64,000 nucleotides of DNA from a virus. Positions 1 to 64,000 of the stretch are shown in pieces (within the stretch, counting starts at the first letter, position 1; the number at the start of each line of letters is the position of its first letter). The stretch spans positions 1-64,000 of IMG/VR virus record IMGVR_UViG_3300045988_125079, one strand, 5' to 3'. The notes under the pieces were generated by a model that had not been told where the DNA came from, did no database searches, and saw only the letters and a list, made by a program, of their open reading frames with translations. A program made the translations under genes and the position numbers.

Positions 1-147
1 GAATTTTCCATAAAAATGCAAGAGCTTCTATAAAAATTTCTAAAAGTCTATATATTTCGATATAACGTCATAAATTTTGGCTAGTTTTTCAATTGATAAC
101 ATTTTGACATATATAAATCTCTAAAAATCTATAAGAAATTTGCAAAA

Positions 148-170
148 TTGGTGTAGTGATTGGTGTAGTA
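148..170. repeat. tandem direct repeat TTGGTGTAGT(G/A) x2 just 3' of int; candidate att/arm-type site
   Basis: ttggtgtagtg (148-158) and ttggtgtagta (160-170) read directly. They end 2 nt before the int stop codon. The A/T-rich tract 6-139 repeats TCTATAAAAAT-like words. Confidence 0.35.
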
Positions 171-172
171 GA

Positions 173-1333
173 TCAGGATGTTTTCTTAAAAAAATCATCG
201 ATGTTAGATTCTTGCATGACGTGGCTATATACATCTAGTGTTATTTGTGCCGTCGCGTGCCCCATAAGATATTGAACAGATTTTATATCCATCCCTGATT
301 GAATCATTCTTGAGCAAAACGTATGACGGAACGTATGAGGAGTGATGTGCAGCTCTTTGCCTTTATGACATGCATTGTATCCATTTATAATAGTGTCTAA
401 ATGCTGATCTACATGTTTTACCATCTGTGGACTTCCACGGTTCGTGAGAAAAAGAAATCCTACATACCCATCGACCATCGGCTCATTTTTTAATTGTTTT
501 CTATTTGCGATGACATTTTCAAAGCACTTAACAGCGATAGGCGACAACGGGATAATTCTATTACCTCTTTCTGATTTTGGAGTATCAATATAATATTTGT
601 TTTCGTAATCCCATTGTAACTGATGTGTTATTTTAATCCTCTTATTTTGCAGATCAACATCATTAAATGTCAGACCACATAATTCGCTTGCTCGGATACC
701 AGTTTCATATAGAATCATAATTTCATCGAGTCTTTTTATATAGACTTTGCTTTTACTCGTTTTTATGAATTCTATAAGCGAATTATAATCTTCTGTTTTT
801 ATCACTGATTTTTCCGAATGAGGTTTACCTACAATTTCAGAGAGATTAAACGAAAACGGATTGCAATCAATATTTTTTTCTCTACATGCCAAATCGAACG
901 CAGGTCTTATCAAAGAGAGAACAGAATTAACCGTTCCAAAGCAATAACCAGATTCATATAATTCTTTCGTCCACAGAAGAGCGTCGGAATAATTGATATC
1001 CGATATTATCCTTTGCCCAAATTCAAGCTGAGATAATAGTCTTAAATATCGCTTACGTTCTTTTTTTGTACCTTTTTTCCACGCATGCTCACGAATTGAA
1101 CAGTAGGTCTCCACAAGATTGATTACACTTGTTTTTGAACCATTTAAGTTTTTATTTAGAGCAACATTTATTAAAATGTCCTTCTCTTTCTCTCTAAGCT
1201 CCTTTAATGATCCAGCATACACAGAATGTCGTTTTCCGAACTTATCCGTCCAACGATATTGGTACAGTCCATCTTTACGTTGCGATTCACCTTCTTTCAA
1301 TACTTTCCCTTTATTGTCTTTTCTTCTTTTCAT
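173..1333 (-). CDS. int: tyrosine integrase (Tn916/phage-integrase family, N-terminal arm-binding region)
   Basis: C-terminal HTFRHTF...LMGH...VYSHV matches the R-H-R-Y catalytic signature. N-terminus is basic (KDGLYQYRWTDKFGKRH). ATG start, TGA stop. Confidence 0.9.
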   Translation of the reverse strand: MKRRKDNKGKVLKEGESQRKDGLYQYRWTDKFGKRHSVYAGSLKELREKEKDILINVALNKNLNGSKTSVINLVETYCSIREHAWKKGTKKERKRYLRLLSQLEFGQRIISDINYSDALLWTKELYESGYCFGTVNSVLSLIRPAFDLACREKNIDCNPFSFNLSEIVGKPHSEKSVIKTEDYNSLIEFIKTSKSKVYIKRLDEIMILYETGIRASELCGLTFNDVDLQNKRIKITHQLQWDYENKYYIDTPKSERGNRIIPLSPIAVKCFENVIANRKQLKNEPMVDGYVGFLFLTNRGSPQMVKHVDQHLDTIINGYNACHKGKELHITPHTFRHTFCSRMIQSGMDIKSVQYLMGHATAQITLDVYSHVMQESNIDDFFKKTS

Positions 1334-1404
1334 GGTAAAGCTCCTTACTCAATATAAAGAGCTCCGATGCGACATTTTAATTATATCACATCAGAGCTTG
1401 AGGT

Positions 1405-1599
1405 TCAAACAGAATATGTTTGATCTATGTATTTTTCCAGGGCTTTGCGCTTAATAAGGCGTTTTTTACCAACCCATAGAACTAAAGTATTATGTTCATC
1501 GTCCGTGATTTCACGCAACTTGCATACTCCAATTCCGGTATAAGCTGCAGCCTCCTCTAATGTAAGAGTAGTTTTTTCCCATAGTGGAATCGCTTTCAT
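1405..1599 (-). CDS. xis: excisionase-family HTH DNA-binding protein
   Basis: MKAIPLWEKTTLTLEEAAAYTGIGVCKLREI resembles the excisionase/MerR-like HTH. The internal ATG at 1599 overlaps the folD stop (TGATG). Sits directly upstream of int. Confidence 0.6.
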   Translation of the reverse strand: MKAIPLWEKTTLTLEEAAAYTGIGVCKLREITDDEHNTLVLWVGKKRLIKRKALEKYIDQTYSV

Positions 1600-2423
1600 T
1601 TTATCACATTCTCCATTTTCTCCGTCCCATACTTTGCCACGCACATATTATATAAGAGCATGGCGCGAGTCATCAGGCCAACGCCGCCGATGCGAGGGGT
1701 TACCTTGATATTCTCCATCTCATAAACAGCGTCAGCGCAATCACCGTGTTGCTTTCCGTTTTCATCATAGTTGATGCCAACATCGATGCAGATCTCTACT
1801 CGATCAAGACCAAGCGGTGTGATGAAATTACGTTTTCCGACTGCAGAGATGATCACGTCGACCATATCCAATGCAAGAGCCGTGCACTTCATAAAACTTC
1901 CGCTGCTATTTACAGAAATCACATTACAATGGCGCTTAATCAGCATATCAACCAGTGGACGACCAACAATATCAGACTGACCACATACAAGCACATTCTT
2001 GCCATCCAGATCGTAACCGATGGAGTCAAAAATCTTCATAACGCCCAACGGAGTACACGGCTGAAATTTGGATGTGGAATTAAAGCCATCAATATCAAGT
2101 TCATCTGGAATACAAATATTTTTGGGATCGATATGTTTTGGCAACGGAAGCTGAACAATGATACCGTCCACATATTCCCAGTTATAATCTTCTAAGATCT
2201 TGTTGTTCAACTCATCTTCAGTAATACTTTCCGGCAGTTTAATAAGCTCCGCTTCGATTCCAACCTCTTCACAGTCACGCAGCTTACCGCGAATATAAGC
2301 GTTGGATGCAGGGTTGTCCCCTACTTGATAAATATGTAAAATAGGAGCATAGTCATCTTCTGCGATGACATTCTTAATTTTGTTTTTGATATCTTGTGTA
2401 ATAGATTTGCAATCAATAATCAT
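1596..2423 (-). CDS. folD: bifunctional methylene-THF dehydrogenase/cyclohydrolase FolD
   Basis: Motifs NPASNAYIRGK, VQLPLPKHID, DGFN, PCTPLGV, GQSDIVGRPL and PRIGGVGLMT are typical of FolD. Confidence 0.9.
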   Translation of the reverse strand: MIIDCKSITQDIKNKIKNVIAEDDYAPILHIYQVGDNPASNAYIRGKLRDCEEVGIEAELIKLPESITEDELNNKILEDYNWEYVDGIIVQLPLPKHIDPKNICIPDELDIDGFNSTSKFQPCTPLGVMKIFDSIGYDLDGKNVLVCGQSDIVGRPLVDMLIKRHCNVISVNSSGSFMKCTALALDMVDVIISAVGKRNFITPLGLDRVEICIDVGINYDENGKQHGDCADAVYEMENIKVTPRIGGVGLMTRAMLLYNMCVAKYGTEKMENVIK

Positions 2424-2617
2424 TGTGAACCTCCTTTATACTCACTACTATACAGAATATTTCGTAGCTGATTGATAAAATCATTTACAACGCATTCACT
2501 GCAATCTAAATTAGCCGTACATATGCCACAGCTATCAGTATAATGGTACAGTAGATCTTCGATTGATTTTTTATAATATTCTGTTTGGTCTTTATAAAAC
2601 CCTAATTCTTCAGCCAT
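2420..2617 (-). CDS. hypothetical small Cys-containing protein
   Basis: Co-directional ORF with a stop-start overlap to folD. Contains CGIC...CSEC. Confidence 0.45.
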   Translation of the reverse strand: MAEELGFYKDQTEYYKKSIEDLLYHYTDSCGICTANLDCSECVVNDFINQLRNILYSSEYKGGSQ

Positions 2618-2810
2618 GTTCTTTCGCTTTCTTTTTGTTCATCACTTCAATACAATGATTATCATATTCATCAATAGCATCCCACGAAACTTGATAACTG
2701 CAACGTGGATCTGTTTTCATTAAATCGTTAATGTATTTTGCTTGAGCGATAGCTTCGTCTCGTGTATACAGCAAAGACATAATCAATTTAATATATCGTT
2801 TTCTTGTCAC
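2610..2810 (-). CDS. hypothetical protein
   Basis: Co-directional ORF overlapping both neighbours by a few nt. No motif recognised. Confidence 0.45.
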   Translation of the reverse strand: MTRKRYIKLIMSLLYTRDEAIAQAKYINDLMKTDPRCSYQVSWDAIDEYDNHCIEVMNKKKAKEHG

Positions 2811-3235
2811 AGCAAATACCTCATTCCACTCAAATATTTTTCCTTCAGCCGTGGCGTCAGTGTATCCACCTGTGACAGATGATCTTTCATGTCGGCCAGC
2901 TTAACAAACCATGCGCAGAGACCATATTTTTTGAAGTTCAGATAATGAATCTTCTCGCAATAATTATCATAATTTGCTTCGTCTGGCTTCGTTAGAAGTT
3001 TTAGTGCTTTCTTAAAATTCTTTGGCAGGCCACTTGGATCATAGTCTGTGTCCTCTAACAAGTCATGCATAATAGCCAAACAACGGCAATCATTTTTCAG
3101 GCTGTCTGGAATAGCAGCGTTTGCAGACACAAAGTTCATAACACGAACAGCATGTTCAAATGTTTTGTCGTCATAATACTGGCGTGCAATTTTTAGTGCA
3201 TCGCCAAGAACGACATAATTTTTATCAAGACTCAT
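2807..3235 (-). CDS. HD-domain protein, RelA/SpoT-type (p)ppGpp-hydrolase-like (small alarmone hydrolase candidate)
   Basis: FEHAVRVMNF ... LAIMHDLLEDTDYD matches the H..HD..ED signature of SpoT/Mesh1-type hydrolase domains. 142 aa, single domain. Confidence 0.65.
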   Translation of the reverse strand: MSLDKNYVVLGDALKIARQYYDDKTFEHAVRVMNFVSANAAIPDSLKNDCRCLAIMHDLLEDTDYDPSGLPKNFKKALKLLTKPDEANYDNYCEKIHYLNFKKYGLCAWFVKLADMKDHLSQVDTLTPRLKEKYLSGMRYLL

Positions 3236-3248
3236 TTAATTCACCATC

Positions 3249-3401
3249 TTATAAATATTTTTCATAATCATATGGAACGCAGCCGAATCTGTTGATATAC
3301 TTTACTGCTCTATGATGATTCTTTTTGCGAACCTTTTTAGAACGACCGTGTTCTATAAGATGATACATCCTAAGTATTTCTTTTAATGACATCTTGCGCA
3401 T
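3249..3401 (-). CDS. hypothetical small basic protein (50 aa, below the ORF-track cutoff)
   Basis: Hand translation gives MRKMSLKEILRMYHLIEHGRSKKVRKKNHHRAVKYINRFGCVPYDYEKYL. It fills an otherwise empty gap. Confidence 0.3.
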   Translation of the reverse strand: MRKMSLKEILRMYHLIEHGRSKKVRKKNHHRAVKYINRFGCVPYDYEKYL

Positions 3402-3430
3402 TTTTACACCACCTTATAAAAGTCTAGTTC

Positions 3431-3793
3431 TTAATACATCACGCCTCGATCGTTTGATAAATAGCAGCCCTCTAATGAGCTTGCAATTTTGTGGTATCTA
3501 TTATCAAGCTCAACAAGAAATGTGTTTATCATCTCATTATAAATATGTGCGGCCTCTTCGTAAGTGTCGGCAAATGCATAATATGATTGATTTGTATTCA
3601 CGCTGATTGTGCGATTTTTTGTTTTAAACTTCGACTTCCAATAATTCTTGTCATGAATAGTCCCTTGTACCGGCTTGCAATTGATACCGGCCTTCGTATC
3701 GTCAAATCGAAAGCCAACACACCACACTTCTTTATCGTCTGGAACAGACATAAGTGTATAAGTCATATTATTTATCATCCTTAAAACATACAT
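3431..3793 (-). CDS. hypothetical protein
   Basis: Co-directional 120-aa ORF. No motif recognised. Confidence 0.5.
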   Translation of the reverse strand: MYVLRMINNMTYTLMSVPDDKEVWCVGFRFDDTKAGINCKPVQGTIHDKNYWKSKFKTKNRTISVNTNQSYYAFADTYEEAAHIYNEMINTFLVELDNRYHKIASSLEGCYLSNDRGVMY

Positions 3794-3795
3794 TC

Positions 3796-4014
3796 TTAAT
3801 CGTCAAAAACTTCTTCTCTCAAAACAGGCTCATCGTGACTCTCTACACGACTGCCGCATTCTGGACATTGTGTTTGATAAAACAAAATCATATTCAATGA
3901 CCTCACAATCCAAACACCTTCCGAATCAGACCAAAATTCACAACCACAACCACATTTAAAATGATATGCAAGTTCTTTTGGAGTCTGCTTATGCTGAATA
4001 ATTTTAATCGCCAT
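3796..4014 (-). CDS. small zinc-ribbon protein (paralog group MA[IV]KI[IV].H...C..C.C.F)
   Basis: FKCGCGCEFW ... QCPECGS. GAAGGAGAAG RBS before the ATG. N-terminus is alignable with 4014..4346 and 4820..5092. Confidence 0.55.
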   Translation of the reverse strand: MAIKIIQHKQTPKELAYHFKCGCGCEFWSDSEGVWIVRSLNMILFYQTQCPECGSRVESHDEPVLREEVFDD

Positions 4015-4346
4015 TACTCTTCTCCTTCACTTAAACTTTTTAAGACTTTCTGTATTCTGTAATACCTACCAAACGGTGTCTCAAAAATAACTCTCAGCCG
4101 CTCAAAAAGTGTTGGTTTACCGAATACTTCATTATAATCTGCAATATCGATTTGTTTAGCAGTCTCGCCGCATTCAGGGCAAGTGTATCGCAACTCGAAA
4201 TTAGCAGCTGTGGCATAATAGTCTTTGTAGATTGAATCAAATGTATCGTCGGCATAAAAATCACAATGACAATAAGGACATTTAAACTCGATAGCAAATT
4301 TCTGAGGTTCTGGCTCATGGCCGTGCTTGACAATCTTAACAGCCAT
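4014..4346 (-). CDS. small zinc-ribbon protein (paralog)
   Basis: Internal ATG at 4346 is preceded by GGAGGT. MAVKIVKHGHEPEPQKFAIEFKCPYCHCDFY ... CPECGE. Confidence 0.55.
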   Translation of the reverse strand: MAVKIVKHGHEPEPQKFAIEFKCPYCHCDFYADDTFDSIYKDYYATAANFELRYTCPECGETAKQIDIADYNEVFGKPTLFERLRVIFETPFGRYYRIQKVLKSLSEGEE

Positions 4347-4566
4347 CTGGCACCTCCACGGTAAAGATATTTTTGGTTGCTTCTTTCCAAGAAATAAACT
4401 CAGCCCCAGCAACTTCCGCTCTACATCTATAGCACGCAATCACATTATTCTCAGGAATATCCAAATTAGGATTTTCAAAAGAAGCCACTCGAATCTTAGT
4501 TATGTAACCGCAATTCTTACATGGAAATACGATTACCGGATTTTTCAAACTATCAGTCTTATGCAT
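4336..4566 (-). CDS. small zinc-ribbon protein
   Basis: CKNCGY ... CYRCRAE (two CxxC pairs). Co-directional. Confidence 0.5.
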   Translation of the reverse strand: MHKTDSLKNPVIVFPCKNCGYITKIRVASFENPNLDIPENNVIACYRCRAEVAGAEFISWKEATKNIFTVEVPDGC

Positions 4567-4575
4567 ATCTACGCC

Positions 4576-4815
4576 TCAATTTACATACACGTTATTAGCT
4601 CCGTAAATAAACCACAATTCTCTTTCCGAGAGCAAGTTTTCTTTAGACAGAGCGAACTTGATAACTTCATCGATAACTTCATCATCTGTATGTATCTCGT
4701 TATATTCTGCCGTGTCGCAAACCTTGTAAGTTTTGCCATCTTTATCTTGAAGCAATGTTCCCTCACCAAGTTTTGACGGAGCTGTTTCCTTTTCTTCTTG
4801 AATATGTGCTTTCAT
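4576..4815 (-). CDS. hypothetical protein
   Basis: ATG at 4815 is preceded by AGGTGA. The longer track start would overlap the upstream gene. Confidence 0.45.
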   Translation of the reverse strand: MKAHIQEEKETAPSKLGEGTLLQDKDGKTYKVCDTAEYNEIHTDDEVIDEVIKFALSKENLLSERELWFIYGANNVYVN

Positions 4816-4819
4816 ACTA

Positions 4820-5092
4820 TCACCTACAATATGCGTGTAAAAAGGCAGATTCTCTTGCAAGTAATCTCATTCTAATTCCACAAGTACATTTATATTCAGG
4901 ACATTGTATTTCTGCCGGACGCCCTATATTATCATAATTTTTTATCGTCTCTCTAACAGGTCGTGCCGGTAAAGGCCATACATGAAATTCAGATCTTTTA
5001 GCTTCGAATATACATCCGCAAGAATCACAAGTCACTTTATATAAATTTTCAGAATCTTTTGCCTGATGTGTTCCATGCTTTATAACATTCAT
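4820..5092 (-). CDS. small zinc-ribbon protein (paralog)
   Basis: ATG at 5092 is preceded by GGAGGAGGAA. MNVIKHGTHQAKDSENLYKVTCDSCGCIFE ... CPEYKCTCG. Confidence 0.55.
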   Translation of the reverse strand: MNVIKHGTHQAKDSENLYKVTCDSCGCIFEAKRSEFHVWPLPARPVRETIKNYDNIGRPAEIQCPEYKCTCGIRMRLLARESAFLHAYCR

Positions 5093-5129
5093 ATTCTTTA
5101 TTCCTCCTCCACCCACCACTACCGAATAT

Positions 5130-5429
5130 TTACGTTACTTTTTCAAAGGTAAAAACCGTGTGTTTGGTCGTGATTTCTACGGAACTTTCATCGGTCGCAA
5201 TATCCACAGATACTACAGGAGATGTATGCATTCCACCATAATATGGATTACCATCATTGTCTTTGACATATCTGAATTGCGCAATCCAACCAATCGGAAT
5301 CGGGCGGAACTGCATTGTCATACCAACCCATTCAGGATACCATCCATCAAGACGTTTCCTGCCCGTATCGGCATAGACAGCATTCTTTAAAACGTAATTA
5401 CCTTTTGGCATTTGAATAATATCGTTCAT
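5130..5429 (-). CDS. hypothetical protein
   Basis: ATG at 5429 is preceded by GAGAGGTGGGA. No motif recognised. Confidence 0.45.
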   Translation of the reverse strand: MNDIIQMPKGNYVLKNAVYADTGRKRLDGWYPEWVGMTMQFRPIPIGWIAQFRYVKDNDGNPYYGGMHTSPVVSVDIATDESSVEITTKHTVFTFEKVT

Positions 5430-5730
5430 AAATTCCCACCTCTCGTTCTTCTTCATTCCAATGTGCAATACCATATTTATCACGAATACAATTCAATTCT
5501 GTGAGAACTTTTTTATACTGCGGATCACTCGGTTCTGTTCCGAACATTTTCGTCTCTACATTACCAAGTTCTGCGACATACGAATACCCACCATCTCTCA
5601 GTTTCGTCCCAAGAGCAATCAATTCGTCATCACTTTGTACCGATTCGTCATAGATACCATTTTCATCATAGTATTTAACACGTCTTTCTACATATGGGGA
5701 TTTAACTGTATATCCAAAACTACATCGCAT
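5398..5730 (-). CDS. hypothetical protein
   Basis: ATG at 5730 is preceded by AAGGAG at 8 nt spacing and lies downstream of the dut stop. Confidence 0.45.
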   Translation of the reverse strand: MRCSFGYTVKSPYVERRVKYYDENGIYDESVQSDDELIALGTKLRDGGYSYVAELGNVETKMFGTEPSDPQYKKVLTELNCIRDKYGIAHWNEEEREVGIYERYYSNAKR

Positions 5731-5749
5731 AAGCAATACTCCTTGATTA

Positions 5750-6280
5750 TTAAACACCAGTGCTTCCGAAACCCTTATCACCACGCTCAGTTTCGTTCAA
5801 TTCATCAACAACATCGAACTGTGCCTGATAATACGGAACAAACATGAACTGTGCGATACGATCACCATGGACGATTTCCTGGGGCATATCAGAATGGTTG
5901 TAGAGCGGAACCATGGCCTCTCCCCGGTAGTCTTGGTCAATAACGCCGACACAGTTTGCCGGAGCCAGTCCCTTCTTTGTAGCCAAGCCACTACGGGCAT
6001 AACCAAGAATTGCCCAACCTTCAGCTGGAGCAAAACGCAGTCCGGTACCAATCATACGAGTCTCGTGCGGACGCATATAAATGATAGGATTACCATGCTC
6101 GTCAAACAGGTCAGCCTTATTCGCTGGGATATATGCATATACATCGGCACAAGCAGCATTTGCAGAGCCGTAAGTCGGCAGATGAGCATCATCATACAGT
6201 TTGTTAACCTTGATGTTTGGATGGTAAGCGGCACGATAAACGGCATCACTAATTTTGACAGTTTTATTTCCTAAATCCAT
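5750..6280 (-). CDS. dut: dUTP diphosphatase (trimeric dUTPase)
   Basis: Motifs GSANAACADVYA, ARSGLA, VIDQDYRGE, GDRIAQ and RGDKGFGSTG. ATG at 6280 is preceded by AAAGGA. Confidence 0.9.
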   Translation of the reverse strand: MDLGNKTVKISDAVYRAAYHPNIKVNKLYDDAHLPTYGSANAACADVYAYIPANKADLFDEHGNPIIYMRPHETRMIGTGLRFAPAEGWAILGYARSGLATKKGLAPANCVGVIDQDYRGEAMVPLYNHSDMPQEIVHGDRIAQFMFVPYYQAQFDVVDELNETERGDKGFGSTGV

Positions 6281-6809
6281 ATTGTTTTCCTTTCTCTTCT
6301 GGAGCCCACCAAAGGACTGGTTTATTTTGCAATGCACTCTCATAGATATTGATTACCCGCTGGTTGGAACTTCCCATATATGGCAGAGAAATATCTCGTT
6401 GAGATTCAATGTATGGACCATCTACAAGTACATTTACAAGGGGAAGAATGTTATTAAAATCATTCCAACTTTGAACAATTTCTTCCCATGTATATCCTGT
6501 CCACATCCAAATATTTTTCGTCAAGCCAAATTCGTCCCATATACGCCGGCAAATCTGTTTAACTTCTTTTCTATTTTCTGGATATAACGGGTCTCCGCCA
6601 GTGAGCGTAAGACCTTGAATATAATCAGGTCGAAGTAAATCTACAATTTTATCGAGCGTTTTATCTGTGAATGGCTGACCACCATTCGGGTCCCATGTGG
6701 TAGGATTTTGACAACCGGGGCAGTGATGATTACAACCCTGCACGAACAATGTGACTCGCACCCCTTCACCATTCGCTATATCACATGGAACGATTTTAGC
6801 GTAATTCAT
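6264..6809 (-). CDS. nrdG: anaerobic ribonucleotide reductase activating protein (radical SAM)
   Basis: GCNHHCPGCQN is a CxxxCxxC cluster near the N-terminus. Size and position, in the same co-directional cluster about 1.3 kb downstream of nrdD (six small ORFs between), also fit. Confidence 0.9.
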   Translation of the reverse strand: MNYAKIVPCDIANGEGVRVTLFVQGCNHHCPGCQNPTTWDPNGGQPFTDKTLDKIVDLLRPDYIQGLTLTGGDPLYPENRKEVKQICRRIWDEFGLTKNIWMWTGYTWEEIVQSWNDFNNILPLVNVLVDGPYIESQRDISLPYMGSSNQRVINIYESALQNKPVLWWAPEEKGKQYGFRK

Positions 6810-6810
6810 G

Positions 6811-7011
6811 TCAAATCAACCTCGTCCACATACTTGCACAAGCGATAATAAAAACATTCAGTGCAACGCAACCATACATTCCATTCTTCTTATTACTTCG
6901 GAAAATATATGTAGAGGCATCATACAAAATCTGCTCGGAGCGAATTACCGTTGCGGTTAAAAGCAAAATAATATAAGCTTTGGCCATAAGCCAAGCAATC
7001 TCAGTCAGCAT
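6811..7011 (-). CDS. small hydrophobic (membrane) protein
   Basis: The 66-aa product is dominated by two hydrophobic stretches. Co-directional. Confidence 0.4.
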   Translation of the reverse strand: MLTEIAWLMAKAYIILLLTATVIRSEQILYDASTYIFRSNKKNGMYGCVALNVFIIACASMWTRLI

Positions 7012-7016
7012 TCACG

Positions 7017-7292
7017 TCACTCCCTTTCATGATAACTCTCACTCCAATCTATCGCTTGTCCACACTGTCCGCAGAACGAATTTTCTGCGCCGTCCTCATT
7101 ATATAAATATTCGCCACTACCACAGTTCGGACAAGCTAGAATACTTTTATCGCCATCAGGATATGGGCTACGAAGGATCTTCAATTGCAACGCATTTATC
7201 CCAATACAGCAAGCTTCTTCAACCGGATCAATTGTCTCATAATGCTCTCGATGTTTAGGATCAAGAATTTCAATCGCACGTTCAATAGTCAT
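7017..7292 (-). CDS. small zinc-ribbon protein
   Basis: CPNCGSGE ... CGQCGQ. Confidence 0.5.
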   Translation of the reverse strand: MTIERAIEILDPKHREHYETIDPVEEACCIGINALQLKILRSPYPDGDKSILACPNCGSGEYLYNEDGAENSFCGQCGQAIDWSESYHERE

Positions 7293-7510
7293 TTGCTTGC
7301 TTTTGCTCCTTTGATATATTTTTCAATAAGGACCAAGACTAACCAGATGCCAGTTGCGATTCTTAGCTCAAAATTCAATCTAAACAATTTAAAAATCACC
7401 CAGATAAGAGCAGATGTTATAATCCATGATGTAAAATAAGTGGCTACTAAAATCAAAAGAACAGCAGTGAACGATCTAACTGCATTAAAAAATTTTTTCC
7501 ATGAATTCAT
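7289..7510 (-). CDS. small membrane protein
   Basis: Two predicted hydrophobic helices. Stop-start overlaps with both neighbours. Confidence 0.45.
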   Translation of the reverse strand: MNSWKKFFNAVRSFTAVLLILVATYFTSWIITSALIWVIFKLFRLNFELRIATGIWLVLVLIEKYIKGAKASK

Positions 7511-7689
7511 TTTAAAATCTCCTGATTATTCGGAATATCGATTGGATTTCCCCACCCACCAGTTGAATGAATCTCAGGCGCTGGGTATTTTGATTCATCA
7601 ATAAAACACACATCTGACCACGTTTTACCGTCATCGAAGCTAATTTTATCAATTATAAATTTAGTTACTTGCAACTTTGACCTCCTCAT
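7507..7689 (-). CDS. hypothetical protein
   Basis: Co-directional 60-aa ORF. Confidence 0.4.
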   Translation of the reverse strand: MRRSKLQVTKFIIDKISFDDGKTWSDVCFIDESKYPAPEIHSTGGWGNPIDIPNNQEILK

Positions 7690-7870
7690 GCGAGATGGAT
7701 TTATTGGCCCACATCACACATTCTTCAAGTGCGTTCAGTGCCAATGCTTTCTCACGGCTTGGTTTGCAGTTTGTATCAATACATTTCTCAAGCCAAGCGG
7801 CATCGTGAACAATACCATTGATACGTTCTTGCTGCTCTTGTGTAATCGGTACTGATTCAAAACAATTCAT
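7661..7870 (-). CDS. hypothetical protein
   Basis: ATG at 7870 is preceded by GAGGGGG. Confidence 0.4.
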   Translation of the reverse strand: MNCFESVPITQEQQERINGIVHDAAWLEKCIDTNCKPSREKALALNALEECVMWANKSISHEEVKVASN

Positions 7871-7883
7871 AGATGATACCCCC

Positions 7884-8123
7884 TCAATCTTCCTGTGCAT
7901 GAACATGAGCAATTTCTACTTTTTGATCGCTTAAAAATATTGAAGCCTTACCATTTAAGATATCGACTCCTGTATTCACATGATCGCCATCTTCGTTCTT
8001 CCAGGGTTCAGCTTTAATATAAAGTCTGCCACAAAACCAGAAAGGGTCTCCAAAGTTCAATGACGCGAACATTACGATATCTCTTAAACTTTTACGAACT
8101 TCCATAATATAAAACCTACCCAC
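7884..8123 (-). CDS. hypothetical protein
   Basis: Co-directional ORF. Start is uncertain (8123 or 8105). Confidence 0.4.
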   Translation of the reverse strand: MGRFYIMEVRKSLRDIVMFASLNFGDPFWFCGRLYIKAEPWKNEDGDHVNTGVDILNGKASIFLSDQKVEIAHVHAQED

Positions 8124-8150
8124 CCACCCTTCGCTTTATGCGAATATTAT

Positions 8151-10352
8151 TTAATTATCGCTTAAATGAACTACTCGATCTCGAATCTCCTGCGTGCGCC
8201 CTTGGTTCCAGAAATTACTTCCGATGTATCCGCAGGTGCGTCGCGCGACATTCATTTTGTTTTGGTCACGATTACCACAGTTAGGACATTCCCATACAAG
8301 TCGGTGTGTTGTTTCATCCTCCACGATCTTGATCTCGCCGTCATAGCCGCAGACCTGACAGTAATCGGATTTGGTGTTCAGCTCCGCATACATGATGTTG
8401 TCATAGATGAACTGCAGCACACTTATGACGGCTTCCAGATTGTCCTGCATGTTGGGCACTTCCACATAGCTGATGGCACCGCCCGGAGACAGCTTCTGGA
8501 ACTCGGCCTCGAATTTCAGTTTGGTAAAGGCGTCGATGGGCTCTGTCACATGGACATGATAGCTGTTGGTGATATAGTTCTTGTCGGTGATGCCGGGCAC
8601 GATGCCGAAGCGCTTCTGCAGGCACTTGGCGAACTTGTAGGTGGTGGATTCCAGCGGGGTGCCATAGAGGGAGTAGTCGATGTTCTCGGCCTTTTTCCAG
8701 GCGTTGCACTTGTCGTTCATGTGCTGCATCACGCTCAGAGCAAAGGGCTTTGCACCGGCATCGGTGTGGCTCTTGCCGGTCATATACTTCACGCACTCAT
8801 ACAGACCGGCATAGCCCAGACTGATGGTGGAGTAGCCGCCGAACAGCAGCTTGTCGATCTTTTCGCCCTTCTTCAGTCGGGCCAGTGCGCCGTGCTGCCA
8901 ATGAATAGGGCTCATATCAGAAATGGTACCGAGCAACCGTTTATGACGAGCCTGCAATGCGCGATGGCAGATATCCAGTCGTTCATCAAAGATTTTCCAG
9001 AATGCGTTCATATCCCTACCAGAGCTACATGCCACGTCCACCAAATTGATGGTGACAACACCCTGATTGAACCGACCGTAGTATTTCTGACCCTTGACCC
9101 AGTTTCCTGCATTTGCTACATTTTCAGTAGTTCGATCAGGAGTAAGGAACGAACGGCACCCCATACTTGTCCACACACCGCCTTTGAGCTCCTTCATAAC
9201 CTTCGCAGAAATATAATCAGGAACCATACGTTTTGCGGTACACTGCGCTGCCAACTCAGTCAAGTGATAATATTTAGAATCTGGATGGATATTATCCTCA
9301 TCAAGAACATAAATCAGCTTCGGGAATGCAGGAGTAACATACACACCAACTTCATTTTTGACACCTTTGATACGCTGTTTTAACATCTCTTCGACAATAA
9401 CAGCCAAGTCATCACGAGTCTGACCTGCAGGAACCTCGTCCAGATACATAAACACAGTGATAAAAGGAGCCTGACCGTTAGTAGTCATAAGGGTGATAAC
9501 CTGATACTGAATTGTCTGGACACCACGAGAAATCTCAGCCCTTAGACGACGATTTACAATACGGTCGATAGCTTCCTGCGATGGCATTTTCTTGATATCA
9601 TCATTCTGAAGCATCTCATAGAACTCAGTGTGAACTTCGTTTGCAATCTTCTTACGTGAAATATCCACAAAAGGAGCTAAATGAGATAGTGTAATGCTCT
9701 GGCCGCCGTACTGGTTGGATGCCACCTGTGCAATGATCTGGGTGGCGATGTTGCAGGCGGTGGAGAAGCTGTGGGGTTTATCAATGCCAGTGCCGGAAAT
9801 GACGGTGCCGTTCTGCAGCATGTCCTCCAGATTCACTAGATCGCAGTTGTGCATGTGCTGGGCAAAATAATCTGCATCATGAAAGTGAATCAAACCATCT
9901 TCATGGGCCTTGACGATCTCCGGGTCAAGCAGCAGACGGGCGGTCAAATCTTTGGATACTTCACCAGCCATGTAGTCGCGCTGTACGCTGTTCACGGTGG
10001 GGTTCTTGTTACTGTTTTCCTGGTTGATAGCGTCATTTTTTGCATCGATGATTTCAAGAATAGTGGCGTTTGTTTTTTCTTTTTCGCGGATCTCCTGGCG
10101 AAGCTTTCGCCAATGACTATATGCTTCAGCGACATCTGTAAACGGACTGTTTTTTAACTGCTCGACAACAATATCCTGAATCTGTTCAACAGAGAGCGTG
10201 TCTTTAATGCCTGCAATACGGTCAGCGATAGCATGAGAAACACGAGAATCAATACCGCCGCGAGTAGCAGTCATTGCCTTTTCGATAGCGTTTACAATTT
10301 TATCTTTATCGAATAAAGCTTTTGCTCCGTTTCGCTTAATAACATATTCCAT
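8151..10352 (-). CDS. nrdD: anaerobic ribonucleoside-triphosphate reductase (class III)
   Basis: N-terminal ATP-cone (VIKRNGAKALFDKDKIV). C-terminal Zn site (CQVCGY...CPNCG). Glycyl-radical motif RRTCGYIGS. Confidence 0.95.
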   Translation of the reverse strand: MEYVIKRNGAKALFDKDKIVNAIEKAMTATRGGIDSRVSHAIADRIAGIKDTLSVEQIQDIVVEQLKNSPFTDVAEAYSHWRKLRQEIREKEKTNATILEIIDAKNDAINQENSNKNPTVNSVQRDYMAGEVSKDLTARLLLDPEIVKAHEDGLIHFHDADYFAQHMHNCDLVNLEDMLQNGTVISGTGIDKPHSFSTACNIATQIIAQVASNQYGGQSITLSHLAPFVDISRKKIANEVHTEFYEMLQNDDIKKMPSQEAIDRIVNRRLRAEISRGVQTIQYQVITLMTTNGQAPFITVFMYLDEVPAGQTRDDLAVIVEEMLKQRIKGVKNEVGVYVTPAFPKLIYVLDEDNIHPDSKYYHLTELAAQCTAKRMVPDYISAKVMKELKGGVWTSMGCRSFLTPDRTTENVANAGNWVKGQKYYGRFNQGVVTINLVDVACSSGRDMNAFWKIFDERLDICHRALQARHKRLLGTISDMSPIHWQHGALARLKKGEKIDKLLFGGYSTISLGYAGLYECVKYMTGKSHTDAGAKPFALSVMQHMNDKCNAWKKAENIDYSLYGTPLESTTYKFAKCLQKRFGIVPGITDKNYITNSYHVHVTEPIDAFTKLKFEAEFQKLSPGGAISYVEVPNMQDNLEAVISVLQFIYDNIMYAELNTKSDYCQVCGYDGEIKIVEDETTHRLVWECPNCGNRDQNKMNVARRTCGYIGSNFWNQGRTQEIRDRVVHLSDN

Positions 10353-10369
10353 AAGGCATTACCTCCTTA

Positions 10370-11308
10370 TCAATAATAGTGCTGGGCGCTCATCATGTTA
10401 GCAGCATAATTTTCATACCAATATGCCTTTTCCATGTCCTGCTCTGCACTCACATCTGGCTTGTTACCCAAACGGAAGCGATACTTGTAGGCGTTGCAGA
10501 TACAGAACCAGCGAACAGCATCATCACCATACAGTTTACGCATATTCTCGATGCATTCAGTTCCATTATAATGAGCGGGGCCATTTACATACTCATACTG
10601 CTGTGCTTTTGGCTGCTCTGCAGACGTCTCATCCTCTTCACGCTCATCGATGCCGGCATAATCACAGCTCTCACAATCATTATCACACTCATCCTCAGTG
10701 TCTTCATCTTCCGACTCATCCTCGTCATAATGGCAAATACAATTGCCATTATTGGTCATTTCGCCACACTCGCACTCGCTGCAGTTATGATCACATTCAG
10801 CATCATCCATGTCGATCTCCTGCAGACTAATAGAATAAGCCAGATCATTCGGTCCAAGTAAATCAATATCTTCAATACCAAAATCATGGCCCAACGCACG
10901 AAGCATATCAAAATCCATATTTGTCAGATTAGTATAGTTCAGACGACCAATGCGGTGACCGCGCTCATCCTTTTCCCCAGTATCAAGAACTTCAACACAA
11001 TTTTTGGGAGTTTCACTTTCTTCGTCTTCATTTTGGGTACTAATGATAGATTCATATAGATCATAATGGTCCTTATAGATATCAGCTAACAGATTGTACC
11101 ATACGGGGCTTTCGTCACGAATGCTCCATTCAATAACATCTTCAGTCCATTCATTTTTGCCAAGAATCTTCATGGCTTTTTCATTCAGATCGTGATAAGA
11201 TTTACATGCAGCTAAAACCAGCGGAACGGCCATTTTATCAGTGTGATAAATCAACCGTAAAAATCCATTTTCCATAATGACATCGCAATTTTCAACATTA
11301 AACTTCAT
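10370..11308 (-). CDS. acidic Cys-rich protein with DUF3310-like C-terminal domain
   Basis: C-terminus PAHYNGTECIENMRKLYG...FCICNAYKYRFRLGNK...DMEKAYWY resembles the phage DUF3310 motif as I recall it. The middle is D/E/C-rich. Confidence 0.5.
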   Translation of the reverse strand: MKFNVENCDVIMENGFLRLIYHTDKMAVPLVLAACKSYHDLNEKAMKILGKNEWTEDVIEWSIRDESPVWYNLLADIYKDHYDLYESIISTQNEDEESETPKNCVEVLDTGEKDERGHRIGRLNYTNLTNMDFDMLRALGHDFGIEDIDLLGPNDLAYSISLQEIDMDDAECDHNCSECECGEMTNNGNCICHYDEDESEDEDTEDECDNDCESCDYAGIDEREEDETSAEQPKAQQYEYVNGPAHYNGTECIENMRKLYGDDAVRWFCICNAYKYRFRLGNKPDVSAEQDMEKAYWYENYAANMMSAQHYY

Positions 11309-11320
11309 ATGTACTCTCCT

Positions 11321-12010
11321 TTACTTCTCGACTGGTTTATATACATCTGCCAGCTTCGGGTGACGGCCACAGCAACGGCTACCTTCAGGACAGAACGGAT
11401 ACTTCGGATTAGCCTCACAGGAAGGAACCATCCACGCGGCCAACTCAGGACATACAGTGGCAACCTGTTCCTTAATAGCCATGAACATGGACCGAATTTC
11501 AGCTTGAGCACGGGTACATAGCCGTAAGTGACTCATCTCGATCAACGACCGCGCATTGATTGTGACATAGAACTTAGTGCAGCACGCATTCGGCAGAACA
11601 GCGCGAGCATCCTCGTTGGCTGCATTATGATATTTTTTTAGGATATAATAATCAGCTGCGATACTTCCCATCATATCTTTAAAAACATCTGCATCTTCAT
11701 CGCTGAACGGATTCACATAATCAAAGTTGTCCATAGCTACATATCTTTGTGACTGCACGCTCAAGCTGATGTGACGATGCCGACTTAACTGGGCCAGAAG
11801 CGCACGGCTCACACCGGTTACACAGAACGTAAACGAGATGTGTTCAAGCACAGAAACGTGATTCGTCGCCTTACATCCCCTTACGATTCGATAGTTTTCA
11901 GTCGGCTGAGAATCATAACAGACACTCGCTGCCAATTCTGCGATAGACAAAGGATTTTTATCTCCATCCTTTTTTACCGGCTGTGAATACGCTACTAGTT
12001 CGACTTTCAT
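11321..12010 (-). CDS. thyX: flavin-dependent thymidylate synthase
   Basis: RHRHISLSVQSQRY is the ThyX signature RHRxxSxxxxSxRY. Confidence 0.9.
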   Translation of the reverse strand: MKVELVAYSQPVKKDGDKNPLSIAELAASVCYDSQPTENYRIVRGCKATNHVSVLEHISFTFCVTGVSRALLAQLSRHRHISLSVQSQRYVAMDNFDYVNPFSDEDADVFKDMMGSIAADYYILKKYHNAANEDARAVLPNACCTKFYVTINARSLIEMSHLRLCTRAQAEIRSMFMAIKEQVATVCPELAAWMVPSCEANPKYPFCPEGSRCCGRHPKLADVYKPVEK

Positions 12011-12200
12011 TTACTGTCCCCTCCCTAATAAAATCATCTACCGTTTTCTCCCCTGTTAGCACTTGCTTCATCTGTTCTGGGGATAATTTATATGTAATAA
12101 CATCGCCACATTCATAATCGTATCGTTTTAATTGACGATAATATTCTGCTACAGCTCGTTCTTTACGTCCGAGTTCTCTCTGATCAATTCCTGAAAACAC
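11958..12200 (-). CDS. hypothetical protein
   Basis: Co-directional ORF. No motif recognised. Confidence 0.4.
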   Translation of the reverse strand: MFSGIDQRELGRKERAVAEYYRQLKRYDYECGDVITYKLSPEQMKQVLTGEKTVDDFIREGTVNESRTSSVFTAGKKGWR

Positions 12201-12220
12201 AGGAACCTCACCTCCCTCCC

Positions 12221-12418
12221 TTATTCTGAATTTACCTTTTCTATTTCAATCTCATACTGATATTTTCCATTTTTAGGAAATGCTATACTAGTTCCGCATG
12301 CCCAAAGGAAATAAAAATCATCAATCTCGCCAACAATTTCTGCCTTCTGAGAATAGCGGAGCTTCCAACATAATCCTTCATCGGGGTTCTTTATTTTTAG
12401 ATATCGGCGTATCCACAT
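12221..12418 (-). CDS. hypothetical protein
   Basis: Co-directional ORF. Confidence 0.35.
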   Translation of the reverse strand: MWIRRYLKIKNPDEGLCWKLRYSQKAEIVGEIDDFYFLWACGTSIAFPKNGKYQYEIEIEKVNSE

Positions 12419-12584
12419 AACGTGCCCTCATCAATATTTCTGAGAGAGCTTCTTCAGCGTTTCGGAGATTATCAATTGCACAATCGATAAACTCAGGCTC
12501 ACAAAACTCAAAGTGATTCCAAGCAATTTCAAGTTCTTTGAGATCTCCTTTAAATCCACTTTTGATTCGTTCTTCATGACTCAT
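12378..12584 (-). CDS. hypothetical protein
   Basis: Co-directional ORF. Confidence 0.35.
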   Translation of the reverse strand: MSHEERIKSGFKGDLKELEIAWNHFEFCEPEFIDCAIDNLRNAEEALSEILMRARYVDTPISKNKEPR

Positions 12585-12816
12585 ACACCGTTCCTTTCAG
12601 TACCTCGAAATATGGATTGCCATCTCGTTTTTCCAGCTGAGTCAATTGGCCATCGTCGGCCACAGAATAAAGTCGGAAATTTTTATAAATCTTATCGCCT
12701 TTGATCGTAGCTAGAGACGTGATGATGTAGTTTATATTGTGTTCTTCTGTGCCATCCGTAAGTTGAACTTCAAGTCGTTCTTTCTTTGGGATAGCCAGTT
12801 TTCGGAAGTCATTCAT
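12574..12816 (-). CDS. hypothetical protein
   Basis: Co-directional ORF. Confidence 0.4.
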   Translation of the reverse strand: MNDFRKLAIPKKERLEVQLTDGTEEHNINYIITSLATIKGDKIYKNFRLYSVADDGQLTQLEKRDGNPYFEVLKGTVYES

Positions 12817-13196
12817 GCAATTCCTTCCCGTTCAGCTTTCCACTGAGCATACTTATCATAAGCAATCTTCTGAGCAAGCTCTTTGTTTTCAGCGGTAACA
12901 TAAATAGTCCATGTCATACCCTCATTGAAAAGAGTGTCCTCAAAATAATCAGGTTTCCACTCCCCGTCTTTAATATCTTCGATGTCTCTGTCAGAATGGC
13001 ATACGATCCAATCCCCATTTTTTTCGTAGTGATAAACCTTCCAGATCCCAATCGGATTTATAATACTATCCTCATACTCTTCGACATCACCGTCGTAGGC
13101 CGCAGCGATTCTTTCTGCTTTTTCTTTATCTTCAGTGATAGTAATAATCCGATAATCCGAATATTCACCTTGGGTCACTGCATAATAAGTTTTCAT
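12813..13196 (-). CDS. hypothetical protein
   Basis: Co-directional 127-aa ORF. Confidence 0.45.
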   Translation of the reverse strand: MKTYYAVTQGEYSDYRIITITEDKEKAERIAAAYDGDVEEYEDSIINPIGIWKVYHYEKNGDWIVCHSDRDIEDIKDGEWKPDYFEDTLFNEGMTWTIYVTAENKELAQKIAYDKYAQWKAEREGIA

Positions 13197-13206
13197 ATCT
13201 GCTCCT

Positions 13207-14577
13207 TTAGCCGTAACTCACTTCGTTCTTATCGTCTCGGAATCGTACAAACGTCGGGAATTGCAGAGACTCAAGGCCGGTCTTTTTGTCCATCGTAACC
13301 TCTTTGTACTTTAATTCGACGATGCGTCCGATATAATCACCCGGATTCGCCCACACGGTAGCTCTTGTAGCATCATCAAAACCGGAACCAACACGAAGCT
13401 CGTTGTCCTTGTAGCCAACAACCAGAGCACCCATCGTACCAGCCAGGCGGTTCTGACCTTCTTCAATCGCGGTGATTCGCAGATCAACAGTATAAAAACG
13501 CTTGATTTTAAGACAGCCAGTGTGACGCGCCCGCTTATAAGGAACCGATGTATTAAGCATGAGCCCTTCCCAATCATGTTTGACTGCATAATCGAGCCAC
13601 TGAGGAATCTCATTTTGATCAGTTCCTTCATATACCATCGGCACAACCTCGATATTTTTAAGTCCTTTCTGCTCGATCATAGCAGCTAAACCTTCAAGCC
13701 ACTTGCGACGAAGCTTATATGGAGTGACAAAAGAACCATCTTCATAAGGGATGTTGCCTTTACCATTCTCAAATTCATCAGTGGGAATCAAATCAAACAC
13801 CACAAATTTGATCTGGCTTTTGTCTCCATCCGAATTCAGAATGCCCGTACCAACCCGGAATGCTTCTCCATCCGACAAACCCTCGTCATTGCGATAAACA
13901 AGCTCACCATCGTAGACGTATTCATCAATCAGCGATTCATCGCCAAGCTCATTGATGATGTCATCCTTAATATGATCGAGGCCGGTAAACTCCTTACCTT
14001 GACGAGAAATGAACTTGCCACGGTAGAAGGTGCCACGGTTCCCGTTGATTTTACGGCTCAGACTAAACCACGTATTCGGTTTAAGATTTACTTTATCAAT
14101 CGGATATCCTTGCTGAACTTCCCAAACTGGAATGACCACTTTGCCAAAAATCTTATTGACTGTAGCAGCCTCGATGCCGAGCGGCAGATTCTTTGTGAAC
14201 ACCCGCATAAGGAAGTCTTTGTGTGAAGCATTCCAATAGATGTAACTAACTGCCATTGAGATATCTTCGTCTGCTCCGGTGTTGTGCTCTGCGAGATACA
14301 GGCAAATGTCTTGGAAAGTGTGCGGCATATCGTCACGGATAAGTACCTTCTTGTTGATCTTCGCCTTAGAAATTCCTGTTGTGATCTGCGGATCGAGAAT
14401 AAAATCAAGGAAGAAAAATAACGGATTCTCACCGATCTCGTTCTTTGCATCCAACAGGATTGTTGCCTTATCGGTCTTTTTTGTGGCCTTCTGGAGCTTT
14501 TGGGTCAGTGTTTCTAGCTTGTCCAACAGCACACCGTCCAGAATCAGCTCTCCTTCGAAATCAAGTGATGATGTCAT
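13207..14577 (-). CDS. ATP-dependent DNA ligase
   Basis: Motif I variant SRKINGNRG, then YDGELVY, FVVFDL, WEGLMLN and LKIKRF. OB-domain tail ends FPTFVRFRDDK. Confidence 0.85.
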   Translation of the reverse strand: MTSSLDFEGELILDGVLLDKLETLTQKLQKATKKTDKATILLDAKNEIGENPLFFFLDFILDPQITTGISKAKINKKVLIRDDMPHTFQDICLYLAEHNTGADEDISMAVSYIYWNASHKDFLMRVFTKNLPLGIEAATVNKIFGKVVIPVWEVQQGYPIDKVNLKPNTWFSLSRKINGNRGTFYRGKFISRQGKEFTGLDHIKDDIINELGDESLIDEYVYDGELVYRNDEGLSDGEAFRVGTGILNSDGDKSQIKFVVFDLIPTDEFENGKGNIPYEDGSFVTPYKLRRKWLEGLAAMIEQKGLKNIEVVPMVYEGTDQNEIPQWLDYAVKHDWEGLMLNTSVPYKRARHTGCLKIKRFYTVDLRITAIEEGQNRLAGTMGALVVGYKDNELRVGSGFDDATRATVWANPGDYIGRIVELKYKEVTMDKKTGLESLQFPTFVRFRDDKNEVSYG

Positions 14578-15130
14578 CTTCAGTCCCCTTTCTTATTCGT
14601 TTTGGCTTTTGCGGTAGTTCATAATGGGTCAGCGCTTCACGCATTTCGTGGAGAAGAAACGTATGGATCAACCATGATGTAGTATCTGGCTCACAGAAGA
14701 TAATCTGGCAGTTATATCGAGCAAGCTATGTGGTGAGACTGCCCAGCAGTGAAGCGGGTGTCATTTTACTGCGATATGCACCGCGATTGATCTTTTCCCA
14801 TGAACCGTTTTCAATGAGTATGTAAGTTTTTGCTCCGGCCGCTGCCGCCCTGTCGAACTCTTTAGCGAACCGAATTCGATTCGTTGTGAAGTTACCACAG
14901 ATCTCAGTTAAATCAGCCTTACGTTCAATGGTCACCTTGTCTGCTAGTGAGAATTTTTCTCCATTTGGCAGTGTTACTTCAGCACTATAATCACCGAAGT
15001 TCAATCGCTTACGCATATAAGCACACGGAAACGAATTGAGTCGCTGATGCAGAAGTGGAGTATCCTTTTCGCGGTCATCCACAATAATCACCATTGACTT
15101 GAGAATTTGAGTGATTTCGTTATATGTCAT
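14561..15130 (-). CDS. ERCC4 (XPF/Mus81)-type nuclease with an in-frame TAG at 14726-14728 (recoded, or a nonsense pseudogene)
   Basis: GDYS...IERKADLTE is the GDxn-ERKxxxD nuclease motif. After the TAG the frame stays open for 54 more codons (LARYNCQIIFCEPDTTSWLIHTFLL...). It ends at a TGA that overlaps the ligase start. Confidence 0.6.
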
Positions 15131-15157
15131 TCATTCACCTTCTTTCAAAGCACCACG

Positions 15158-18100
15158 TCATCTAACGTGTACGTATTTACGAAGAATCGTTTCTTTGTCG
15201 GTCTTAGATTGAATCCACTGACCTTGCTCGTCTTTTGACCAACGGCCTTCTTCTCGTTCTTCGTCGATTCGAAGGATGTCACCTTTTTCGATCGGAGCGG
15301 CCTCAAGAGTACGGGCTTTCACCTTAAGCCGGCGCTGTTGACCGGTTTTAAGAACATAAGCCGTAACCGTTTTGTTGGAGAACTTGCCGTCGATATCCAA
15401 AACATAGACATAAGAATCCTTGAGCTTTGGCATTGTAAGCTGAATGTAACCTAAATGGTCACCCTCATACTTAATTCGATCCTTGATAGAAGTCTTGATT
15501 GGATTTTCATGCTCACAGATGTATCGAATCACATCCAGCCAATCTACATTGACATATTTCTTCTCGGTCTCTTTCTCGCAGAGCGTGAGCATTGTATCGT
15601 GCGGAATGTAAGCATCAAGAGTAATCTTGTTGAGCTGCTTTGCACCAAAATACTTATTGAAGATTTCGACCTGCCACAGAAGATTATTCGGAGATTCGTC
15701 AAACTCAGAGAAAAAATTGAGCTTGATAAGGATTTCCAATTGCCGACTGTCTGCGATTTTTCTTTTTTGGTTCATCAACAACAAGTCAATGAAAGAATCG
15801 AATTTATTGTTGCGGAGCTTATAAAACTCACGACTGAGCCGCTTGTTCAAATATTTGATAGACTCCATTCCCTGATAGATTTTCTTATCTGTCTTATCGT
15901 AGACATATTCATCCCGGGAATGGCGGAACTTGATCGGCATGATCTGGATGCCACGTTCATTCGCAAGCTTGGTCGCATTGACGATTTTTTCTTGCGTGTC
16001 CGCAGTGTTCAGAAGCGCTGTTACAAATTCGTGAGTGTAGTAATAACGATAATACGCACAATAATATGTAAGAATCGAGTACCCTGTAGCATGGTTCAAA
16101 CCAAACTGATAAGAAGCCGAATTTTCAATAACCTGCAAGAATTCTTTTGCTTCTGTCTCAGCCGTTTCTATTGGTTTCGTTGAGTGATTACAATAACCAT
16201 TCAGGATACGGGGCATTGCCGCATCCAACTCCGCCTTGTTCTTATGACCGATTGCACGACGAACACTATCTGCATCACCGCCGCTCATATCACAGAACTG
16301 TTGGAGGAATGCAATAGTCTGTTCCTGAAAGACAAGCCAACCCAAGCTATCTTTTAACAGCTCGTCGATTTCAGGTGATGGGTTGTGATTTGCTTCGTGC
16401 CGGAAGAGCTTATCTCTGTAAGAAGCACCGCCGGGTCGAATAGCTGCTGTGACCAAGCTCAAATCTGCAATGCTGTGAACATCATATTTTTTGAGCGAAT
16501 CAAAAGCGAAGTCTTCAACGAACTGGAAAATACCAACTGGAGACGTTTTCATATCAGCCCAAACCTTCTGGTCATCGAAGTTCATCTCCCAGGTGTGTGG
16601 GTACGGAATATCAGCCAGCTTACAGGTCTTATCAATAACAGACACTGTATCAAGACCGAGGATATCGTACTTTGCCAGACCGACTGCATGAGACGCTTCC
16701 ATGTCAAGACACAGAATAGGCAGATCGTCTTTATCTTGGAAGACACCATACCTTTTATAGAGGTCGATTGGAGCGATGATAACGCCAGCCGGATGATGAG
16801 ACAGCGACACAATTGTTCCCTGCAATCCATCAAAGTAGTAGAAGATATCAGGATAGTCTGCACGACACTTTTCAGCATTTGCATCGTATTCCTTTTTCAC
16901 TTTTGCGATTCGATCAAGGGAATAAGGATTCTTGGATTCATCTACATCTGGGTTTTCTCGCTTCCAGACTTTAGCAAGGGCTCGTCCAATCTCGTCGATT
17001 GTCGCCTTCCCTGCCAGAGTGCCCATAGCCAGAACGTATGCACATTTTTCGCGACCAAACGATTCAAAAATGTGGTTATAAATCATGGGGCGATAAGCAT
17101 CCGGCACATCGATATCAATATCACCAATCTCAACACGGTTTTCATTACAGAATCGTGAGAACACTAGATTCCAGCGAGCCGGGTCAACATCGATAATGTC
17201 TGTGACGAATGCACACCGAGAACCTGCAACGGAACCACGACTCGGTCCGAATGGGATGCCTTCATTTTTACCCCAGATCATTAAGTCGCTCATAGAAAGC
17301 ATAAAGCCTAGCATGTTGGTTTTCTTGAAGACCGTAAGCTCTTCTTCTACATCCGCTCTAAACTGTGCGACTTCATGTTCAGGAATGATACCTCGATGAA
17401 TTTTGTCGTTCAGCATATCATGGGCACGTTTGATATAAACCCTGGCATCTGATTCAGAGGTTCCGGTCAAAATGGGATACCGCGCCTTTGTGCTTAGAGT
17501 GAAATCATTGACACTATCGGCCATCCGATTCGTATTCTCAATTGCTTCCATCCAGACTTCACGAGGGAGCGCATCTTGCACAGTGAACGCATTGACCAGT
17601 TCATTATAAGATTTGAAGGTTAAATCAAATTCGTCCTCGCCAGTGAACTCGATTCCCTTGCCCATCATAAGGATCTTGCGGCACTCTGCTTTATACGCAT
17701 TCAGACTGTGGGTGTCAGTTGCAGCAATCAGTGGCTTGTGATATTTCTTAGAAAGCTCCCAGAGATACTGGTTATATTCCTTTTGATCGTCACAATCGTG
17801 ATATTGAATCTCATAATAATCATAGGTCTCGCATAGTTTGTCATAGACTTCCTGACGAAATCCATCACATTCTGACGTGTATTTACGAAGTGGACTTGCC
17901 AGACAGGCAGAGATTTTGATAATGTTATCAGACAAACCAAAGAACTCTTCAAAAGTAATGCGCGGCTTATAATACTTGTGGTCAGCATCATAAGATGTAC
18001 CCATTACTTTGTTTAGCTCCAGAACACCACGAGCATTTTTGCAAAGAAGAATCGTATGGAAGTTGTCGCGAACTTTATAGCGCCCGGCATCCATCATTTT

Positions 18101-18409
18101 ACCGATTTCCTCTTGCGCTTCCTGCGGGTCCCATCCCTGATAAGATTCATAAACCTCGTCTGGAATCTCTGGATAGTGATATATCTCAGAAGTAAGATAC
18201 ACCTCGCAACCAACGATAAACTTCAACCCCTTCTTTTCTGCGTACTGTTTCTTTTCAGTCCAGTTAAGGTTGTAACCATGGTTGGTAGAAGCAATCGCTT
18301 TCATCCCGTAAGAAGCAGCGAGATCAACATAGTCTTCCCATTTTGTACAAGAATCAAGGAGCGAACCTTTATCGTCGTGCAAATGGTATACAACATAGTT
18401 TTGCTCCAT
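15158..18409 (-). CDS. dnaE: DNA polymerase III alpha-subunit-like replicative polymerase (PHP + pol domains)
   Basis: N-terminal PHP (VYHLHDDKGSLLDS, STNHG). PSRGSVAGS finger motif. KYDILGLDT. 1083 aa. Confidence 0.9.
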   Translation of the reverse strand: MEQNYVVYHLHDDKGSLLDSCTKWEDYVDLAASYGMKAIASTNHGYNLNWTEKKQYAEKKGLKFIVGCEVYLTSEIYHYPEIPDEVYESYQGWDPQEAQEEIGKMMDAGRYKVRDNFHTILLCKNARGVLELNKVMGTSYDADHKYYKPRITFEEFFGLSDNIIKISACLASPLRKYTSECDGFRQEVYDKLCETYDYYEIQYHDCDDQKEYNQYLWELSKKYHKPLIAATDTHSLNAYKAECRKILMMGKGIEFTGEDEFDLTFKSYNELVNAFTVQDALPREVWMEAIENTNRMADSVNDFTLSTKARYPILTGTSESDARVYIKRAHDMLNDKIHRGIIPEHEVAQFRADVEEELTVFKKTNMLGFMLSMSDLMIWGKNEGIPFGPSRGSVAGSRCAFVTDIIDVDPARWNLVFSRFCNENRVEIGDIDIDVPDAYRPMIYNHIFESFGREKCAYVLAMGTLAGKATIDEIGRALAKVWKRENPDVDESKNPYSLDRIAKVKKEYDANAEKCRADYPDIFYYFDGLQGTIVSLSHHPAGVIIAPIDLYKRYGVFQDKDDLPILCLDMEASHAVGLAKYDILGLDTVSVIDKTCKLADIPYPHTWEMNFDDQKVWADMKTSPVGIFQFVEDFAFDSLKKYDVHSIADLSLVTAAIRPGGASYRDKLFRHEANHNPSPEIDELLKDSLGWLVFQEQTIAFLQQFCDMSGGDADSVRRAIGHKNKAELDAAMPRILNGYCNHSTKPIETAETEAKEFLQVIENSASYQFGLNHATGYSILTYYCAYYRYYYTHEFVTALLNTADTQEKIVNATKLANERGIQIMPIKFRHSRDEYVYDKTDKKIYQGMESIKYLNKRLSREFYKLRNNKFDSFIDLLLMNQKRKIADSRQLEILIKLNFFSEFDESPNNLLWQVEIFNKYFGAKQLNKITLDAYIPHDTMLTLCEKETEKKYVNVDWLDVIRYICEHENPIKTSIKDRIKYEGDHLGYIQLTMPKLKDSYVYVLDIDGKFSNKTVTAYVLKTGQQRRLKVKARTLEAAPIEKGDILRIDEEREEGRWSKDEQGQWIQSKTDKETILRKYVHVR

Positions 18410-18418
18410 GAATCCTCC

Positions 18419-19519
18419 TTAAAACAAATCGTCTATACCGACCACGCTTGGGTCTTTTGCAGAATAGAATGTCTGTTTATTGATGCAATCACGAAGATAT
18501 TCACAAGTTTTACGATGCCCACACAGATTGGTACAGAAGAAGTTTGGCTTGCCGTTCTTCTCTTCAATCTCACGTGCAGGCCATTCGCCACTGCGTTTTC
18601 GCTCCTCGAACTCGTCCGCTGTTTCGTTTATGTAATCAATACATTCTTTGCGCAATTCATCGGTGACAGGATATGGTCTAACATAAGTAGTCAATTTGAA
18701 CTGGCAGCGAATATCTTCCGGCAGATCATTGATATCGTTCGACTCGATAAATGCCTGGGTAACAATTTCGATCTGCTCACTGTCATACCCGGCGGCTTTC
18801 ATCTTGGAGCGAACGGTTGACCGTAGCGTATAGCCAACTTTGCAACGGTCCAAAATCTTTTCAGCTGGTTTTGCTCGTTTTCCAAATCCGGTTTCGTATG
18901 TAATCTTGCAGTATTTCACCATGAGCCAACAAGGAACGGCTGTTTTGAATCCTGCCTGTTCAAGTGCCAGAGTGTACGCGACCAGCTGACGGCCATAGTG
19001 AAGCAGATCTTCGTCCTTAAACTGACTAGAGGTTTTGATATCCAATACTTGCAACCGGCCATCTGGTAAAATACGAATCAAATCAGCATAGCCTTGGAGA
19101 TACCGGTTTTCGCCCAGTTTCAATATCAGAAGCTTCTCGATTTCATATTTCCCCTTCGGACTCACCCAATCGCGAGCCATGCAACGCATATTAGAAACCC
19201 ATCGGTCTCTGATTCCATTACCGCCATCTCGTGTTTTGGGAAAATCGACACCAAGCATGTCGAGTTCTTCTAATCCTGTTTCAATGGCCAGACCAATATC
19301 AGCTTCAGTATTTTTACCTTCGATAATTCCCTCAAGCACGTCATGGCAAATACTGCCGAGATATGAATACACATTCTGAGCTTGATCACGCGGCTCGATA
19401 TATGTAAGATACGCATTATACGGGCAATCATGGACTGTACCTAATTTCGAATAGCTATACACATGAGCGCCCTTGTCATACAACGCTTGCAGCTCAGGGG
19501 CAATGACTCTCTGTCCCAT
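18419..19519 (-). CDS. PD-(D/E)XK nuclease, RecB/Cas4-like with C-terminal Cys cluster
   Basis: GYADLIRI...VLDIKTS gives the D...D/ExK motif. C-terminal FFCTNLCGHRKTCEY plus N-terminal CPYNAY. Confidence 0.7.
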   Translation of the reverse strand: MGQRVIAPELQALYDKGAHVYSYSKLGTVHDCPYNAYLTYIEPRDQAQNVYSYLGSICHDVLEGIIEGKNTEADIGLAIETGLEELDMLGVDFPKTRDGGNGIRDRWVSNMRCMARDWVSPKGKYEIEKLLILKLGENRYLQGYADLIRILPDGRLQVLDIKTSSQFKDEDLLHYGRQLVAYTLALEQAGFKTAVPCWLMVKYCKITYETGFGKRAKPAEKILDRCKVGYTLRSTVRSKMKAAGYDSEQIEIVTQAFIESNDINDLPEDIRCQFKLTTYVRPYPVTDELRKECIDYINETADEFEERKRSGEWPAREIEEKNGKPNFFCTNLCGHRKTCEYLRDCINKQTFYSAKDPSVVGIDDLF

Positions 19520-19524
19520 TCACA

Positions 19525-20544
19525 TCACTCCTTTACCCATTTCACATACTTTGTTAATCCTTCTTTGTAAGCCTCACGGCCAAGATCTGCGATATTCATC
19601 TTGGAACCTTCTGGAACAAGTCCATCTGACCATATGTAACCCACTTGAGTTTTAAGAATCAGATTGTTTGTGATAAGTTTTTTACACTCATTCACAAGAT
19701 GTTCTTCTTCTAGTCCTTCGTCGTAAGCCAGAATGACCTTTTTAGGAAACAACTTTCGAATATATTTGGCTTGAGTTTCTGATACATGGCAACCACACGT
19801 TGCAAGCGCAATATTACATCCGAAGGAATCACATTGTTGGACAGCCTTTTCTGATTCGAACAAGACAATATTTCCTGTTTCTTGAATACGATGATAGTTT
19901 TCTGTATAGCCGAATAATGTTCGACTACGAGGACATGGAATCAATGGATGCCAGCGTTTTTCATGTTCGCATTCATAATTGGCACGACCCATAAGTCCAA
20001 CAAGCTCACCACTAACTGAGCGCTCAGGAATAGTGATTCGATTTGAAATCTCGTCATAACCTACGCCGAATTTTTCTTGTGTCTCCAAGCTAATACCGTC
20101 TTTTATAAATTGAAGGTTGAATTTACCTGCATATGGCTCAAGCGTTTCTTCTGGATATATTTTCAAATCCTCTAACTCATCTGAATAATCCGGCGATAAC
20201 TTCAAAAAGAAACCACCGAATGGCCAGTGAGTTTTGATATTAAGTTCGTCCATCGAAATTTCAGCTTTAACTGCAGCAAACTTCAAAGCATCGGGGAAAG
20301 AGCATCGCTTGACGTCCATAATCAAGCTGAAAATATTACCTTTTTGATTCGTAGAAAAAACAAAAAAGCGAAGGGTTTTACAGTCAACGAGACAACTTGT
20401 AGGGTTGCGTTGCTCTTCGCGAGCAAACCGCAAATTATTCTTCTGAGGGTTAAATTTGATATTTTCAAACCCAAGAGCTTCAAGGATTTGGATGATTTTG
20501 TCTGGCTGGTTTTCAAGCTTAGACATCAATACGTTGACATCCAC
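19525..20544 (-). CDS. DNA primase (TOPRIM type)
   Basis: LFESEKAVQQ (Toprim Glu) and ILAYDEGLEEE (DxD-like). Lies between helicase and nuclease. Confidence 0.6.
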   Translation of the reverse strand: MDVNVLMSKLENQPDKIIQILEALGFENIKFNPQKNNLRFAREEQRNPTSCLVDCKTLRFFVFSTNQKGNIFSLIMDVKRCSFPDALKFAAVKAEISMDELNIKTHWPFGGFFLKLSPDYSDELEDLKIYPEETLEPYAGKFNLQFIKDGISLETQEKFGVGYDEISNRITIPERSVSGELVGLMGRANYECEHEKRWHPLIPCPRSRTLFGYTENYHRIQETGNIVLFESEKAVQQCDSFGCNIALATCGCHVSETQAKYIRKLFPKKVILAYDEGLEEEHLVNECKKLITNNLILKTQVGYIWSDGLVPEGSKMNIADLGREAYKEGLTKYVKWVKE

Positions 20545-20565
20545 ATAACCACCCCTCCCTTCAAC

Positions 20566-22035
20566 TCATCTGCGGTCGTACATTCCATGATCGTTTGTGA
20601 TCGTGCAATATCCAAGTTCACGCCAAGTGTTCCACGCACCGTCAAACTGGAAAATAATTGTCTGTCCATCTTCATCGTTTCGAGTTTTGTTAAGGAATCC
20701 GACGACGTAGGTTTTATCTTTATCCAGCGTGATTGGCATTTTTACTTTGGGATTATCCTTAGAGCGATAATATGGATCACAATCGAACTTTTCACCGGTA
20801 TATTCGTCTTGCCATAATCTTCTGACCATTAAAAGTTCGCTAACGACCTCTTTAATCTGTTTTGAGTTGCTCAAACACGATGCGTCAAGCCAGCGTTGAT
20901 TCGTAGTATGTAAGGCTAACTGAAACGTACTGATAAAAGCGATTTGTTCTTTATTGACGATATTAAAAATACGTCGGCTGTTCATAAGAAGTGCTTGCCA
21001 CATTTTATCGTCAACTTCATCATCGCTCTTAAACGTATCGTAAACGATAGCTTTCGTTCCAGTTCGTGCCAGCCGCTTAATATGCTTCAATAATTTGTTT
21101 GTGTTGTTTTCGAACATTTTTACAAAGCGAATATTGCTATATCTTTCTTTTGTAATTTGAGCAGCCTTTCGAAGCATGATCCAATCTTCGTCAGAAAAGT
21201 GTCCCATTTTTAATTTCTTTCGAGTGATTTTCCAGTAATTTAATTCTTTCGTAAGAATATGAACTAAGAGCATATTTTTGTATGCCTTAGACATCATCTC
21301 ATTTGAAACAATGGCGACATTTATACCTTTATCAGCAAACGGAATCACCATCATTTCAAAAATGAAGCTGCTCTTACCAGCGCCGCTGTGGCCGGCAAGC
21401 ATGTACATATCACCAATTGGAGCACCAAGCGTCAGATAATTTAAAAGAGGAGCGCCAGACGCATAACTGATTCCTTGATCTTGACCTTCGTTACATTGTT
21501 GAAGATAATTTTCATCAACGACAAGCGATTCAATTTTTGCTTCTTGGCCGGTCGTTAAAGAAACATTATTGTTCAATAACTCAAAAGCTTCATAAACCTC
21601 TTCGTTAGTTGAATTATCAAACCGTTCCGGATGGCTCAACATGTCTTCATAGCGAATGGCTAGAATTTTTAATGAGTTCATCTTTGCGATTTGATCGAAA
21701 TATCCATCGGTGTTATCTACATCAAGCAAATCCATCATTCGTTTACAGGCTTCCCAGCCGTTCAACTCTTGATAATGCTTTCGTAATGTAGGTTTATCTG
21801 CCAGATATGTATCAACTGTGATATTATCGATATTTTGAAATCCCTGCTGACGGATACCGCGGCCTACCAAGAAATAAAAAACCGGCTCTTCACACGAAAG
21901 GGTTTTATCGGTTCCGACGTTTACATTCTTGTAATCATCATATCGCTGCGGATCTTTCCAGAGACAGAAAACAAAGCTCGCTTCAGTTTGTTCACGATTT
22001 GCTTCGATTTTTTCAATCGTCTTGTTTAGATCCAC
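20566..22035 (-). CDS. replicative DNA helicase (DnaB-like)
   Basis: Walker A LAGHSGAGKSSF. RecA-like C-terminal domain. 489 aa. Confidence 0.8.
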   Translation of the reverse strand: MDLNKTIEKIEANREQTEASFVFCLWKDPQRYDDYKNVNVGTDKTLSCEEPVFYFLVGRGIRQQGFQNIDNITVDTYLADKPTLRKHYQELNGWEACKRMMDLLDVDNTDGYFDQIAKMNSLKILAIRYEDMLSHPERFDNSTNEEVYEAFELLNNNVSLTTGQEAKIESLVVDENYLQQCNEGQDQGISYASGAPLLNYLTLGAPIGDMYMLAGHSGAGKSSFIFEMMVIPFADKGINVAIVSNEMMSKAYKNMLLVHILTKELNYWKITRKKLKMGHFSDEDWIMLRKAAQITKERYSNIRFVKMFENNTNKLLKHIKRLARTGTKAIVYDTFKSDDEVDDKMWQALLMNSRRIFNIVNKEQIAFISTFQLALHTTNQRWLDASCLSNSKQIKEVVSELLMVRRLWQDEYTGEKFDCDPYYRSKDNPKVKMPITLDKDKTYVVGFLNKTRNDEDGQTIIFQFDGAWNTWRELGYCTITNDHGMYDRR

Positions 22036-22616
22036 AAATCGTCACCTCCAAGTAAACTGCTTACGTCATTCCCTTTATGCACTGTGCCAACGTCTGATAA
22101 ATCAACCATCGTATCCAGATCAGGACGAGACTCTTCCTTAACTGTTTTTTCAGTCTTATTTTTCTCGCGGCGGTACACGGCAGCAATGTTATTTCGAACA
22201 ATGGCCATTAAATAATTGGCTTTCGCTGTATCATCAGAAAAATTCTTGTTCGTGATTGCCCATTGAATTGCGGTACGTTTCTCATCCAAAGTCATCTGAA
22301 TGATTTCATCAGAATAGAACTCCAATTCCTTTAGCCGGCGGAACACCACTGTTGGCATCGGTTGTCCTCCATTAAGATCATAACCAATCAAGCCAGCAAT
22401 CGTGTCACACAATTTTTTATAAGACTCTGCAGTCCGCCCGGGCTTCTTTTGAGGCTTGGGTTTCTCCTTCCGAGCTTTTTCCTTCCGACGACCTTCAAGC
22501 CACGCCTGATAAACGGCTTCAGACTGAAAATATCTATTGTTGGGAGCCTTGTAGAATTGCTCTTTTAGACCTTCAACTCCCGTGGCCATACATTTGACCA
22601 TTTTTGATTTCGCCAT
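22026..22616 (-). CDS. hypothetical replication-module protein
   Basis: Lies between helicase and ATPase. Has a basic K/R-rich linker. No motif recognised. Confidence 0.45.
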   Translation of the reverse strand: MAKSKMVKCMATGVEGLKEQFYKAPNNRYFQSEAVYQAWLEGRRKEKARKEKPKPQKKPGRTAESYKKLCDTIAGLIGYDLNGGQPMPTVVFRRLKELEFYSDEIIQMTLDEKRTAIQWAITNKNFSDDTAKANYLMAIVRNNIAAVYRREKNKTEKTVKEESRPDLDTMVDLSDVGTVHKGNDVSSLLGGDDLWI

Positions 22617-22689
22617 ATTTCCTACCTCAAACTGCCCACCATCCCACCACTACGCAAATTAGTTGGTCGTCAAAATACTATAGGTTGTA

Positions 22690-23814
22690 TCAACTGACCA
22701 AAAAATAAGCGCTCTTCAGTTCGTTGATAGGAAACGCCGGATCACTAAACTTCAGATTGACCTTGTCTCGAATCGCTTTGATCTGAGCTTTGACATCATC
22801 AGAGGCATTGCCGTAACGATCCTGAATAGCACTGACCCACTCAGCGCGATGAGGTTCATCTTGAGCTGCACCAACATACTGCTTTGCACGCTCGGCCTGT
22901 ACGGATTCGACTTCCTTCTTATCTGCCGCCTGCTTCTTCATGTCGGCTTCATAAGAGCGACCACCCTTATCATGTTCTGCCTTAATTGCGTCAGTCAGAG
23001 CTTTGATGAATTCATCCGCATCCAGAGGAATACGGTCTACAATATCAGCAAAACGACTCTTAGAATCGACGGAGAAGTTGTCATCACGGAAGCAAATCAC
23101 ACGACGCTCAGACTTAACCTTGCCGACAATTTCTTCTTTTCCGTTGACAACATTCTTACGACCAGTTTTTACCTTATCAATGTCACGATCAACATAAGCG
23201 ACACCAACGACATCAACCTTGTTCTTCAGTGAGTTAAAATACCGCTTGTCCATATTGGTGGACAGCATAGAATAGCTTGCCAGCGTCACAGGATCAGTAA
23301 TGTCAGTCTTCTTGGTATGACCAATAATAATCGGGCTGATACCAACACGCTTTAGTTCCCACAGACGGTCAACAACAATTTCAGTTGCTTTATCAGTAGG
23401 CCCATTAAAGCCACCATAACATGCCTTAAAAGACTTGGTTCTCTTATCAGCAGGACAATCGCGGTTCCAAAGTCTAACAGTTTCCTCTTCCGCCATCTGC
23501 ATCAGCTCATCAATAGTATCAATGACAACGACCTTTAAATCCTGATAATCAGAAAATCGATTTTCAATAATATCCATCGTGACATCATCGAAATGTTCCC
23601 AGTCCCATACAGGCTCCTGAACAATGCCCTCGATAGTAGCCTGGTCTGCTTCCTTACCGCATGTCAGGAAGATATAGCCTTCGTCGCCAACCATCTTTTC
23701 ACAGACCTGTTTGATCACAGTAGTTTTACCGATGCCGCCTTCACCCATCAGATAGATGCTGTAATCGAGCGGATTCAGGCTAATTTCGGTTTTCTTACCA
23801 TATTTACGCGCCAT
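22690..23814 (-). CDS. P-loop ATPase (RecA-like/Sak4-like fold candidate)
   Basis: Walker A MGEGGIGKTT and Walker B VVVIDTIDE. Confidence 0.65.
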   Translation of the reverse strand: MARKYGKKTEISLNPLDYSIYLMGEGGIGKTTVIKQVCEKMVGDEGYIFLTCGKEADQATIEGIVQEPVWDWEHFDDVTMDIIENRFSDYQDLKVVVIDTIDELMQMAEEETVRLWNRDCPADKRTKSFKACYGGFNGPTDKATEIVVDRLWELKRVGISPIIIGHTKKTDITDPVTLASYSMLSTNMDKRYFNSLKNKVDVVGVAYVDRDIDKVKTGRKNVVNGKEEIVGKVKSERRVICFRDDNFSVDSKSRFADIVDRIPLDADEFIKALTDAIKAEHDKGGRSYEADMKKQAADKKEVESVQAERAKQYVGAAQDEPHRAEWVSAIQDRYGNASDDVKAQIKAIRDKVNLKFSDPAFPINELKSAYFLVS

Positions 23815-23857
23815 TATGTACTCTCCTTTTTATTCATTCCACGGAAGATCAACCAAC

Positions 23858-24976
23858 TTAAAACATAGTGTCGATATCATCATCACCGTCTTCCGATGCC
23901 TCGACTACAGGATCAGCCTTTGTCTTGATCTTAGCCTTGGAACCGCCCTTCATCATATCGTCCACACTCTCATCGGATACCGGGACCCAGACCTCATCTT
24001 CGAACTCGCGAGCGGTAAAGTCAGACTCAGCGGCAGTCTTACAAGTTTCAAACTCTCCCGTCAGAATAGGCTTTACCAGACGCAGCTCATTGATACGCTG
24101 ACCATAAATTGGACCTCGACGGAAATCCTCCAGCTTAGAAATACCTAATTCAATCTGCTCCTTCTGCTGCTCGCTTAGAGTATCCTCGCTAAATTCAACC
24201 TCTTCAGCACCATTAACGACAGCAAGCTGCCAATTCATATGTACAGGATTACGAGACTTAGTTTCCAGATAACGCATCTTGTAATCATGGATAGCCTTGT
24301 GCTTCGGCTTGTCCATATCAAAGACTGCGGTATTAAAAACGGTATCGATTTTGAACATCTTACGAGCAGCATCCACCTTAGACCACATCGGGGTGTAACA
24401 GTGCATAGTAATCTTGCCGCCAGTCTTCAGGTCACTCTTATCCATGCTGTCCTTGTCGTAGTACAGATCCAGATTCATGGTTAGATGCGGAGTATCATTC
24501 TTGCCTGGCATGAACACATTCTGAATCTGAAATTCACGATAGACTTGATTGCTGTACTTACCAGTACCGGGACGCAGATTAAAGTTGCCAGTGACGACAA
24601 TATCGTCTTCATAACCAGCCAGAGCAGCTTCCAGATACTCAATCATATCCCACTCAGTAATGAATTCCTTGTGTTCACCAAGATTCACTGTAAACTTCTT
24701 GGTGCCAGAAACCATCTTGATAACGTCTTCATCCAGACGGTCATCCCATGCGACTTCAATGTTGTTGCCATCGACGTCGCGAGTCTTAATTGTATCATTC
24801 TTAAAGCCATTCAGCGTGACGTAGCCCATATTAGTGCCAGCCTTAACTCCAAAATTGATAGTAGCCTTTTCATTGGAACCAAAAGTTTCACGTTTCACCA
24901 TTGGAGCCTTTCGAGAAACGGAAACTTTACCGCAAAAATTAAAACGTGCATAAACGTCGTTCTTCTTATCTGCCAT
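23858..24976 (-). CDS. single-stranded-DNA-binding-like protein (non-canonical)
   Basis: Acidic C-terminal tip EDGDDDIDTMF resembles SSB tails. Position in the replication module fits. The fold is not verifiable here. Confidence 0.45.
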   Translation of the reverse strand: MADKKNDVYARFNFCGKVSVSRKAPMVKRETFGSNEKATINFGVKAGTNMGYVTLNGFKNDTIKTRDVDGNNIEVAWDDRLDEDVIKMVSGTKKFTVNLGEHKEFITEWDMIEYLEAALAGYEDDIVVTGNFNLRPGTGKYSNQVYREFQIQNVFMPGKNDTPHLTMNLDLYYDKDSMDKSDLKTGGKITMHCYTPMWSKVDAARKMFKIDTVFNTAVFDMDKPKHKAIHDYKMRYLETKSRNPVHMNWQLAVVNGAEEVEFSEDTLSEQQKEQIELGISKLEDFRRGPIYGQRINELRLVKPILTGEFETCKTAAESDFTAREFEDEVWVPVSDESVDDMMKGGSKAKIKTKADPVVEASEDGDDDIDTMF

Positions 24977-25000
24977 ATGTACCTCCTGTTATGTAAAAAA

Positions 25001-25249
25001 TTAGTAATCAGCTTCTTCTGTGGTTTTATTTTCCCAAGAAGGCAAAATCGTGCCGAACTGAATAATTTTTGGCTCATGCTTACAGCGAGAAATAAATTCA
25101 TCGGCCAATTTGTCGATGCAATCTGAACAAAGAACAAATCGCATTCGATCTCCATCACGTTTACTTCCATACGGAAAAACGACTTGCTGTTCGCCCAAAA
25201 CGTCTTCATCGATATCGCTTAAGGTTTTACCACAAAAATTGCAAATCAT
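25001..25249 (-). CDS. small zinc-ribbon protein
   Basis: CNFCGK ... CSDCIDK. Confidence 0.45.
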   Translation of the reverse strand: MICNFCGKTLSDIDEDVLGEQQVVFPYGSKRDGDRMRFVLCSDCIDKLADEFISRCKHEPKIIQFGTILPSWENKTTEEADY

Positions 25250-25349
25250 ATTATGTCTCCTATCTAATTTGATTTGTTACTATCGCATTAGATTCGGAGA
25301 TGCTCGTCCATATAGCATCGGTAGTCCCCTTTCGTTTTTTATTTATAAA

Positions 25350-26075
25350 TCACTTCAGTTCTATGATATCAACAAAAAGCATCACATAGTCATCAGTGTA
25401 TTTATCTCCATGAAAGTGGCCAAAATACCACATCGGTTTTTTATTCGCCGGGAATTGCTCGTAAAGATCATCAAAAAACTCTTCTGTTGACGTATCAACC
25501 GTACTCTGGTCAATGCAATCCAGGAACAACTCTTTTGGTTCAAAACGTAGCGGACAAGTATGGGTCAACATAATGTCAATAGGAAAGTCATGTACCATCA
25601 ATCTGACAAGACCCTTAATTAATTCATTTGGTTGTTCATCCGGCCACCAATTCCAGTGATTTTGCAGTCGGTAATACTTATCAACAGAATAAGCGCCACC
25701 ACATACCAAAGCATTCAGCCAACGCTCAGGTGTTTTGATTTTATAAATTGCACCGTCAATAGCAAAATACTGATTAGGATATTCTGGATTCCACATCATT
25801 GATCCTTGAATAGAGCCTTCAGAAACATCTACCTGTTTATATCCATCCGATTCACTCGGCCTCCGTTCATGGTTACCGTGGATACAGAACATCTTGATAG
25901 GGAGTTTAGCGGCTTCATTTTTGAGAGAAATTTCTTCTTTGGATTTTGCCCCATAGTAATTCAGGCCAACATCACCGAGACAGATCAACCAATCGTCGGT
26001 TGTTGTTTTATGGTTGTTGCAAAAGTTTTCGATACTCCAAAAGCGCCATGGATCACCATGAATATCACCTGTCAT
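25350..26075 (-). CDS. metallophosphoesterase (calcineurin-like Ser/Thr phosphatase family)
   Basis: GDIHGD, GDVGLNY, GNHE and THTCP motifs. ATG at 26075 gives the usual MTGDIHGD start. Confidence 0.85.
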   Translation of the reverse strand: MTGDIHGDPWRFWSIENFCNNHKTTTDDWLICLGDVGLNYYGAKSKEEISLKNEAAKLPIKMFCIHGNHERRPSESDGYKQVDVSEGSIQGSMMWNPEYPNQYFAIDGAIYKIKTPERWLNALVCGGAYSVDKYYRLQNHWNWWPDEQPNELIKGLVRLMVHDFPIDIMLTHTCPLRFEPKELFLDCIDQSTVDTSTEEFFDDLYEQFPANKKPMWYFGHFHGDKYTDDYVMLFVDIIELK

Positions 26076-26232
26076 ATAAACGCTCAAATTTAAACACCTC
26101 TTTCAATATATCATCACAGTTGTTTTCGTATTTGCATCCAGAACAGTCTAAACCGTCATCGGCACGCTTAACACAAGTGTCCACAAGTTCTTTATATTTT
26201 GTTTCCATCAATTCAAGCTTAACTCTATTCAT
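26065..26232 (-). CDS. hypothetical small protein (55 aa, below the track cutoff)
   Basis: Hand translation gives MNRVKLELMETKYKELVDTCVKRADDGLDCSGCKYENNCDDILKEVFKFERLYDR. Confidence 0.3.
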   Translation of the reverse strand: MNRVKLELMETKYKELVDTCVKRADDGLDCSGCKYENNCDDILKEVFKFERLYDR

Positions 26233-26318
26233 ATTACTGTCACCTTTTTACCATTACCCGAATAGAATTTAATTCTTCACCCGTGAATATCTTTTATTCT
26301 CCTTTGATTTTATTTTTT

Positions 26319-26393
26319 TGGTTGCGCCAGCAAGGATCGAACTTGCGTATGGCTGAGTCAAAGTCAGCTGCCTTACCACTTGGCTATGACGCA
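26319..26393 (-). tRNA. tRNA-Gln (anticodon UUG), CCA encoded
   Basis: Hand-folded cloverleaf. Acceptor UGCGUCA/UGGCGCA, anticodon loop CUUUGAC, T-arm GCAAG-UUCGAUC-CUUGC. Confidence 0.85.
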
Positions 26394-26438
26394 TCATATA
26401 AGGCGGTACCCAGTGCTACCTGAGCACCGCCGAGAGTT

Positions 26439-26543
26439 TTACATCTTAGGAGTAGGACGATTGAAGAAATGTCCTGCCAAGAACGACACGATCATTAATG
26501 CTCCAACAATCCAAATTGCTTTACTGATTTCAATCCAGATCAA
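26439..26543 (-). CDS. candidate 34-aa hydrophobic peptide (TTG start)
   Basis: GGTGA lies 6 nt before a TTG. Product (M)IWIEISKAIWIVGALMIVSFLAGHFFNRPTPKM. Directly follows the SBP-OmpA gene. Confidence 0.25.
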   Translation of the reverse strand: MIWIEISKAIWIVGALMIVSFLAGHFFNRPTPKM

Positions 26544-26554
26544 TCTGAATCACC

Positions 26555-28141
26555 TCAGTTCTCAATTCGCATGAAACTGATATCGGTAGACTGATACACA
26601 CTTGCATCGCCGCTCAGAGTGCCAGCCGCCTTATCTGCCTGATACTTTGCGTTGCCGGAACCAGTGACAATCAGTCGATTCTGATCAATGCCCTGAGAAG
26701 CTAGATAATTCGCAACGGTCTGCGCACGATTCACAGATAGCTGAACACCAAAATCGGTCTGAACATCTGCATTGATATTGCCGTTGATGACGATCATGGT
26801 GCCATCCAGAGTCTTAGCGATGTCAACGAAATCATTCAGAACAGAAGCAGCACTTGCCTGATCGGTAAACACAGAAGAATCCGGTACGAAAGTCACATTG
26901 GCGGTCTTACTCAGCATGGAATCATAGTCCAAATTGCCAGTGACCTGCTGAGTGATGTTTGCACGGGTCTCGTCGCTTACAGTTACCTTTGTAGTAGCAT
27001 TTGCAGCAGAAGTAGACTTGAAATCACTCTTGAGCGCATCGATATATGTAGTATCAAACAGCGTATTTACGAGATCACGATTAACGGTTTCACCCAGACC
27101 CTCCCAAATATCGCACATCTGGTTATAAATCATCGGAGCGGTATCATTCAGAATATTGTAGTTGTCTTTCCAGCTTGCCATCTTAGCGTTTGCATAAGTC
27201 GCATCAATATCGGCATCAGAAGAAGTAGAGTACATCGGGAACACTTCACGAGCTGCATTGTAATTGATAGGCTGGTCATAAGACATCAGAATGCCCTGAA
27301 CGAACTTCTTGACGGTATCTTCATGAGCCGCTGCCCAATCTGCGTCAAACACAATACCGTCCATAACCAGAGAGGAGGAAGACTTCGTATCAAACACGAC
27401 AGTGCTATTGGTGTAAGTCTTGGCCTGAGTCAAATAAGGTTCCCATGTTGCAGCTACATCAATCTGACCAGCGAAATATGCCTTAGCGGTATCGTCTGCG
27501 GTGCCGAACATAATCAGATTGTTCATGATAGTCGCCTTGTCAGCATCAGACAGACTGGAATTATTAACGAACCAAGCAACCAGAGTCTCCGCCTCAGAGA
27601 ACTCAGGGACACCGATCTTGGCATTGACCCACGAATTCACATCCGCAAACTGAGTGGAAGCGATAATACCATCGCCGCCGTAGCTGTAGTTGGTAAAAAT
27701 TGGCATGATAACATTCTTGCCAGCGTCAGTGAACTTCTGAGACAGGAATGCGACACGGTTCGTAGTATAGCCAGCAGCCTGCAGATCACCAGAGATCAGA
27801 GCGTTACTGGACTCAGTAGCGTCGTTGATGACATTGATATTCACCTTGATGCCGAGCTGATCAAACACAGAACCGGGCTGAGTAGTGAGACCACCATTTG
27901 CCGTAATGCAGCTCAACCACCCCGCCCACTCATCCAGAGACAGATTGATCGTATCATCCCCAGCGGAATTAGACGGCTTATCTGTACTGATAGAAGTGCT
28001 CGGCTTTGATGTAGTCGGCTTCTTCTTATCGAACTTAATCACGCCGCTCTTGATGCTGCCAACGACACCAATAGCAACAGCCACCGCAAGAACCACGCCA
28101 ACAACAGCACGGCCAGCCTTAGTCAATTTGAACTTAGACAT
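26555..28141 (-). CDS. membrane-anchored NitT/TauT (NMT1)-type substrate-binding domain fused to a C-terminal OmpA/MotB-like domain
   Basis: N-terminal TM (AVVGVVLAVAVAIGVVG). SBP-like core. C-terminus NRAQTVANYLASQGIDQNRLIVTGSGNAKY matches the OmpA_C motif. Confidence 0.7.
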   Translation of the reverse strand: MSKFKLTKAGRAVVGVVLAVAVAIGVVGSIKSGVIKFDKKKPTTSKPSTSISTDKPSNSAGDDTINLSLDEWAGWLSCITANGGLTTQPGSVFDQLGIKVNINVINDATESSNALISGDLQAAGYTTNRVAFLSQKFTDAGKNVIMPIFTNYSYGGDGIIASTQFADVNSWVNAKIGVPEFSEAETLVAWFVNNSSLSDADKATIMNNLIMFGTADDTAKAYFAGQIDVAATWEPYLTQAKTYTNSTVVFDTKSSSSLVMDGIVFDADWAAAHEDTVKKFVQGILMSYDQPINYNAAREVFPMYSTSSDADIDATYANAKMASWKDNYNILNDTAPMIYNQMCDIWEGLGETVNRDLVNTLFDTTYIDALKSDFKSTSAANATTKVTVSDETRANITQQVTGNLDYDSMLSKTANVTFVPDSSVFTDQASAASVLNDFVDIAKTLDGTMIVINGNINADVQTDFGVQLSVNRAQTVANYLASQGIDQNRLIVTGSGNAKYQADKAAGTLSGDASVYQSTDISFMRIEN

Positions 28142-28169
28142 GTTATTCTCTCCTATTTGATTTTTAATT

Positions 28170-29000
28170 TTATTTCTTGGACTGAGTATTCAATCCAGAC
28201 GATTTAGTAAAGGCATTGATATCCTTAATGTCGTATGTGATGGGTTTCGCAGTCCCCTTCTTTAGACTCTCCAGATAATCATTCACCTTATAATCAGCAG
28301 TTTTCGCATTGGCCTTATCCAATTTACCATCACGACTTGATTGATACAGGACCTTTGCGCCAGCTGCTTTCTCGCGACTCTCCTGCAGACCATCACGAGT
28401 AGCATTGAGCATCTTATCTGTACCAGTAGCAGAACGAAACTTACCAACAGAATCATATGCGGCCGAAATCTGCTCATTAGCCTGCATCTCGGAGACGACA
28501 TCTTTACTCTCACGTTTTAGAGCTGCCAGCTGATTTTCTAACTTTTCTTTGATGTTTTTCATTTCTTCAACTGCCGGGCGCATTTTAGCATACTGCTGAG
28601 ACAGATTCTCCATAGCGTCCATTTCTTCCTGAAGATTACGAGCAAAAATAGTAGCAGACTCTTCGTCGCCACGACTCATAGCGGACTTAGCGCGTTTATC
28701 GTAATCTTCAGCTCGTTTCTGCGCGGAGGCGAACTGATCTTGAATCGTCTTGAGCTTGCCAGTTAAATTTCTCAGAGTGTAGCACGCATCGTTATATTGA
28801 TCGGTTGCCTCATCAATCTTCTGTGCATAGATTGCCTTGGCTCCTTCAGGAGTCTTAGCTGTGTCCTGCACAAACTTTTGAAGAAATCCACCAGCGAGAG
28901 TCTTAATTTGCTCTCTCCAAGACGGGAACAGAACCAGACTGATTACAAATGCACCACTGACACAAATGACCACAAACTCAGGAATGGTTAAAGAAAACAT
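28170..29000 (-). CDS. PspA/IM30 (ESCRT-III-like) family protein with N-terminal TM segment
   Basis: Long coiled coil with a PspA-like pattern (AKSAMSRGDEESATIFARNLQEEMDAMENL...). TGATG overlap with the upstream gene. Confidence 0.6.
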   Translation of the reverse strand: MFSLTIPEFVVICVSGAFVISLVLFPSWREQIKTLAGGFLQKFVQDTAKTPEGAKAIYAQKIDEATDQYNDACYTLRNLTGKLKTIQDQFASAQKRAEDYDKRAKSAMSRGDEESATIFARNLQEEMDAMENLSQQYAKMRPAVEEMKNIKEKLENQLAALKRESKDVVSEMQANEQISAAYDSVGKFRSATGTDKMLNATRDGLQESREKAAGAKVLYQSSRDGKLDKANAKTADYKVNDYLESLKKGTAKPITYDIKDINAFTKSSGLNTQSKK

Positions 29001-29650
29001 CAGACGCCCTCCTTCCCGGCGGGCTCCGTCTTATCCTCTTCGATAAACTCCTCAATGGAAGAAATCATTTTGAGTTCATCCTGAACTGTATTGGTGATCT
29101 TTTCAATGGCCGCACTAGCTTCAACGTTGCGATTCGTCAAAGCCTCGATCTGTTCCTTCATAGATTCGATCTGCTGGTCGTTGCCCTTCATCTCATCAAA
29201 CAACGCATTCATCTTATCGTTACCAACAGCTCGCAGAAGCTCCTTGCGCTGCTTCGCATCAGAGATAATCGCGGTTGCATCATATCCCAGTGTCGCCATC
29301 AGATTTTTTACTGTGGCACGCTTAGTCTTGGTGGGCATCTCAGACGGGAATGTATCGATCACATCTTTGATTTTGTAGACAGTAACTGCATCAGCAGGAT
29401 TCATACCATTGGTCTCGTAAACCGCCTGAACATCGATGGTGTCGCCCTCAGGAACCTCGGCCTGAACCGGTTCATCTATTGGGAGATCTTCGTTAATATA
29501 GTGGTCACCAACGTCACCACAAGCGCGAAGCTCATTCGTAGTATCCGGCATATCATACTCAGAAGCAGCTACACCCTCAACAAGACCGAGTTTTTCAAAA
29601 AAACTTTTCTTTGCCATAATTTTCTCCTCTTTAATCTTCTTCTCCGACAT
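29000..29650 (-). CDS. acidic coiled-coil protein with amphipathic N-terminus
   Basis: KKSFFEKLGLVEG N-terminal helix. C-terminal coiled coil. No family recognised. Confidence 0.5.
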   Translation of the reverse strand: MSEKKIKEEKIMAKKSFFEKLGLVEGVAASEYDMPDTTNELRACGDVGDHYINEDLPIDEPVQAEVPEGDTIDVQAVYETNGMNPADAVTVYKIKDVIDTFPSEMPTKTKRATVKNLMATLGYDATAIISDAKQRKELLRAVGNDKMNALFDEMKGNDQQIESMKEQIEALTNRNVEASAAIEKITNTVQDELKMISSIEEFIEEDKTEPAGKEGV

Positions 29651-29807
29651 CTATTGATTCATAGTGGTCGTCTTTAAATTCATTAAAGCCGCCACCAAAA
29701 TACCAGCCGCGATTTTCTATAAATGCTAAGAATTCATCTACAACGTCATTCAAACTGACAGTGGTTGGAACGTTCAGACAGCCATCTATTTCGATTTCGT
29801 GTGTCAT
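29641..29807 (-). CDS. hypothetical small protein (55 aa)
   Basis: AAGGAGG RBS before the ATG at 29807. Product MTHEIEIDGCLNVPTTVSLNDVVDEFLAFIENRGWYFGGGFNEFKDDHYESIDVGEED. Confidence 0.4.
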
Positions 29808-29816
29808 GTGTCCTCC

Positions 29817-30569
29817 TTATGAAAATTTCCACTTAAAAATCTTCTTGATACAAGCGTTTGTGATCCAATCAAACAAAATACTGAAAACCACAATCGCCAA
29901 TATTCCAACAAACACCAACGTTGTGCGACCACGAGCAGACGAAGTATAGATCAGATATCCGATACCATACTTTGCATTCACCGTTTCCGCTACTGCGATG
30001 TAGGTCCAACCGATGGCGTACATTGTAGCGAATGACTGACAAATAGATGGAGCAGCCATCGGAAGAATGATTCGTGTAACCATGCTAAACTTCCCTGCCC
30101 CATCAATACTAGCTGCTTCAATCACATCGTCTCTGACATCATCCAAAGCAATCAGTACACTTGGTAACATGAATACGAAGCTGGCCACAAACAGAAAAGC
30201 AATTTTCATCTGTTCCCCTATGCCGAACCACATCGTAAGCAGCGGATAAAAAGCAGTCACTGGCAAAAATCTCATTGCCCGAATCGCTGGATACAACAGG
30301 TTTTGAATCGGATGACAGATTTTCATCAGGCAGCCAAGTGGAACTGCAATACCGGCACTCAGAAGAGCTGCTGCTGTAATACGAATCAATGAATATCGAA
30401 ACGCTTTGAGCATCGTGCCATTCTGTATCAACAGAAAGAACTCACGGAACACAGCACCTTTCTGGGGAACAAAAATTGGCGAAGTCAGAGCCGCGCCAAT
30501 GTCCCAGATAATCGCCAACAGAATCAGAAGAATCACACGATAGATCCAATCTTTCTTCGTCGTTTTCAT
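29817..30569 (-). CDS. ABC transporter permease (NitT/TauT-type, EAA loop)
   Basis: About six TM segments. EAASIDGAGKFSMVTRIILPMAAP is an EAA motif. Confidence 0.85.
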   Translation of the reverse strand: MKTTKKDWIYRVILLILLAIIWDIGAALTSPIFVPQKGAVFREFFLLIQNGTMLKAFRYSLIRITAAALLSAGIAVPLGCLMKICHPIQNLLYPAIRAMRFLPVTAFYPLLTMWFGIGEQMKIAFLFVASFVFMLPSVLIALDDVRDDVIEAASIDGAGKFSMVTRIILPMAAPSICQSFATMYAIGWTYIAVAETVNAKYGIGYLIYTSSARGRTTLVFVGILAIVVFSILFDWITNACIKKIFKWKFS

Positions 30570-30796
30570 TATTCAGTTTTCTCCTTTGGTGGGTCTTCTG
30601 GCAGAGGCATCCAATGTGTAACATGATTTAAATACCAGCATTCATTTGCATCACACCACTGGTTGTCATCATCAAGATAACCTTTGCGCTGTCCGCATTC
30701 TTCGTCATAAATCCAAACGACATCACTCGAAGCCCATTTCTTATCTTCTTTAGGTGGTAAGGAGGTTTTTACAGAGATCCAATCACTTGTTTTCAT
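30569..30796 (-). CDS. DUF551-like phage protein
   Basis: WISVKTSLPPKE ... HVTHWMPLPEDPP. ATG at 30796 is preceded by GAGGT. Confidence 0.5.
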   Translation of the reverse strand: MKTSDWISVKTSLPPKEDKKWASSDVVWIYDEECGQRKGYLDDDNQWCDANECWYLNHVTHWMPLPEDPPKEKTE

Positions 30797-30829
30797 TTTG
30801 AATACCTCATAATATTTAATTTTCAAAAA

Positions 30830-30901
30830 TGGCCTGTACCGGAATTGAACCGATGTCTCCGCCGTGAAAGGGCAGCATCTTCACCTCTTGACTAACAGGC
30901 C
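30830..30901 (-). tRNA. tRNA-Glu (anticodon UUC)
   Basis: Hand fold. Acceptor GGCCUGU/ACAGGCC, anticodon loop CUUUCAC, T-loop UUCAAUU. No encoded CCA. Confidence 0.85.
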
Positions 30902-30907
30902 ATATGA

Positions 30908-30993
30908 CGCGGCGAATCCGATTCGAACGGATGGAGGTTTAACCCTCAGAAGTTTTCAAGACTTCCGCATTAGACCAACTATGCTACCGCCGC
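30908..30993 (-). tRNA. tRNA-Ser (anticodon UGA), long variable arm
   Basis: Hand fold. Acceptor GCGGCGG/UCGCCGC, anticodon loop CUUGAAA, variable arm UGAGGGUUAAACCUCC, T-loop UUCGAAU. Confidence 0.85.
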
Positions 30994-31010
30994 ATATAAA
31001 AGAGGATTAT

Positions 31011-31529
31011 TCACCCTCTAGTTTTTCTTCTATCAATTTCTTTATTAACAGCGTCTAAGAAGTTTATCCAGTTCGCTTTGTCAAACTCATCTCCGAAATC
31101 AAAGAAACCATTCTTACGCTCTTCTAAATCTCTCTGGAAGCACCATAACGTTTTATCGCTCAGCTCGCCTAGATGTGGCGTAATGAAATCGATCACAAGA
31201 CTTGGCATATAGGTTCTGCGTCCTACCGCATATCTAACAGCACAATTGCAAACAGCACCGAAATTATCATTGGCAGGGTCTACCATTCCTTTAGGAGCAT
31301 CTGCCCTCAAATCATCCACGCTACATTCAAGGGCTTCGGCGAATTTTGCTAGTTGCGTTTCCTTCTTTACGCCACGCTTTTGCTTTTCAACAGCGCTGAC
31401 ATACGCACCGGTCGCTCCAACTATCCTTGCAACGTCTTTCTGTCTGATACCAAGTTCAAGCCTGCGCTTCCTGATTTTCTCCCCTACTGTCATACTCGTC
31501 CAGTTCCTTTCTGATTTGCTGGCGTTCAA
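31011..31529 (-). CDS. XRE-family HTH transcriptional regulator with C-terminal unknown domain
   Basis: GEKIRKRRLELGIRQKDVARIVGATGAYVSAVEKQKRG. The track start at 31529 is a TTG codon. An ATG alternative lies at 31493. Confidence 0.7.
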   Translation of the reverse strand: MNASKSERNWTSMTVGEKIRKRRLELGIRQKDVARIVGATGAYVSAVEKQKRGVKKETQLAKFAEALECSVDDLRADAPKGMVDPANDNFGAVCNCAVRYAVGRRTYMPSLVIDFITPHLGELSDKTLWCFQRDLEERKNGFFDFGDEFDKANWINFLDAVNKEIDRRKTRG

Positions 31530-31686
31530 TTTGCTTCAATCTCGCCTTTGCCAGCTTGCGATTGCCAGCCTTGCGGATAGCCCAGTTGTTGCGGTGATTC
31601 GCCCAGCAAGCGTATCTATGGCTAAATTCACTCTGATCATACCAGCCTTTACCAATAAGACCTTTATACGTCTGTTGTTGTTTCAT
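31456..31686 (-). CDS. hypothetical basic protein
   Basis: Co-directional ORF. Confidence 0.4.
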   Translation of the reverse strand: MKQQQTYKGLIGKGWYDQSEFSHRYACWANHRNNWAIRKAGNRKLAKARLKQIERQQIRKELDEYDSRGENQEAQA

Positions 31687-31996
31687 CGTCGTTAACCTCC
31701 CACCAAATTTCGTTTTCAGGAACGAATTTGTCTTGAACTGGAGAGAAGTTCATCCAGTCAAAAGAAATCATCGACTGAGCCTTATCTTTAGTTAAGTGGC
31801 GAGTGATTTTATTATGTTTCCAATTTGTCTTCAGTCGTTCTTCGACCGCTGTATATGTAATAGGGTTGATTTTCATCTGATAAACGTTTTTAATCGTACC
31901 AGATTTTATCGTGTCGTACAGATTGATTGCTTTGTAAAAATCATTAGAAGTAACGCACTTTATGTAATCATCAGGTTTGAATTTTACGACGTTCAC
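31664..31996 (-). CDS. hypothetical protein (GTG start)
   Basis: The track ORF extends over the suppressor tRNA. A GTG at 31996 is preceded by AAAGGAG at 8 nt spacing and lies just downstream of the tRNA 3' end. Confidence 0.5.
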   Translation of the reverse strand: MNVVKFKPDDYIKCVTSNDFYKAINLYDTIKSGTIKNVYQMKINPITYTAVEERLKTNWKHNKITRHLTKDKAQSMISFDWMNFSPVQDKFVPENEIWWEVNDDETTTDV

Positions 31997-32019
31997 AAAC
32001 TCAGCTCCTTTTGTTTTCT

Positions 32020-32095
32020 TGGCACGCCTGTTTCGATTCGAACGAAAATCCACTGGGTTTAGAGCCCATTCCTTTACCAATTAAGGTACAGACGC
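32020..32095 (-). tRNA. suppressor tRNA, anticodon CUA (reads UAG), CCA encoded
   Basis: Hand fold of 76 nt: GCGUCUG UA CCUU AAUUGGUA AAGG A AUGGG CUCUAAA CCCAG UGGAU UUUCG UUCGAAU CGAAA CAGGCGU G CCA. U33 and A37 are present. One A27-G43 mismatch. Confidence 0.8.
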
Positions 32096-32264
32096 TCATA
32101 TAGCTGTCTTTCCAGCCGCCATCGGTTTATGTTTTTGTTCCGCAGAACTACTAACAATACCATCACATCAGCCGCACGCGCTAATGCTGGCTACAATAGT
32201 TGCAACTCGAAAACTACTTACCGCGTGGTGCAACCGGCGGGTTACGATCAGATTAGATTAGTAC

Positions 32265-32798
32265 CTAATCTTCATTTGAGATAAGTTTAATATCCATGAC
32301 TCTGCATGGCAAATTATAAAACTTGCACCATTTCTTTACTGAGTTTCCAGTAACATTAAACATTCTTCCGATTTGATCAAATGGAGTGTCTCTAATTAAT
32401 TTTTTCAGATTTTCTCTTGTTGGCCAACAACTATGAAGTTTATTTTTATGACAGGAAACACAGAGCTTTGCTTTTCTGTCGATAATCACTCCACATACTT
32501 GACATCGATTTATTTTTTCTTCACACCAATATGAACCATCTTCATATTGATGACACATACCAAAGTCTTCGTGCAGCATGTGGAAACGAGTATGGTCGCT
32601 TTGGGTTGCAAATACTATAAGATTTTCTGGACGATTATCGTTTCGGATATGGTTTATATGATGAACCACTTCTTCACGTTTCAACGGCCTCCCTATTTTT
32701 TGCTCTGCAACCAAAACATGTTCATACACCATTCCACTGGTATTTGCATGTAAATGATTTGGGCACCAAACTAATATGTAACCATTTGCTATTGCCAT
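32265..32798 (-). CDS. HNH homing-endonuclease-like protein
   Basis: MAIANGY...EEVVHHINHIRNDNRPENL is an HNH motif, followed by a Zn ribbon CQVCG...CVSCH. ATG at 32798 follows GGGAGG. Ends in TAG, with an in-frame TAA 4 codons later. Confidence 0.85.
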   Translation of the reverse strand: MAIANGYILVWCPNHLHANTSGMVYEHVLVAEQKIGRPLKREEVVHHINHIRNDNRPENLIVFATQSDHTRFHMLHEDFGMCHQYEDGSYWCEEKINRCQVCGVIIDRKAKLCVSCHKNKLHSCWPTRENLKKLIRDTPFDQIGRMFNVTGNSVKKWCKFYNLPCRVMDIKLISNED

Positions 32799-32821
32799 AT
32801 GATAAACCTCCCGCCAGTAAC

Positions 32822-32900
32822 TGGTGTGATCGATGGGGCTCGAACCCACGAAAACCCTCTGATTAAAAGTCAGATGCTCTACCAACTGAGCTACGATCAC
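32822..32900 (-). tRNA. tRNA-Lys (anticodon UUU), CCA encoded, enlarged variable loop
   Basis: Hand fold. Acceptor GUGAUCG/CGAUCAC, anticodon loop CUUUUAA, T-arm GUGGG-UUCGAGC-CCCAU, 8-nt variable region. Confidence 0.8.
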
Positions 32901-33352
32901 ATATACAAACCACAGAGGGATGTCACCTGTGGTCTTTTGTCCTGGCTTTAACGGGTCAGGCGTCCGGCATTTACCGTTACTCTTCAGAGCACTATTGGCG
33001 ATATGCTTATCCACTGCGGTTCTCAAACTCGATCATCCTTTTTGGTCAAGCCTCTTCCGGGTTATAGCCGCGCTACATAAGGTTTTCAATGTTATTCCTT
33101 CATTACTGTTTTCGAGCTGGTGAGACTTACGCACAGTTGCGCTCGGAATGCGGATCTTACATCGTCAGGGCACGCAGTTTGACCAAGCTTGCTACATCGG
33201 TCCCTGATCAGGAGTGTGACTGCCTCGCTAATCCTGTTGCAAACATCATCGATAATATCATTTGGGTCTGTGGATTTATCTCAGACGGAAAACGCATTAT
33301 CAATCGGAGGGAATTATGAACTCAAATTCAATTATCAAATCAACTTGCACAT
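32901..33352 (-). ncRNA. candidate large structured non-coding RNA between tRNA-Phe and tRNA-Lys
   Basis: 452 nt with no minus-strand ORF of 60 aa or more. Visibly more G/C than neighbouring genes. Drawable stems include CCACAG...CUGUGG (32910-32932), CGAGC[CGCA-ACUG-UGCG]...GCUCG (33113-33145) and the palindrome CCUGAUCAGG (33202-33211). Confidence 0.3.
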
Positions 33353-33427
33353 TGGTGGTCCCGGCCTGAATTGAACAGGCGCACACGGAGCTTCAATCCG
33401 CTGCTCTACCAACTGAGCTACAGAACC
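33353..33427 (-). tRNA. tRNA-Phe (anticodon GAA), CCA encoded
   Basis: Hand fold. Acceptor GGUUCUG/CGGGACC, anticodon loop UUGAAGC, T-arm GCCUG-UUCAAUU-CAGGC. Confidence 0.85.
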
Positions 33428-33432
33428 GTAAT

Positions 33433-33987
33433 TTATATCGTCAACCATTCTTCATTTGTATAATTTTTTATATCGCTAGATTTAAATGGCAAATTATAAT
33501 ACTTGCACCAGTTCTTTATGCAATTTCCAGTTACATTGAACTGTCTCCCTATTTGTTCAAAAGGAAATGATCTTATCAGATTTTTCAAAGTTTCTCTTTT
33601 AGGGCGTCCGTCTCGTCCTTCCTCCCTGTAACATTCTCGGCACAGAGTAGCTCCAGGATATATAACACAACCGCAACGCACACAATGATTGATTTTTAAT
33701 GGGTTGCTTTTACACGAAACCGTTCCATCAATATCAAATGTACATAAAGTAAAATCTTCTTCATTCATATGGAAAATCGAATGATCCTTTTTGGTCTTAA
33801 AAATCATTAAGTTGTCTGGATTATTATTGGACCGATTATGATCAATATGATGCACTACTTCTTCAGCAGTTAGATATCTTCCAAGTTTCTTTTCTGCAAC
33901 TAAAACATGTTCATATACCATTCCACTAATATTCGCATGTGGATGATTAGGCATATAAATTCGAACATATCCGTTAGCATATCCCAT
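33433..33987 (-). CDS. HNH homing-endonuclease-like protein (paralog of 32265..32798)
   Basis: MGYANGYVRIYMPNHPHAN...EEVVHHIDHNRSNNNPDNL. Zn ribbon CVRCG...CRECY. C-terminal HTH-like FEQIGRQFNVTGNCIKNWC. Confidence 0.85.
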   Translation of the reverse strand: MGYANGYVRIYMPNHPHANISGMVYEHVLVAEKKLGRYLTAEEVVHHIDHNRSNNNPDNLMIFKTKKDHSIFHMNEEDFTLCTFDIDGTVSCKSNPLKINHCVRCGCVIYPGATLCRECYREEGRDGRPKRETLKNLIRSFPFEQIGRQFNVTGNCIKNWCKYYNLPFKSSDIKNYTNEEWLTI

Positions 33988-34009
33988 GATTTTATCCTCC
34001 TAATTTATT

Positions 34010-34076
34010 TGAAGAAGTAGGATTCGAACCTACACTCGGGCTTTCGACCCAGCTCTACCAGTTAAGCTATTCTCCC
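34010..34076 (-). tRNA. tRNA-like element with aberrant anticodon arm (possible pseudo-tRNA)
   Basis: D-arm GCUU-AACUGGUA-GAGC and T-arm GUAGG-UUCGAAU-CCUAC look canonical. Only 18 nt lie between them (GGG-UCGAAAG-CCC). G1-A72 is mismatched. 67 nt. Confidence 0.35.
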
Positions 34077-34191
34077 ATATAAACGGCAGGTTTTGTTACG
34101 CCCCTGCCTTGGCGCTCACCATTTATCAGCCATGCGGTAAACGACGGGGCTTATGTAATCGACCCACGAACCTACGCCCATGGATTTTAAA

Positions 34192-34290
34192 GACCTTTGA
34201 CCTGTATTCGTTATTATTTGACCGTTGATAAAAGTTTAACCTTTGAACTTTCAACCTTTAATCTTTAAATAAATAAACTTTAACCTTTCC
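34192..34290. repeat. cluster of AACCTTT-core direct repeats (iteron/operator-like)
   Basis: gacctttga (34192-34200), aagtttaacctttgaa (34232-34247), gaactttcaaccttta (34245-34260) and aaactttaacctttcc (34275-34290), all in an A/T-rich non-coding stretch. Confidence 0.4.
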
Positions 34291-34350
34291 GAAGAATTTG
34301 AGTCAATTACGTGTTGGCCCTCAGGACAACTCCTCCTCTTGACTCGATGT

Positions 34351-34420
34351 TTTTGAATATCGGAATCGAACCGACAAGACAGATTTTATGTCTGCGCCTT
34401 AACCATTTGGCTAATTCAAA
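34351..34420 (-). tRNA. tRNA-like element with non-canonical anticodon loop
   Basis: Acceptor UUUGAAU/AUUCAAA and T-arm GUCGG-UUCGAUU-CCGAU. The best anticodon hairpin is AGACA-UAAAAUC-UGUCU, which lacks U33. The variable region is almost absent. Confidence 0.35.
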
Positions 34421-34598
34421 ACCCAAGTATTGTTAGAATATATTTATACTTGATCTTCATATAGGCTTATCAGGCCGCTTTTATATGTGACTATTTGCTT
34501 CTTTATTTATTTGATTTCACTCTAGCGCCGCCGTCATTGGCAAAGAGCGAACAATTACAGTTTGTCGTTTTCAATAAACAGTGAATATGTATCAATGA

Positions 34599-35240
34599 TT
34601 AGTATTCGATTGTGATTTCGGTAGTTGCATTAGATTCAGATAAAACCGCGTCAACCTCAGCTTTGAAACTATTGATTTCGTCGGCCAGATTTTCCTTAGT
34701 TTTTTTAATGTTAATACCGTCAATCAGAATCATAGTTTCGCGCTCAATGTAACCATCTCGCATATCGCGAATTGCATCAGGAGACATCCCGTCTTTGTCG
34801 GCGGGGTTATTGCTTCGAATGACAAAATCATCCGCACGATCACTCAGGCGAGAATTCGTAGTTTCAATTACACTGACTGCATTGGAATACTGTCGCTCCA
34901 TCTGATTAAGCAGATCACTCAAGAAGTCGATTCCGTGCTGATTCATCCAAATAATTTGAGCGATAGTGTAGTCCTTACCGCATACAGTGCGATGGGTAAC
35001 AGCGTTAGACTCGGAGATAGCGCGCTTAATAGCATTCAGGCGAGCAATTAGGTCTTTGATTTTATCCAGTGAACTCTGACCATTTGCCTTATACTCTTCA
35101 ATGGTGACACCACCAAGCTTCTTCATGCTCTGCTTAGCAGCTCCGCAGAAAACAGCTTCACGAGTCAGCTTAGAAATCCGGTCTTCCAAAACGTTAATTT
35201 CAGCCAGTGCACGATGAATTGTCATAGTTTCAGTAGTCAT
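34599..35240 (-). CDS. hypothetical protein (coiled-coil rich)
   Basis: 213-aa ORF flanked by tRNA genes. AAAGGAGAA RBS. No family recognised. Confidence 0.55.
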   Translation of the reverse strand: MTTETMTIHRALAEINVLEDRISKLTREAVFCGAAKQSMKKLGGVTIEEYKANGQSSLDKIKDLIARLNAIKRAISESNAVTHRTVCGKDYTIAQIIWMNQHGIDFLSDLLNQMERQYSNAVSVIETTNSRLSDRADDFVIRSNNPADKDGMSPDAIRDMRDGYIERETMILIDGINIKKTKENLADEINSFKAEVDAVLSESNATTEITIEY

Positions 35241-35292
35241 AGTCGTTCTCCTTTAAAATATATAATCTTTAATGCGGTAGCCCGCTATTCAA

Positions 35293-35368
35293 TGGTGCTG
35301 GGGGTGGGGCACGATCCCACAACCTGAAAATTACAAATTTCCTGCGCTACCAATTACGCCACTCCAGC
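35293..35368 (-). tRNA. tRNA-Thr (anticodon UGU), CCA encoded, atypical T-loop
   Basis: Hand fold. Acceptor GCUGGAG/CCCCAGC (one A-C mismatch), anticodon loop UUUGUAA, T-arm GUGGG-AUCGUGC-CCCAC. Confidence 0.7.
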
Positions 35369-35998
35369 TTATGATGTGAGCATGTCTGCCCACATATTTA
35401 AAATGGATTCGATTGGATCTTTCGTAACAAACCCATTCAATTTTGATTCTTGCGATTGAACCGCCAAGTGATTTTTATATGTATCAAAGTACCTAAGCAC
35501 CTGTTGATGAATGCTATTTGTTGTCCTTCCGTCCTTTAAGTACCGACGGTACTTCCCTGCTCCAATTTGATATCGAAGCAATGCTGACGAATCGTTTTCT
35601 GTGAACTGTTTATGATATGCAAGGAGCGCTACTCCGCACCGAATTCCAATCTCGTCATCCAACAATTCCCTCATTGAATTGATACCAAGCGTCCGATGTA
35701 AAAAATCAAAGTTAACTTCATTAACCTGCATCAAACCGTAGTCAATCGTACCGTTAGAATTTTTATGTGTCAGTCCACTTTGAAAACGACTTTCATTATA
35801 TATAACAGCAACAGTCAAACTGTAATCAACGTCATATTCGTTACATATCTCCGCTGTATATCTTTTTAAGTCAGGAGACCAGTTTTCATATTCTTCAATT
35901 GGATTTTCCGCATTAGCAGCCGTTGAAACGACGGCAACGCAAAACAACATAACTATTACCGCACAAATCCATTTTGTAATTGTAATTCTGTACTTCAT
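35369..35998 (-). CDS. lytic transglycosylase (SLT domain) with signal/TM N-terminus
   Basis: VIYNESRFQ ... DYGLMQVN gives the catalytic ES and GLMQ motifs. Hydrophobic N-terminus. Confidence 0.8.
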   Translation of the reverse strand: MKYRITITKWICAVIVMLFCVAVVSTAANAENPIEEYENWSPDLKRYTAEICNEYDVDYSLTVAVIYNESRFQSGLTHKNSNGTIDYGLMQVNEVNFDFLHRTLGINSMRELLDDEIGIRCGVALLAYHKQFTENDSSALLRYQIGAGKYRRYLKDGRTTNSIHQQVLRYFDTYKNHLAVQSQESKLNGFVTKDPIESILNMWADMLTS

Positions 35999-36025
35999 GC
36001 CAACTGTTATTATCTACCCTATACA

Positions 36026-36055
36026 TTTTTTAAGAGAAAGAGCCTCTCGGCTCTT
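36026..36055 (-). terminator. rho-independent terminator candidate
   Basis: AAGAGCC-GAGA-GGCUCUU (7-bp stem, tetraloop) followed by UCUCUU on the minus strand, 11 nt after the stop of 36066..37100. Confidence 0.55.
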
Positions 36056-36065
36056 AGTCTTATCA

Positions 36066-37100
36066 TTAAATTTTTTTAGCTTTAGATGCCATCATACAAT
36101 AATCTGCGTAAGTCATCTCACTGCCGTATGATTTCATATGGCTTATTACATAATCAGATCCGTAAGTCAATTGATCCAGTCTCATCTGGTGAAAACTTTT
36201 TAATTTTCGAATCACGGAACTTCTTATATAAATATCTTTATACGGAGAATTATCTGGCAAAAGCATCGAAGCTTCTTTTTCGAAACTTATTAATTTGTGT
36301 GCGTAATGTACACTTATCTGATCCTGAACCATATTTCTTCTAACGACATTACGCACTAGATATGGACTATCTACATATTCAACTATTCGTGTTGTTTGTT
36401 TATCGCCAAGGTTTACAATTGCTTCATATCCAGTGCTAATGACTGAATTCCAAATTGTACGAAACGCAAAATCATTATCGATTGTAACAGTTTTAACTGA
36501 ATGATCTTCTTTATTTACATCTGTTTTTAAAAGATCTCTTATACTGTCAAAGTCAAATTGGTAATATAACAAAATAACAACCGTAGCTGTCATTGCGTAT
36601 CGTCCACCGTAAAATAAGTTTTGAACATAATTCATAAAGGATTCTTCGTCTTCAAAAATGAAATCGCTTTCATATTTATCATTTTTCTGAATCGCTTCAA
36701 CTTGTTTTGCGGTTATTTCTGATTTCGTACCAAAAGCATTCTTTTTAGGACTTGTCCTATTAACCATAACTCCATGGGTTTTATATGTTCGTGCATTAAT
36801 ATATTGATTTTCATAGCACCATAACACATAACTTTTCATTACGGCTGCAAGCCTTCTTTGTGTTCCGGAACATAAACTATTAAACCATAAAAGATATACA
36901 TCGTCCATTTCTGGAGAACCCAACGAAAATTCGCAAAAATCCTTGTTGTACCTTTTTTCAATAGGCCCAGTATGTCTGAAAACAGACAATACCGTATTCT
37001 CCCTGGATTTTTGTGTCTTGCCTGTTTCGCCCTGACCAACGTAAAAATCAATGAATTCGGCCTTTCTATCACGATTATAGATTTTATCATCTACATTCAT
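36066..37100 (-). CDS. hypothetical protein (own promoter and terminator)
   Basis: 344-aa ORF. The N-terminal third faintly resembles integrase core-binding (SAM-like) regions, but no catalytic RHRY was seen. Confidence 0.55.
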   Translation of the reverse strand: MNVDDKIYNRDRKAEFIDFYVGQGETGKTQKSRENTVLSVFRHTGPIEKRYNKDFCEFSLGSPEMDDVYLLWFNSLCSGTQRRLAAVMKSYVLWCYENQYINARTYKTHGVMVNRTSPKKNAFGTKSEITAKQVEAIQKNDKYESDFIFEDEESFMNYVQNLFYGGRYAMTATVVILLYYQFDFDSIRDLLKTDVNKEDHSVKTVTIDNDFAFRTIWNSVISTGYEAIVNLGDKQTTRIVEYVDSPYLVRNVVRRNMVQDQISVHYAHKLISFEKEASMLLPDNSPYKDIYIRSSVIRKLKSFHQMRLDQLTYGSDYVISHMKSYGSEMTYADYCMMASKAKKI

Positions 37101-37141
37101 TTCAGTTACTCCTCACACAGTGCGGTTTGTGTATTATTTAT

Positions 37142-37170
37142 ATTTTACACTATGTAAGAAGGTTTTGCAA
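37142..37170 (-). promoter_or_regulatory. sigma70/sigmaA-like promoter (TTGCAA-17-TAAAAT)
   Basis: -35 at 37165-37170 and -10 at 37142-37147, read on the minus strand, about 40 nt upstream of the ATG at 37100. Confidence 0.5.
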
Positions 37171-37192
37171 TGAAAAGATTTAAAATCTACGG

Positions 37193-37609
37193 TTATGCGA
37201 TAGCTTTTGGGTTGGTAGTTTGAGCCACCACATTCAGAAGCGGACATTGAATCATCATGGCGTTCACAGCCTTTGCCCAGTTTGCTTCAGTAAAAATGCC
37301 AATCGGCTCACTAAGCTGCAAATTGCGAATCGTATCTCTGCCCTCAACGACAAGAGTAGAGTCTTTCTTTAACCCTTCAACTTCGCCAGCCTTATAATCA
37401 ACATGAACAGGATTGCGACTGGCGGTTCGTTTTGTTGTAAACGGAATGACCTCGCATTGTCCAGATTTTTTGTTGTAAATATTGTTGGATACGATTAGAT
37501 ATGGATGAATTCCAATATACTTATGTACACTGGTTTTCGCTTCGCTTTCAGCTACATAGCCAAACCTAATCTCTCCGATCTTTGGGACGCTCTTGCCAGC
37601 CATGAACAT
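37193..37609 (-). CDS. MazF/PemK-family (CcdB/MazF fold) endoribonuclease-like protein
   Basis: GEIRFGYV...IGIHPYLIVSNNIYNKKSGQCEVIPFTTK...STLVVEGRDTIRNLQLSEPIGIF follows the PemK pattern. ATG at 37609 is preceded by AAGGAGG. Confidence 0.6.
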   Translation of the reverse strand: MFMAGKSVPKIGEIRFGYVAESEAKTSVHKYIGIHPYLIVSNNIYNKKSGQCEVIPFTTKRTASRNPVHVDYKAGEVEGLKKDSTLVVEGRDTIRNLQLSEPIGIFTEANWAKAVNAMMIQCPLLNVVAQTTNPKAIA

Positions 37610-37651
37610 ATTTATGACCTCCTTGTTTATGGCTTGTCTTTTCATGGTCCC

Positions 37652-37680
37652 ATTATATCACTCTAAAGGGTAGTTGTCAA
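37652..37680 (-). promoter_or_regulatory. perfect-consensus sigma70 promoter TTGACA-17-TATAAT
   Basis: TTGACA (37675-37680) and TATAAT (37652-37657) on the minus strand with an exactly 17-nt spacer, upstream of the MazF-like gene. Confidence 0.65.
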
Positions 37681-37704
37681 CCGTTTGTGACTATTTGTGA
37701 TGAT

Positions 37705-38037
37705 TTATTTAAATCTACCTTTTAGAAGTTCAAACCTTATAGATTCTTTTGAAAGATCGGATTTTGTAATAACCTCAGTTTTTCTCCCATTTTCAAAGAT
37801 CTCGCATTGGAATTTATTTCCAGTTATAACAAATCCAGCCTCTTCTTGTAACTCAGGGTTAACATTATAAAGTGTCCCCCAAATCGCGTAGCTTTTCTTT
37901 CTTTTTATCAATTCAAGATTTTGGGACCGTATTCTAACATAAAGACCATTATCTTCATCACCTCCTCCCCATATAAATATATTTGAAAATGACATAAGAT
38001 AATTAAAAAACTCTTCCGCAGTAAAAGTCTTTATCAT
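37705..38037 (-). CDS. hypothetical protein
   Basis: 110-aa ORF with AAAGGGG RBS. A TTGATT-17-TAAAAT-like promoter can be read in 38038-38148. Confidence 0.5.
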   Translation of the reverse strand: MIKTFTAEEFFNYLMSFSNIFIWGGGDEDNGLYVRIRSQNLELIKRKKSYAIWGTLYNVNPELQEEAGFVITGNKFQCEIFENGRKTEVITKSDLSKESIRFELLKGRFK

Positions 38038-38148
38038 TTTTTTGTTTCCCCTTTAAACAACCGCATTTTGTTAATTCTCTGCGGACTTCTCTTTTCGGTT
38101 GTTATTTTACCATATTATAGTTGTAAAATCAATAGAATTAGTTGTTCT

Positions 38149-38547
38149 TTATCTCAGCTTCTGCATCCACTTCCGCGAAATCTCGTTCTGATGTAGATAA
38201 TAAGTAACTCCCGTCACGTCATTCACAACCACATCATCATACGGGATACCCTTTTCATTAAGGTGAGCGATGAACCAACGCTTGGTCAGATAACACATCG
38301 GAGTTTTCCAAGGGTCGCCATAATCCAGTTTGCATTTTTTACAAGCATTATAATGGTTGCCGCACATATCCCACCACTCTTTACGAACACGCTCTCGCAT
38401 CCGCAGCACGTCTGGTGTGCCGACATATCCCATCTCTTCAACAGCTTTATGTACGGCTTTCTTCTGTTTGATGGATTGACCGGCATTGATGCCCGCACTG
38501 GCACCCAAACCCAACAGACCTAAAACGAACGAAGCAGCTCCACTCAT
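38149..38547 (-). CDS. membrane-anchored hypothetical protein
   Basis: N-terminal hydrophobic GAASFVLGLLGLGASAGINAG. Confidence 0.5.
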   Translation of the reverse strand: MSGAASFVLGLLGLGASAGINAGQSIKQKKAVHKAVEEMGYVGTPDVLRMRERVRKEWWDMCGNHYNACKKCKLDYGDPWKTPMCYLTKRWFIAHLNEKGIPYDDVVVNDVTGVTYYLHQNEISRKWMQKLR

Positions 38548-38564
38548 GATGTTTTCCTCCTTGA

Positions 38565-38870
38565 TTATTCCATTGCAGTTTCAAGATCAAAAGTCGCACT
38601 CTCGAAGTCTCCATCAAGAGCATAAAGTATATTTTCAATATGATTAGATGCGCTAGAAAGATAATCACAGGCTCGGTCTGCTTTATCATATCTTTCACCA
38701 TCCTGAAGATTTTCTGGGATATTGTCTCGATAATTTTCTTCTTCATCCAAAATGTTATCGATTGTATCCTTTGTATTTTCTAAATCTTGCAATAAGTCAT
38801 TCATCTTTTGCTCAAGCTCATTTAGATGGTTAATAGTACCTTGAATTGCTTTTCTACGTTCTTTATTCAT
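38565..38870 (-). CDS. acidic coiled-coil hypothetical protein
   Basis: Co-directional 101-aa ORF. Confidence 0.5.
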   Translation of the reverse strand: MNKERRKAIQGTINHLNELEQKMNDLLQDLENTKDTIDNILDEEENYRDNIPENLQDGERYDKADRACDYLSSASNHIENILYALDGDFESATFDLETAME

Positions 38871-38879
38871 TATTATTCC

Positions 38880-39506
38880 TTATTCAAACAGATCATTACG
38901 AATCCTTGGACGATATACACGATTTTCAGACCAGTCAATTGCTTTTTGGACCTTCCCTGTTCCCCAATCTCTTAAGGTGAAATAAGCAATACCTTCTAAA
39001 AGCTCTTTGATATCTTTACAATCACGTCGTTTCATTCTAGCTTTTTTCAACTCATTCTCAAGATAGCATCGTCTTACTGCGTTCGAATTTTGGAGTTCTA
39101 TTGCATGTTCAATGTCTGTGATCTCCAAACATGCCTCTTTTAATTCTTTACAGATGTCATTATATGTATCATTCAATCGCCCCAGAGTATCGTCAACGGC
39201 TAAAAGTCCTGCTTTTACTCCAGCCAATCTTTCTGAGTCCGGAACTTTTGTACGCACTCCTTCGACATGTTCGAACTCGTTATCTTCAATTTCGCAGGGT
39301 GGAACTGTTCCGCCATTTTCTGCGATCTCTTTCTTAGTAACAGCCCGATATCCTTTTCCTCGAAAAATATTAGGAAAACAATTTAACTGCTTTTTTACCC
39401 TGTCTTCATCGTAAACACAGGCTTCACTCAGTTTTGGAGTTTCAACTAGAACATTATCCTTGGTTCTCTTTAAAAACGTGGTCCCATTTGTGATAACATA
39501 ATCCAA
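38880..39506 (-). CDS. hypothetical protein
   Basis: Co-directional 208-aa ORF. Confidence 0.5.
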   Translation of the reverse strand: MDYVITNGTTFLKRTKDNVLVETPKLSEACVYDEDRVKKQLNCFPNIFRGKGYRAVTKKEIAENGGTVPPCEIEDNEFEHVEGVRTKVPDSERLAGVKAGLLAVDDTLGRLNDTYNDICKELKEACLEITDIEHAIELQNSNAVRRCYLENELKKARMKRRDCKDIKELLEGIAYFTLRDWGTGKVQKAIDWSENRVYRPRIRNDLFE

Positions 39507-39548
39507 AAATTATCATCCTCCTACCTTATTATAATAGAGGTCTACAAA

Positions 39549-40157
39549 TTAATGTTCCTTTAACACTACTGACTGTCCTTTTTCAAGTGCCCAACAATTT
39601 TTGCCTGCATAAGCGCAATCTTCACAATGACCAGAACATTCACACGCATCTGTAGGAGCTTCACATATACCATTCTTGAATGAAATGTATGCAACTGGAA
39701 GATTGTAGGGATTATTCATATTATAATTGGGCCAAAAAGAAAACAGAATATGTAAATTATTGGGTATTTTATTATCTGTAGCCAAATACTCGTTGATAAG
39801 ATCATATTTTTTAGTGAATGCCAAAAACTGGGTGCGAGGCAACTTAATTGCAATTCGACACATCATTTCAAAATAGCGCCTGTCCACGATGTCGCCACTT
39901 ACATGCCATCTAAAATAAAAAGACCCATAGGCGGCCGCAGTTGCTTGAACTTCAAAGCCGTCAGGGTCTGATAACCACAAATTCAAATTGTTGTCATAAG
40001 CGTTCCGCACAACACCTCTCCAGTCGAAATGACGGACATAACATGTCTTTGCGCATGGAACGCCCGGAGCACACGTTGCAATACGAGGCATCGAAATTGA
40101 TTTGATACTCCCCATTTTGCTGTTTGCGTTCGACACTGACAGCTTTAACATATTCAA
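39549..40157 (-). CDS. Cys-rich phage protein (GP88-family-like, tentative)
   Basis: N-terminal SMPRIATCAPGVPCAKTCY and C-terminal CECSGHCEDCAY. Family assignment is from memory only. Confidence 0.4.
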   Translation of the reverse strand: MNMLKLSVSNANSKMGSIKSISMPRIATCAPGVPCAKTCYVRHFDWRGVVRNAYDNNLNLWLSDPDGFEVQATAAAYGSFYFRWHVSGDIVDRRYFEMMCRIAIKLPRTQFLAFTKKYDLINEYLATDNKIPNNLHILFSFWPNYNMNNPYNLPVAYISFKNGICEAPTDACECSGHCEDCAYAGKNCWALEKGQSVVLKEH

Positions 40158-40225
40158 TTCTTCACGGCCTCTCTCCGAAGCCGCACTCCTTCCTTATTAT
40201 AATAGCACTGTATTAGTCCAATAAT

Positions 40226-40372
40226 TTAGATATCTAGAACCGGTTCATCAGGCACCAAAGGATCGAATCTCGCTTCCACGTCCAAATCGTAATGATATGG
40301 GATGCCAAGACGATCTAGTTCTTCCTTGAAAATTTCAGCCAATTCATCCGGTGTATAGTCTTCGATTTTCAT
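40226..40372 (-). CDS. hypothetical small acidic protein (48 aa)
   Basis: Hand translation gives MKIEDYTPDELAEIFKEELDRLGIPYHYDLDVEARFDPLVPDEPVLDI. Starts 2 nt after the upstream stop. Confidence 0.3.
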   Translation of the reverse strand: MKIEDYTPDELAEIFKEELDRLGIPYHYDLDVEARFDPLVPDEPVLDI

Positions 40373-40373
40373 T

Positions 40374-41159
40374 TCACACTACCTTTAATGCCATTCGATT
40401 GATAGTAACAACTAACTCGTTGACACGGTTTCTATCGATGGTGTCCGGCAAAGCAGTGTTCGCCTTATCGTACTGCAGGCGTTTTTCATATTCTTTGTGG
40501 AAATCTTTTACATCATGCTTGATATAACCGTTTGTAGCCTGGAATTCACCGTTTCGAGCCATCATCAATAGGTCGTGGTTTTCCGCTCGATTCGTAATGA
40601 TTTCACCCTTTTCCAAGATGTCAAATACCGTGAGATAAAGACGAATCATATTCATGATGGTTTTGTTCATTCGCTTCTTGGTGATCTGATCTTCTGGGTG
40701 TTGATTACACCATTCGCCCAAAGTGACTGCCTTCTTGAACAATTTATCTGCAAAGCCACCAAACGAATACACGACCTGTCTGGACAGGAACAACTTCTTA
40801 TTATCTATCAAAAGCTTTGTGGCCGGATGATAGCTTATAACGAGATCATCAACATTTCCAAGCTGCTCCAGCATGTTCGGATTGCCGCTACACATGAGCT
40901 TAACTGCTTTATTGAAGCTAAATACCGTTGTATCAGTGGTTTCATCGACCCAGTGATCGAACGTGTCCATGCCAAGCAGCTCATATTCTGTATTAAGCGC
41001 GACACCACGGATATCCACATCAGATCCTGCTACATTCGTTCCATAAGCATGGCTACCGCCAATAGTCAGAAACATCAAATGCTTGCTTAGGTGTGGATCA
41101 GTACGTAGAAAATCATACGGTTTGCTATCAATAATACGTTGTAATTCTTCTCGTGTCAT
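40374..41159 (-). CDS. Pol-beta-superfamily nucleotidyltransferase
   Basis: GGSHAYGTNVAGSDVDIRGV gives the GS...DxD motif. ATG at 41159 is preceded by AAAGAGGTGG. Confidence 0.7.
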   Translation of the reverse strand: MTREELQRIIDSKPYDFLRTDPHLSKHLMFLTIGGSHAYGTNVAGSDVDIRGVALNTEYELLGMDTFDHWVDETTDTTVFSFNKAVKLMCSGNPNMLEQLGNVDDLVISYHPATKLLIDNKKLFLSRQVVYSFGGFADKLFKKAVTLGEWCNQHPEDQITKKRMNKTIMNMIRLYLTVFDILEKGEIITNRAENHDLLMMARNGEFQATNGYIKHDVKDFHKEYEKRLQYDKANTALPDTIDRNRVNELVVTINRMALKVV

Positions 41160-41250
41160 TTTTACCACCTCTTTACGTTTTAGATTATTAACATCACAGC
41201 AATAAAACAAAATGCCCACATCGGAACAATTAACCATACCCAATCAAGGC

Positions 41251-41281
41251 AAAAATCAATAAATTGAGATAATAATCTCAA
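41251..41281 (-). terminator. weak A/U-rich rho-independent terminator candidate
   Basis: UUGAGAU-UAUU-AUCUCAA followed by UUUAUUGAUUUUU, 11 nt after the stop of 41293..42132. Confidence 0.35.
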
Positions 41282-41292
41282 AATAAAGTTCA

Positions 41293-42132
41293 TCATAACC
41301 CTGTTTGCACCGTATCAAATTCGATCGTCTCTCCTGTTTCTTTATTGACACCATACCCTACCACATGAACGATATAAGCCGGCCAGCGCTCTTTGTTTTC
41401 ATCAATGGCGATACGAACAGTACCTTTGAAATTTTTGATCCAAGTTACACACCAAGGCTTTTCAAGATGATCATTGTATTTTGGATTAAACTTTAAGACG
41501 GAGACCAAATCAGCCACACATACCATACCGGCATCTGCGCAGAATTCGCCCAGTTTAACCTTCGTTTCTGGCACGAATGTAGTACAACCCCAATCACCGT
41601 AGTAAGTATTGGACTCTATTCCAATGATGCCATGGCTGCTGATATCGCAACATTCAAATTTTCTCCGCTCGTCATTTGACATATTATGAGACAGATAACA
41701 TGGATCTGTAATGATAATATCCCCATCAAACTCCATAATACCATCTTCTGCTTCAAGATAACGATCTTTATATTCTAAGAATTCTTCATATTTTTCTGCC
41801 ATATCTCGCAGTTTTTCAAATTCCTTCGAGATTTTCTTCAGCGTTTCATCGGGATCTGCACCCCTTTCGATATCATGCTTAATATACCATTTCACAAAAA
41901 AAGAGCCACTATCCGTTTCTGTAACCAATCTATGTACATCGAAACTGTCTGGTTCCTCGTTAAGCTTTGCAAGCGCCTCAAACAGTTTTATCTCGACATC
42001 AACAACACGACGATCAATAGTGCTCTTAACCCATTCAGGAATTCGATTCCATTCATCTACCAATGCCTGTGGATAATCTTTAAACTGTTCATGATATTCT
42101 TTATTCTTCTGTTCTACCCATTCATGTGTCAT
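41293..42132 (-). CDS. hypothetical protein
   Basis: ATG at 42132 is preceded by AGGAGAA. Confidence 0.5.
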   Translation of the reverse strand: MTHEWVEQKNKEYHEQFKDYPQALVDEWNRIPEWVKSTIDRRVVDVEIKLFEALAKLNEEPDSFDVHRLVTETDSGSFFVKWYIKHDIERGADPDETLKKISKEFEKLRDMAEKYEEFLEYKDRYLEAEDGIMEFDGDIIITDPCYLSHNMSNDERRKFECCDISSHGIIGIESNTYYGDWGCTTFVPETKVKLGEFCADAGMVCVADLVSVLKFNPKYNDHLEKPWCVTWIKNFKGTVRIAIDENKERWPAYIVHVVGYGVNKETGETIEFDTVQTGL

Positions 42133-42134
42133 AT

Positions 42135-42650
42135 TTATTCTCCTATCAGATTCGGATTCGTTGAATTCCAAATTTCTTGAGACGTATTTTCGCCATCATC
42201 CGACAGTTTATCGACCCAAGCATTGAGCACCTCACGGTACACTGTCATATTTGGACAAAAATGACTGTTGGTGAATACCGGCATATCGTCATTGCACAGA
42301 ATTCTCATGATAGCAGCACACACAGCGGCGGATCTCGATACACCAGCAGCACAATTCACGCAGAACCAATCGGTCTTATCTGCTTCGTGGTTATCCAAGA
42401 CAAAATTTACAATATTCCTAGCTTGAACATTCGTAATACATGTACCTTCCAGATTGGTGGTACAATCATCAAACTTCAGTGGTAAGAACGTAATGTTGCC
42501 TTCGCACTTCTGAAAATTGATATGATAACCATTCGCCTCAGTAATAGAGATAAACCGAATTCGTTCAAAATGCGATTCTTGAATAAACTTTTCTGCTTCG
42601 TCGGCGCTCATAACGGAGAACTTCCATTTGCCACGATACATGGTAATCAT
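42135..42650 (-). CDS. Cys-based (dual-specificity/PTP-like) phosphatase
   Basis: VNCAAGVSRSAAV is the CX5R(S/T) P-loop. ATG at 42650 is preceded by GGAGGG. Confidence 0.7.
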   Translation of the reverse strand: MITMYRGKWKFSVMSADEAEKFIQESHFERIRFISITEANGYHINFQKCEGNITFLPLKFDDCTTNLEGTCITNVQARNIVNFVLDNHEADKTDWFCVNCAAGVSRSAAVCAAIMRILCNDDMPVFTNSHFCPNMTVYREVLNAWVDKLSDDGENTSQEIWNSTNPNLIGE

Positions 42651-42651
42651 T

Positions 42652-43230
42652 TTATCCCTCCTCGATACCGAATAGTTCTTCGCCAAATAAGAAAAACTCT
42701 CCGCCAGTCAGTTCGTCATTCACGTCATTTAATTGATCAAACCTAAAATGAGACGGATCAATATTGATATGTTTGAAACCGGCCTCTGGCATATCCAAGT
42801 CATCACCATAACTGGAAATATAATCATCCAGACATTCGTAATACTGATAGCAACTGTTATAAATCTCCTGTTCATCATAATCAATCGTCATTTCTCCACA
42901 AGCAAAATGCAACTGATCATTCATTCCAAACTCGGAAATAGCAATCAAGCCGTCACTACCATTTACATTGTCCTTTTTAATGACTCCATTTGGATACACA
43001 TCTTCAAAATAAGACCAATCAGATGAATCAACGCCACCACCGTTCTGTTCGATATGATGCTTCAACTTGAGAATTAGGTCATCTTTTGTTGTGCAGCTCC
43101 CCCAGTTAACGAATTGTATGAGTTCATCTGCAATTGTTAAAGACGGCCATGTGTATGCACCCCAACGATAATGAATCGTAGCGATATCTTCGCCAAAAGC
43201 GTGAATCTTAACAACTAACGGTTGACTCAT
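42652..43230 (-). CDS. hypothetical protein
   Basis: Co-directional 192-aa ORF. Confidence 0.5.
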   Translation of the reverse strand: MSQPLVVKIHAFGEDIATIHYRWGAYTWPSLTIADELIQFVNWGSCTTKDDLILKLKHHIEQNGGGVDSSDWSYFEDVYPNGVIKKDNVNGSDGLIAISEFGMNDQLHFACGEMTIDYDEQEIYNSCYQYYECLDDYISSYGDDLDMPEAGFKHINIDPSHFRFDQLNDVNDELTGGEFFLFGEELFGIEEG

Positions 43231-43544
43231 TATTTCAATTTCCCTTCTTGATATAATCTTCTTTTATATTCTCGAACTTTTCGAATCGTCTTTGCCCGTT
43301 CTTCTCGATCTTGCTTATAATTCATCCAATGATTTTTTATGTACTCATCGTTTTTTGCTTTTGATTCTTCATTTACAATCAACAAAATAGTTTTATGAGA
43401 TACATTATACTCTCGTGCAAGTTTTCGAAGTGAATATGTACCAGTTTGATATTTACGAAGTATTTCTGTCTTTTTTTCGGAAGTTAATTTTACACGCCGA
43501 TCTTGTTGCTCAGACAAGCGAATATTCTGCCACTTACTCGCCAT
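43230..43544 (-). CDS. small HTH DNA-binding protein
   Basis: TEILRKYQTGTYSLRKLAREYNVSHKTILLIV. The start is uncertain (track start 43718 overlaps the upstream gene). Confidence 0.45.
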   Translation of the reverse strand: MASKWQNIRLSEQQDRRVKLTSEKKTEILRKYQTGTYSLRKLAREYNVSHKTILLIVNEESKAKNDEYIKNHWMNYKQDREERAKTIRKVREYKRRLYQEGKLK

Positions 43545-43866
43545 CTTCCTCAACCACCGGTCCAAAGTATTCGCCAAGCACTTCATCCCAAATTTCGTTT
43601 TCAGGGACATTGCAATCAAACTCATCCATAAAACGACTGGCGAGATAGTCAATATCTTCAATTGCATCATCGTAAGATACACCGTATTCCTTTTCAAACG
43701 CGTTCTTATCGCCGTCAAGCCATTCTAGGCGCTCATCAATAAATCGCTTTGCATCCATTTCACGATAGTGTGCTTCCTGATACCGATACGCCGCTTCAAT
43801 CTGATCTTCATTCATGACATAAGATGCTCCAGTAACACTGCTTACAACCACGATGTCTTTATCCAT
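43534..43866 (-). CDS. acidic hypothetical protein
   Basis: Co-directional 110-aa ORF. Confidence 0.5.
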   Translation of the reverse strand: MDKDIVVVSSVTGASYVMNEDQIEAAYRYQEAHYREMDAKRFIDERLEWLDGDKNAFEKEYGVSYDDAIEDIDYLASRFMDEFDCNVPENEIWDEVLGEYFGPVVEEDGE

Positions 43867-43868
43867 AA

Positions 43869-44036
43869 TTATCCCTTTACTGCCTCAATACACACTAACT
43901 CATCTTCATAGTCGTTCATTTCGTTTTCATCGTACATAATCTTAGCAATTTTTTCAGCTTCTTCTTTTGAGTTTGCTTCAACAACGGTTTCATAATATCT
44001 AATTGCTGAAGCATAAACCGTATATTTATATTTCAT
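43869..44036 (-). CDS. hypothetical small protein (55 aa)
   Basis: Hand translation gives MKYKYTVYASAIRYYETVVEANSKEEAEKIAKIMYDENEMNDYEDELVCIEAVKG. TAATG overlap with the upstream stop. Confidence 0.3.
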   Translation of the reverse strand: MKYKYTVYASAIRYYETVVEANSKEEAEKIAKIMYDENEMNDYEDELVCIEAVKG

Positions 44037-44299
44037 TAAAAATACTCCTTCAGTGTTTCCTCCAAATATTCAAATCCGTTATAATCTTCAATGATTTCAT
44101 AATGCCCTGGTTCTACCCATCCACCACAGCACAAACACAAAACTCGATCGTCATTAAAAATAATGCCAAAGTGAATATCATCCGGTTCATCGAGATCCTT
44201 AAATTTAATCAGGCTCCTTGCTTCCATCTTTACACCGTCCAACAATTGTCTTATACTCCAGCAATATGACTTGCCATCATGTCCGCTGTGTGTGTCCAC
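44036..44299 (-). CDS. hypothetical protein (start uncertain)
   Basis: Co-directional ORF. An internal ATG at 44227 would remove the overlap with the HD gene. Confidence 0.4.
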   Translation of the reverse strand: MDTHSGHDGKSYCWSIRQLLDGVKMEARSLIKFKDLDEPDDIHFGIIFNDDRVLCLCCGGWVEPGHYEIIEDYNGFEYLEETLKEYF

Positions 44300-44811
44300 A
44301 ACACATTCTGAAATTGACCAATGGCTCGATTATAATACTTCCATTCGTTTGTATCTGTCTCATAGGCACCCATATGCCATCGAATGCATGCAACTTCTTC
44401 CTCTGTCAGGGTGATAACACTCGCCAGCATACAGATGGATTTTTCGCCATGATGACTGAAAATAGAATCGTTCAGATACTCATATGTTCCTTTATCCGGA
44501 ATAAAAAGATACTGATCTGTTTTGCAAACATCATGCAACAGCCCAATTAGATACGGAGAGCGTGGATTTCCCCATTTCAGTCCTAACTTATCTGTCAGCG
44601 AAACAAGAGCCTTAACAACAGCGATGCTATGCTCTGCCAAACCACATGGATGAGAACCATGATATTTTGCAGATGCAGGAGCTACCCAAAAATTATGATG
44701 ATTTAGCCACTGAGTGAGTTTCATATAATCATCCCATGTTAAATACTTTTTCAAATCTTCATAAATTTCGTTTTTGAGTTCAACTTGCTTCTTTTCAATT
44801 TCTTCGTTCAT
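44251..44811 (-). CDS. HD-superfamily phosphohydrolase
   Basis: KYHGSHPCGLAEHSIAV ... LIGLLHDVCK gives H...HD. Confidence 0.7.
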   Translation of the reverse strand: MNEEIEKKQVELKNEIYEDLKKYLTWDDYMKLTQWLNHHNFWVAPASAKYHGSHPCGLAEHSIAVVKALVSLTDKLGLKWGNPRSPYLIGLLHDVCKTDQYLFIPDKGTYEYLNDSIFSHHGEKSICMLASVITLTEEEVACIRWHMGAYETDTNEWKYYNRAIGQFQNVLWTHTADMMASHIAGV

Positions 44812-44813
44812 TT

Positions 44814-45029
44814 TTATTCTCCTTTGCTTTTTAAAATATCTTTACGTACCCAACTTTCAAAACTCTCTACTACTTCATCGTCAAGCTCGTATTGATAATA
44901 AAAATCAACTTCACCATGAACATCAATACGATACATAGCCATAACGAAACCGTATTTTTCATTTGAAGCGTTAACATATCCGATTGTGCAATATCCTTTA
45001 TGTTGCTCGCATTGATCAAGTTTCCACAT
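44814..45029 (-). CDS. hypothetical protein
   Basis: Co-directional 71-aa ORF. Confidence 0.4.
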   Translation of the reverse strand: MWKLDQCEQHKGYCTIGYVNASNEKYGFVMAMYRIDVHGEVDFYYQYELDDEVVESFESWVRKDILKSKGE

Positions 45030-45038
45030 ATAAACCTC

Positions 45039-45302
45039 TTAATCCTGACAAATATCTCCGTCCTCAAATCGAACCGAGGCTACATAGTTTTCATCATTCT
45101 TTTTATATCCAACAGTTTGAATATTGCCAAATGTTGAATTATATTCCGTTATTGATACCAAATTATTCCAGTCTACATTCACACCATCTTCAGAAAAGAA
45201 GATGCCGATACCAGGATAATCTTCTGTTTCACCAGTTGGACGGCACACAAGGTATCCACCGGGAATCTTGATTTTCATATCTATTTCATTAATAGGGATC
45301 AT
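45039..45302 (-). CDS. hypothetical protein
   Basis: Co-directional 87-aa ORF. Confidence 0.4.
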   Translation of the reverse strand: MIPINEIDMKIKIPGGYLVCRPTGETEDYPGIGIFFSEDGVNVDWNNLVSITEYNSTFGNIQTVGYKKNDENYVASVRFEDGDICQD

Positions 45303-45332
45303 ATTATCATCTCCAACAAAAGCATGATTCCA

Positions 45333-45536
45333 TTACTCAACATCTTCGAACTCACAATTTTCTTCATCTAGCTCATCACTGTCGGTAATGTATTCAAGAG
45401 TTCCAAGGGGAATTTTAGTGATATGTTCTTTCGCATATTTAATAGCTTCATCAATATTCATACTATCAGGAACATCAATAAAACTATTATAAACGGCCAT
45501 ACAATTTACAGTTACAGCCAATCTTTTCATACTCAT
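45333..45536 (-). CDS. hypothetical acidic protein
   Basis: Co-directional 67-aa ORF. Confidence 0.4.
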   Translation of the reverse strand: MSMKRLAVTVNCMAVYNSFIDVPDSMNIDEAIKYAKEHITKIPLGTLEYITDSDELDEENCEFEDVE

Positions 45537-45619
45537 CTGCTCCTTTATTATGTTTTATTGTTTTGTATTGGCAGCGGTTATGCCTGCCCCAGTACCGCCA
45601 ATCACCTGGCATACGATTT

Positions 45620-45820
45620 TTACTTTAGCATCCCTTCGATCTTGTCAACCAAGGTCCAATACTCCATACCATAGAGACACGCTTCGTTATCGCCCTCATG
45701 TCGTTCAGCTTGCTCGTTAGAATCTTCGCACGGAACTTCAATCCCCTTCTGATACAGAAGGTCATCAAAGAGATCGACAATTCGTGCAGCAAGTTCTCTT
45801 TTCTTGTCCATCTGATTCAC
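45620..45820 (-). CDS. hypothetical acidic protein
   Basis: Co-directional 66-aa ORF. Confidence 0.4.
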   Translation of the reverse strand: MNQMDKKRELAARIVDLFDDLLYQKGIEVPCEDSNEQAERHEGDNEACLYGMEYWTLVDKIEGMLK

Positions 45821-45825
45821 TCATT

Positions 45826-46014
45826 TTACTCCTCAAAGTCAATATCAAAAGAAGTAGTTCCGTCTTCGTTTTCCCGATAATTCATTTCAGCGAGAGAGTC
45901 CATACACTCCTTTAACTTCTTTTGCGTGTTCTCTACATCCGGATGGCTTAGAAGATACTGGAGTCGTTTTGCTCCATCAGCACTCAAAATAATATCTCCA
46001 TTAACGTAGTGCAT
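45826..46014 (-). CDS. hypothetical protein
   Basis: Co-directional 62-aa ORF. Confidence 0.4.
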   Translation of the reverse strand: MHYVNGDIILSADGAKRLQYLLSHPDVENTQKKLKECMDSLAEMNYRENEDGTTSFDIDFEE

Positions 46015-46015
46015 T

Positions 46016-46582
46016 TTATTCCTCGTTTACAATTTCGATTTGACACATCTTCATGGCGGCAAGTGCATTCTTGTGAGACTCAGGAGTAACGCCGGCACAG
46101 CAGCTTGCATCCACAATGATAGGTACCGACGGTAGAGCAGCTTTGAGCAGCATTGCATTAGAGATCACGCAGATATCAGTACAGAGACCAACCAGAGTAA
46201 TAGAAGTGATGTCCGCACTGGTGCACCAAAAAACATCTTTCAGATCACTTGCCAACCGGAATGATCCAAATGTGAATTTATCGTAAACCGGATTATTTTC
46301 ACACCAGTCTTCATCGGGGATCGTTGCATCGACCTCATCGACAAGCTGCCAGCCTCGTGTACCGCGCAGACAATGTTTAACAGGAAGGCGCTTGCCCTCT
46401 TGGGTTTCGAGATAATTGTTATGGTGAGTATCCCGGGTATACAGGACCTTACCTTTCCAACTCTTGATCTTCTCCACAACCTTCGGCACAATTGCCTGAG
46501 CTTCTGGAGTGCCAAGAGCGCCGGTCACAAAATCGTTCTGCATATCCACAACAATCAGAATATCAGCCTTTGTCTTTTCCAT
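46016..46582 (-). CDS. pncA: isochorismatase-family cysteine hydrolase, nicotinamidase-like
   Basis: ILIVVDMQNDFV, DTHH, K... and LVGLCTDICV (catalytic Cys) follow the PncA pattern. Confidence 0.75.
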   Translation of the reverse strand: MEKTKADILIVVDMQNDFVTGALGTPEAQAIVPKVVEKIKSWKGKVLYTRDTHHNNYLETQEGKRLPVKHCLRGTRGWQLVDEVDATIPDEDWCENNPVYDKFTFGSFRLASDLKDVFWCTSADITSITLVGLCTDICVISNAMLLKAALPSVPIIVDASCCAGVTPESHKNALAAMKMCQIEIVNEE

Positions 46583-46594
46583 AAGAACTCTCCC

Positions 46595-47794
46595 TTAATT
46601 GTATTTCCAAATATATCCACCTGCTGATTTTTGTTTTCCTTTACAGCAGTTATAAATATTCGAGTGTTTGATGTTGTAATAGTTCGCAGCATCCGTCATA
46701 CTGCCCCATTCTTTAATTAAATTTCCAGTTTTATCATATTGGAGTACCTTTCGCTTTCCGCCGATATGCTCTTCTTTGCTTTTCGCAAACGCCACAACGT
46801 CATCAACGTCAAGTCCGTCCTCGTCATAAGCCCAAGCGTATCCTTTTGCCATATAAGCTTTCCGGTTACAGCACTCAGAAATTGCTCCATCACTTCCATT
46901 TACGGCTATAGCAGCTTCTGTTATTGTGTCATACCGCGCAACAATTTCTTTAGAATTCACATCTATTTGACAGACTTTTGCCCGATATCGTTTGTGTTTA
47001 TGAACACGCATTTCTTTTTCATGATATTCGTATTTATCAATACATTCTTCATTGAGCATTTGTTGGTAGAATTTTTGAAATATTTCTTCGATACGATTAA
47101 AATGAGTGTATTTAATATAAAGGATTGGAATTTTATGTTCTTCGCAATAATCGGATTTTATTTTGTCCAATCGTTTTCGTTCTTCAAGATTCTTTTCTTT
47201 TTGCTCTTTACATTCACCATTGAATGTAAATGGGTAATAATGCTGTTCGCCTTGTAATTCTACAAGAAACAGTAACTTTTTACTCTCATGGTGAAATATC
47301 GCGAAGTCAAAAGGTAAAGCTCTTGTATCTATACAATCAGCAAATTTATATTGCTGAATATATAAGATATTATTTTCAGACAGATATTGTTGCAGAATAT
47401 ATTCTGCTTTTGAAGAAACACAGCCGCATGATATTGTTTGCCCTGTAGTTAAAGCAGATATTGATACATAAGCGTATCTCCCACAGTCACATTCACATGT
47501 CCATATGGTTCTTTTTCCCGGTTTTCGTACAGGGCATAAAGCCACTAATTTACCAAAACGCTGACCAGTAACATCAACAAACTTAATCTTTGATGTGTTC
47601 TCACTTTGAAAACATCCACATGATCGTGTATGTCCAGATTTTAAATGTGTGCCGGCAACGACAACTTCGTTTCCACAATCGCATTTACAAATCCAATGTG
47701 GTTTATGTTGACCAGACGGTGTTATTCTGTCTTCTGCAGGTCCTATAACTGTTAATCGACCAAATTTTTGACCTGTTAAATCCTCCCTACTCAT
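46595..47794 (-). CDS. homing-endonuclease-like protein (Zn-binding repeats + PD-(D/E)XK-like core + NUMOD1-like repeats)
   Basis: Two full G(Q)(K/R)FG(R/K)L(T/V)V...W.C.CDCG...SCGC repeats plus a third SCGC Cys-motif. FDFAIF...VELQGEQHY. Two C-terminal modules EAA..N......I..CC..K...A.GY.W.Y. Confidence 0.5.
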   Translation of the reverse strand: MSREDLTGQKFGRLTVIGPAEDRITPSGQHKPHWICKCDCGNEVVVAGTHLKSGHTRSCGCFQSENTSKIKFVDVTGQRFGKLVALCPVRKPGKRTIWTCECDCGRYAYVSISALTTGQTISCGCVSSKAEYILQQYLSENNILYIQQYKFADCIDTRALPFDFAIFHHESKKLLFLVELQGEQHYYPFTFNGECKEQKEKNLEERKRLDKIKSDYCEEHKIPILYIKYTHFNRIEEIFQKFYQQMLNEECIDKYEYHEKEMRVHKHKRYRAKVCQIDVNSKEIVARYDTITEAAIAVNGSDGAISECCNRKAYMAKGYAWAYDEDGLDVDDVVAFAKSKEEHIGGKRKVLQYDKTGNLIKEWGSMTDAANYYNIKHSNIYNCCKGKQKSAGGYIWKYN

Positions 47795-47828
47795 AAATCA
47801 CTCACTTTCTATTGTAATTTTTTACAAT

Positions 47829-48581
47829 TTACTTGACCCAGTTTCTCATAAAGGTAGGCATTGGAAGCATTTTAAACATATTTGCATTGTGAAGCCTATC
47901 GATTTTTGCTGCCGTTTCAGTATCCCCACCAAAGTCTCCAGTACGAATATACTTATCCAGAAATTCGTATGTGAATCCAAGATTGTCTTCGTCCGTTTTA
48001 CCACTCAACCCATCCTGCGGAATTTTGTTGATAAACTTATCAGGCAAGCCAAGCAAAGTTCCAACCGCCTTAACTTCGGTTACTGTTAAATCGCCCAATG
48101 GACTAAATTGACCAACAGTGTCACCAAAAACACTTCCATACCCGGTGTACCGCTCACTATAGTTCGAATTATTGCTCACCCGCCCATTCCTGCTCTGTGC
48201 CACCATGAACAGAGTTGCCATACGGATGCGAGCCGGCAAATTCACACGAGCCTGCTTGGTATCCACGATCCCACCAGTACGGCCAGATTCCAGCAGTGTA
48301 TTCACCGTGCCCGCGATATTGATCTCATGTGAGTCGATGTCGAGGTACTTCACTACCTCACGCGCCACATCAATATCGCTCTGAACACCCTGCGGCATCA
48401 GAACACCAATGACGCGATCCTTGCCAATGGCCTCACAGCACAGAGCCGCCACAATAGTAGAATCCTTGCCACCAGAGATTCCGACGACTGCGTTGCACTC
48501 AGGGCCGTTCTTACGGAAGTAGTTGCGAATCCAGTTGATCAATTCTTCCTTAGTTTTCTTTGCATCGAATGTATAATTCAT
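47829..48581 (-). CDS. nadE: NH3-dependent NAD+ synthetase
   Basis: VVGISGGKDSTIVAAL is the SGGxDS PP-loop. Size fits NadE. Confidence 0.9.
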   Translation of the reverse strand: MNYTFDAKKTKEELINWIRNYFRKNGPECNAVVGISGGKDSTIVAALCCEAIGKDRVIGVLMPQGVQSDIDVAREVVKYLDIDSHEINIAGTVNTLLESGRTGGIVDTKQARVNLPARIRMATLFMVAQSRNGRVSNNSNYSERYTGYGSVFGDTVGQFSPLGDLTVTEVKAVGTLLGLPDKFINKIPQDGLSGKTDEDNLGFTYEFLDKYIRTGDFGGDTETAAKIDRLHNANMFKMLPMPTFMRNWVK

Positions 48582-48594
48582 AATTCATTCCTCC

Positions 48595-49065
48595 TTACAG
48601 TTTCCACAGCTCCACATCAACACCCTGGAATGCAGCATCAATATTCTTTTTGACCGTATCCCAGTTTGCACCGCCACGGACACAGCCGATCTTATACGGC
48701 ATTGCTACCTTGAGGTTTCCAGCACGAGCGATATCTGCAACGGTACTGAGCGCTTTTGTCAGAGCATCGATAGAGGTGTACTGCTTCCCGTTATAACCGA
48801 AATCTTCCTGACCGAAACAGTTAGCGATCCAGCGGCTCCCCTCTTCATTCACAGGAACTAGCTGTGCTACACCGAGATTCTGAGCAGGATCATTCATACA
48901 GCGCTCACATAGATCACGATACTGTTCGTATACGGCTGGATACCGTTCACGAACTTCTTTAGCAACACCGGACCCCATAACACCCTGACAATTGACCTGA
49001 TGACAGATAATGTCAGCATCAGAATCAAATACGTTGCCCTCTTTGATCACAACAGCCATCAGCAT
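48595..49065 (-). CDS. macro-domain protein (ADP-ribose binding/processing)
   Basis: DADIICHQVNCQGVMGSGVAKEVRERYP ... IGCVRGGANW. Confidence 0.8.
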   Translation of the reverse strand: MLMAVVIKEGNVFDSDADIICHQVNCQGVMGSGVAKEVRERYPAVYEQYRDLCERCMNDPAQNLGVAQLVPVNEEGSRWIANCFGQEDFGYNGKQYTSIDALTKALSTVADIARAGNLKVAMPYKIGCVRGGANWDTVKKNIDAAFQGVDVELWKL

Positions 49066-49278
49066 TCACCTCCGATTCAACTCTTTGATTCCAAAATATT
49101 GCGCTCCTCGTTGACTACGCAAATTAAACTGCTCAAGCTCTGGGGTCCATACAACCACATCCATCTCATCAAAAGCCCCTGCATGAATTAACTTCAGAGC
49201 TTCTTTTCTATCGCATTTGCGAATAACTTTTCCATCGTACCAAAAGCGAATTAAGTTATCAGTGGGTTTATAAATCAT
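49066..49278 (-). CDS. hypothetical protein
   Basis: ATG at 49278 shares one nt with the NAMPT stop (TGATG). Confidence 0.4.
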   Translation of the reverse strand: MIYKPTDNLIRFWYDGKVIRKCDRKEALKLIHAGAFDEMDVVVWTPELEQFNLRSQRGAQYFGIKELNRR

Positions 49279-50756
49279 CAAAACTTTCCTTCCCACAGTC
49301 GATCGCGAACTTCTTTCAGACTGTACTCTTTTACCATCTCGCCATTACGGAATACAGTCTGCAACAGGTTGCCGTCGGAATGAGCAGCGTGATCCATCAA
49401 GCCATCTGTATAGGTCAGTTTTCCAGAATCATCCTTGGTGACATAGCACATACCCTTCAGACTCTTCTTAAAGTGATCAGTGTCGGTTTTGGGGTCTTTG
49501 AAGATTTGAATCTCCTTGCCATTGACCACTCCATAAGTTGCCTTAACTGCCATGCCAAAAGTATCGCGGGTAAACGGCTTCAACTGACCATTCTGCTCGA
49601 TGCACTGCATGGAAAAAGAACCAACACCGAGACTGACATTATTGCAGGCGAAGCCGTGTGCTTTGAGTTCGGCATAAATCTTTTCACAGCGCTGCACAGT
49701 AATCGAATCCCCGTATAGTGCCTTCACATGCGGGTCGAGCACCTTGTAGCCCTTACTGTTGACTGTGCCACCGAAGATATCCCACAGATGGTAAACAGTC
49801 TGCGTGACGATTTCTACCGGATCACCAGAGTCGCCACGAATCAGCAGCGTGCCATTGTGCGCCATAATCTCGTCTTTGAGCTGGGGTAGGATATTATCGA
49901 CCAGATTCCAATAGTCGTAGGAATCAGATACCATACTGAAGCTCATATTGGGATACAGCTCAGTCAGCGCCCGGCGGATGAAAGTGATCTCGTCTCCATC
50001 GACAGCGAAGTTAGAACACATCACACTATGCTCGGTGCTAATAGCGCCAAACGCAACGGGCTCCTTAGTGCAATCACAGCGATACATTTCTTCCAGATAC
50101 GGAATCGCAGGAACAGTGGCCGTATTCAAAAAGCTCAGACACCACCCAGCGCTGGATTTGACAGCAGACTGCATACACTCCTGACCACGGAAACTGAAAT
50201 CGCCCAGAGCACGAGCATGAGGCACGCCATCCTCCACGGTTTCATCGTAATATTTGTCCACGATATCGCGGTACAGGGTGCCGACCGTTGCAGAAATCAT
50301 CGGATGCCACAGCTCAGAGCTCATAAAGGATTCGAGGAACTGCGGAACCCATGCGAAATCAGGATGCGTATTGCTCATCTCAAGGAACGGCACATGAATC
50401 GGGCAGCGAGTGCCCTCGGGCAGTGCTTTGATCTCGACAGGAAGATAGCCCAGGTCATGCAGGGCAGCAATCTTATCGATATCATAAGCGTCTTTGCCAA
50501 TGGTTGCGTCCAGGACACGCTGATAATTTGAGACAACCCACTCCTTTGGGAAATCAAAAAACCAACGTTTAAAATAATTCTGCAGATAATTCTTGCAGAA
50601 CGCCTGAACACCAAACACGACGACTTCATCCACGCCATCCAGACGGCTCATACGAGGAGTAAAGTAACTGACCAGCTTGGTAGTGCCAGCCGGGAACTGC
50701 TTACTGTGAGTTGTCTTGTAGAAGTCACACAACAGCATCGGGTTAATATTGATCAT
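49278..50756 (-). CDS. nadV: nicotinamide phosphoribosyltransferase family (NadV/NAMPT-like; could be a NARP1 Namat-type enzyme)
   Basis: N-terminus NPMLLCDFYKTTH, 492 aa, type-II PRTase pattern throughout. Confidence 0.85.
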   Translation of the reverse strand: MININPMLLCDFYKTTHSKQFPAGTTKLVSYFTPRMSRLDGVDEVVVFGVQAFCKNYLQNYFKRWFFDFPKEWVVSNYQRVLDATIGKDAYDIDKIAALHDLGYLPVEIKALPEGTRCPIHVPFLEMSNTHPDFAWVPQFLESFMSSELWHPMISATVGTLYRDIVDKYYDETVEDGVPHARALGDFSFRGQECMQSAVKSSAGWCLSFLNTATVPAIPYLEEMYRCDCTKEPVAFGAISTEHSVMCSNFAVDGDEITFIRRALTELYPNMSFSMVSDSYDYWNLVDNILPQLKDEIMAHNGTLLIRGDSGDPVEIVTQTVYHLWDIFGGTVNSKGYKVLDPHVKALYGDSITVQRCEKIYAELKAHGFACNNVSLGVGSFSMQCIEQNGQLKPFTRDTFGMAVKATYGVVNGKEIQIFKDPKTDTDHFKKSLKGMCYVTKDDSGKLTYTDGLMDHAAHSDGNLLQTVFRNGEMVKEYSLKEVRDRLWEGKF

Positions 50757-50775
50757 TTCAAATCCTCCTTAAATC

Positions 50776-50940
50776 TCAGCTTTTATCGGCATTCACAAGC
50801 GTTCTTAATGCAACAATCCCCATTGAACACGCTTCATACTTCTGTACATCTTTTTCGTCAAAGCAGTTAAATCCAGCTCTCATATCAGAAAGTGTATGAA
50901 TCGCATTCCAAACTTCTTCTTCGGTGTATTTATATGCCAT
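50776..50940 (-). CDS. hypothetical small protein (54 aa)
   Basis: Hand translation gives MAYKYTEEEVWNAIHTLSDMRAGFNCFDEKDVQKYEACSMGIVALRTLVNADKS. Confidence 0.3.
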   Translation of the reverse strand: MAYKYTEEEVWNAIHTLSDMRAGFNCFDEKDVQKYEACSMGIVALRTLVNADKS

Positions 50941-50963
50941 ATCTATTCAACCCATTTTAGAAC

Positions 50964-51245
50964 TTAACTTTTATCGTTAATCCTCCAGTCCAATTTTTGA
51001 CCACATTGTCTGCAGTAGTGATCATATTGACCAATTAACGTTGTATTGCACTTTGGGCATCTGTAGCTTTCATATTTTGGATCGACTACGACTTTCTTGC
51101 TCTCAATCCGATTGAAGTAATCACTCAAAACATCACTTATCATTGCTTTTTCAGACCAGTATGCATCTCCGTATTTGATACTTTTCGTTAAGCGCTGATA
51201 TGCACTAAGGATTTCACCTTTTGCATACTTCATATCAGTCCTCAT
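50964..51245 (-). CDS. small zinc-ribbon protein
   Basis: CPKCNT ... CRQCGQ. Confidence 0.5.
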   Translation of the reverse strand: MRTDMKYAKGEILSAYQRLTKSIKYGDAYWSEKAMISDVLSDYFNRIESKKVVVDPKYESYRCPKCNTTLIGQYDHYCRQCGQKLDWRINDKS

Positions 51246-52062
51246 CCCAACGATGCTCCAATACAGTAATTTTGTCGTGCTTTCCAGTGAAGATACTGTC
51301 CGTAGTGTAAACCCCGTGAATCAGTTCCGGATCGTCAAACAGATGGCCGCGTTCCTTATCCAGGATACTGTTCTCGCAGTGGCTGACATACATATCGATA
51401 TTACCAGCACCCAGTTCCTTCAGCTTCTTGGCCGAATAGAACATGGTACCGCCGTAAGAGCAAATATCGTCAATCATCAGAACCTTTTCGCCAGGCTTCA
51501 CTTCGCCAACGACATCCAGACCGAGAATCTTACCAGTCGCCCAATCGCGCTTTTTATCGCCATGGATAATATAGGCACTGCACTTTGCTCGATCCAGTGC
51601 CCAGTGAACAGTTTCCTCGTATCGTTTCATTGCCCCTGCATCTGGGAAGTAGATCACATCCGGCTTGCTCTCCTCGATTACCTGACAAATCTCACGAATC
51701 GGAGTGTGTACTTCACACCGATCGATCAGAGCGGGAGCCACGTCGCTATGAGGATCAAATACAACAACGCGGCTGAATTCACATCGATTGATCTCCTCTG
51801 CGAACCACTTGAGAGTGAATACATCATCGTCACTATGAACGCGATCCATACGGGCGTTCGGAATATACGGCATAAACAGCTCGACTTCTCCCCCGTTATC
51901 TTTTACATCCTTTGCAATCATAACGACGGCGGGAAGTTCAGCCATAGATTCAAATGTCCAGACGATGCTGATCACATTCAGATAATTGATAGCTCTATAC
52001 TTCTTGATCAGCGGAGTGCCGTCAGGGAAAGAATCGATTTTATAATAATTTGCTTTAACCAT
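51235..52062 (-). CDS. prs: ribose-phosphate pyrophosphokinase family (Prs-like; could be a NARP1 Adps-type enzyme)
   Basis: PRTase loop VLMIDDICSYGGTM. N-terminal Prs-like half (FMPYIPNARMDR). Confidence 0.8.
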   Translation of the reverse strand: MVKANYYKIDSFPDGTPLIKKYRAINYLNVISIVWTFESMAELPAVVMIAKDVKDNGGEVELFMPYIPNARMDRVHSDDDVFTLKWFAEEINRCEFSRVVVFDPHSDVAPALIDRCEVHTPIREICQVIEESKPDVIYFPDAGAMKRYEETVHWALDRAKCSAYIIHGDKKRDWATGKILGLDVVGEVKPGEKVLMIDDICSYGGTMFYSAKKLKELGAGNIDMYVSHCENSILDKERGHLFDDPELIHGVYTTDSIFTGKHDKITVLEHRWDED

Positions 52063-52073
52063 ATCGAACCTCC

Positions 52074-53177
52074 TTAAACTGCGTAATGCAGGCTACGCCC
52101 ACCACGACGTTCAAACATAATATACTTAACCGTTTCCTTTTCAAATGCAGCGTAGTCTGCCTTTTCCCACTCATAATCTCGGTCATAGGGATTTTCGACT
52201 CTGAGATTCTCACCAGAAATCTTACACTTACCAGTCTGCTGATCGAATTCAATATTATCCGTATTGAACCGAATCAAGTAGCTGTCCTTGCCCACAATCG
52301 GGGTGAAGTAATCAGAATAATCATGACCGCCATTAAACAAATCATAACTACCATGGCTAATAGACTTTTTACCGCTTTCAGTTACTGCCGTGACAGTATA
52401 GGCCATGTCGTCCAGATTGATGATGTTCAGATCCATGATGGCATCCTTAAATGGGGTACCGAGATTCAGCTCGAAAGCGATGGACCGCAGACAATCGTAA
52501 TTCAGAGTGACACGAGAAGAGAACTGAATAACAGATTCAATTTCGCCATAATACTTTGGATCAAGCTTGTCCTGCAGATAAGTACGAATCTCTTCAGCCT
52601 GCGGATAATCGAAGCGAAAATGATAATGGAAACGACCCGGACGGTTTACCAGATAATCATTCAGACTTCGCAGTTCATTGCACGTGACCACAAACAATTT
52701 CTTGCCTGCGGTAGTGCCGTCGAATAGACTCAGCATAGTATCCTGTGGCGTATTGTCATCTGTTTTGCGGAATGTTTTATCAAACTCGTCAAACAGAACC
52801 ATAACTTCCTGCGTGATTGATTCAATAAAACTTGCAATACCGGGGACGTATTCACTTACCAAAATGACAGGATAGCCCTCATCAATAGCGGCCTTAGCGA
52901 TCATTTTAGCAGTCATAGACTTACCGATACCCTTATCACCGCTGAGAATCACACCAAGATTTCGAGTAAACACTTTAAACGTACTCATTACCTTGGCTGC
53001 CTTTTCACTGGCGACACCATACACCTTTTCATCAACAACCATATCAGGACGACGAACCAGATAAAAACCGGTCATTTTGGAGAAACAGATGTCATATGTG
53101 CCTGCTGGAATTTGGTCATAAGCCTGCATGTCATCGCCGTACAGATGTAAACGGCCAGAGCTTTCAACAATTTTCAT
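52074..53177 (-). CDS. classic-clade AAA+ ATPase
   Basis: Walker A SGDKGIGKSM, Walker B VLFDEFDK, and VNRPGRFHYHF sensor/arginine-finger region. Confidence 0.8.
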   Translation of the reverse strand: MKIVESSGRLHLYGDDMQAYDQIPAGTYDICFSKMTGFYLVRRPDMVVDEKVYGVASEKAAKVMSTFKVFTRNLGVILSGDKGIGKSMTAKMIAKAAIDEGYPVILVSEYVPGIASFIESITQEVMVLFDEFDKTFRKTDDNTPQDTMLSLFDGTTAGKKLFVVTCNELRSLNDYLVNRPGRFHYHFRFDYPQAEEIRTYLQDKLDPKYYGEIESVIQFSSRVTLNYDCLRSIAFELNLGTPFKDAIMDLNIINLDDMAYTVTAVTESGKKSISHGSYDLFNGGHDYSDYFTPIVGKDSYLIRFNTDNIEFDQQTGKCKISGENLRVENPYDRDYEWEKADYAAFEKETVKYIMFERRGGRSLHYAV

Positions 53178-53188
53178 ATTGGCACTCC

Positions 53189-53575
53189 TTAGTTCAGCTC
53201 TTCCAGCTTCTTCATTAGGTCGTCGATGCCCATATCTTCCAACTCTTTATCCTTCTTCTTAGCTACGATCTTCATAATTTTATCGCGCTGTGCCTTCTTC
53301 TCGGCTGCGCTCGCACGAGCCTCGGACTCGGCCAGCTTGACGGATACGATATACTTGACCAGCTCAATCTTGTTTGCCAGTTCGGTATCCTCGGCGCTCT
53401 TAGCCGCCAGCAAAGAGTCTTCGTCGGCGGTTTTCTTCTGGCGGTTCAAAGCTTTAAAGATCGCATCCAGAGCCTCAACGTTCAGATCCCACAGATCTTC
53501 AACAGTCATAACACCCTTATAGGTGAAGCGATAGCGGTTACGAGTTGCGATCTCAAATAAATTCTTCTCCATCAT
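53189..53575 (-). CDS. hypothetical coiled-coil protein
   Basis: Co-directional 128-aa ORF upstream of the AAA+ gene. Confidence 0.5.
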   Translation of the reverse strand: MMEKNLFEIATRNRYRFTYKGVMTVEDLWDLNVEALDAIFKALNRQKKTADEDSLLAAKSAEDTELANKIELVKYIVSVKLAESEARASAAEKKAQRDKIMKIVAKKKDKELEDMGIDDLMKKLEELN

Positions 53576-53585
53576 AATTCTCCTT

Positions 53586-53849
53586 TTACAATAACGAGTG
53601 ACAAGTTAGCCGCTTAGAATTCTCAAACATATCATCAGACCACAGCCAATTCATAGTATCTTCTTTAAGCTGATATCGGTCTTCTCTATATCCACCAATT
53701 GTCACAATTTTCCCGCAGAATTTTTTCATGTCTGAAACAAATCCAACTTTAATATCAGGGCATGGCCCAGATCGCATGCTATATATTTTCAGTTGTTCTA
53801 AATTCTGTTTTACACGCACCCTATCCCCAGGTTTGTAGCGATATTCCAT
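53586..53849 (-). CDS. CxSLL-tail SH3-like small protein, paralog 1
   Basis: MEYRYKPGDRVRV ... WLWSDDMF ... CHSLL-stop. ATG at 53849 forms a TAATG overlap. Confidence 0.7.
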   Translation of the reverse strand: MEYRYKPGDRVRVKQNLEQLKIYSMRSGPCPDIKVGFVSDMKKFCGKIVTIGGYREDRYQLKEDTMNWLWSDDMFENSKRLTCHSLL

Positions 53850-54022
53850 TATGATTCCCCATTCGTCATGTTCCTTCCACAATGAGGGCAGAACCGAGAT
53901 AAATGTTCATAATAATGTTGTGCTAAAATGTTATAGCGACAATCAGCGTCGTATCCACATTTTTCACAAAAATGCCATCCGTTTTCATCTTCCACCCATG
54001 TAGAAATATCGTTCTCGTTCAT
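53849..54022 (-). CDS. small zinc-ribbon protein (57 aa)
   Basis: Hand translation gives MNENDISTWVEDENGWHFCEKCGYDADCRYNILAQHYYEHLSRFCPHCGRNMTNGES. Confidence 0.4.
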   Translation of the reverse strand: MNENDISTWVEDENGWHFCEKCGYDADCRYNILAQHYYEHLSRFCPHCGRNMTNGES

Positions 54023-54031
54023 AGAATCTCC

Positions 54032-54298
54032 TTATAATAATGATTTGCAAGATAACAGATTTGCTAAGCCTAAAAACATCTCATCTGTCCATAGGATATT
54101 GTTTTGAGCTTCTTCTATGACATATCGATTTAAAACATACCCCATGACCGTCACAGTTTTCCCCTCAAAAGGTTTTCTTGCTTTAAAAGATCTTTTTACG
54201 ACAACTCCAAAATCTTGGGATAACATCTTATAATTATGACCTTCTTCGAAGCAATCTATCACGCGAACATGGTCTCCGGGTTTATATTGATATCCCAT
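54032..54298 (-). CDS. CxSLL-tail SH3-like small protein, paralog 2
   Basis: MGYQYKPGDHVRV ... ILWTDEMF ... CKSLL-stop. AAAGGAGAG RBS. Confidence 0.7.
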   Translation of the reverse strand: MGYQYKPGDHVRVIDCFEEGHNYKMLSQDFGVVVKRSFKARKPFEGKTVTVMGYVLNRYVIEEAQNNILWTDEMFLGLANLLSCKSLL

Positions 54299-54308
54299 AA
54301 TCTCTCCT

Positions 54309-54575
54309 TTACAGCAGTGACCGACACGTAAAAGGATTAGCCAGACCGACAAACATATCATCAGACCAAATAGTGTCTTTATTTGACTCTTCGATCATGT
54401 ATCCGCCCAGTCTATATCCGGAAATCGTTACAACTTTCCCAGCAAGACGTTTTCTTGTCGGCAACGACACTCCGATTGTCAGAATGCTTTTACCAGAAGA
54501 CATATAATGGTTTTTCCCTGGTTCAAATTTATCTATCACGCGAACTCTATCCCCAAGCTTATATTTGTAATCCAA
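54309..54575 (-). CDS. CxSLL-tail SH3-like small protein, paralog 3
   Basis: MDYKYKLGDRVRV ... TIWSDDMF ... CRSLL-stop. Confidence 0.7.
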   Translation of the reverse strand: MDYKYKLGDRVRVIDKFEPGKNHYMSSGKSILTIGVSLPTRKRLAGKVVTISGYRLGGYMIEESNKDTIWSDDMFVGLANPFTCRSLL

Positions 54576-56645
54576 TTAAATCACCACTTTCAGAACTCGC
54601 TCAGTAGCTCCCTGCACCTTGACAATGAAGGAGTCATGCTTTGTCTCAGAGAAACCAACGCCAGACAGCTGGTCATCGACAGACTGGACCGCCATCTGAG
54701 AACCGAGAGCTTCAAACACCCGCTTATGCTGCAGAAGTTCTGCTTTCAGAAATTCGTTGTAGAATCCGTTCGGCTTTTCAGGGTTGACACAATCCTTCAG
54801 CATAAAGAAGTAGTGACGGTTGCCGTTTCCGGTCTGCTCGTCCCAGTAGTTTGGAGAGTACATGGCCACAGAAACAGGAACGAACTGGTTGGAATTCACA
54901 CTCCAGATTTCGCGGGTGCTGGTAGAACTGGGCAGCTGCTCCTTGATAGAGAACTTGCCATCCTTCAGCGTGACCTTTGCCACGGCGACATTCTGACCCT
55001 GATGCAGCGGCTTATCGTAGTTAAACGAGTAGATGTTGCCATCGAACTCGATCTCAGCACGGAAACCGGTTTTTCCGCCACGACCAGCGAAACAATGAAC
55101 ATAGAAACTGTATTCGCCCTCCTTCATCTTTTTGATATCAGGCCAGGTGATGTTCTCGACTGCGACACGATTACGACCAGGCTGCATGATGTCAACATCC
55201 AGAACACCGCCCGTAGTGTAATTACGTTTTGCGCCAAAATAGATGTGGTTCTTATCGGGTTCAATGCAATGAGCATCCTCATCGTTTTCGTCCCACTCGC
55301 ACGACATATCATTCCACTGAATAGAGAAACGCAGAACGCCGTCGATTTTACCGCCAGCATTTTTGACGTTCTCCCGGATCTGGCTGTCAGTCACGTTACC
55401 CGTATATGCCCAACTAAAACCGTTCGCCCACTTGAACATAGATGGCGCAGCCTTATCCTGCGGCGCAATCAGAGACACCATATTCTTCTCGAAACGATTC
55501 TCCATGAACAGTTCCAGCCCAGTCGCAGTCGGAAGCACGTCCTTGATGAACTTGTCGATGCCGATTTCCTCTGCACGACCAAACTTCTTAGGATCAATCG
55601 CAACAGTCTTAGCCATTGCTTCAAACGGATTTGTAGCACCAGCAATACGAGGAGCAGCGTCACGATTACAGAACAGGATATTGTTGGCAGTGATATCGTC
55701 CAGAGTAGCAAACCGACGACCCAGACTGTTCATATAACCCAGCTCAGTGACGGTTTTCTGTGCATCCTCCAGCATCTTCTTGGTGAAAATCGCCTTGGGA
55801 CGCTTATAGTTAGCTGGTGCAACCACCTTTTCAAAAGCAGTCACAGCAGAATCCACATCCATACCTTCACTCAGATTAATAAGCAGAGTACCGATTGCAG
55901 TGTTACGAATACGAAGCTGTCCCATATCGCCCCATGCCGGTGCCAGCCAAACATAAGCGGCCTTGTTCTCAGCCGGAGTATTGTCATATTCAATCTTGTT
56001 AGTCTTAAATACCTTGACGGCGTTTTCAAATTCCTTACCGCGATACAAACTATTCTGTGCAATCAGCTCCAGAACAGTATCAACAGCATCCATGGTCAGT
56101 TCTTCCAGAGAACGCTTGTATACGTTTGCGGAATCACGCCACTGAGCCATCTTGGTAGCCACATCATCAGGCCGCACAACGAAACGCTGCGGAATCTTGA
56201 CTGCGAAATGATCCCAAGTACGCACATCCTTGTGGTTTTCATCGTACTCATAGTTCATCTCGGTGCCGAACATATTACCAGAACCGATCATATTGCGACT
56301 GACAAAGTACGGATTCACAATAGTGCGGCTCTTCACATAAGCATCCAGAGCGTCCACAACAGGCTGATACTTGGCAGACTTTGCATCGAAATTCCACACA
56401 GTAATCATTTTTCCATCATCAAACGCCACCAGCTTGCCGATATTCTTCACAAAACGGCGGCAGCAGGAACAATCATACTCACGGCGCTTACGGAACAGCT
56501 CATTCATACCGGCCGGGAAGCTGTCAAGATACAGATTGTACAGTTCATCCTCGTCTGCATCGGTGATAAACAGTGGATTCTCACCCTTCACCATCTCATT
56601 GAAGTGGTCCTGCAGAAGTGCGCGAAATTCCTTAAAATCAGACAT
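54576..56645 (-). CDS. large hypothetical protein (689 aa), compositionally G/C-shifted
   Basis: Uninterrupted 689-aa ORF. N-terminal REYDCSCCRRF motif. No family recognised. The antisense strand is also stop-free, which I read as a codon-bias artefact. Confidence 0.6.
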   Translation of the reverse strand: MSDFKEFRALLQDHFNEMVKGENPLFITDADEDELYNLYLDSFPAGMNELFRKRREYDCSCCRRFVKNIGKLVAFDDGKMITVWNFDAKSAKYQPVVDALDAYVKSRTIVNPYFVSRNMIGSGNMFGTEMNYEYDENHKDVRTWDHFAVKIPQRFVVRPDDVATKMAQWRDSANVYKRSLEELTMDAVDTVLELIAQNSLYRGKEFENAVKVFKTNKIEYDNTPAENKAAYVWLAPAWGDMGQLRIRNTAIGTLLINLSEGMDVDSAVTAFEKVVAPANYKRPKAIFTKKMLEDAQKTVTELGYMNSLGRRFATLDDITANNILFCNRDAAPRIAGATNPFEAMAKTVAIDPKKFGRAEEIGIDKFIKDVLPTATGLELFMENRFEKNMVSLIAPQDKAAPSMFKWANGFSWAYTGNVTDSQIRENVKNAGGKIDGVLRFSIQWNDMSCEWDENDEDAHCIEPDKNHIYFGAKRNYTTGGVLDVDIMQPGRNRVAVENITWPDIKKMKEGEYSFYVHCFAGRGGKTGFRAEIEFDGNIYSFNYDKPLHQGQNVAVAKVTLKDGKFSIKEQLPSSTSTREIWSVNSNQFVPVSVAMYSPNYWDEQTGNGNRHYFFMLKDCVNPEKPNGFYNEFLKAELLQHKRVFEALGSQMAVQSVDDQLSGVGFSETKHDSFIVKVQGATERVLKVVI

Positions 56646-56934
56646 TGTTATTCTCCTTTGCTTTCATATAATTTTTGAGAAAAATACTCAAAAGTTCATC
56701 GGTGACTTCAAATCCTTGCCAGATTCGAGAGCTCTTATCTGTTCCAACTTGAGCATATAAATTTGTATTGCAATCAACCTCAATTGTAGAATCCGGATAT
56801 TTTTCAATCTCGTCATACTCATCAATTGCACTATTATTTATATAAAGATCAGCCTCATTTCTGCTATCAAAAAAACGAGGGAATTCGCACGATCCTTCAG
56901 AATCATATTCAAAAACACACCAGATCTTGTTCAT
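56638..56934 (-). CDS. hypothetical acidic protein
   Basis: Co-directional 98-aa ORF. Confidence 0.45.
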   Translation of the reverse strand: MNKIWCVFEYDSEGSCEFPRFFDSRNEADLYINNSAIDEYDEIEKYPDSTIEVDCNTNLYAQVGTDKSSRIWQGFEVTDELLSIFLKNYMKAKENNNV

Positions 56935-56943
56935 ATAACCACC

Positions 56944-57210
56944 TCATAATAATGACTTGCATCTAAACTGATGAGTTATTTTTTCAAACATTTCATCGCA
57001 CCAGAGCCAATTACACTCTTTTATTTTATACGATCCAAAAGATGAAATATGGTCAATATGAACTAATTTCCCACGCATTGCCATCATCTCTTCAATAACA
57101 TAATCGCTTTCCTGTTCAGCATATGGCCCAGATTTCATACAATAAAGATGACCCATACTTAAATCTTTACGGACACGAACTGTATCTCCAGGCTTATATA
57201 GATAATCCAT
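56944..57210 (-). CDS. CxSLL-tail SH3-like small protein, paralog 4
   Basis: MDYLYKPGDTVRV ... WLWCDEMF ... CKSLL-stop. AGGAG RBS. Confidence 0.7.
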   Translation of the reverse strand: MDYLYKPGDTVRVRKDLSMGHLYCMKSGPYAEQESDYVIEEMMAMRGKLVHIDHISSFGSYKIKECNWLWCDEMFEKITHQFRCKSLL

Positions 57211-57221
57211 ATTTTCACTCC

Positions 57222-57482
57222 TCACAAGAGAGACTTACATACAATTCGACCCTCCGGTTCAAACATTTCATCTGTCCAATGCCAATTAATTTCGTTTAAG
57301 AGATATTGACCGCATGAAAATCCCTTGATATGGACAAACTGACCACGGAATTTCATCATATCGTCATTGGTGCTATTTGAACCATACTTGTAATCAGGGC
57401 CAGATTTCATACGGTACGATTGTTTGGTACTCAAATCGGCTCGAACCCGAACTCTCTGTCCAACTTTATATTTGTAATCCAT
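57222..57482 (-). CDS. CxSLL-tail SH3-like small protein, paralog 5
   Basis: MDYKYKVGQRVRV ... WHWTDEMF ... CKSLL-stop. Confidence 0.7.
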   Translation of the reverse strand: MDYKYKVGQRVRVRADLSTKQSYRMKSGPDYKYGSNSTNDDMMKFRGQFVHIKGFSCGQYLLNEINWHWTDEMFEPEGRIVCKSLL

Positions 57483-57490
57483 ATTTCACC

Positions 57491-57763
57491 TCAAAGAAGA
57501 GACTTGCATGTAAGTGGCGTTAACGGTTCAAACATTTCATCGACGAAATAATTGCACTTACCATCTTCGATGATCTTGTACTTTCCATTTGCTTTATGAG
57601 AAATATGAACTATCTTTCCTGCCCAATTTGTTCTAATGCTGTATGTAGCGTAAGTGCTTGCATATCCTGGACCAGACTGCATTTGATATACATGTCCACC
57701 TTCAAGATGCTGCTTTACTTTAACAGCCTGTCCATTCCTGTATTTATATTTACTTTTCGACAT
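57491..57763 (-). CDS. CxSLL-tail SH3-like small protein, paralog 6
   Basis: KYKYRNGQAVKV ... YFVDEMF ... CKSLL-stop. Confidence 0.7.
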   Translation of the reverse strand: MSKSKYKYRNGQAVKVKQHLEGGHVYQMQSGPGYASTYATYSIRTNWAGKIVHISHKANGKYKIIEDGKCNYFVDEMFEPLTPLTCKSLL

Positions 57764-57783
57764 TTTCTTTTACCTCCCAAAAT

Positions 57784-57876
57784 TTACAAAAGACTCGTAC
57801 AGTAAATAAATTTTGCAGGCACGAGCATTCCATCACGTACTTGTACCGCATCGCCAACTTTATACATACACGCCAT
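57784..57876 (-). CDS. 30-aa miniature member of the CxSLL family
   Basis: Hand translation gives MACMYKVGDAVQVRDGMLVPAKFIYCTSLL-stop. It keeps only the N-terminal YKVGD.V.V strand and the C-x-S-L-L tail. Starts 4 nt after the recombinase stop. Confidence 0.4.
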   Translation of the reverse strand: MACMYKVGDAVQVRDGMLVPAKFIYCTSLL

Positions 57877-57879
57877 TTT

Positions 57880-58686
57880 TCATTCTCCATCAAACCAATC
57901 AGAAACTCGATCCGACATCCTGTCCATCTTTTCCTGTGCAGCCTTACAATACCTCATTGTGATTCTTTCATCGCTATGATTCAATTTCATCTGGAGAAGC
58001 TGCAGAGTATTTCCTTCGTCTTGAGTCCCCTCTGCACTCTTTAGCGCTGCCATTGCATATGTTTTTCGCATTGTATGTGTAGACAATTCAATATCAAGGC
58101 CGCACATTTTACCGGCATTTTTCAGGATACCATATATCGATCGAACATTAAGCGAACCGCCCTTCTGGCTCTGGAATAAAAACACATCTCGTGAGACTTC
58201 AAAATGCTGCTCGTCGTAATATTCTTTCAAAACTTCGGCAGCCATTTTAGGAATTTTACAGATATTTCGCTTTCCTGTTTTCTGCTCAAAAACATCAAGA
58301 TGGCTCTTTACTTTACCATTTAGTGTATAAACATCTTCCGTCTTTAGTTTTACAAGATCGCTGCAACGAAGACCGACAGAACAACCAAGAATGAACAGCG
58401 TTTTATTCCTGATTCTATATCCGACCTTACCGTTTTTACCAAGATAATCTACTACTTTTTTGAACTCCTCTTTAGATTGAATCGGACTAGCCGGAGTCGG
58501 CTTCTTTCGTCCATCGCAAGTGTAAAGACTTGTTGTTTTCGTCTTCTTTTGTTTTTTTCGAGCAGCTGTTACGGCGTCACGAATCATCTGCTGCAATTCA
58601 TCTTCAGATAACGTAATATGAGCTTCGTCAGAAGAATTAGGAAATATAATCAGCTTATCTTTTTCTTTTACCGCTGCTTCTGCCAT
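57880..58686 (-). CDS. tyrosine recombinase, catalytic domain only (no core-binding domain)
   Basis: GLRCSDL (Arg), HTMRKTY (HxxR), LNHSDERITMRY (His/Tyr). 268 aa with a Lys-rich N-terminal tail. Confidence 0.8.
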   Translation of the reverse strand: MAEAAVKEKDKLIIFPNSSDEAHITLSEDELQQMIRDAVTAARKKQKKTKTTSLYTCDGRKKPTPASPIQSKEEFKKVVDYLGKNGKVGYRIRNKTLFILGCSVGLRCSDLVKLKTEDVYTLNGKVKSHLDVFEQKTGKRNICKIPKMAAEVLKEYYDEQHFEVSRDVFLFQSQKGGSLNVRSIYGILKNAGKMCGLDIELSTHTMRKTYAMAALKSAEGTQDEGNTLQLLQMKLNHSDERITMRYCKAAQEKMDRMSDRVSDWFDGE

Positions 58687-58713
58687 ATTGTAGCCTCCTT
58701 ATATGTGTTACAT

Positions 58714-58968
58714 TTACAGCAAACTTCGACACGAAAACGGTGCAGCACCTTCAAGCATTCCGTCCGACCAGAGATAGTTTCCATCATCTATATCGAGAAT
58801 ATAAAATCCACTTTTGTATCCTACGATTTTAGTAGTCATCCCTTCATAACTCGACATATGTAAACCAAGTCCGCAGTAATTCCCAGGACACGGTCCAGAT
58901 ACCATTGGAAGATTTTTTACCGGAGATTCTATTTTGACTTTTTGTCCAATTTTATATTTGTAATTCAT
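58714..58968 (-). CDS. CxSLL-tail SH3-like small protein, paralog 7
   Basis: MNYKYKIGQKVKI ... YLWSDGML ... CRSLL-stop. Confidence 0.65.
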   Translation of the reverse strand: MNYKYKIGQKVKIESPVKNLPMVSGPCPGNYCGLGLHMSSYEGMTTKIVGYKSGFYILDIDDGNYLWSDGMLEGAAPFSCRSLL

Positions 58969-59039
58969 ACTATACCTTTCTTTCACACTCTCTTCTAATT
59001 GGTTGGAGGCCAGAGAGGAGTTCAAAGCGAGAGGATTTA

Positions 59040-59270
59040 ATTTGATTGGCGAAGCGATAAATTAAATACGAACGATTTGAATCCGCGCGTCCGCCGAAGG
59101 ATCAAGGGCGACTCCAGCTTCGCTGGGTCGCCTGCGATCCGCAGGTCGGACCTGGCTGAATGCCAATGCGGGTGGAAGATCCCCGATGCGCTCCTCCCGG
59201 AGGGCGAGCGAGGGGATCGACATGCCTTACCATTATCTCAACAGTTGGAATCTCCAGCTGCCTAAATTTC
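59040..59270 (-). ncRNA. GC-rich hairpin-dense non-coding block 3' of the RT cassette
   Basis: No minus-strand ORF. Perfect stems: CCUGCG-GAU-CGCAGG (59131-59145), GGCGAC/CCAGC-GAA-GCUGG/GUCGCC (59107-59132), GAUCCCC...GGGGAUC (59178-59218). Confidence 0.4.
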
Positions 59271-59299
59271 ATTTAGTATTCAAGAGAGATCAAACAGTT

Positions 59300-59662
59300 T
59301 TACTTTTCAACAATAGAATCCGAATCATCTATTTCTTCTGACTCTTCATCGAGAGCGTCATCTAGTTCCAATAAATACTGATTCAAGGCGTCTCGGCCAG
59401 CCTCAAGCATTGCTCGATGGATTTCAGGTTCTGCATCCTTTAAAAGATCCCCACAAAGTGCAAGATCCTCAGCTTCAAACCCCGTAGATTCCATATCCTT
59501 GATGGCATCCGCGACATCTGAAGGGGCCCAAAATACCATAGCACGATGTTCGTCTTCATCGAGGACTTCAACATCGTCATTTACCACTGCTCTCACATAA
59601 TCAGCGACATTTTCAAGCAGCTCAGGTGGCACAGAACCGTCACGACACATAATTTCAATCAT
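59300..59662 (-). CDS. highly acidic 120-aa protein
   Basis: AAGGAGG RBS. ATG at 59662 lies 13 nt after the RT stop. About 37 D/E versus 8 K/R by hand count. Confidence 0.55.
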   Translation of the reverse strand: MIEIMCRDGSVPPELLENVADYVRAVVNDDVEVLDEDEHRAMVFWAPSDVADAIKDMESTGFEAEDLALCGDLLKDAEPEIHRAMLEAGRDALNQYLLELDDALDEESEEIDDSDSIVEK

Positions 59663-59675
59663 AAATCCTCCTTTG

Positions 59676-60908
59676 TTATGCGGCATCTTTTGGACGAAGA
59701 TCGTCTTTAATCATAGCCATCACATCAACATGGTATTTGTTGTTGGCTTTTGAAATCAACGCTTTGATTTTGTCTTTTTCTACCATTTTATAATAGCTGA
59801 TAAGACCATTAAGCTCCTGAACGTCTTCAATTGTCCAAGGAGCATTTTCCTTTTTACAGCGGATATAGTTGGACATCATAATCTTGAATGTCTTGATGTT
59901 ACGCCATCCAACCGTGATTTCATTGTTCTGATTCCACATCAAGCCGAGCACCCAGTTTTTACTCGAATGACGATTGCCGTAATGAGTTTTTTCTTCATTC
60001 AGAGTAAATGGAGCATGGATATACGCCAGAATATTTTTGATTACATCCTGCATCTCCATATAGTCAAAACTCAAATAACAACTAATCGTGATATCATCCG
60101 CATATCTTGTATAAGTAAAATCACGAGTAATGCCATCTTTCATTTTGAAACCATGACGAATTTTTCGACTCAGCAAATGATCAAATGGAATCATCATGAC
60201 ATTCGTAAGCCAAGGACTCAAGGGGCTTCCCTGCGGTAATCCATTGCGAAGAAAAGCAATCTTTAATGCATCACTCAACGCTTCATGGCCGCCGAATGGA
60301 TCTTGCATGATAAGAGCGAACGGATAAATCACACTCAACATTCCCATAACAAACTCTGGATTAGAGCTGGGGAAAAATCCGTGAAAGTCGAATTTTACAG
60401 ACCAGTTATTTTCATAAATAACCTGCTCTTTTTCTCCTGTTGTCGGGTTCGTTTTAGTCCGCACATGCCCTTCCTGATGTTTTTTCACAGCAGTCAAAGT
60501 AGACCGATGCGGAACATAAGCATGTGCCGCAGTATGATAGTCTGCAAGCATAAAGCTTTTTAACAACGTTTGCAGTTCGTTCAATGCGTCACTAAGGATT
60601 TTGTCTGGAGCATCAATTGGCCGCATGCCACCTGTTTTTTTGGGAATTTCATAGTGAGTATAGTGAACAGACATATCCGGTTCAGATTCGAGCTGTTCGT
60701 ATTTCTTATTAAACGCTTCGAGTTCTCGAATCATTCGGTTAATATCTGTCATGGCTCTCAAACGTGGGGTAAGTTCGTCTCTACAAACAGTCACAGTCGA
60801 AGTAACATCTTCTCGATATTTCAATTTCTCAGACTCGATAATGCCTGCAAGAATCTCATCGATTGTGATCTGTCTCGTTTTAGGGGCTGCTTTGTATGTA
60901 ATATACAT
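59676..60908 (-). CDS. stand-alone reverse transcriptase (retron/UG-DRT-like size and motifs)
   Basis: IPKKTGGMRPIDAP, KFDFHGFFPS, GLPQGSPLSPWLTN, RYADDITIS, LNEEKT, VLGL. 410 aa with no extra nuclease or maturase domain visible. Confidence 0.9.
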   Translation of the reverse strand: MYITYKAAPKTRQITIDEILAGIIESEKLKYREDVTSTVTVCRDELTPRLRAMTDINRMIRELEAFNKKYEQLESEPDMSVHYTHYEIPKKTGGMRPIDAPDKILSDALNELQTLLKSFMLADYHTAAHAYVPHRSTLTAVKKHQEGHVRTKTNPTTGEKEQVIYENNWSVKFDFHGFFPSSNPEFVMGMLSVIYPFALIMQDPFGGHEALSDALKIAFLRNGLPQGSPLSPWLTNVMMIPFDHLLSRKIRHGFKMKDGITRDFTYTRYADDITISCYLSFDYMEMQDVIKNILAYIHAPFTLNEEKTHYGNRHSSKNWVLGLMWNQNNEITVGWRNIKTFKIMMSNYIRCKKENAPWTIEDVQELNGLISYYKMVEKDKIKALISKANNKYHVDVMAMIKDDLRPKDAA

Positions 60909-60929
60909 ATTATCTTCCTCTTATCGTGA

Positions 60930-61165
60930 TCTAAATAGGTCTCAGCTCATTCCAAGCCTGATCGCAGTGCGGATCTTGACTATGTTGTTGAGCGATACAT
61001 CGTAAAATTTCACCCTGCAGTGACGCTGATGACGTCGACTACCTGGAGGATGGCCGTTGCCTCCGCGGTACCTCCATGGCCATCGGCGGCTCGCGGGGCA
61101 CCTCCCTCGTTCTACCTTTGCGAACCAATCGGATCTCCGGTTGGACTGTGGTTAACAGTAATTCA
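60930..61165 (-). ncRNA. GC-rich structured leader upstream of the RT (candidate RT-associated ncRNA)
   Basis: About 235 nt between the E1 stop and the RT RBS with no minus-strand ORF. GAUGGCC/GGCCAUC (61049-55 / 61078-84). Competing GGAGG/CCUCC pairings (61044-49, 61061-65, 61071-76). GAUC-CGC-ACU-GCG-AUC hairpin (60960-60975). Confidence 0.45.
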
Positions 61166-61185
61166 TCACGATTTTATTTCAAATT

Positions 61186-61860
61186 TTAACTTGCAATAAC
61201 ACTATGCTGATAAGGATCAACAACAATCATCTTGTTGACTTTATTCTTCCCCATAGCAAATCCGATGAAATTCGTAACAGCCTGACAGCAGATTTCACGA
61301 ACTGTCGGAGCAAGTCCCTGAACAACGCCACATGCAGAAACGGGCGTACTTGCCGTGGCTTCTTCGTGAGTGAAATCCATAGAATTTTTGAGATTTTCCT
61401 TCATGGATTCATCCATCCAATCAGCCGCCCAACACTGAGCGTCGTAAAGACCGGTTCGGATATCAAACACGCCCTTAATATTGGGATTATATTTGTTCTT
61501 CTCCATGAAATCTTTTCGAATTTCAATGTTGTCAACAGCCAGGAAAACATATCCCTGAACCTGTTCACCATGCCAACCATTGGGTTTGATGATGATATCG
61601 TCCTTCGCGTCAGGATTAATCATGCAGATGAGATTTGCAACAGCTTCAACCTTCGGATGACCAATATCCTGCTGGAAAAACATTTGGTTCACGATATTCT
61701 TCGATTCAACGATGTCCATATCCCAAAGCGTAAAATTAGTGAGGCCGTATCGAGCCAACAGCTCAGCCACAGTCGAACCAACAGAACCACAGCCAATGAT
61801 ATGCACCTGGCCACGAATTTCTTTAGGATTGAAAATCATCTCAATCTTGCTCAGATTCAT
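61186..61860 (-). CDS. ThiF/MoeB/E1-like adenylyltransferase (minimal, 224 aa)
   Basis: VHIIGCGSVGSTVAELLARYGL..FTLWDMDIVESKNIVNQ...DIGHPKVEAV gives a GxGxxG Rossmann fold plus the Asp and Arg/Lys pattern of E1-like enzymes. Confidence 0.8.
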   Translation of the reverse strand: MNLSKIEMIFNPKEIRGQVHIIGCGSVGSTVAELLARYGLTNFTLWDMDIVESKNIVNQMFFQQDIGHPKVEAVANLICMINPDAKDDIIIKPNGWHGEQVQGYVFLAVDNIEIRKDFMEKNKYNPNIKGVFDIRTGLYDAQCWAADWMDESMKENLKNSMDFTHEEATASTPVSACGVVQGLAPTVREICCQAVTNFIGFAMGKNKVNKMIVVDPYQHSVIAS

Positions 61861-61877
61861 TTGTTTATCCTTTCTTT

Positions 61878-62840
61878 TTAATCCTGAAATGCATCAATGT
61901 CGTTATAATACGGCCAGCAACTCGAATTACCGACTGCTTCCAATTCTTCAGGATGCTCTTCGTAATACTTGGCGAGATTGCTTTTTGCCGGCACTTTCGG
62001 AGCGGCGCTGCCAGTTACCGTCTTCTTCGACTCTTCTTTTTTTGTCCCGACCAACGGGGTTTTCGGGTACGTAACGGTGGAGCCGTATACCTTACTTGCA
62101 CCCGCGCCTCCTGCAGAATATCCTCCATTGCTTCCAATTGCGTTTGCGCTGTAATTGGTATTTCCGGTCCAATTCCCTGTCGCGCCATATACAGGTGTTG
62201 TGGCAATTTTGTTCTTAACAATCTGGTCTGCGTTTTCGAGAAATCGAGAAGAATCAAAATCACCAACGGTGACATTCACATCCTCTCCTTCATAGATAAC
62301 GTTTGCCTTCAGATCAATAACCCGAACATTATACTCACGCCGCTTGTTCCAAATCATAAAGATTTCATAGCTATCCATCGGCATAGTATCAACGAAACGC
62401 CACTGGTCTTCCATATCTGTAGCACTCGGGGTGACTCCCATATTGACATGAGAATGACCTTGAAAATGCAGACTGTTAAAATCCTCATCGGGCAGCTTCG
62501 CGTACCACATAGAATACTCTCCCCAATCGGTATTCACGGTCGCTCCCGTGACAGTCTGGGGATAAAGCAGAATCTTAGTAATCTGAAAGTGAGTATCATC
62601 GATTCGATTCACCGTGCCACACCACGCGACTTCGGACGAGAAGTGGTTAATCAGAGCGAACATCTGATGATATGCTTCGTAGGTGAAATTCACTGTGATT
62701 GCATTCTTCTGCTTTACTGCAGGAAATTCTGCGCTATATGTAAACTTATCACTGCGGATATAATTCATAGCCATCAGCTGTTCATAAAGCTTCTGTGCTG
62801 CGTTCTTTGCGTACTCCTGTGAAATCTTAATCGGCTTCAT
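61878..62840 (-). CDS. JAB/MPN (JAMM) metallopeptidase with G/S/T/Y-rich C-terminal extension
   Basis: Upstream Glu (SSEVAWCG) and GHSHVNMGVTPSATD, which is HxHx7Sx2D. Confidence 0.8.
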   Translation of the reverse strand: MKPIKISQEYAKNAAQKLYEQLMAMNYIRSDKFTYSAEFPAVKQKNAITVNFTYEAYHQMFALINHFSSEVAWCGTVNRIDDTHFQITKILLYPQTVTGATVNTDWGEYSMWYAKLPDEDFNSLHFQGHSHVNMGVTPSATDMEDQWRFVDTMPMDSYEIFMIWNKRREYNVRVIDLKANVIYEGEDVNVTVGDFDSSRFLENADQIVKNKIATTPVYGATGNWTGNTNYSANAIGSNGGYSAGGAGASKVYGSTVTYPKTPLVGTKKEESKKTVTGSAAPKVPAKSNLAKYYEEHPEELEAVGNSSCWPYYNDIDAFQD

Positions 62841-62854
62841 TTATATCTCCCCTT

Positions 62855-64000
62855 TCAAGCAGCCGCCGTTTCCTTTTCTTTCTTTAAGATTTCGAACACC
62901 TCTGCGACTGTATAAAGATTACCAGCATCGTCCTCAAGATATTTCTTGGTAGAAATGGTTCGTTCATTGAACAGATCATGCATCAATTCGGAAACCACCG
63001 TAGAATCACCCCAGTTCAGGTAAGAACTGGAGCAGATAATAGTAGTAAGAGTCCCAATGAAATCATGATTCTGAGATAACGATTCAAAGGTCGCTTCATA
63101 GCCACCGTAGCAAGCATGGCGATCAATGTGCGGCTGACGGATACGATTTTCCATCATCTCCGGATGATCTTCCATATCACACTGAGTGACAACACGAACA
63201 CGATCATCAGAATTCACGCGCCATTCACAATATGTGCGGATCTTAAAGCGATGTTCTTTCCAAATAGCGCAGAAGAATTCTTTCGTTTCCTCAAAAGAGT
63301 ACGGGCTCTTCTGATAGATGTAGTTTCGTGCATCCCGTTTGTTCTCGACACTGTGCCGGAAAGCGCCTTCATCACAGTCATTCAAAAAGCCGGTGTAACC
63401 AACATACAGGTTGTCATCGCTCTTTCGGAGAAAGCTCAGAACTTTATTCGCTTTCAGATAATTTACAATAGCTGCCTCGTCTTCGTCTGTACAGCAAGCA
63501 CGATTACGAATTGCTTCAAGACGAATCTGCGCATCGTCCAGCTTGCTCCGATACTGGCGAATCTGATCGAAAGTATCCGTGATCCGACGTTCATAGCTGC
63601 GGATTTCTTCTTCTCCGCGACTAATAATCGAGTCATAATTGGCACTGCAGAATCCCTTCAGGCTTGCAGCCAATTTCTTTCCATAGAAATCGCCAGCGTC
63701 ATAGATCTTCTGCATGGCATCGCAGAACTTGGCATCCTCTTGATTGTATAAAAACTGGATAATGGCCTTTTCTTCTTCTGTAATCGGCACTTTCTTAAAG
63801 CACCAAGGAGTCAGACGGGGAAAACAACTCGCCGCCATATGCATAGCCTGCATAATTTTTTGACGGCCAACAAAGATGATAGTTCCCTTCTTTTTCTCAT
63901 TCTGGTAAACCGTTACATCACCAGCCTTATCAATGTACTGTGAGACATCATCAAGTTTCTTCCAGCCGAGCTTCTTATAATCCTCGTTATATTCTTCGCT
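62855..64000 (-). CDS. hypothetical protein, ORF open to the window edge (5' partial)
   Basis: The frame of 62855..63853 continues without a stop through 64000 (…GDVTVYQNEKKKGTIIFVGRQKIMQAMH…). No family recognised. Confidence 0.5.
   Translation of the reverse strand, partial: SEEYNEDYKKLGWKKLDDVSQYIDKAGDVTVYQNEKKKGTIIFVGRQKIMQAMHMAASCFPRLTPWCFKKVPITEEEKAIIQFLYNQEDAKFCDAMQKIYDAGDFYGKKLAASLKGFCSANYDSIISRGEEEIRSYERRITDTFDQIRQYRSKLDDAQIRLEAIRNRACCTDEDEAAIVNYLKANKVLSFLRKSDDNLYVGYTGFLNDCDEGAFRHSVENKRDARNYIYQKSPYSFEETKEFFCAIWKEHRFKIRTYCEWRVNSDDRVRVVTQCDMEDHPEMMENRIRQPHIDRHACYGGYEATFESLSQNHDFIGTLTTIICSSSYLNWGDSTVVSELMHDLFNERTISTKKYLEDDAGNLYTVAEVFEILKKEKETAAA

What the first reader, a model, noticed from the sequence alone, without database searches (positions are those of the whole stretch)
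32020..32095. Phage-encoded amber-suppressor tRNA (anticodon CUA) together with near-absence of TAG terminators
- **The tRNA.** A 76-nt sequence folds by hand into a canonical cloverleaf. It has a 7-bp acceptor stem with two G-U pairs, D-loop AAUUGGUA, T-loop UUCGAAU, discriminator G and an encoded CCA.
- **The anticodon.** The anticodon loop is C-U-C-U-A-A-A, so the anticodon is CUA and reads UAG.
- **Stop-codon usage.** I read the last codon of 98 minus-strand ORFs. About 59 end in TAA, about 37 in TGA and only 2 in TAG. One of the two (14726) is followed by 54 further sense codons. The other (32265) is backed up by an in-frame TAA four codons later.
- **Interpretation.** This is the pattern expected for TAG-recoded (code-15-like) phages reported from gut Firmicutes and Bacteroidetes.
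- **Inserted amino acid.** The loop differs by one base from the usual bacterial tRNA-Trp loop CUCCAAA and shares G73. I therefore cannot call the inserted amino acid (Gln, Trp or other).
Basis: partly seen in the sequence, partly recalled or inferred. Interest (0 to 1): 0.75.

Follow-up and report, generated by a model that had tools for sequence, protein, structure and literature searches.

The report
Phage tRNA reads TAG as tryptophan
A large prophage of the gut bacterium Faecalibacterium carries a real amber-suppressor tRNA derived from a tryptophan tRNA, and it and its relatives use the TAG stop codon as tryptophan rather than the glutamine assumed for all recoded phages so far.

Summary
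**Observation: confirmed.**
- Window 32020-32095 (-) is a canonical tRNA with anticodon CUA (ARAGORN; Rfam 58.6 bits).
- Only 2 of about 92 minus-strand ORFs end in TAG.

**Interpretation: half right.** TAG is a sense codon, but it means Trp, not Gln (code 15).

- **In the window:** the TAG at 14726-14728 sits inside an ERCC4 nuclease domain. The same codon is TGG in 61 of 64 relatives. It is TAG in 3, and all 3 carry the tRNA.
- **In relatives' late genes** (terminase, portal, YonG, YonJ): 260 in-frame TAGs lie in 1147 otherwise uninterrupted gene copies.
- **Which amino acid:** at 26 TAG columns, relatives that lack the tRNA have TGG in 20, Tyr codons in 2 and CAG in 1.
- **Link to the tRNA:** 9 of 9 tRNA-bearing genomes have in-frame TAGs; 4 of 4 tRNA-less genomes have none.
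- **Origin of the tRNA:** one relative has tRNA-Trp(CCA) in the identical slot, behind a near-identical spacer.

**Context.** The phage is SPbeta-like, and the host is Faecalibacterium.

**Caveat.** TAG-stop depletion is lineage-wide, including tRNA-less relatives, so it is not itself evidence of recoding.

**Novelty.** The searched literature reports only TAG→Gln and TGA→Trp for phages. Nothing here is experimentally tested.

The parts
32020..32095 (-). tRNA with anticodon CUA (amber suppressor). It is of tRNA-Trp descent, with G73, an encoded CCA and anticodon loop CUCUAAA.
   Evidence: ARAGORN and Rfam at 58.6 bits. Cloverleaf covariation among 10 homologues. The same slot holds tRNA-Trp(CCA) in L172.
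32096..32225 (-). Conserved spacer of about 130 nt directly upstream of the tRNA. It is near-identical to the spacer that precedes tRNA-Trp(CCA) in relative L172 and tRNA(CUA) in L174.
   Evidence: Alignment A3 and A2.
14561..15130 (-). ERCC4-family nuclease gene of 189 codons with an in-frame TAG at codon 135. Under code 11 it is truncated to 134 aa (14726-15130).
   Evidence: Translation. The Pfam ERCC4 domain spans residues 17-154, across the TAG. The 189-codon frame is kept in the relatives that extend far enough.
14726..14728 (-). The in-frame TAG codon, read as Trp.
   Evidence: The homologous codon is TGG in 61 of 64 related genomes and TAG in 3. All 3 carry tRNA(CUA).
32265..32798 (-). 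HNH homing-endonuclease gene (177 aa) between tRNA-Lys and tRNA(CUA). It is the only ORF in the window that plausibly terminates at TAG (32265-32267). A TAA back-up lies at 32253-32255.
   Evidence: Translation with the HNH motif VHHINHIRNDNRPENL. A remnant of a tRNA-Lys 3' end lies at 32226-32249 just downstream.
26319..35368 (-). tRNA cluster: Gln UUG, Glu UUC, Ser UGA, Sup CUA, Lys UUU, Phe GAA, Leu UAA, Thr UGU, plus a degenerate tRNA-like at 34009-34076. It lies on the strand of the early and replication genes and is interspersed with HNH genes.
   Evidence: The cluster is syntenic in relatives.

Best explanation
The window is the integrase-proximal early and replication arm of an SPbeta-like temperate phage of Faecalibacterium. 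Related genomes are 100-150 kb.

**What the evidence shows**
- The tRNA cluster holds an amber-suppressor tRNA that descends from a phage tRNA-Trp. The changes are CCA to CUA in the anticodon, plus G1.U72 and C2-G71 in the acceptor stem.
- TAG is a sense codon that stands at tryptophan positions.
- TAG is almost absent from early genes: 1 TAG against 297 TGG in the window.
- TAG makes up 6-17% of Trp codons in the late operon of relatives. That operon holds the YonJ exonuclease, YonG, terminase, portal and head genes.
- TAG is not used as a terminator.

**What is inferred**
- A host TrpRS charges the tRNA with Trp.
- The tRNA is transcribed with the early genes. Full-length packaging and structural proteins can therefore be made only after the lytic programme has started. 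This is a translational checkpoint that keeps late genes silent in the lysogen, as proposed for other recoded prophages.
- The code change followed a codon-capture route: TAG terminators were purged first, then a tRNA-Trp anticodon mutated, and TAG reappeared at Trp sites.
For: 1. **The tRNA is real and under structural selection**.
2. **In-window proof.** An ERCC4 domain crosses the TAG. That codon is TGG in 61 of 64 relatives.
3. **Late genes of relatives.** Adjacent code-11 ORFs fuse when TAG is sense. ORF number falls from 32 to 26 and mean length rises from 193 to 243 aa. This matches tRNA-less relatives under code 11.
4. **Amino acid.**
   - Of 29 in-gene TAG columns in 71 genomes, about 21 have TGG as the sole or main alternative. 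Four are Tyr/Phe/Trp mixes and 2 are CAG.
   - In the 4 tRNA-less genomes the codon at 26 such columns is TGG in 20, TAT in 2 and CAG in 1.
   - Cultured standard-code SPbeta-like phages have W, Y or F at the aligned residues. YonG position 156 is W in SPbeta, phiCD211 and pCD1602_4.
   - TAG+TGG stays constant at 1.10-1.22 per 100 codons.
5. **Association with the tRNA.** All 9 genomes with tRNA(CUA) have 3-8 stringently defined in-frame TAGs per 21 kb. All 4 genomes without it have none. This includes Sup+ and Sup- genomes within the same portal clade.
6. **Not pseudogenes.** 1147 of 1152 gene-by-genome cells have no TAA or TGA interruption, yet they hold 260 TAGs.
7. **tRNA descent.** L172 has tRNA-Trp(CCA) in the same slot behind a near-identical spacer and with a near-identical T-arm. 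Trp(CCA) is the nearest non-CUA tRNA for 7 of 9 alleles.
8. **Phage family and host**.
Against: - There is no experimental evidence: no proteomics and no charging assay.
- The window's own late region is not available. Late-gene evidence comes from relatives. The closest are 98-99% identical at genes flanking the tRNA and at ERCC4, but the lineage is mosaic.
- tRNA sequence similarity to Trp (66-77%) is only modestly above Gln and Lys (60-71%).
- From memory, bacterial TrpRS normally uses C35 as an identity element. The E. coli tRNA-Trp C35U suppressor su7 is charged largely with Gln. Trp charging here therefore needs either a tolerant TrpRS or compensating changes.
- No phage TrpRS or release factor was found among the roughly 40 window proteins scanned.
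- Two low-frequency TAG columns align with CAG.
- The 9/9 versus 0/4 association is not phylogenetically independent.
Confidence: 0.85

Rival explanations
1. Standard phage code 15: the tRNA(CUA) is charged with glutamine and TAG means Gln, as in crAss-like and Lak phages.
For: - This is the only TAG reassignment reported for phages.
- From memory, G73 and U35 favour GlnRS in E. coli, and su7 (tRNA-Trp C35U) inserts mostly Gln there.
- Two TAG columns align with CAG.
Against: - 20 of 26 TAG columns are TGG in standard-code relatives, and only 1 is CAG.
- All high-frequency TAG columns are TGG, apart from one variable column (YonO col 72) near that gene's start.
- Distant homologues show W, Y or F and never Q.
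- The ERCC4 site is TGG in 61 of 64 relatives.
- The phage keeps a separate tRNA-Gln(UUG) that is less similar to the CUA tRNA than tRNA-Trp is.
Confidence: 0.04
2. Ambiguous or partial decoding. The tRNA is charged with a mixture (Trp plus some Gln, as with su7), or it competes poorly with RF1. Each TAG would then yield both truncated and full-length protein and act mainly as an attenuator.
For: - No RF1 antagonist or RF2 gene was seen in the window.
- Only 5-11 TAGs occur per 21 kb of late genes, so modest suppression could suffice.
- There is the su7 precedent (from memory).
Against: - TAGs sit in essential single-copy genes (TerL, portal) at fixed positions in 38-44 of about 70 genomes. 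This argues for efficient read-through.
- The substitution pattern is Trp or aromatic only.
- This rival modifies the best explanation rather than excluding it.
Confidence: 0.1
3. The in-frame TAGs are inactivating TGG-to-TAG nonsense mutations in decaying prophages, and the tRNA is unrelated cargo. This is the pseudogene artefact that Shulgina and Eddy warn gives false 'stop = Trp' calls.
For: TGG to TAG is a single G-to-A transition. Such artefacts are documented.
Against: - The equally likely TGG-to-TGA change is never seen: 1147 of 1152 frames are uninterrupted by TAA or TGA, against 260 TAGs.
- The same TAGs are fixed in up to 44 genomes.
- There is a perfect association with the tRNA.
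- The TAG+TGG total is constant.
Confidence: 0.01
4. It is a pyrrolysine tRNA, as ARAGORN labels it.
For: ARAGORN prints 'tRNA-Pyl' for any CTA anticodon.
Against: - The tRNA is a canonical cloverleaf with an 8-nt D-loop containing GG, a 5-nt variable loop and a T-loop UUCGAAU.
- From memory, tRNA-Pyl has a 5-nt D-loop, a 3-nt variable loop and a 6-bp anticodon stem, and lacks GG and T-psi-C.
- No pyl genes appear among the scanned proteins.
- TAG aligns with TGG.
Confidence: 0.005

Closest known systems
TAG-recoded (code 15) gut phages with a suppressor tRNA(CUA): crAss-like, Lak, and the Garnet and Topaz prophages (Borges et al.; Peters et al. PMC9523058)
   Same: - The phage encodes a tRNA(CUA) and infects a standard-code host.
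- In-frame TAGs are concentrated in late genes.
- The integrase and early arm are essentially TAG-free.
- The proposed role is control of late or lytic gene expression.
   Different: - The amino acid is Trp, not Gln.
- Recoding is sparse, about 5-11 codons per 21 kb, so coding density barely changes (0.865 to 0.883). Density-based detectors may miss it.
- The phage belongs to the SPbeta-like family and infects Faecalibacterium.
TGA-to-Trp (code 4) recoded phages, such as the Agate and Jade clades
   Same: A stop codon is captured for tryptophan through a tRNA-Trp-derived suppressor in phages of Firmicutes.
   Different: - The codon is TAG (anticodon CUA), not TGA (UCA).
- UCA keeps C35, whereas CUA changes it.
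- No phage TrpRS or RF1 operon was seen here.
E. coli su+7 (supU) amber suppressor, which is tRNA-Trp with C35U (Yaniv, Folk, Berg and Soll 1974; cited from memory)
   Same: The mutational route is identical: a tRNA-Trp anticodon changes from CCA to CUA. G73 and the CUCNAAA loop are retained.
   Different: - su7 is a laboratory mutant that GlnRS mischarges mainly with Gln.
- Here the evolutionary record says Trp.
- The natural tRNAs also carry fixed acceptor-stem changes (G1.U72, C2-G71).
Balanophoraceae plastid code (NCBI table 32, TAG = Trp; from memory, and the only TAG-to-Trp context found)
   Same: The codon assignment is the same: UAG = Trp.
   Different: That code belongs to a eukaryotic organelle with an extremely AT-rich, reduced genome and applies genome-wide. 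Here the code is that of a virus inside a standard-code bacterium, restricted by gene class and delivered by a phage tRNA.
Bacillus phage SPbeta, C. difficile phiCD211 and Staphylococcus SPbeta-like phages
   Same: They share the YonO RNAP, YonJ exonuclease, YonG, YonF terminase and YonE portal synteny. They are 125-150 kb temperate genomes with PolIII-alpha replication modules.
   Different: The cultured members use the standard code and TAG terminators freely. No tRNA(CUA) was seen in the regions fetched.

Membership tests
tRNA (Rfam RF00005) | A cloverleaf that scores above the family gathering threshold, with stems maintained by covariation. | tested here: met
   58.6 bits against a threshold of 29. 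97% of cells paired, 12 of 21 pairs compensatory, 0 of 500 shuffles as good.
Amber suppressor tRNA | Anticodon CUA in a 7-nt loop with U33 and a purine at position 37. | tested here: met
   The loop C-U-C-U-A-A-A is invariant in all CUA homologues.
Amber suppressor tRNA | It actually suppresses: in-frame UAG in functional genes is read through. | tested here: met
   Met by comparative genomics only. Not tested biochemically.
Genetic code 15 (TAG = Gln) | In-frame TAG aligns with Gln in homologues. | tested here: not met
   TGG at 20 of 26 columns and CAG at 1. W, Y or F in distant homologues.
TAG = Trp code (assignment of NCBI table 32) | In-frame TAG aligns with Trp in homologues. | tested here: met
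TAG = Trp code (assignment of NCBI table 32) | Trp is found at UAG positions in the protein. | not testable with these tools
   Needs LC-MS/MS.
tRNA-Trp lineage | Orthology with a tRNA-Trp(CCA); G73 discriminator; CUCNAAA anticodon loop. | tested here: met
   L172 has tRNA-Trp(CCA) in the same slot behind a near-identical spacer. G73 and the loop are conserved. It is the nearest neighbour for 7 of 9 alleles, but by small margins.
tRNA-Trp lineage | Aminoacylation by TrpRS. | not testable with these tools
   Needs a charging assay.
tRNA-Pyl | Compact D-loop, 3-nt variable loop, 6-bp anticodon stem, no GG or T-psi-C, with pylS and pylBCD nearby. | tested here: not met
   The sequence shows an 8-nt D-loop with GG, a 5-nt variable loop and T-loop UUCGAAU. 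The defining features are from memory.
Stop-codon-recoded phage in the sense of Borges et al. | The recoded codon is enriched in late genes and avoided in early and lysogeny genes. | tested here: met
   Window early genes have 1 TAG against 297 TGG. Late genes of relatives have 6-17% TAG. The integrase arm is TAG-free.
SPbeta-like phages | A YonO-type single-subunit RNAP plus YonJ, YonG, YonF and YonE synteny, in a large temperate genome. | tested here: met
   tblastn hits to SPBc2 yonG and yonF and the phiCD211 terminase. Annotated synteny. PHROG portal, terminase and exonuclease. The YonO assignment rests on position, the size match (852 vs 839 aa), a tblastn alignment to the SPbeta locus and a GADYDGD motif read by eye.

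The most novel reading that the evidence does not exclude
This lineage would be the first natural UAG = Trp genetic code in a bacterial virus, and outside a plastid.

- It arose when a phage tRNA-Trp mutated its anticodon from CCA to CUA, in a lineage that had already purged TAG terminators.
- All intermediates of codon capture survive side by side among close relatives: TAG-free genomes with no suppressor, a genome with tRNA-Trp(CCA) in the slot, and genomes with tRNA(CUA) and TAG re-emerging only at Trp sites.
- The tRNA sits among homing endonucleases that may move it between phages.
- It would also mean that a Firmicute TrpRS accepts a CUA anticodon. That contradicts the idea that only TAG-to-Gln and TGA-to-Trp are accessible to phages.
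Probability: 0.55. Interest if true: 0.85.

Novelty: new variant of a known kind. Interest (0 to 1): 0.78.

Why it matters
1. **Annotation.** Phage pipelines (prodigal-gv, Pharokka-gv, Mgcod and earlier surveys) translate a recoded TAG as Gln, and several detect recoding by gain in coding density. These phages would be missed because recoding is sparse. If caught, they would receive the wrong residue at conserved Trp positions in terminase, portal and nuclease domains.
2. **Which reassignments are accessible.** It widens the set of stop-codon reassignments known to be open to phages. It also challenges the argument that only GlnRS (for CUA) and TrpRS (for UCA) can be hijacked.
3. **Testing codon capture.** The tRNA-less, tRNA-Trp(CCA) and tRNA(CUA) relatives form a natural series for testing codon capture against ambiguous-intermediate models.
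4. **Synthetic biology.** A naturally evolved amber-suppressing tRNA-Trp scaffold from a Firmicute system may be useful for genetic-code engineering.
5. **Host biology.** Faecalibacterium is a keystone gut commensal. A translational checkpoint on a 100-150 kb prophage bears on its induction biology.

Tried and rejected
- **Exact 37-nt search for the tRNA core in IMG/VR** found nothing. The window's allele is not there, so relatives had to be reached through a neighbouring protein.
- **The look-up of encoding contigs with the last ORF of the window** found nothing, because that ORF is cut by the window end.
- **The first ~25 kb beyond the window** (L008, L011, L018) showed no in-frame TAG. For a while this looked like a refutation. 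The recoded genes start only where the gene strand flips.
- **TGA recoding (code 4)** is rejected. 36 genes end in TGA, and tiling gets worse under code 4.
- **Unconstrained MFE folding** of the tRNA does not give a cloverleaf (z = -0.73). This is uninformative for tRNAs. Covariation was used instead.
- **Promoter and terminator scan** around the tRNA is at chance level.
- **Origin from tRNA-Lys** was considered, because tRNA-less relatives have a tRNA-Lys in the slot with a similar anticodon stem. It is rejected: no TAG column aligns with AAG or AAA, and the discriminator differs (A73 against G73).
- **TAG = Tyr** was considered because of the TAT/TAC columns. It is rejected: TGG dominates, and bacterial tRNA-Tyr has a long variable arm (from memory).
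- **PHROG 'unknown' families** 15503, 26582 and 24618 match parts of TerL. I suspected TAG-split artefacts, but their boundaries do not match the TAG position, so I dropped the idea.
- **Search for a DGR** next to the reverse transcriptase found only paralogous small-gene repeats.
- **Limits of my gene calling.** My greedy ORF tiling is crude. Two '+ strand' ORFs (54507-56678 and 61204-61881) are artefacts, because public gene calls place minus-strand genes there.

Full report
**1. The observation**

ARAGORN finds eight tRNAs on the minus strand between 26.3 and 35.4 kb. One is a 76-nt tRNA with anticodon CTA at 32020-32095. Rfam's tRNA model scores it 58.6 bits against a gathering score of 29.

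- acceptor stem with G1.U72 and U4.G69;
- D-loop AAUUGGUA;
- anticodon loop CUCUAAA;
- T-loop UUCGAAU;
- G73 and an encoded CCA.

ARAGORN's 'tRNA-Pyl' label is only its default name for CTA. The molecule is a canonical cloverleaf, not a tRNA-Pyl.

An unconstrained MFE fold is uninformative. Covariation is not. Ten distinct homologues from related phages keep 97% of cloverleaf cells paired, and 12 of 21 pairs show double changes. None of 500 shuffles is as good, and slid registers pair only 34-47%.

A crude ORF tiling gives about 92 minus-strand ORFs ending 54 TAA, 36 TGA and 2 TAG. Coding density is 95.8% under code 11 and shows no real gain when TAG is made sense.

**2. What the window is**

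Pfam finds the following:
- PolIII-alpha, DnaB, primase-like, ligase, NrdD, dUTPase, PD-(D/E)XK and ERCC4 nucleases;
- an NAD-salvage cluster;
- a reverse transcriptase;
- a Tn916-type integrase and Xis at the low end.

The identical integrase lies at the end of a 105.5-kb contig. In shorter contigs it lies next to a bacterial carboxyltransferase gene. Window position 1 is 54 nt from that gene.

The bacterial gene is 100% identical to a Faecalibacterium MAG and 95% identical to F. prausnitzii ATCC 27768. The window is therefore the integrase-proximal arm of a Faecalibacterium prophage.

Late proteins of relatives hit SPbeta yonG and yonF, the phiCD211 terminase and Staphylococcus SPbeta-like phages. 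The order YonO, YonJ, YonG, YonF, YonE is conserved. This is an SPbeta-like phage. Related IMG/VR genomes are 100-150 kb.

**3. Looking for recoding outside the window**

I walked from the window's high end through public contigs: L008, L011, L018 and L028. The next ~25 kb holds small genes on the same strand and no in-frame TAG.

Where the gene strand flips, which is the late operon beginning at the YonO-like RNAP, adjacent code-11 ORFs fuse when TAG is read through:
- a 271-aa protein (TAG at codon 152);
- YonG (codons 155 and 250);
- terminase (codon 470);
- the YonJ exonuclease.

PHROG and Pfam profiles match straight across these TAGs.

In loci centred on the portal gene from 71 related genomes, making TAG sense changes the two closest tRNA-bearing relatives of the window. 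ORF number falls from 32 to 26 and mean length rises from 193 to 243 aa. These are exactly the values that tRNA-less relatives show under code 11.

**4. The amino acid is tryptophan**

- Among 19 genomes, and then 71 genomes, I tabulated the codons aligned with each in-gene TAG.
- Of 29 such columns, about 21 have TGG as the sole or dominant alternative. Examples are TerL col 471 (TAG 38, TGG 33), YonG col 252 (43, 28), YonJ col 53 (44, 26) and portal col 354 (11, 60).
- Four columns are Tyr/Phe/Trp mixtures. Two, each with TAG in only 1-2 genomes, are CAG.
- In the four relatives that lack the tRNA, and so must use the standard code, the codon at 26 of these columns is TGG in 20, TAT in 2 and CAG in 1.
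- In cultured standard-code SPbeta-like phages the aligned residues are W, Y or F. YonG position 156 is W in SPbeta, phiCD211 and pCD1602_4. None is Q.
- TAG+TGG per 100 codons is constant: 1.10-1.22 in tRNA-bearing genomes and 1.10-1.13 in tRNA-less genomes. TAG replaces TGG one for one.

**5. The pseudogene rival**

Shulgina and Eddy warn that 'stop = Trp' inferences can come from TGG-derived nonsense mutations in pseudogenes. That does not apply here.

In 18 late-gene families across 64 full-length loci, 1147 of 1152 frames have no TAA or TGA interruption. The five exceptions are the gene at the locus edge. Yet those frames contain 260 TAGs against 3897 TGGs. The equally likely TGG-to-TGA transition is never seen.

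**6. Link to the tRNA**

The tRNA cluster is syntenic in relatives. Nine contigs are known to carry tRNA(CUA). All nine have 3-8 in-frame TAGs that are each flanked by at least 60 stop-free codons, within 21 kb of late genes. Four contigs have no such tRNA in the cluster, and all four have none.

One tRNA-bearing genome (136856) belongs to the same portal clade as the tRNA-less ones. No other suppressor-type tRNA occurs in any fetched locus.

**7. Evidence inside the window**

The ORF 14726-15130, which 'ends' in TAG, is an ERCC4 nuclease. Read through, it is 189 codons long (14561-15130). The Pfam ERCC4 domain covers residues 17-154, across the TAG at codon 135.

In 64 relatives the frame is conserved. 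The codon is TGG in 61 and TAG in 3, and all three carry tRNA(CUA). So the window itself contains a TAG = Trp codon.

The other TAG (32265) ends an HNH homing endonuclease, with TAA four codons later. It is either a true terminator in a recently arrived mobile gene or a harmless 4-residue extension.

In the window's early genes the ratio is 1 TAG to 297 TGG. In late genes of relatives TAG is 6-17% of Trp codons.

**8. Descent of the tRNA**

In relative L172 the slot after tRNA-Lys holds tRNA-Trp(CCA), with A1-U72 and G73. Several features of it match the window's tRNA(CUA):
- The ~130-nt spacer upstream is near-identical.
- The D-arm is alike.
- The T-arm is alike apart from one compensatory pair.
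- The CUCNAAA anticodon loop is alike.

All CUA alleles share G1.U72, C2-G71, G73 and the loop. Trp(CCA) is the nearest non-CUA tRNA for 7 of 9 alleles. The margins are small: 66-77% against 60-71% for Gln and Lys.

The route CCA to CUA is that of the E. coli su7 suppressor (from memory).

**9. TAG terminators**

Their near-absence is real but not diagnostic:

| Source | TAG stops |
|---|---|
| tRNA-less relatives, early genes | 4 of 141 |
| tRNA-less relatives, late genes | 0 of 106 |
| Faecalibacterium sample | 12 of 133 |
| Cultured SPbeta-like phages | used freely (3 of 23 to 11 of 26 per locus) |

Either the lineage purged TAG stops before the tRNA changed (codon capture), or the tRNA-less genomes lost the tRNA and reverted. 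I could not decide between these.

**10. Mechanism**

Shown:
- a functional-looking suppressor tRNA of Trp descent on the early strand;
- TAG at Trp sites, concentrated in the packaging and head operon.

Inferred:
- Host TrpRS charges the tRNA. No TrpRS or release factor was found among the roughly 40 window proteins scanned.
- Early expression of the tRNA licenses late-protein synthesis.
- Late genes stay untranslatable in the lysogen.

**11. Novelty**

Full-text searches found only TAG-to-Gln and TGA-to-Trp (plus TGA-to-Gly in code-25 hosts) for phages. Borges et al. state this explicitly. Annotation tools and surveys assume Gln. TAG-to-Trp surfaced only for Balanophora plastids. Other searches found nothing relevant.

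The library lacks most subscription papers, so prior description cannot be excluded.

**Verdict**

The finding is a new variant of a known kind. It is of high interest to people who study genetic-code evolution and phage annotation. It is supported by strong comparative evidence, but no biochemistry.

Noticed in passing
window 32226-32249 (-), next to the HNH gene 32265-32798: A 24-nt remnant identical to the 3' end of a relative's tRNA-Lys (GATCGTAACCCGCCGGTTGCACCA) lies just downstream of the HNH gene. An intact but divergent tRNA-Lys sits upstream at 32822-32900. The HNH cassette seems to have inserted into, or replaced part of, a tRNA-Lys gene. HNH genes pepper the tRNA cluster (also 33433-33987). 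They may move tRNA alleles, including the suppressor, between phages.
   Followed up: partly
window 34009-34076 (-): A tRNA-like sequence found by Rfam only (39.5 bits). It has a shortened anticodon stem and the loop UCGAAAG, which is GAA (Phe-like) but with C33. Relatives have odd ARAGORN calls (anticodons ATA, ATG, 'at') in the same slot. It may be a degenerate or unconventional tRNA.
   Followed up: partly
window 46016-52062 (-): An NAD+ salvage and reconstitution cluster: isochorismatase/nicotinamidase (46016-46582), NAD synthase (47829-48581), Macro domain (48595-49065), NAMPT (49278-50756) and a phosphoribosyltransferase-like protein (51235-52062). It is interrupted by a NUMOD/HmuI-type homing endonuclease (46595-47794). 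It looks like a counter-defence module against NAD-depleting systems.
   Followed up: no
window 59676-60908 (-): A 410-aa reverse transcriptase (RVT_1) next to a ThiF-like protein (about 61186-61860) and a second integrase-like gene (57880-58686). No DGR-type template/variable repeat was found within 56.5-64 kb. The repeats there are paralogous genes of about 90 aa (56638-57763, 58714-59025).
   Followed up: partly
L028 10872-13370 and L193 1765-4323 (relatives, outside the window): An 830-850-aa protein with a GADYDGD motif sits at the position of SPbeta yonO, the single-subunit RNAP that transcribes late genes. PHROGs lists it only as 'unknown function' (phrog_8308). It marks the start of the TAG-containing operon and itself carries TAG in a few genomes.
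   Followed up: partly
window 26555-30569 (-): Unusual cargo lies between tRNA genes: a 528-aa protein with NMT1/THI5-like and OmpA domains, a PspA/IM30 protein, and an ABC-type permease component (BPD_transp_1).
   Followed up: no
window 37193-37645 (-), 40374-41243 (-), 52074-53177 (-); about 7.6-7.9 kb: A PemK/MazF-like toxin, an RlaP-type (RNA-repair pathway) nucleotidyltransferase, and an nSTAND3/AAA ATPase. A small protein is flagged in the public gene calls as Acb2/Tad1-hairpin (anti-CBASS/Thoeris sponge-like; L002 3464-3673).
   Followed up: no
L165, L181 (tRNA-less relatives) 9439-9514 and 9593-9668: In relatives lacking tRNA(CUA), a tRNA-Lys(UUU) occupies the slot directly upstream of the same downstream gene. 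Its anticodon stem (GCAGU/ACUGC) resembles that of one tRNA(CUA) allele group. This suggests recombination among tRNA genes in the cluster.
   Followed up: partly
tRNA(CUA) alleles in L001, L107, L169, L174-L186: At least three divergent allele groups of the suppressor exist. They are distributed mosaically. The genome closest to the window at the flanking gene (137781, 98%) carries a different allele group from the window. The window's exact 37-nt core is absent from IMG/VR.
   Followed up: partly

What the first reader, a model, noticed from the sequence alone, without database searches (positions are those of the whole stretch)
53586..58968. Eight-member family of SH3-like small proteins all ending in Cys-x-Ser-Leu-Leu-COOH
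- **Shared scaffold.** Seven 84-90-aa ORFs share (M)xYxYK.GD.V(R/K)V ... SGP ... GK.V.I ... Y.(I/L).E ... W.(S/T)D(D/E)MF. They start at 53849, 54298, 54575, 57210, 57482, 57763 and 58968.
- **Shared tail.** Every one terminates in C[KRH]SLL followed by a stop.
- **Selection on the peptide.** The tail is encoded by different synonymous codons: tgt aag tct ctc ttg, tgc aag tct ctt ctt, tgc aaa tca tta tta, tgt cgg tca ctg ctg and tgt cga agt ttg ctg. Conservation is therefore at the peptide level and not a DNA repeat.
- **Geometry of the tail.** A Cys exactly five residues from a hydrophobic C-terminus has the geometry of the thiolactone ring of Agr-type autoinducing peptides. For example, the rings of S. 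aureus AIP-II and AIP-III are CSSLF and CDFLL. S-x-Leu-COOH also fits a class-I PDZ ligand.
- **Context.** The family is interleaved with a tyrosine recombinase. It lies a few kb from an E1-like enzyme, a class that adenylates protein C-termini, and from a JAB peptidase.
- **Status.** All functional links are speculative.
Basis: partly seen in the sequence, partly recalled or inferred. Interest (0 to 1): 0.7.

Follow-up and report, generated by a model that had tools for sequence, protein, structure and literature searches.

The report
Phage SH3-like proteins sharing one tail
A gut phage carries a battery of small, divergent SH3-like proteins that all end in the same five-residue tail. Related phages swap this tail for a different one in every copy at once, so it most likely plugs into one shared, still unknown partner and is not a site of cysteine chemistry.

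Summary
Seven 84-90-aa ORFs and one 30-aa internally deleted remnant, all on the minus strand between 53586 and 58968, end in C-x-S-L-L-stop. Nothing else in the window does.

**What the proteins are.** They are single-domain members of the phage SH3_15 (Mind bomb repeat) / PHROG 7488 superfamily. The model is an SH3-like barrel with a disordered tail.

**Selection on the tail.**
- In 332 unique relatives the domains have a median identity of 35%, yet the last three residues are almost invariant.
- 99 different 18-nt sequences encode the tail plus stop codon.

**Tail dialects.** All relatives come from one clade of about 140-150 kb gut phages with conserved synteny. Each lineage has its own tail, shared by all 5-13 paralogues in a genome:
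- Φ-x-C-[KRH]-SLL
- EC-x-C-x-SLL
- V-x-F-x-SLL
- C-x-NLL
- LFHGFF

The paralogues are older than the lineage splits, so the tails changed in parallel.

**Interpretation.** This fits a C-terminal docking peptide that co-evolves with one shared receptor, carried by binders with variable loops. It argues against a thiolactone (AIP-like) ring, because some lineages have neither Cys nor Ser. An E1-like gene and a JAB gene are nearby, but neither tracks the dialect. The receptor is not identified. No paper describing the family or the motif turned up in my literature searches.

The parts
53586..53849 (-). Family member 1, 87 aa, ends LTCHSLL, stop TAA
   Evidence: PHROG 7488 E=3.8e-10
54032..54298 (-). 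Family member 2, 88 aa, ends LSCKSLL, stop TAA
54309..54575 (-). Family member 3, 88 aa, ends FTCRSLL. Its TTG start directly abuts the stop of the DUF8224 gene.
56944..57210 (-). Family member 4, 88 aa, ends FRCKSLL, stop TGA
   Evidence: PHROG 7488 E=1.3e-10
57222..57482 (-). Family member 5, 86 aa, ends IVCKSLL. This is the protein that was modelled.
   Evidence: AF2 model with pLDDT 87 and tail residues 82-86 below 50
57491..57763 (-). Family member 6, 90 aa, ends LTCKSLL
57784..57876 (-). Eighth member: a 30-aa remnant (first strand plus tail, CTSLL). It is an in-frame internal deletion of an orthologue that is 87 aa in L115.
58714..58968 (-). Family member 7, 84 aa, ends FSCRSLL (Ser encoded by AGT)
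57880..58686 (-). Small tyrosine recombinase (268 aa). It holds a fixed position inside the array in every lineage. No att-like or inverted repeats were found around it.
54576..56645 (-). DUF8224 / PHROG 1735 protein (689 aa). With the 128-aa and AAA genes it forms a trio that is contiguous in other large phages. The family is inserted on both sides of it here.
52074..53575 (-). 128-aa protein (PHROG 2018, 53189-53575) and AAA ATPase (PHROG 2376, 52074-53177), immediately downstream of the array
61186..62840 (-). ThiF/E1-like protein (61186-61860) and a protein with a JAB/MPN+ motif (61878-62840).

Best explanation
The eight genes are an expanded family of cytoplasmic, single-domain SH3_15-like (Mind bomb repeat-like) phage proteins.

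Each protein is a small beta-barrel whose loops differ between paralogues. I infer that each binds its own ligand.

Each barrel is followed by a short flexible linker and a constant C-terminal peptide of the form Φ(-7)-x-[C/F](-5)-x-small(-3)-Φ(-2)-Φ(-1)-COOH. In this window that is Φ-x-C-[KRH]-S-L-L.

The tail is a docking motif. It inserts its two terminal hydrophobic residues and its free carboxylate into one shared receptor, so all paralogues are addressed to the same partner.

The receptor changes specificity between phage (or host) lineages, and all tails in a genome follow it.

**Shown:**
- the family and its fold
- the disordered tail in the model
- peptide-level selection on the tail
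- genome-wide concerted tail dialects
- paralogues that are older than the dialect changes

**Inferred:**
- that the tail docks, rather than being chemically modified
- that the barrels bind different ligands
- that there is a single receptor

The receptor's identity is not known.
For: 1. **The tail is the most conserved part of very divergent proteins.**
   - In 18 sequences the only invariant columns are V11 and the C, S, L, L of the tail.
   - In 332 unique members the median domain identity is 35%. Column entropy is 2.35 bits on average, against 0.41 at -5 and 0.24, 0.09 and 0.00 for the last three residues.
2. **Selection acts on the peptide.** 99 distinct 18-nt codings occur, using both Ser codon families.
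3. **The tail is unstructured.** Its pLDDT is below 50, at the end of a confident SH3-like barrel.
4. **Dialects are genome-wide.**
   - Every paralogue of L109 and L111 ends x-F-x-SLL.
   - Every paralogue of L114 ends x-NLL, four with Cys and one with Ser at -5.
   - Four of the five paralogues of L113 end FHGFF and the fifth ends LFHPMFL.
   - L004 and L001 use EC-x-C-x-SLL.
   - The window and L115 use Φ-x-C-[KR]-SLL.
5. **The paralogues predate the dialects.** With the tail removed, 35 of 48 members are closer to a member of another genome, often one with another dialect, than to any paralogue at home. The tails therefore changed in parallel.
6. **Conserved residues alternate.** They sit at -7, -5, -3 and -1, plus -2, as expected for an extended peptide lying in a groove.
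7. **More distant relatives carry other terminal hydrophobic tails behind long linkers.** Examples are TDWSWEDLF, DYSWKDCLF and EDDWDEIPF. One address peptide per protein therefore looks like a family habit.
8. **Copy number varies** between genomes, from 5 to at least 12 members in the loci that span the array, while the flanks stay syntenic.
Against: - No receptor was found.
- None of the neighbouring genes (JAB, ThiF, RT, the 128-aa acidic protein, recombinase, DUF8224, AAA) diverges in step with the tail dialect.
- No protein with a known C-terminal-peptide-binding domain was seen among about 50 window proteins scanned.
- Cys at -5 is invariant in 304 of the 305 unique members that end x-x-SLL in the main clade. 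That is stricter than a merely hydrophobic position would need, so thiol chemistry or metal binding could still matter in that clade.
- Tail-specific gene conversion could also produce concerted tails, although the codon diversity within one genome argues against it.
- No complex could be modelled with the tools available.
Confidence: 0.6

Rival explanations
1. The tail is a variant beta-sliding-clamp-binding motif. It tethers the SH3-like proteins to the clamp used by the phage's DnaE-type polymerase. This is a specific version of the docking model.
For: - The last three residues of every dialect (SLL, NLL, GFF; DLF in distant relatives) match positions 3-5 of the QL[SD]LF consensus and of known variants. 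I recall these from memory: QMSLL, QLNLF, QLGLF.
- Both terminal hydrophobic residues are invariant, as expected for clamp subsite I.
- Phage Mu MuC and Mor use terminal clamp-binding motifs, and Mor keeps only DLF (PMC12867686).
- The phage polymerase is a C-family Pol III alpha with QVEIF directly after its HhH domain.
Against: - Position 1 is C, F or W, never the canonical Gln.
- The clamp is highly conserved, yet the tails switch dialect between close phage lineages.
- The phage's own replication proteins keep constant acidic tails in K-, E- and F-type lineages (...[IM][DN][DEN]LF...ID[TSD][ML]F). The SH3 tails therefore seem to address a different, faster-evolving site.
- It is unclear why a phage would need 5-13 clamp binders.
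Confidence: 0.1
2. The tail is a C-terminal recognition signal for a protease or PDZ-type module. It would act either as a degron that limits the lifetime of these proteins, or as an adaptor tag that delivers whatever the SH3-like barrel has bound to a protease or unfoldase.
For: - S-L-L-COOH fits the class-I PDZ rule [S/T]-x-Φ-COOH.
- The alternating conserved face suits beta-strand augmentation.
- A disordered hydrophobic C-terminus is the usual form of bacterial C-degrons (own knowledge).
- An AAA ATPase gene always follows the array, even in L113, where DUF8224 is lost.
Against: - The NLL, PLL and GFF dialects break the PDZ rule.
- The residue next to the C-terminus (P-1 in PDZ numbering) is usually free in PDZ ligands, but here it is invariant.
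- Most bacterial PDZ domains are extracytoplasmic (own knowledge), and these proteins have no signal peptide.
- Host ClpXP-type recognition is conserved and would not need dialects.
- AAA allele classes do not follow the dialects.
Confidence: 0.12
3. The tails are substrates of the nearby E1-like (ThiF) and JAB enzymes. The C-terminus would be adenylated and then either cyclised onto the Cys as a thiolactone or conjugated to a target like a ubiquitin-like modifier.
For: - ThiF and a JAB/MPN+ protein lie 2-4 kb upstream.
- Both are retained in every lineage that has the family.
- Strict conservation of the extreme C-terminus is also what ubiquitin-like modifiers show.
Against: - A thiolactone is impossible in the F-x-SLL and LFHGFF lineages, which keep ThiF and JAB.
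- Co-occurrence is synteny within one clade only.
- ThiF and JAB divergence does not track the dialect. L019 has the window's dialect but its ThiF is 74% and its JAB 54% identical.
- The fold is SH3-like, not beta-grasp, and the termini are Leu or Phe, not Gly.
- No E2 was seen.
- ThiF and JAB sit in a separate block with a retron-type RT.
Confidence: 0.07
4. The tail binds the SH3-like groove of sibling proteins. The single-domain proteins would then assemble head-to-tail into the non-covalent equivalent of the tandem-repeat proteins seen in other phages.
For: - The same domain occurs as 2-6 or more tandem copies in long phage proteins.
- SH3-type and Mind bomb REP domains bind peptides (own knowledge; PDB 4xi7 is listed).
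Against: - A dialect switch would need matching changes in the groove of every paralogue.
- In the tandem relatives there is one tail per polypeptide, not one per domain.
- The monomer model leaves the tail undocked.
Confidence: 0.08
5. The conserved end is not a protein signal. It would reflect a nucleic-acid or translational constraint, such as coupling to the next gene, a nascent-peptide effect on termination, or a recombination site for the embedded recombinase.
For: - Each stop is followed within a few bases by the next gene's Shine-Dalgarno sequence.
- A recombinase sits inside the array.
Against: - 99 different nucleotide codings occur, including TCN/AGY Ser switches.
- The tail is kept on members followed by unrelated genes.
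- There are no repeats beyond paralogy at 60-83% identity, and no att-like or inverted sites.
- All genes have the same orientation, so this is not a shufflon.
- Other tightly packed genes of the window lack the motif.
Confidence: 0.03

Closest known systems
Pfam SH3_15 (PF18346, Mind bomb SH3 repeat / REP domain) and its phage relatives; PHROG 7488 and 17705
   Same: - The fold is an SH3-like barrel.
- The window proteins give weak direct Pfam hits (14 bits).
- Tandem-repeat phage relatives found with a tail-free profile give clear hits (26-44 bits, above the 24-bit cut-off).
- PHROG 7488 matches at E about 1e-10.
- The best structural matches are phage proteins, some labelled 'Mind bomb SH3 repeat domain'.
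   Different: - These are single-domain proteins, expanded to 5-13 copies per genome.
- Each carries a constant C-terminal peptide that the Pfam and PHROG models do not include.
- No member of the phage family has a known function.
Terminal docking peptides of bacterial and phage replication or transcription proteins: clamp-binding motif QL[SD]LF (for example Mu MuC and Mor, PMC12867686), SSB C-terminal tip, T7 gp4 and gp2.5 tails
   Same: - A short disordered peptide at the extreme C-terminus.
- It ends in two hydrophobic residues preceded by a small or acidic residue.
- It is used to plug different proteins into one hub.
   Different: - There is no Gln at position 1 and no acidic run.
- The motif changes between close phage lineages, while the phage's own replication tails do not.
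- The hub is unknown.
C-terminal PDZ-binding motifs of eukaryotic viral proteins (HPV E6, influenza NS1 and others; own knowledge)
   Same: A viral protein carries a conserved [S/T]-x-Φ-COOH end that addresses it to a class of host modules.
   Different: - The host here is bacterial.
- Several dialects break the PDZ rule.
- No PDZ partner was identified.
- The motif sits on a whole paralogous family.
AgrD / autoinducing peptide precursors
   Same: Only the spacing matches: Cys five residues from a hydrophobic C-terminus in this window's dialect.
   Different: - The proteins are folded 85-90-aa domains, not peptides of roughly 45 aa (my recollection).
- There is no leader and no C-terminal recognition tail.
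- No AgrB was seen among the roughly 50 window proteins scanned.
- The Cys is replaced by Phe, or the whole motif by LFHGFF, in sister lineages.

Membership tests
Pfam SH3_15 (Mind bomb SH3 repeat) | Match to PF18346 at or above its gathering score (24 bits) | tested here: inconclusive
   The window members score at most 14.2 bits. Tandem-repeat relatives retrieved with the window's tail-free profile score 25.9-44 bits, apart from one at 22.4. The window proteins are therefore divergent members by transitive homology.
Pfam SH3_15 (Mind bomb SH3 repeat) | SH3-like beta-barrel fold similar to the Mind bomb REP domain | tested here: met
   The AF2 model (pLDDT 87) is a small barrel. Mind bomb REP structures 4xi7 and 4tse align at TM 0.50-0.55 but with non-significant E-values. 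Viral models labelled 'Mind bomb SH3 repeat domain' match at E about 6e-4 to 9e-4.
PHROG 7488 | Significant match to the family profile | tested here: met
   E-values range from 1.3e-10 to 0.07 for all seven members, over the first 69-78 of 144 profile positions.
Agr-type autoinducing peptide precursor (AgrD) | Conserved Cys (or Ser) that forms the (thio)lactone with the C-terminal carboxyl of the ring | tested here: not met
   Cys is replaced by Phe in all paralogues of L109 and L111. It is absent from the LFHGFF lineage L113.
Agr-type autoinducing peptide precursor (AgrD) | Short precursor with an amphipathic leader and a C-terminal recognition tail that is removed by AgrB | tested here: not met
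   The proteins are folded 84-90-aa domains that end at the motif. No AgrB family hit was found among the window proteins scanned; not every small ORF was scanned.
Ubiquitin-like modifier / E1 substrate | Beta-grasp fold and a C-terminal Gly (Gly-Gly) that the E1 adenylates | tested here: not met
   The fold is SH3-like. The termini are Leu-Leu, Phe-Phe or Phe-Leu.
Ubiquitin-like modifier / E1 substrate | Functional coupling to the E1 and JAB enzymes | not testable with these tools
   Only synteny within one clade is available. ThiF and JAB identity does not follow the tail dialect.
Beta-clamp-binding motif QL[SD]LF | Gln at position 1; small or acidic residue at position 3; two hydrophobic residues at positions 4-5 | tested here: inconclusive
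   Positions 3-5 are met in every dialect. Position 1 is C, F or W, never Q. The phage's replication tails do not co-vary with the family tails.
Class-I PDZ ligand | [S/T]-x-Φ-COOH | tested here: inconclusive
   The rule is met by SLL and TLL. It is not met by the NLL, PLL and GFF dialects. No PDZ domain was found in the scanned window proteins.
Integron cassette array / shufflon (recombinase plus repeated sites) | Conserved recombination sites (attC or inverted repeats) at the gene ends | tested here: not met
   The only repeats are 60-83% identical and reflect the paralogy. There are no att-like sites, and all genes have one orientation.
Diversity-generating retroelement target | DGR-type RT with template and variable repeat pair | tested here: not met
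   The RT matches retron-type models. No TR/VR-like repeat pair was found in 53400-59400.

The most novel reading that the evidence does not exclude
The array is a phage-encoded 'adaptor battery'. Five to thirteen SH3-like binders each recognise a different host (or phage) protein through their variable loops. All are plugged through one exchangeable C-terminal address tag into a single effector, such as an unfoldase or protease, the E1/JAB pair, or another machine.

This would be a bacterial-virus counterpart of eukaryotic substrate-receptor families such as F-box proteins. The tag and its receptor would co-evolve as a lock and key that differs between phage lineages.
Probability: 0.2. Interest if true: 0.85.

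Novelty: new variant of a known kind. Interest (0 to 1): 0.55.

Why it matters
Short C-terminal address peptides are well known in bacterial replication (clamp and SSB tails) and in eukaryotic viruses (PDZ motifs). What is seen here is a whole expanded phage gene family held together by such a tag, with the tag switching in concert in every paralogue between lineages. No paper describing this turned up in my literature searches.

- **A clean natural experiment.** There are five dialects on the same scaffold, which should help in finding the receptor.
- **A functional handle.** The SH3_15 / PHROG 7488 superfamily is large (more than 3,400 clusters at 50% identity) and entirely uncharacterised.
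- **Location.** The family sits in the fast-evolving accessory region of an abundant group of human-gut phages, next to a NAD+-reconstitution (counter-defence) cluster. A role in host takeover or counter-defence is plausible.
- **If the adaptor reading is right,** it would be a new principle of phage-host interference and a source of orthogonal tag-receptor pairs.

Tried and rejected
- **Stop-codon read-through or recoding.** The window carries a suppressor tRNA with anticodon CTA. However, family genes never end in TAG (0 of 283), so the tails are true C-termini.
- **DNA repeat, attC or shufflon.** Rejected.
- **DGR target.** Rejected, because the RT is retron-type.
- **Intein or split-gene idea** (Cys as the first intein residue). 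Nothing follows the stop except the next gene's Shine-Dalgarno sequence and start codon.
- **Receptor among the neighbours.** I compared identities of p332, JAB, ThiF, RT, p128b, recombinase, p98, DUF8224, p128 and AAA across six lineages. None follows the dialect.
- **DUF8224-p128-AAA trio as tail partner.** The trio is contiguous and widespread in phages that lack the family.
- **Clamp co-variation test.** Replication-protein tails are constant across dialects.
- **Solved-structure searches** for DUF8224, the JAB protein and the 491-aa protein gave nothing.
- **Promoter and terminator scan:** no more sites than expected by chance.
- **Rfam:** only tRNAs.
- **Literature searches** for SH3_15 with phage, DUF8224, Mind bomb with bacteriophage, and retron with ThiF and JAB returned nothing.
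  - The search for related loci on genome contigs with the alignment failed because there was no conserved stretch.
  - Complexes could not be modelled.


Full report
**1. Observation**

Listing ORFs in 52000-60500 and scanning all six frames for C-x-S-L-L followed by a stop gives eight hits. All are on the minus strand between 53586 and 58968.
- The eighth is a 30-aa ORF at 57784-57876, directly after the stop of a tyrosine-recombinase gene.
- A DNA alignment with a related contig shows that the eighth is an in-frame internal deletion of an orthologue that is 87 aa long there. It keeps the first strand and the tail.

Nothing else in the window ends this way. Each stop (TAA or TGA) is followed within a few bases by the Shine-Dalgarno sequence of the next gene.

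**2. What the proteins are**

- Pfam gives only weak hits to SH3_15, the Mind bomb SH3 repeat (14 bits).
- PHROGs places all seven in PHROG 7488, and four of them also in PHROG 17705. Both are of unknown function.
- An AlphaFold2 model of member 5, built on a 35-sequence alignment, is confident (pLDDT 87). It shows a small SH3-like barrel, and the last five residues are the only segment below pLDDT 50.
- Against the PDB the model has only non-significant matches, such as ribosomal L21e, Mind bomb REP, KOW and Tudor.
- Against predicted viral structures it matches uncharacterised phage proteins, two of the eight significant matches labelled 'Mind bomb SH3 repeat domain'.

I built a profile from the window members with the last eight residues removed and searched 1.84 billion representative proteins. 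It found 3,426 clusters.
- Many are long phage proteins with 2-6 or more tandem copies of the domain. Six of the seven such proteins with an SH3_15 hit pass the gathering score.
- In Enterococcus and Brevibacillus phages the domain is the N-terminal part of longer proteins without the tail.

The window genes are therefore divergent single-domain members of a large, uncharacterised phage SH3_15-like superfamily.

**3. Context**

The window is part of a phage genome; the related viral contigs are about 140-150 kb. All genes run on one strand. It contains:
- a DnaE-type polymerase, primase, helicase, ligase, NrdD and ThyX
- eight tRNAs
- a NAD+ salvage cluster (NAMPT-like, Prs-like, NAD synthase, nicotinamidase-like, Macro)

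The closest isolated relatives of its DUF8224 protein are a Clostridioides phage and a Bacillus phage.

A pattern scan of IMG/VR returned 99 loci, and look-ups of individual homologues returned more. All belong to one clade with the same gene order:
- 491-aa protein
- JAB
- ThiF
- retron-type RT
- acidic 128-aa protein
- 1-3 family members
- tyrosine recombinase
- 3-5 family members
- 98-aa protein
- DUF8224
- 1-5 family members
- 128-aa protein
- AAA ATPase
- NAD cluster

In Bacillus phage McCartney the DUF8224, 128-aa and AAA genes are contiguous. The family has therefore been inserted around that trio.

**4. Selection on the tail**

- In an 18-sequence alignment with 19-45% identity, the only invariant columns are one Val and the C, S, L, L of the tail.
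- Of 332 unique family ORFs collected from the loci, 304 end C-x-SLL. Most of the rest end C-x-PLL, C-x-SIL or C-x-FLL, or are truncated.
- In a second set of 332 unique tail-bearing members, median pairwise identity outside the tail is 35% and mean column entropy is 2.35 bits. The last three columns have 0.24, 0.09 and 0.00 bits.
- At the DNA level, 283 genes use 99 different 18-nt strings for the tail plus stop, with Ser as TCN 211 times and AGY 72 times.

This is selection on the peptide. A repeat search finds nothing beyond the paralogy itself.

**5. The decisive result: tail dialects**

With the tail-free profile, some single-domain relatives end F-x-SLL, C-x-NLL, C-x-TLL or HGFF. Fetching their contigs shows that they sit in the same syntenic array, ThiF, RT and recombinase included, in sister lineages. 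Within each genome, with few exceptions, every paralogue carries the same variant.

| Lineage | Tail shared by the paralogues |
|---|---|
| window, L115 | Φ-x-C-[KRHQT]-S-L-L |
| L004, L001 | E-C-x-C-[EDSNAV]-S-L-L |
| L109, L111 (12-13 members each) | V/L-x-F-x-S-L-L |
| L114 (5 members) | P-F-x-C-[KRN]-N-L-L (one member has Ser at -5) |
| L113 (5 members) | L-F-H-G-F-F (one member LFHPMFL) |

With the last eight residues removed, 35 of 48 members are more similar to a member of another genome, often one with a different dialect, than to any paralogue in their own genome.
- L114 FACRNLL versus window LTCKSLL: 61%, against 40% for its best paralogue at home.
- L109 VKFKSLL versus L004 CYCESLL: 48%, against 39%.

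The paralogues therefore predate the lineage splits, and their tails changed in parallel. Codons differ between paralogues of one genome, so recent gene conversion is an unlikely cause. The simplest reading is one trans-acting receptor per phage-host system to which all tails must fit.

The common denominator is Φ(-5)-x-small(-3)-Φ(-2)-Φ(-1)-COOH, with another hydrophobic residue or Cys at -7. This alternating pattern is expected for an extended peptide lying in a groove.

**6.

- **Thiolactone ring.** It cannot be the conserved function, because whole lineages lack the Cys and one also lacks the Ser, while keeping ThiF and JAB.
- **E1-like and JAB genes.** Both are real. But they form a block with a retron-type RT. 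Their presence is synteny within one clade. Their divergence does not follow the dialect: L019 has the window's dialect, yet its ThiF is 74% and its JAB 54% identical, the same distance as lineages with other dialects. The fold is not beta-grasp and the termini are not Gly. I keep an E1-dependent modification as a low-probability rival.
- **Class-I PDZ reading.** It is formally met by SLL but not by NLL, PLL or GFF. The invariant penultimate Leu is atypical for PDZ ligands, and no PDZ protein was seen.

**7. Which receptor?**

The last three residues of each dialect resemble positions 3-5 of the bacterial clamp-binding motif QL[SD]LF. Phage Mu's MuC and Mor proteins use terminal motifs of this kind (PMC12867686). 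The phage polymerase is a clamp-dependent type with QVEIF after its HhH domain.

Against this:
- Position 1 is never Gln.
- The phage's own replication proteins have constant acidic tails in K-, E- and F-type lineages, while the SH3 tails switch: exonuclease ...[IM][DN][DEN]LF, SSB-like ...ID[TSD][ML]F, a 196-aa protein ...GGDDLW[IT].

The SH3 tails therefore probably address a different, faster-evolving site. None of the array's neighbours tracks the dialect. The receptor remains unidentified and may be encoded elsewhere in the phage or by the host.

**8. Best explanation and novelty**

I read the family as a set of modular binders: a variable SH3-like barrel, a constant C-terminal address peptide and one shared receptor.
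- *Shown:* the family, the fold, the disordered tail, peptide-level selection, concerted dialects, and paralogues that are older than the dialect changes.
- *Inferred:* docking rather than chemistry, different ligands for different barrels, and a single receptor.

The invariance of Cys at -5 within the main clade (304 of the 305 unique members ending x-x-SLL) is stricter than hydrophobicity alone explains. It remains unexplained.

Literature searches found nothing on this family or motif. I classify it as a new variant of a known kind: a known but uncharacterised domain carrying an undescribed, co-evolving C-terminal motif.

I rate it moderately high in interest. The interest comes from the concerted-dialect phenomenon and the testable receptor hunt it opens, not from the chemistry first proposed.

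Noticed in passing
window 32020-32095 (-): A suppressor tRNA with anticodon CTA (reads UAG; ARAGORN calls it tRNA-Pyl) lies among seven other phage tRNAs. TAG is almost unused as a stop: 2 of 70 window ORFs and 0 of 283 family genes. This suggests amber recoding in part of this phage's genes.
   Followed up: partly
window 59062-63853 (-): A block of four genes followed by a GC-rich region. The genes are a 491-aa protein (cut by the window end), a JAB/MPN+ protein (HSHVNMGVTPSATD), a short ThiF/E1-like protein and a retron-type RT with an acidic 128-aa protein. The GC-rich region at 59062-59272 is about 210 nt, structured (MFE z = -2.7), and has no Rfam match. It could be a phage-borne retron-like element with E1/JAB partners. 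The block is conserved in all lineages but evolves fast (40-75% identity).
   Followed up: partly
window 46016-52062 (-): A NAD+ reconstitution cluster: Prs-like, NAMPT-like, Macro, NAD synthase and isochorismatase/nicotinamidase-like genes. From my own knowledge of published phage NAD+ reconstitution pathways, it probably counters NAD-depleting defences.
   Followed up: no
window 46595-47794 (-): A 399-aa protein with NUMOD1 / I-HmuI-like domains (homing-endonuclease type) sits between the NAD synthase and nicotinamidase genes. It found no homologue in any of the roughly 100 related loci, where those two genes are adjacent. It looks like a recent insertion.
   Followed up: partly
window 15158-24976 (-): The phage replicates with a C-family (DnaE-type) polymerase that has QVEIF at residues 913-917. 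Several replication proteins end in acidic-aromatic tails: exonuclease ...GIDDLF, a 196-aa protein ...GGDDLWI, and a 372-aa SSB-like protein ...DDDIDTMF. These tails are conserved across lineages and probably form a second, separate set of docking tails.
   Followed up: partly
window 52074-56645 (-); L107: The genes for DUF8224 (PHROG 1735), a 128-aa protein (PHROG 2018) and an AAA ATPase (PHROG 2376) form a trio of unknown function. The DUF8224 gene matches about 520 phage genomes, including Ackermannviridae-like, Herelleviridae and Caulobacter phages. The trio is contiguous in Bacillus phage McCartney.
   Followed up: partly
window 26555-30569 (-): Membrane or envelope-type genes that are unusual for a phage. 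They are a 528-aa protein with OmpA-like and NMT1/THI5-like domains, a PspA/IM30-like protein, and an ABC-transporter permease-like protein.
   Followed up: no
window 173-1333, 36066-37100, 57880-58686 (-): There are three tyrosine-recombinase genes in 64 kb. The small one inside the array keeps its position in every lineage, even where DUF8224 is lost (L113). No repeated sites explain its role.
   Followed up: partly
window 53849-54022 (-): A 57-aa zinc-ribbon ORF is wedged inside the array, its end overlapping the start of member 1. In the loci examined it was found only in three contigs that carry the window's own tail dialect.
   Followed up: no
P0128, P0136, P0185, P0210 (relatives): Multi-domain relatives of the family end in other terminal peptides behind Pro/Glu-rich linkers: TDWSWEDLF, DLSWKNCLY, DYSWKDCLF and EDDWDEIPF. 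By my own recollection of those sequences, these resemble SSB and T7 gp4 tails. Different branches of the superfamily may dock onto different hubs.
   Followed up: no
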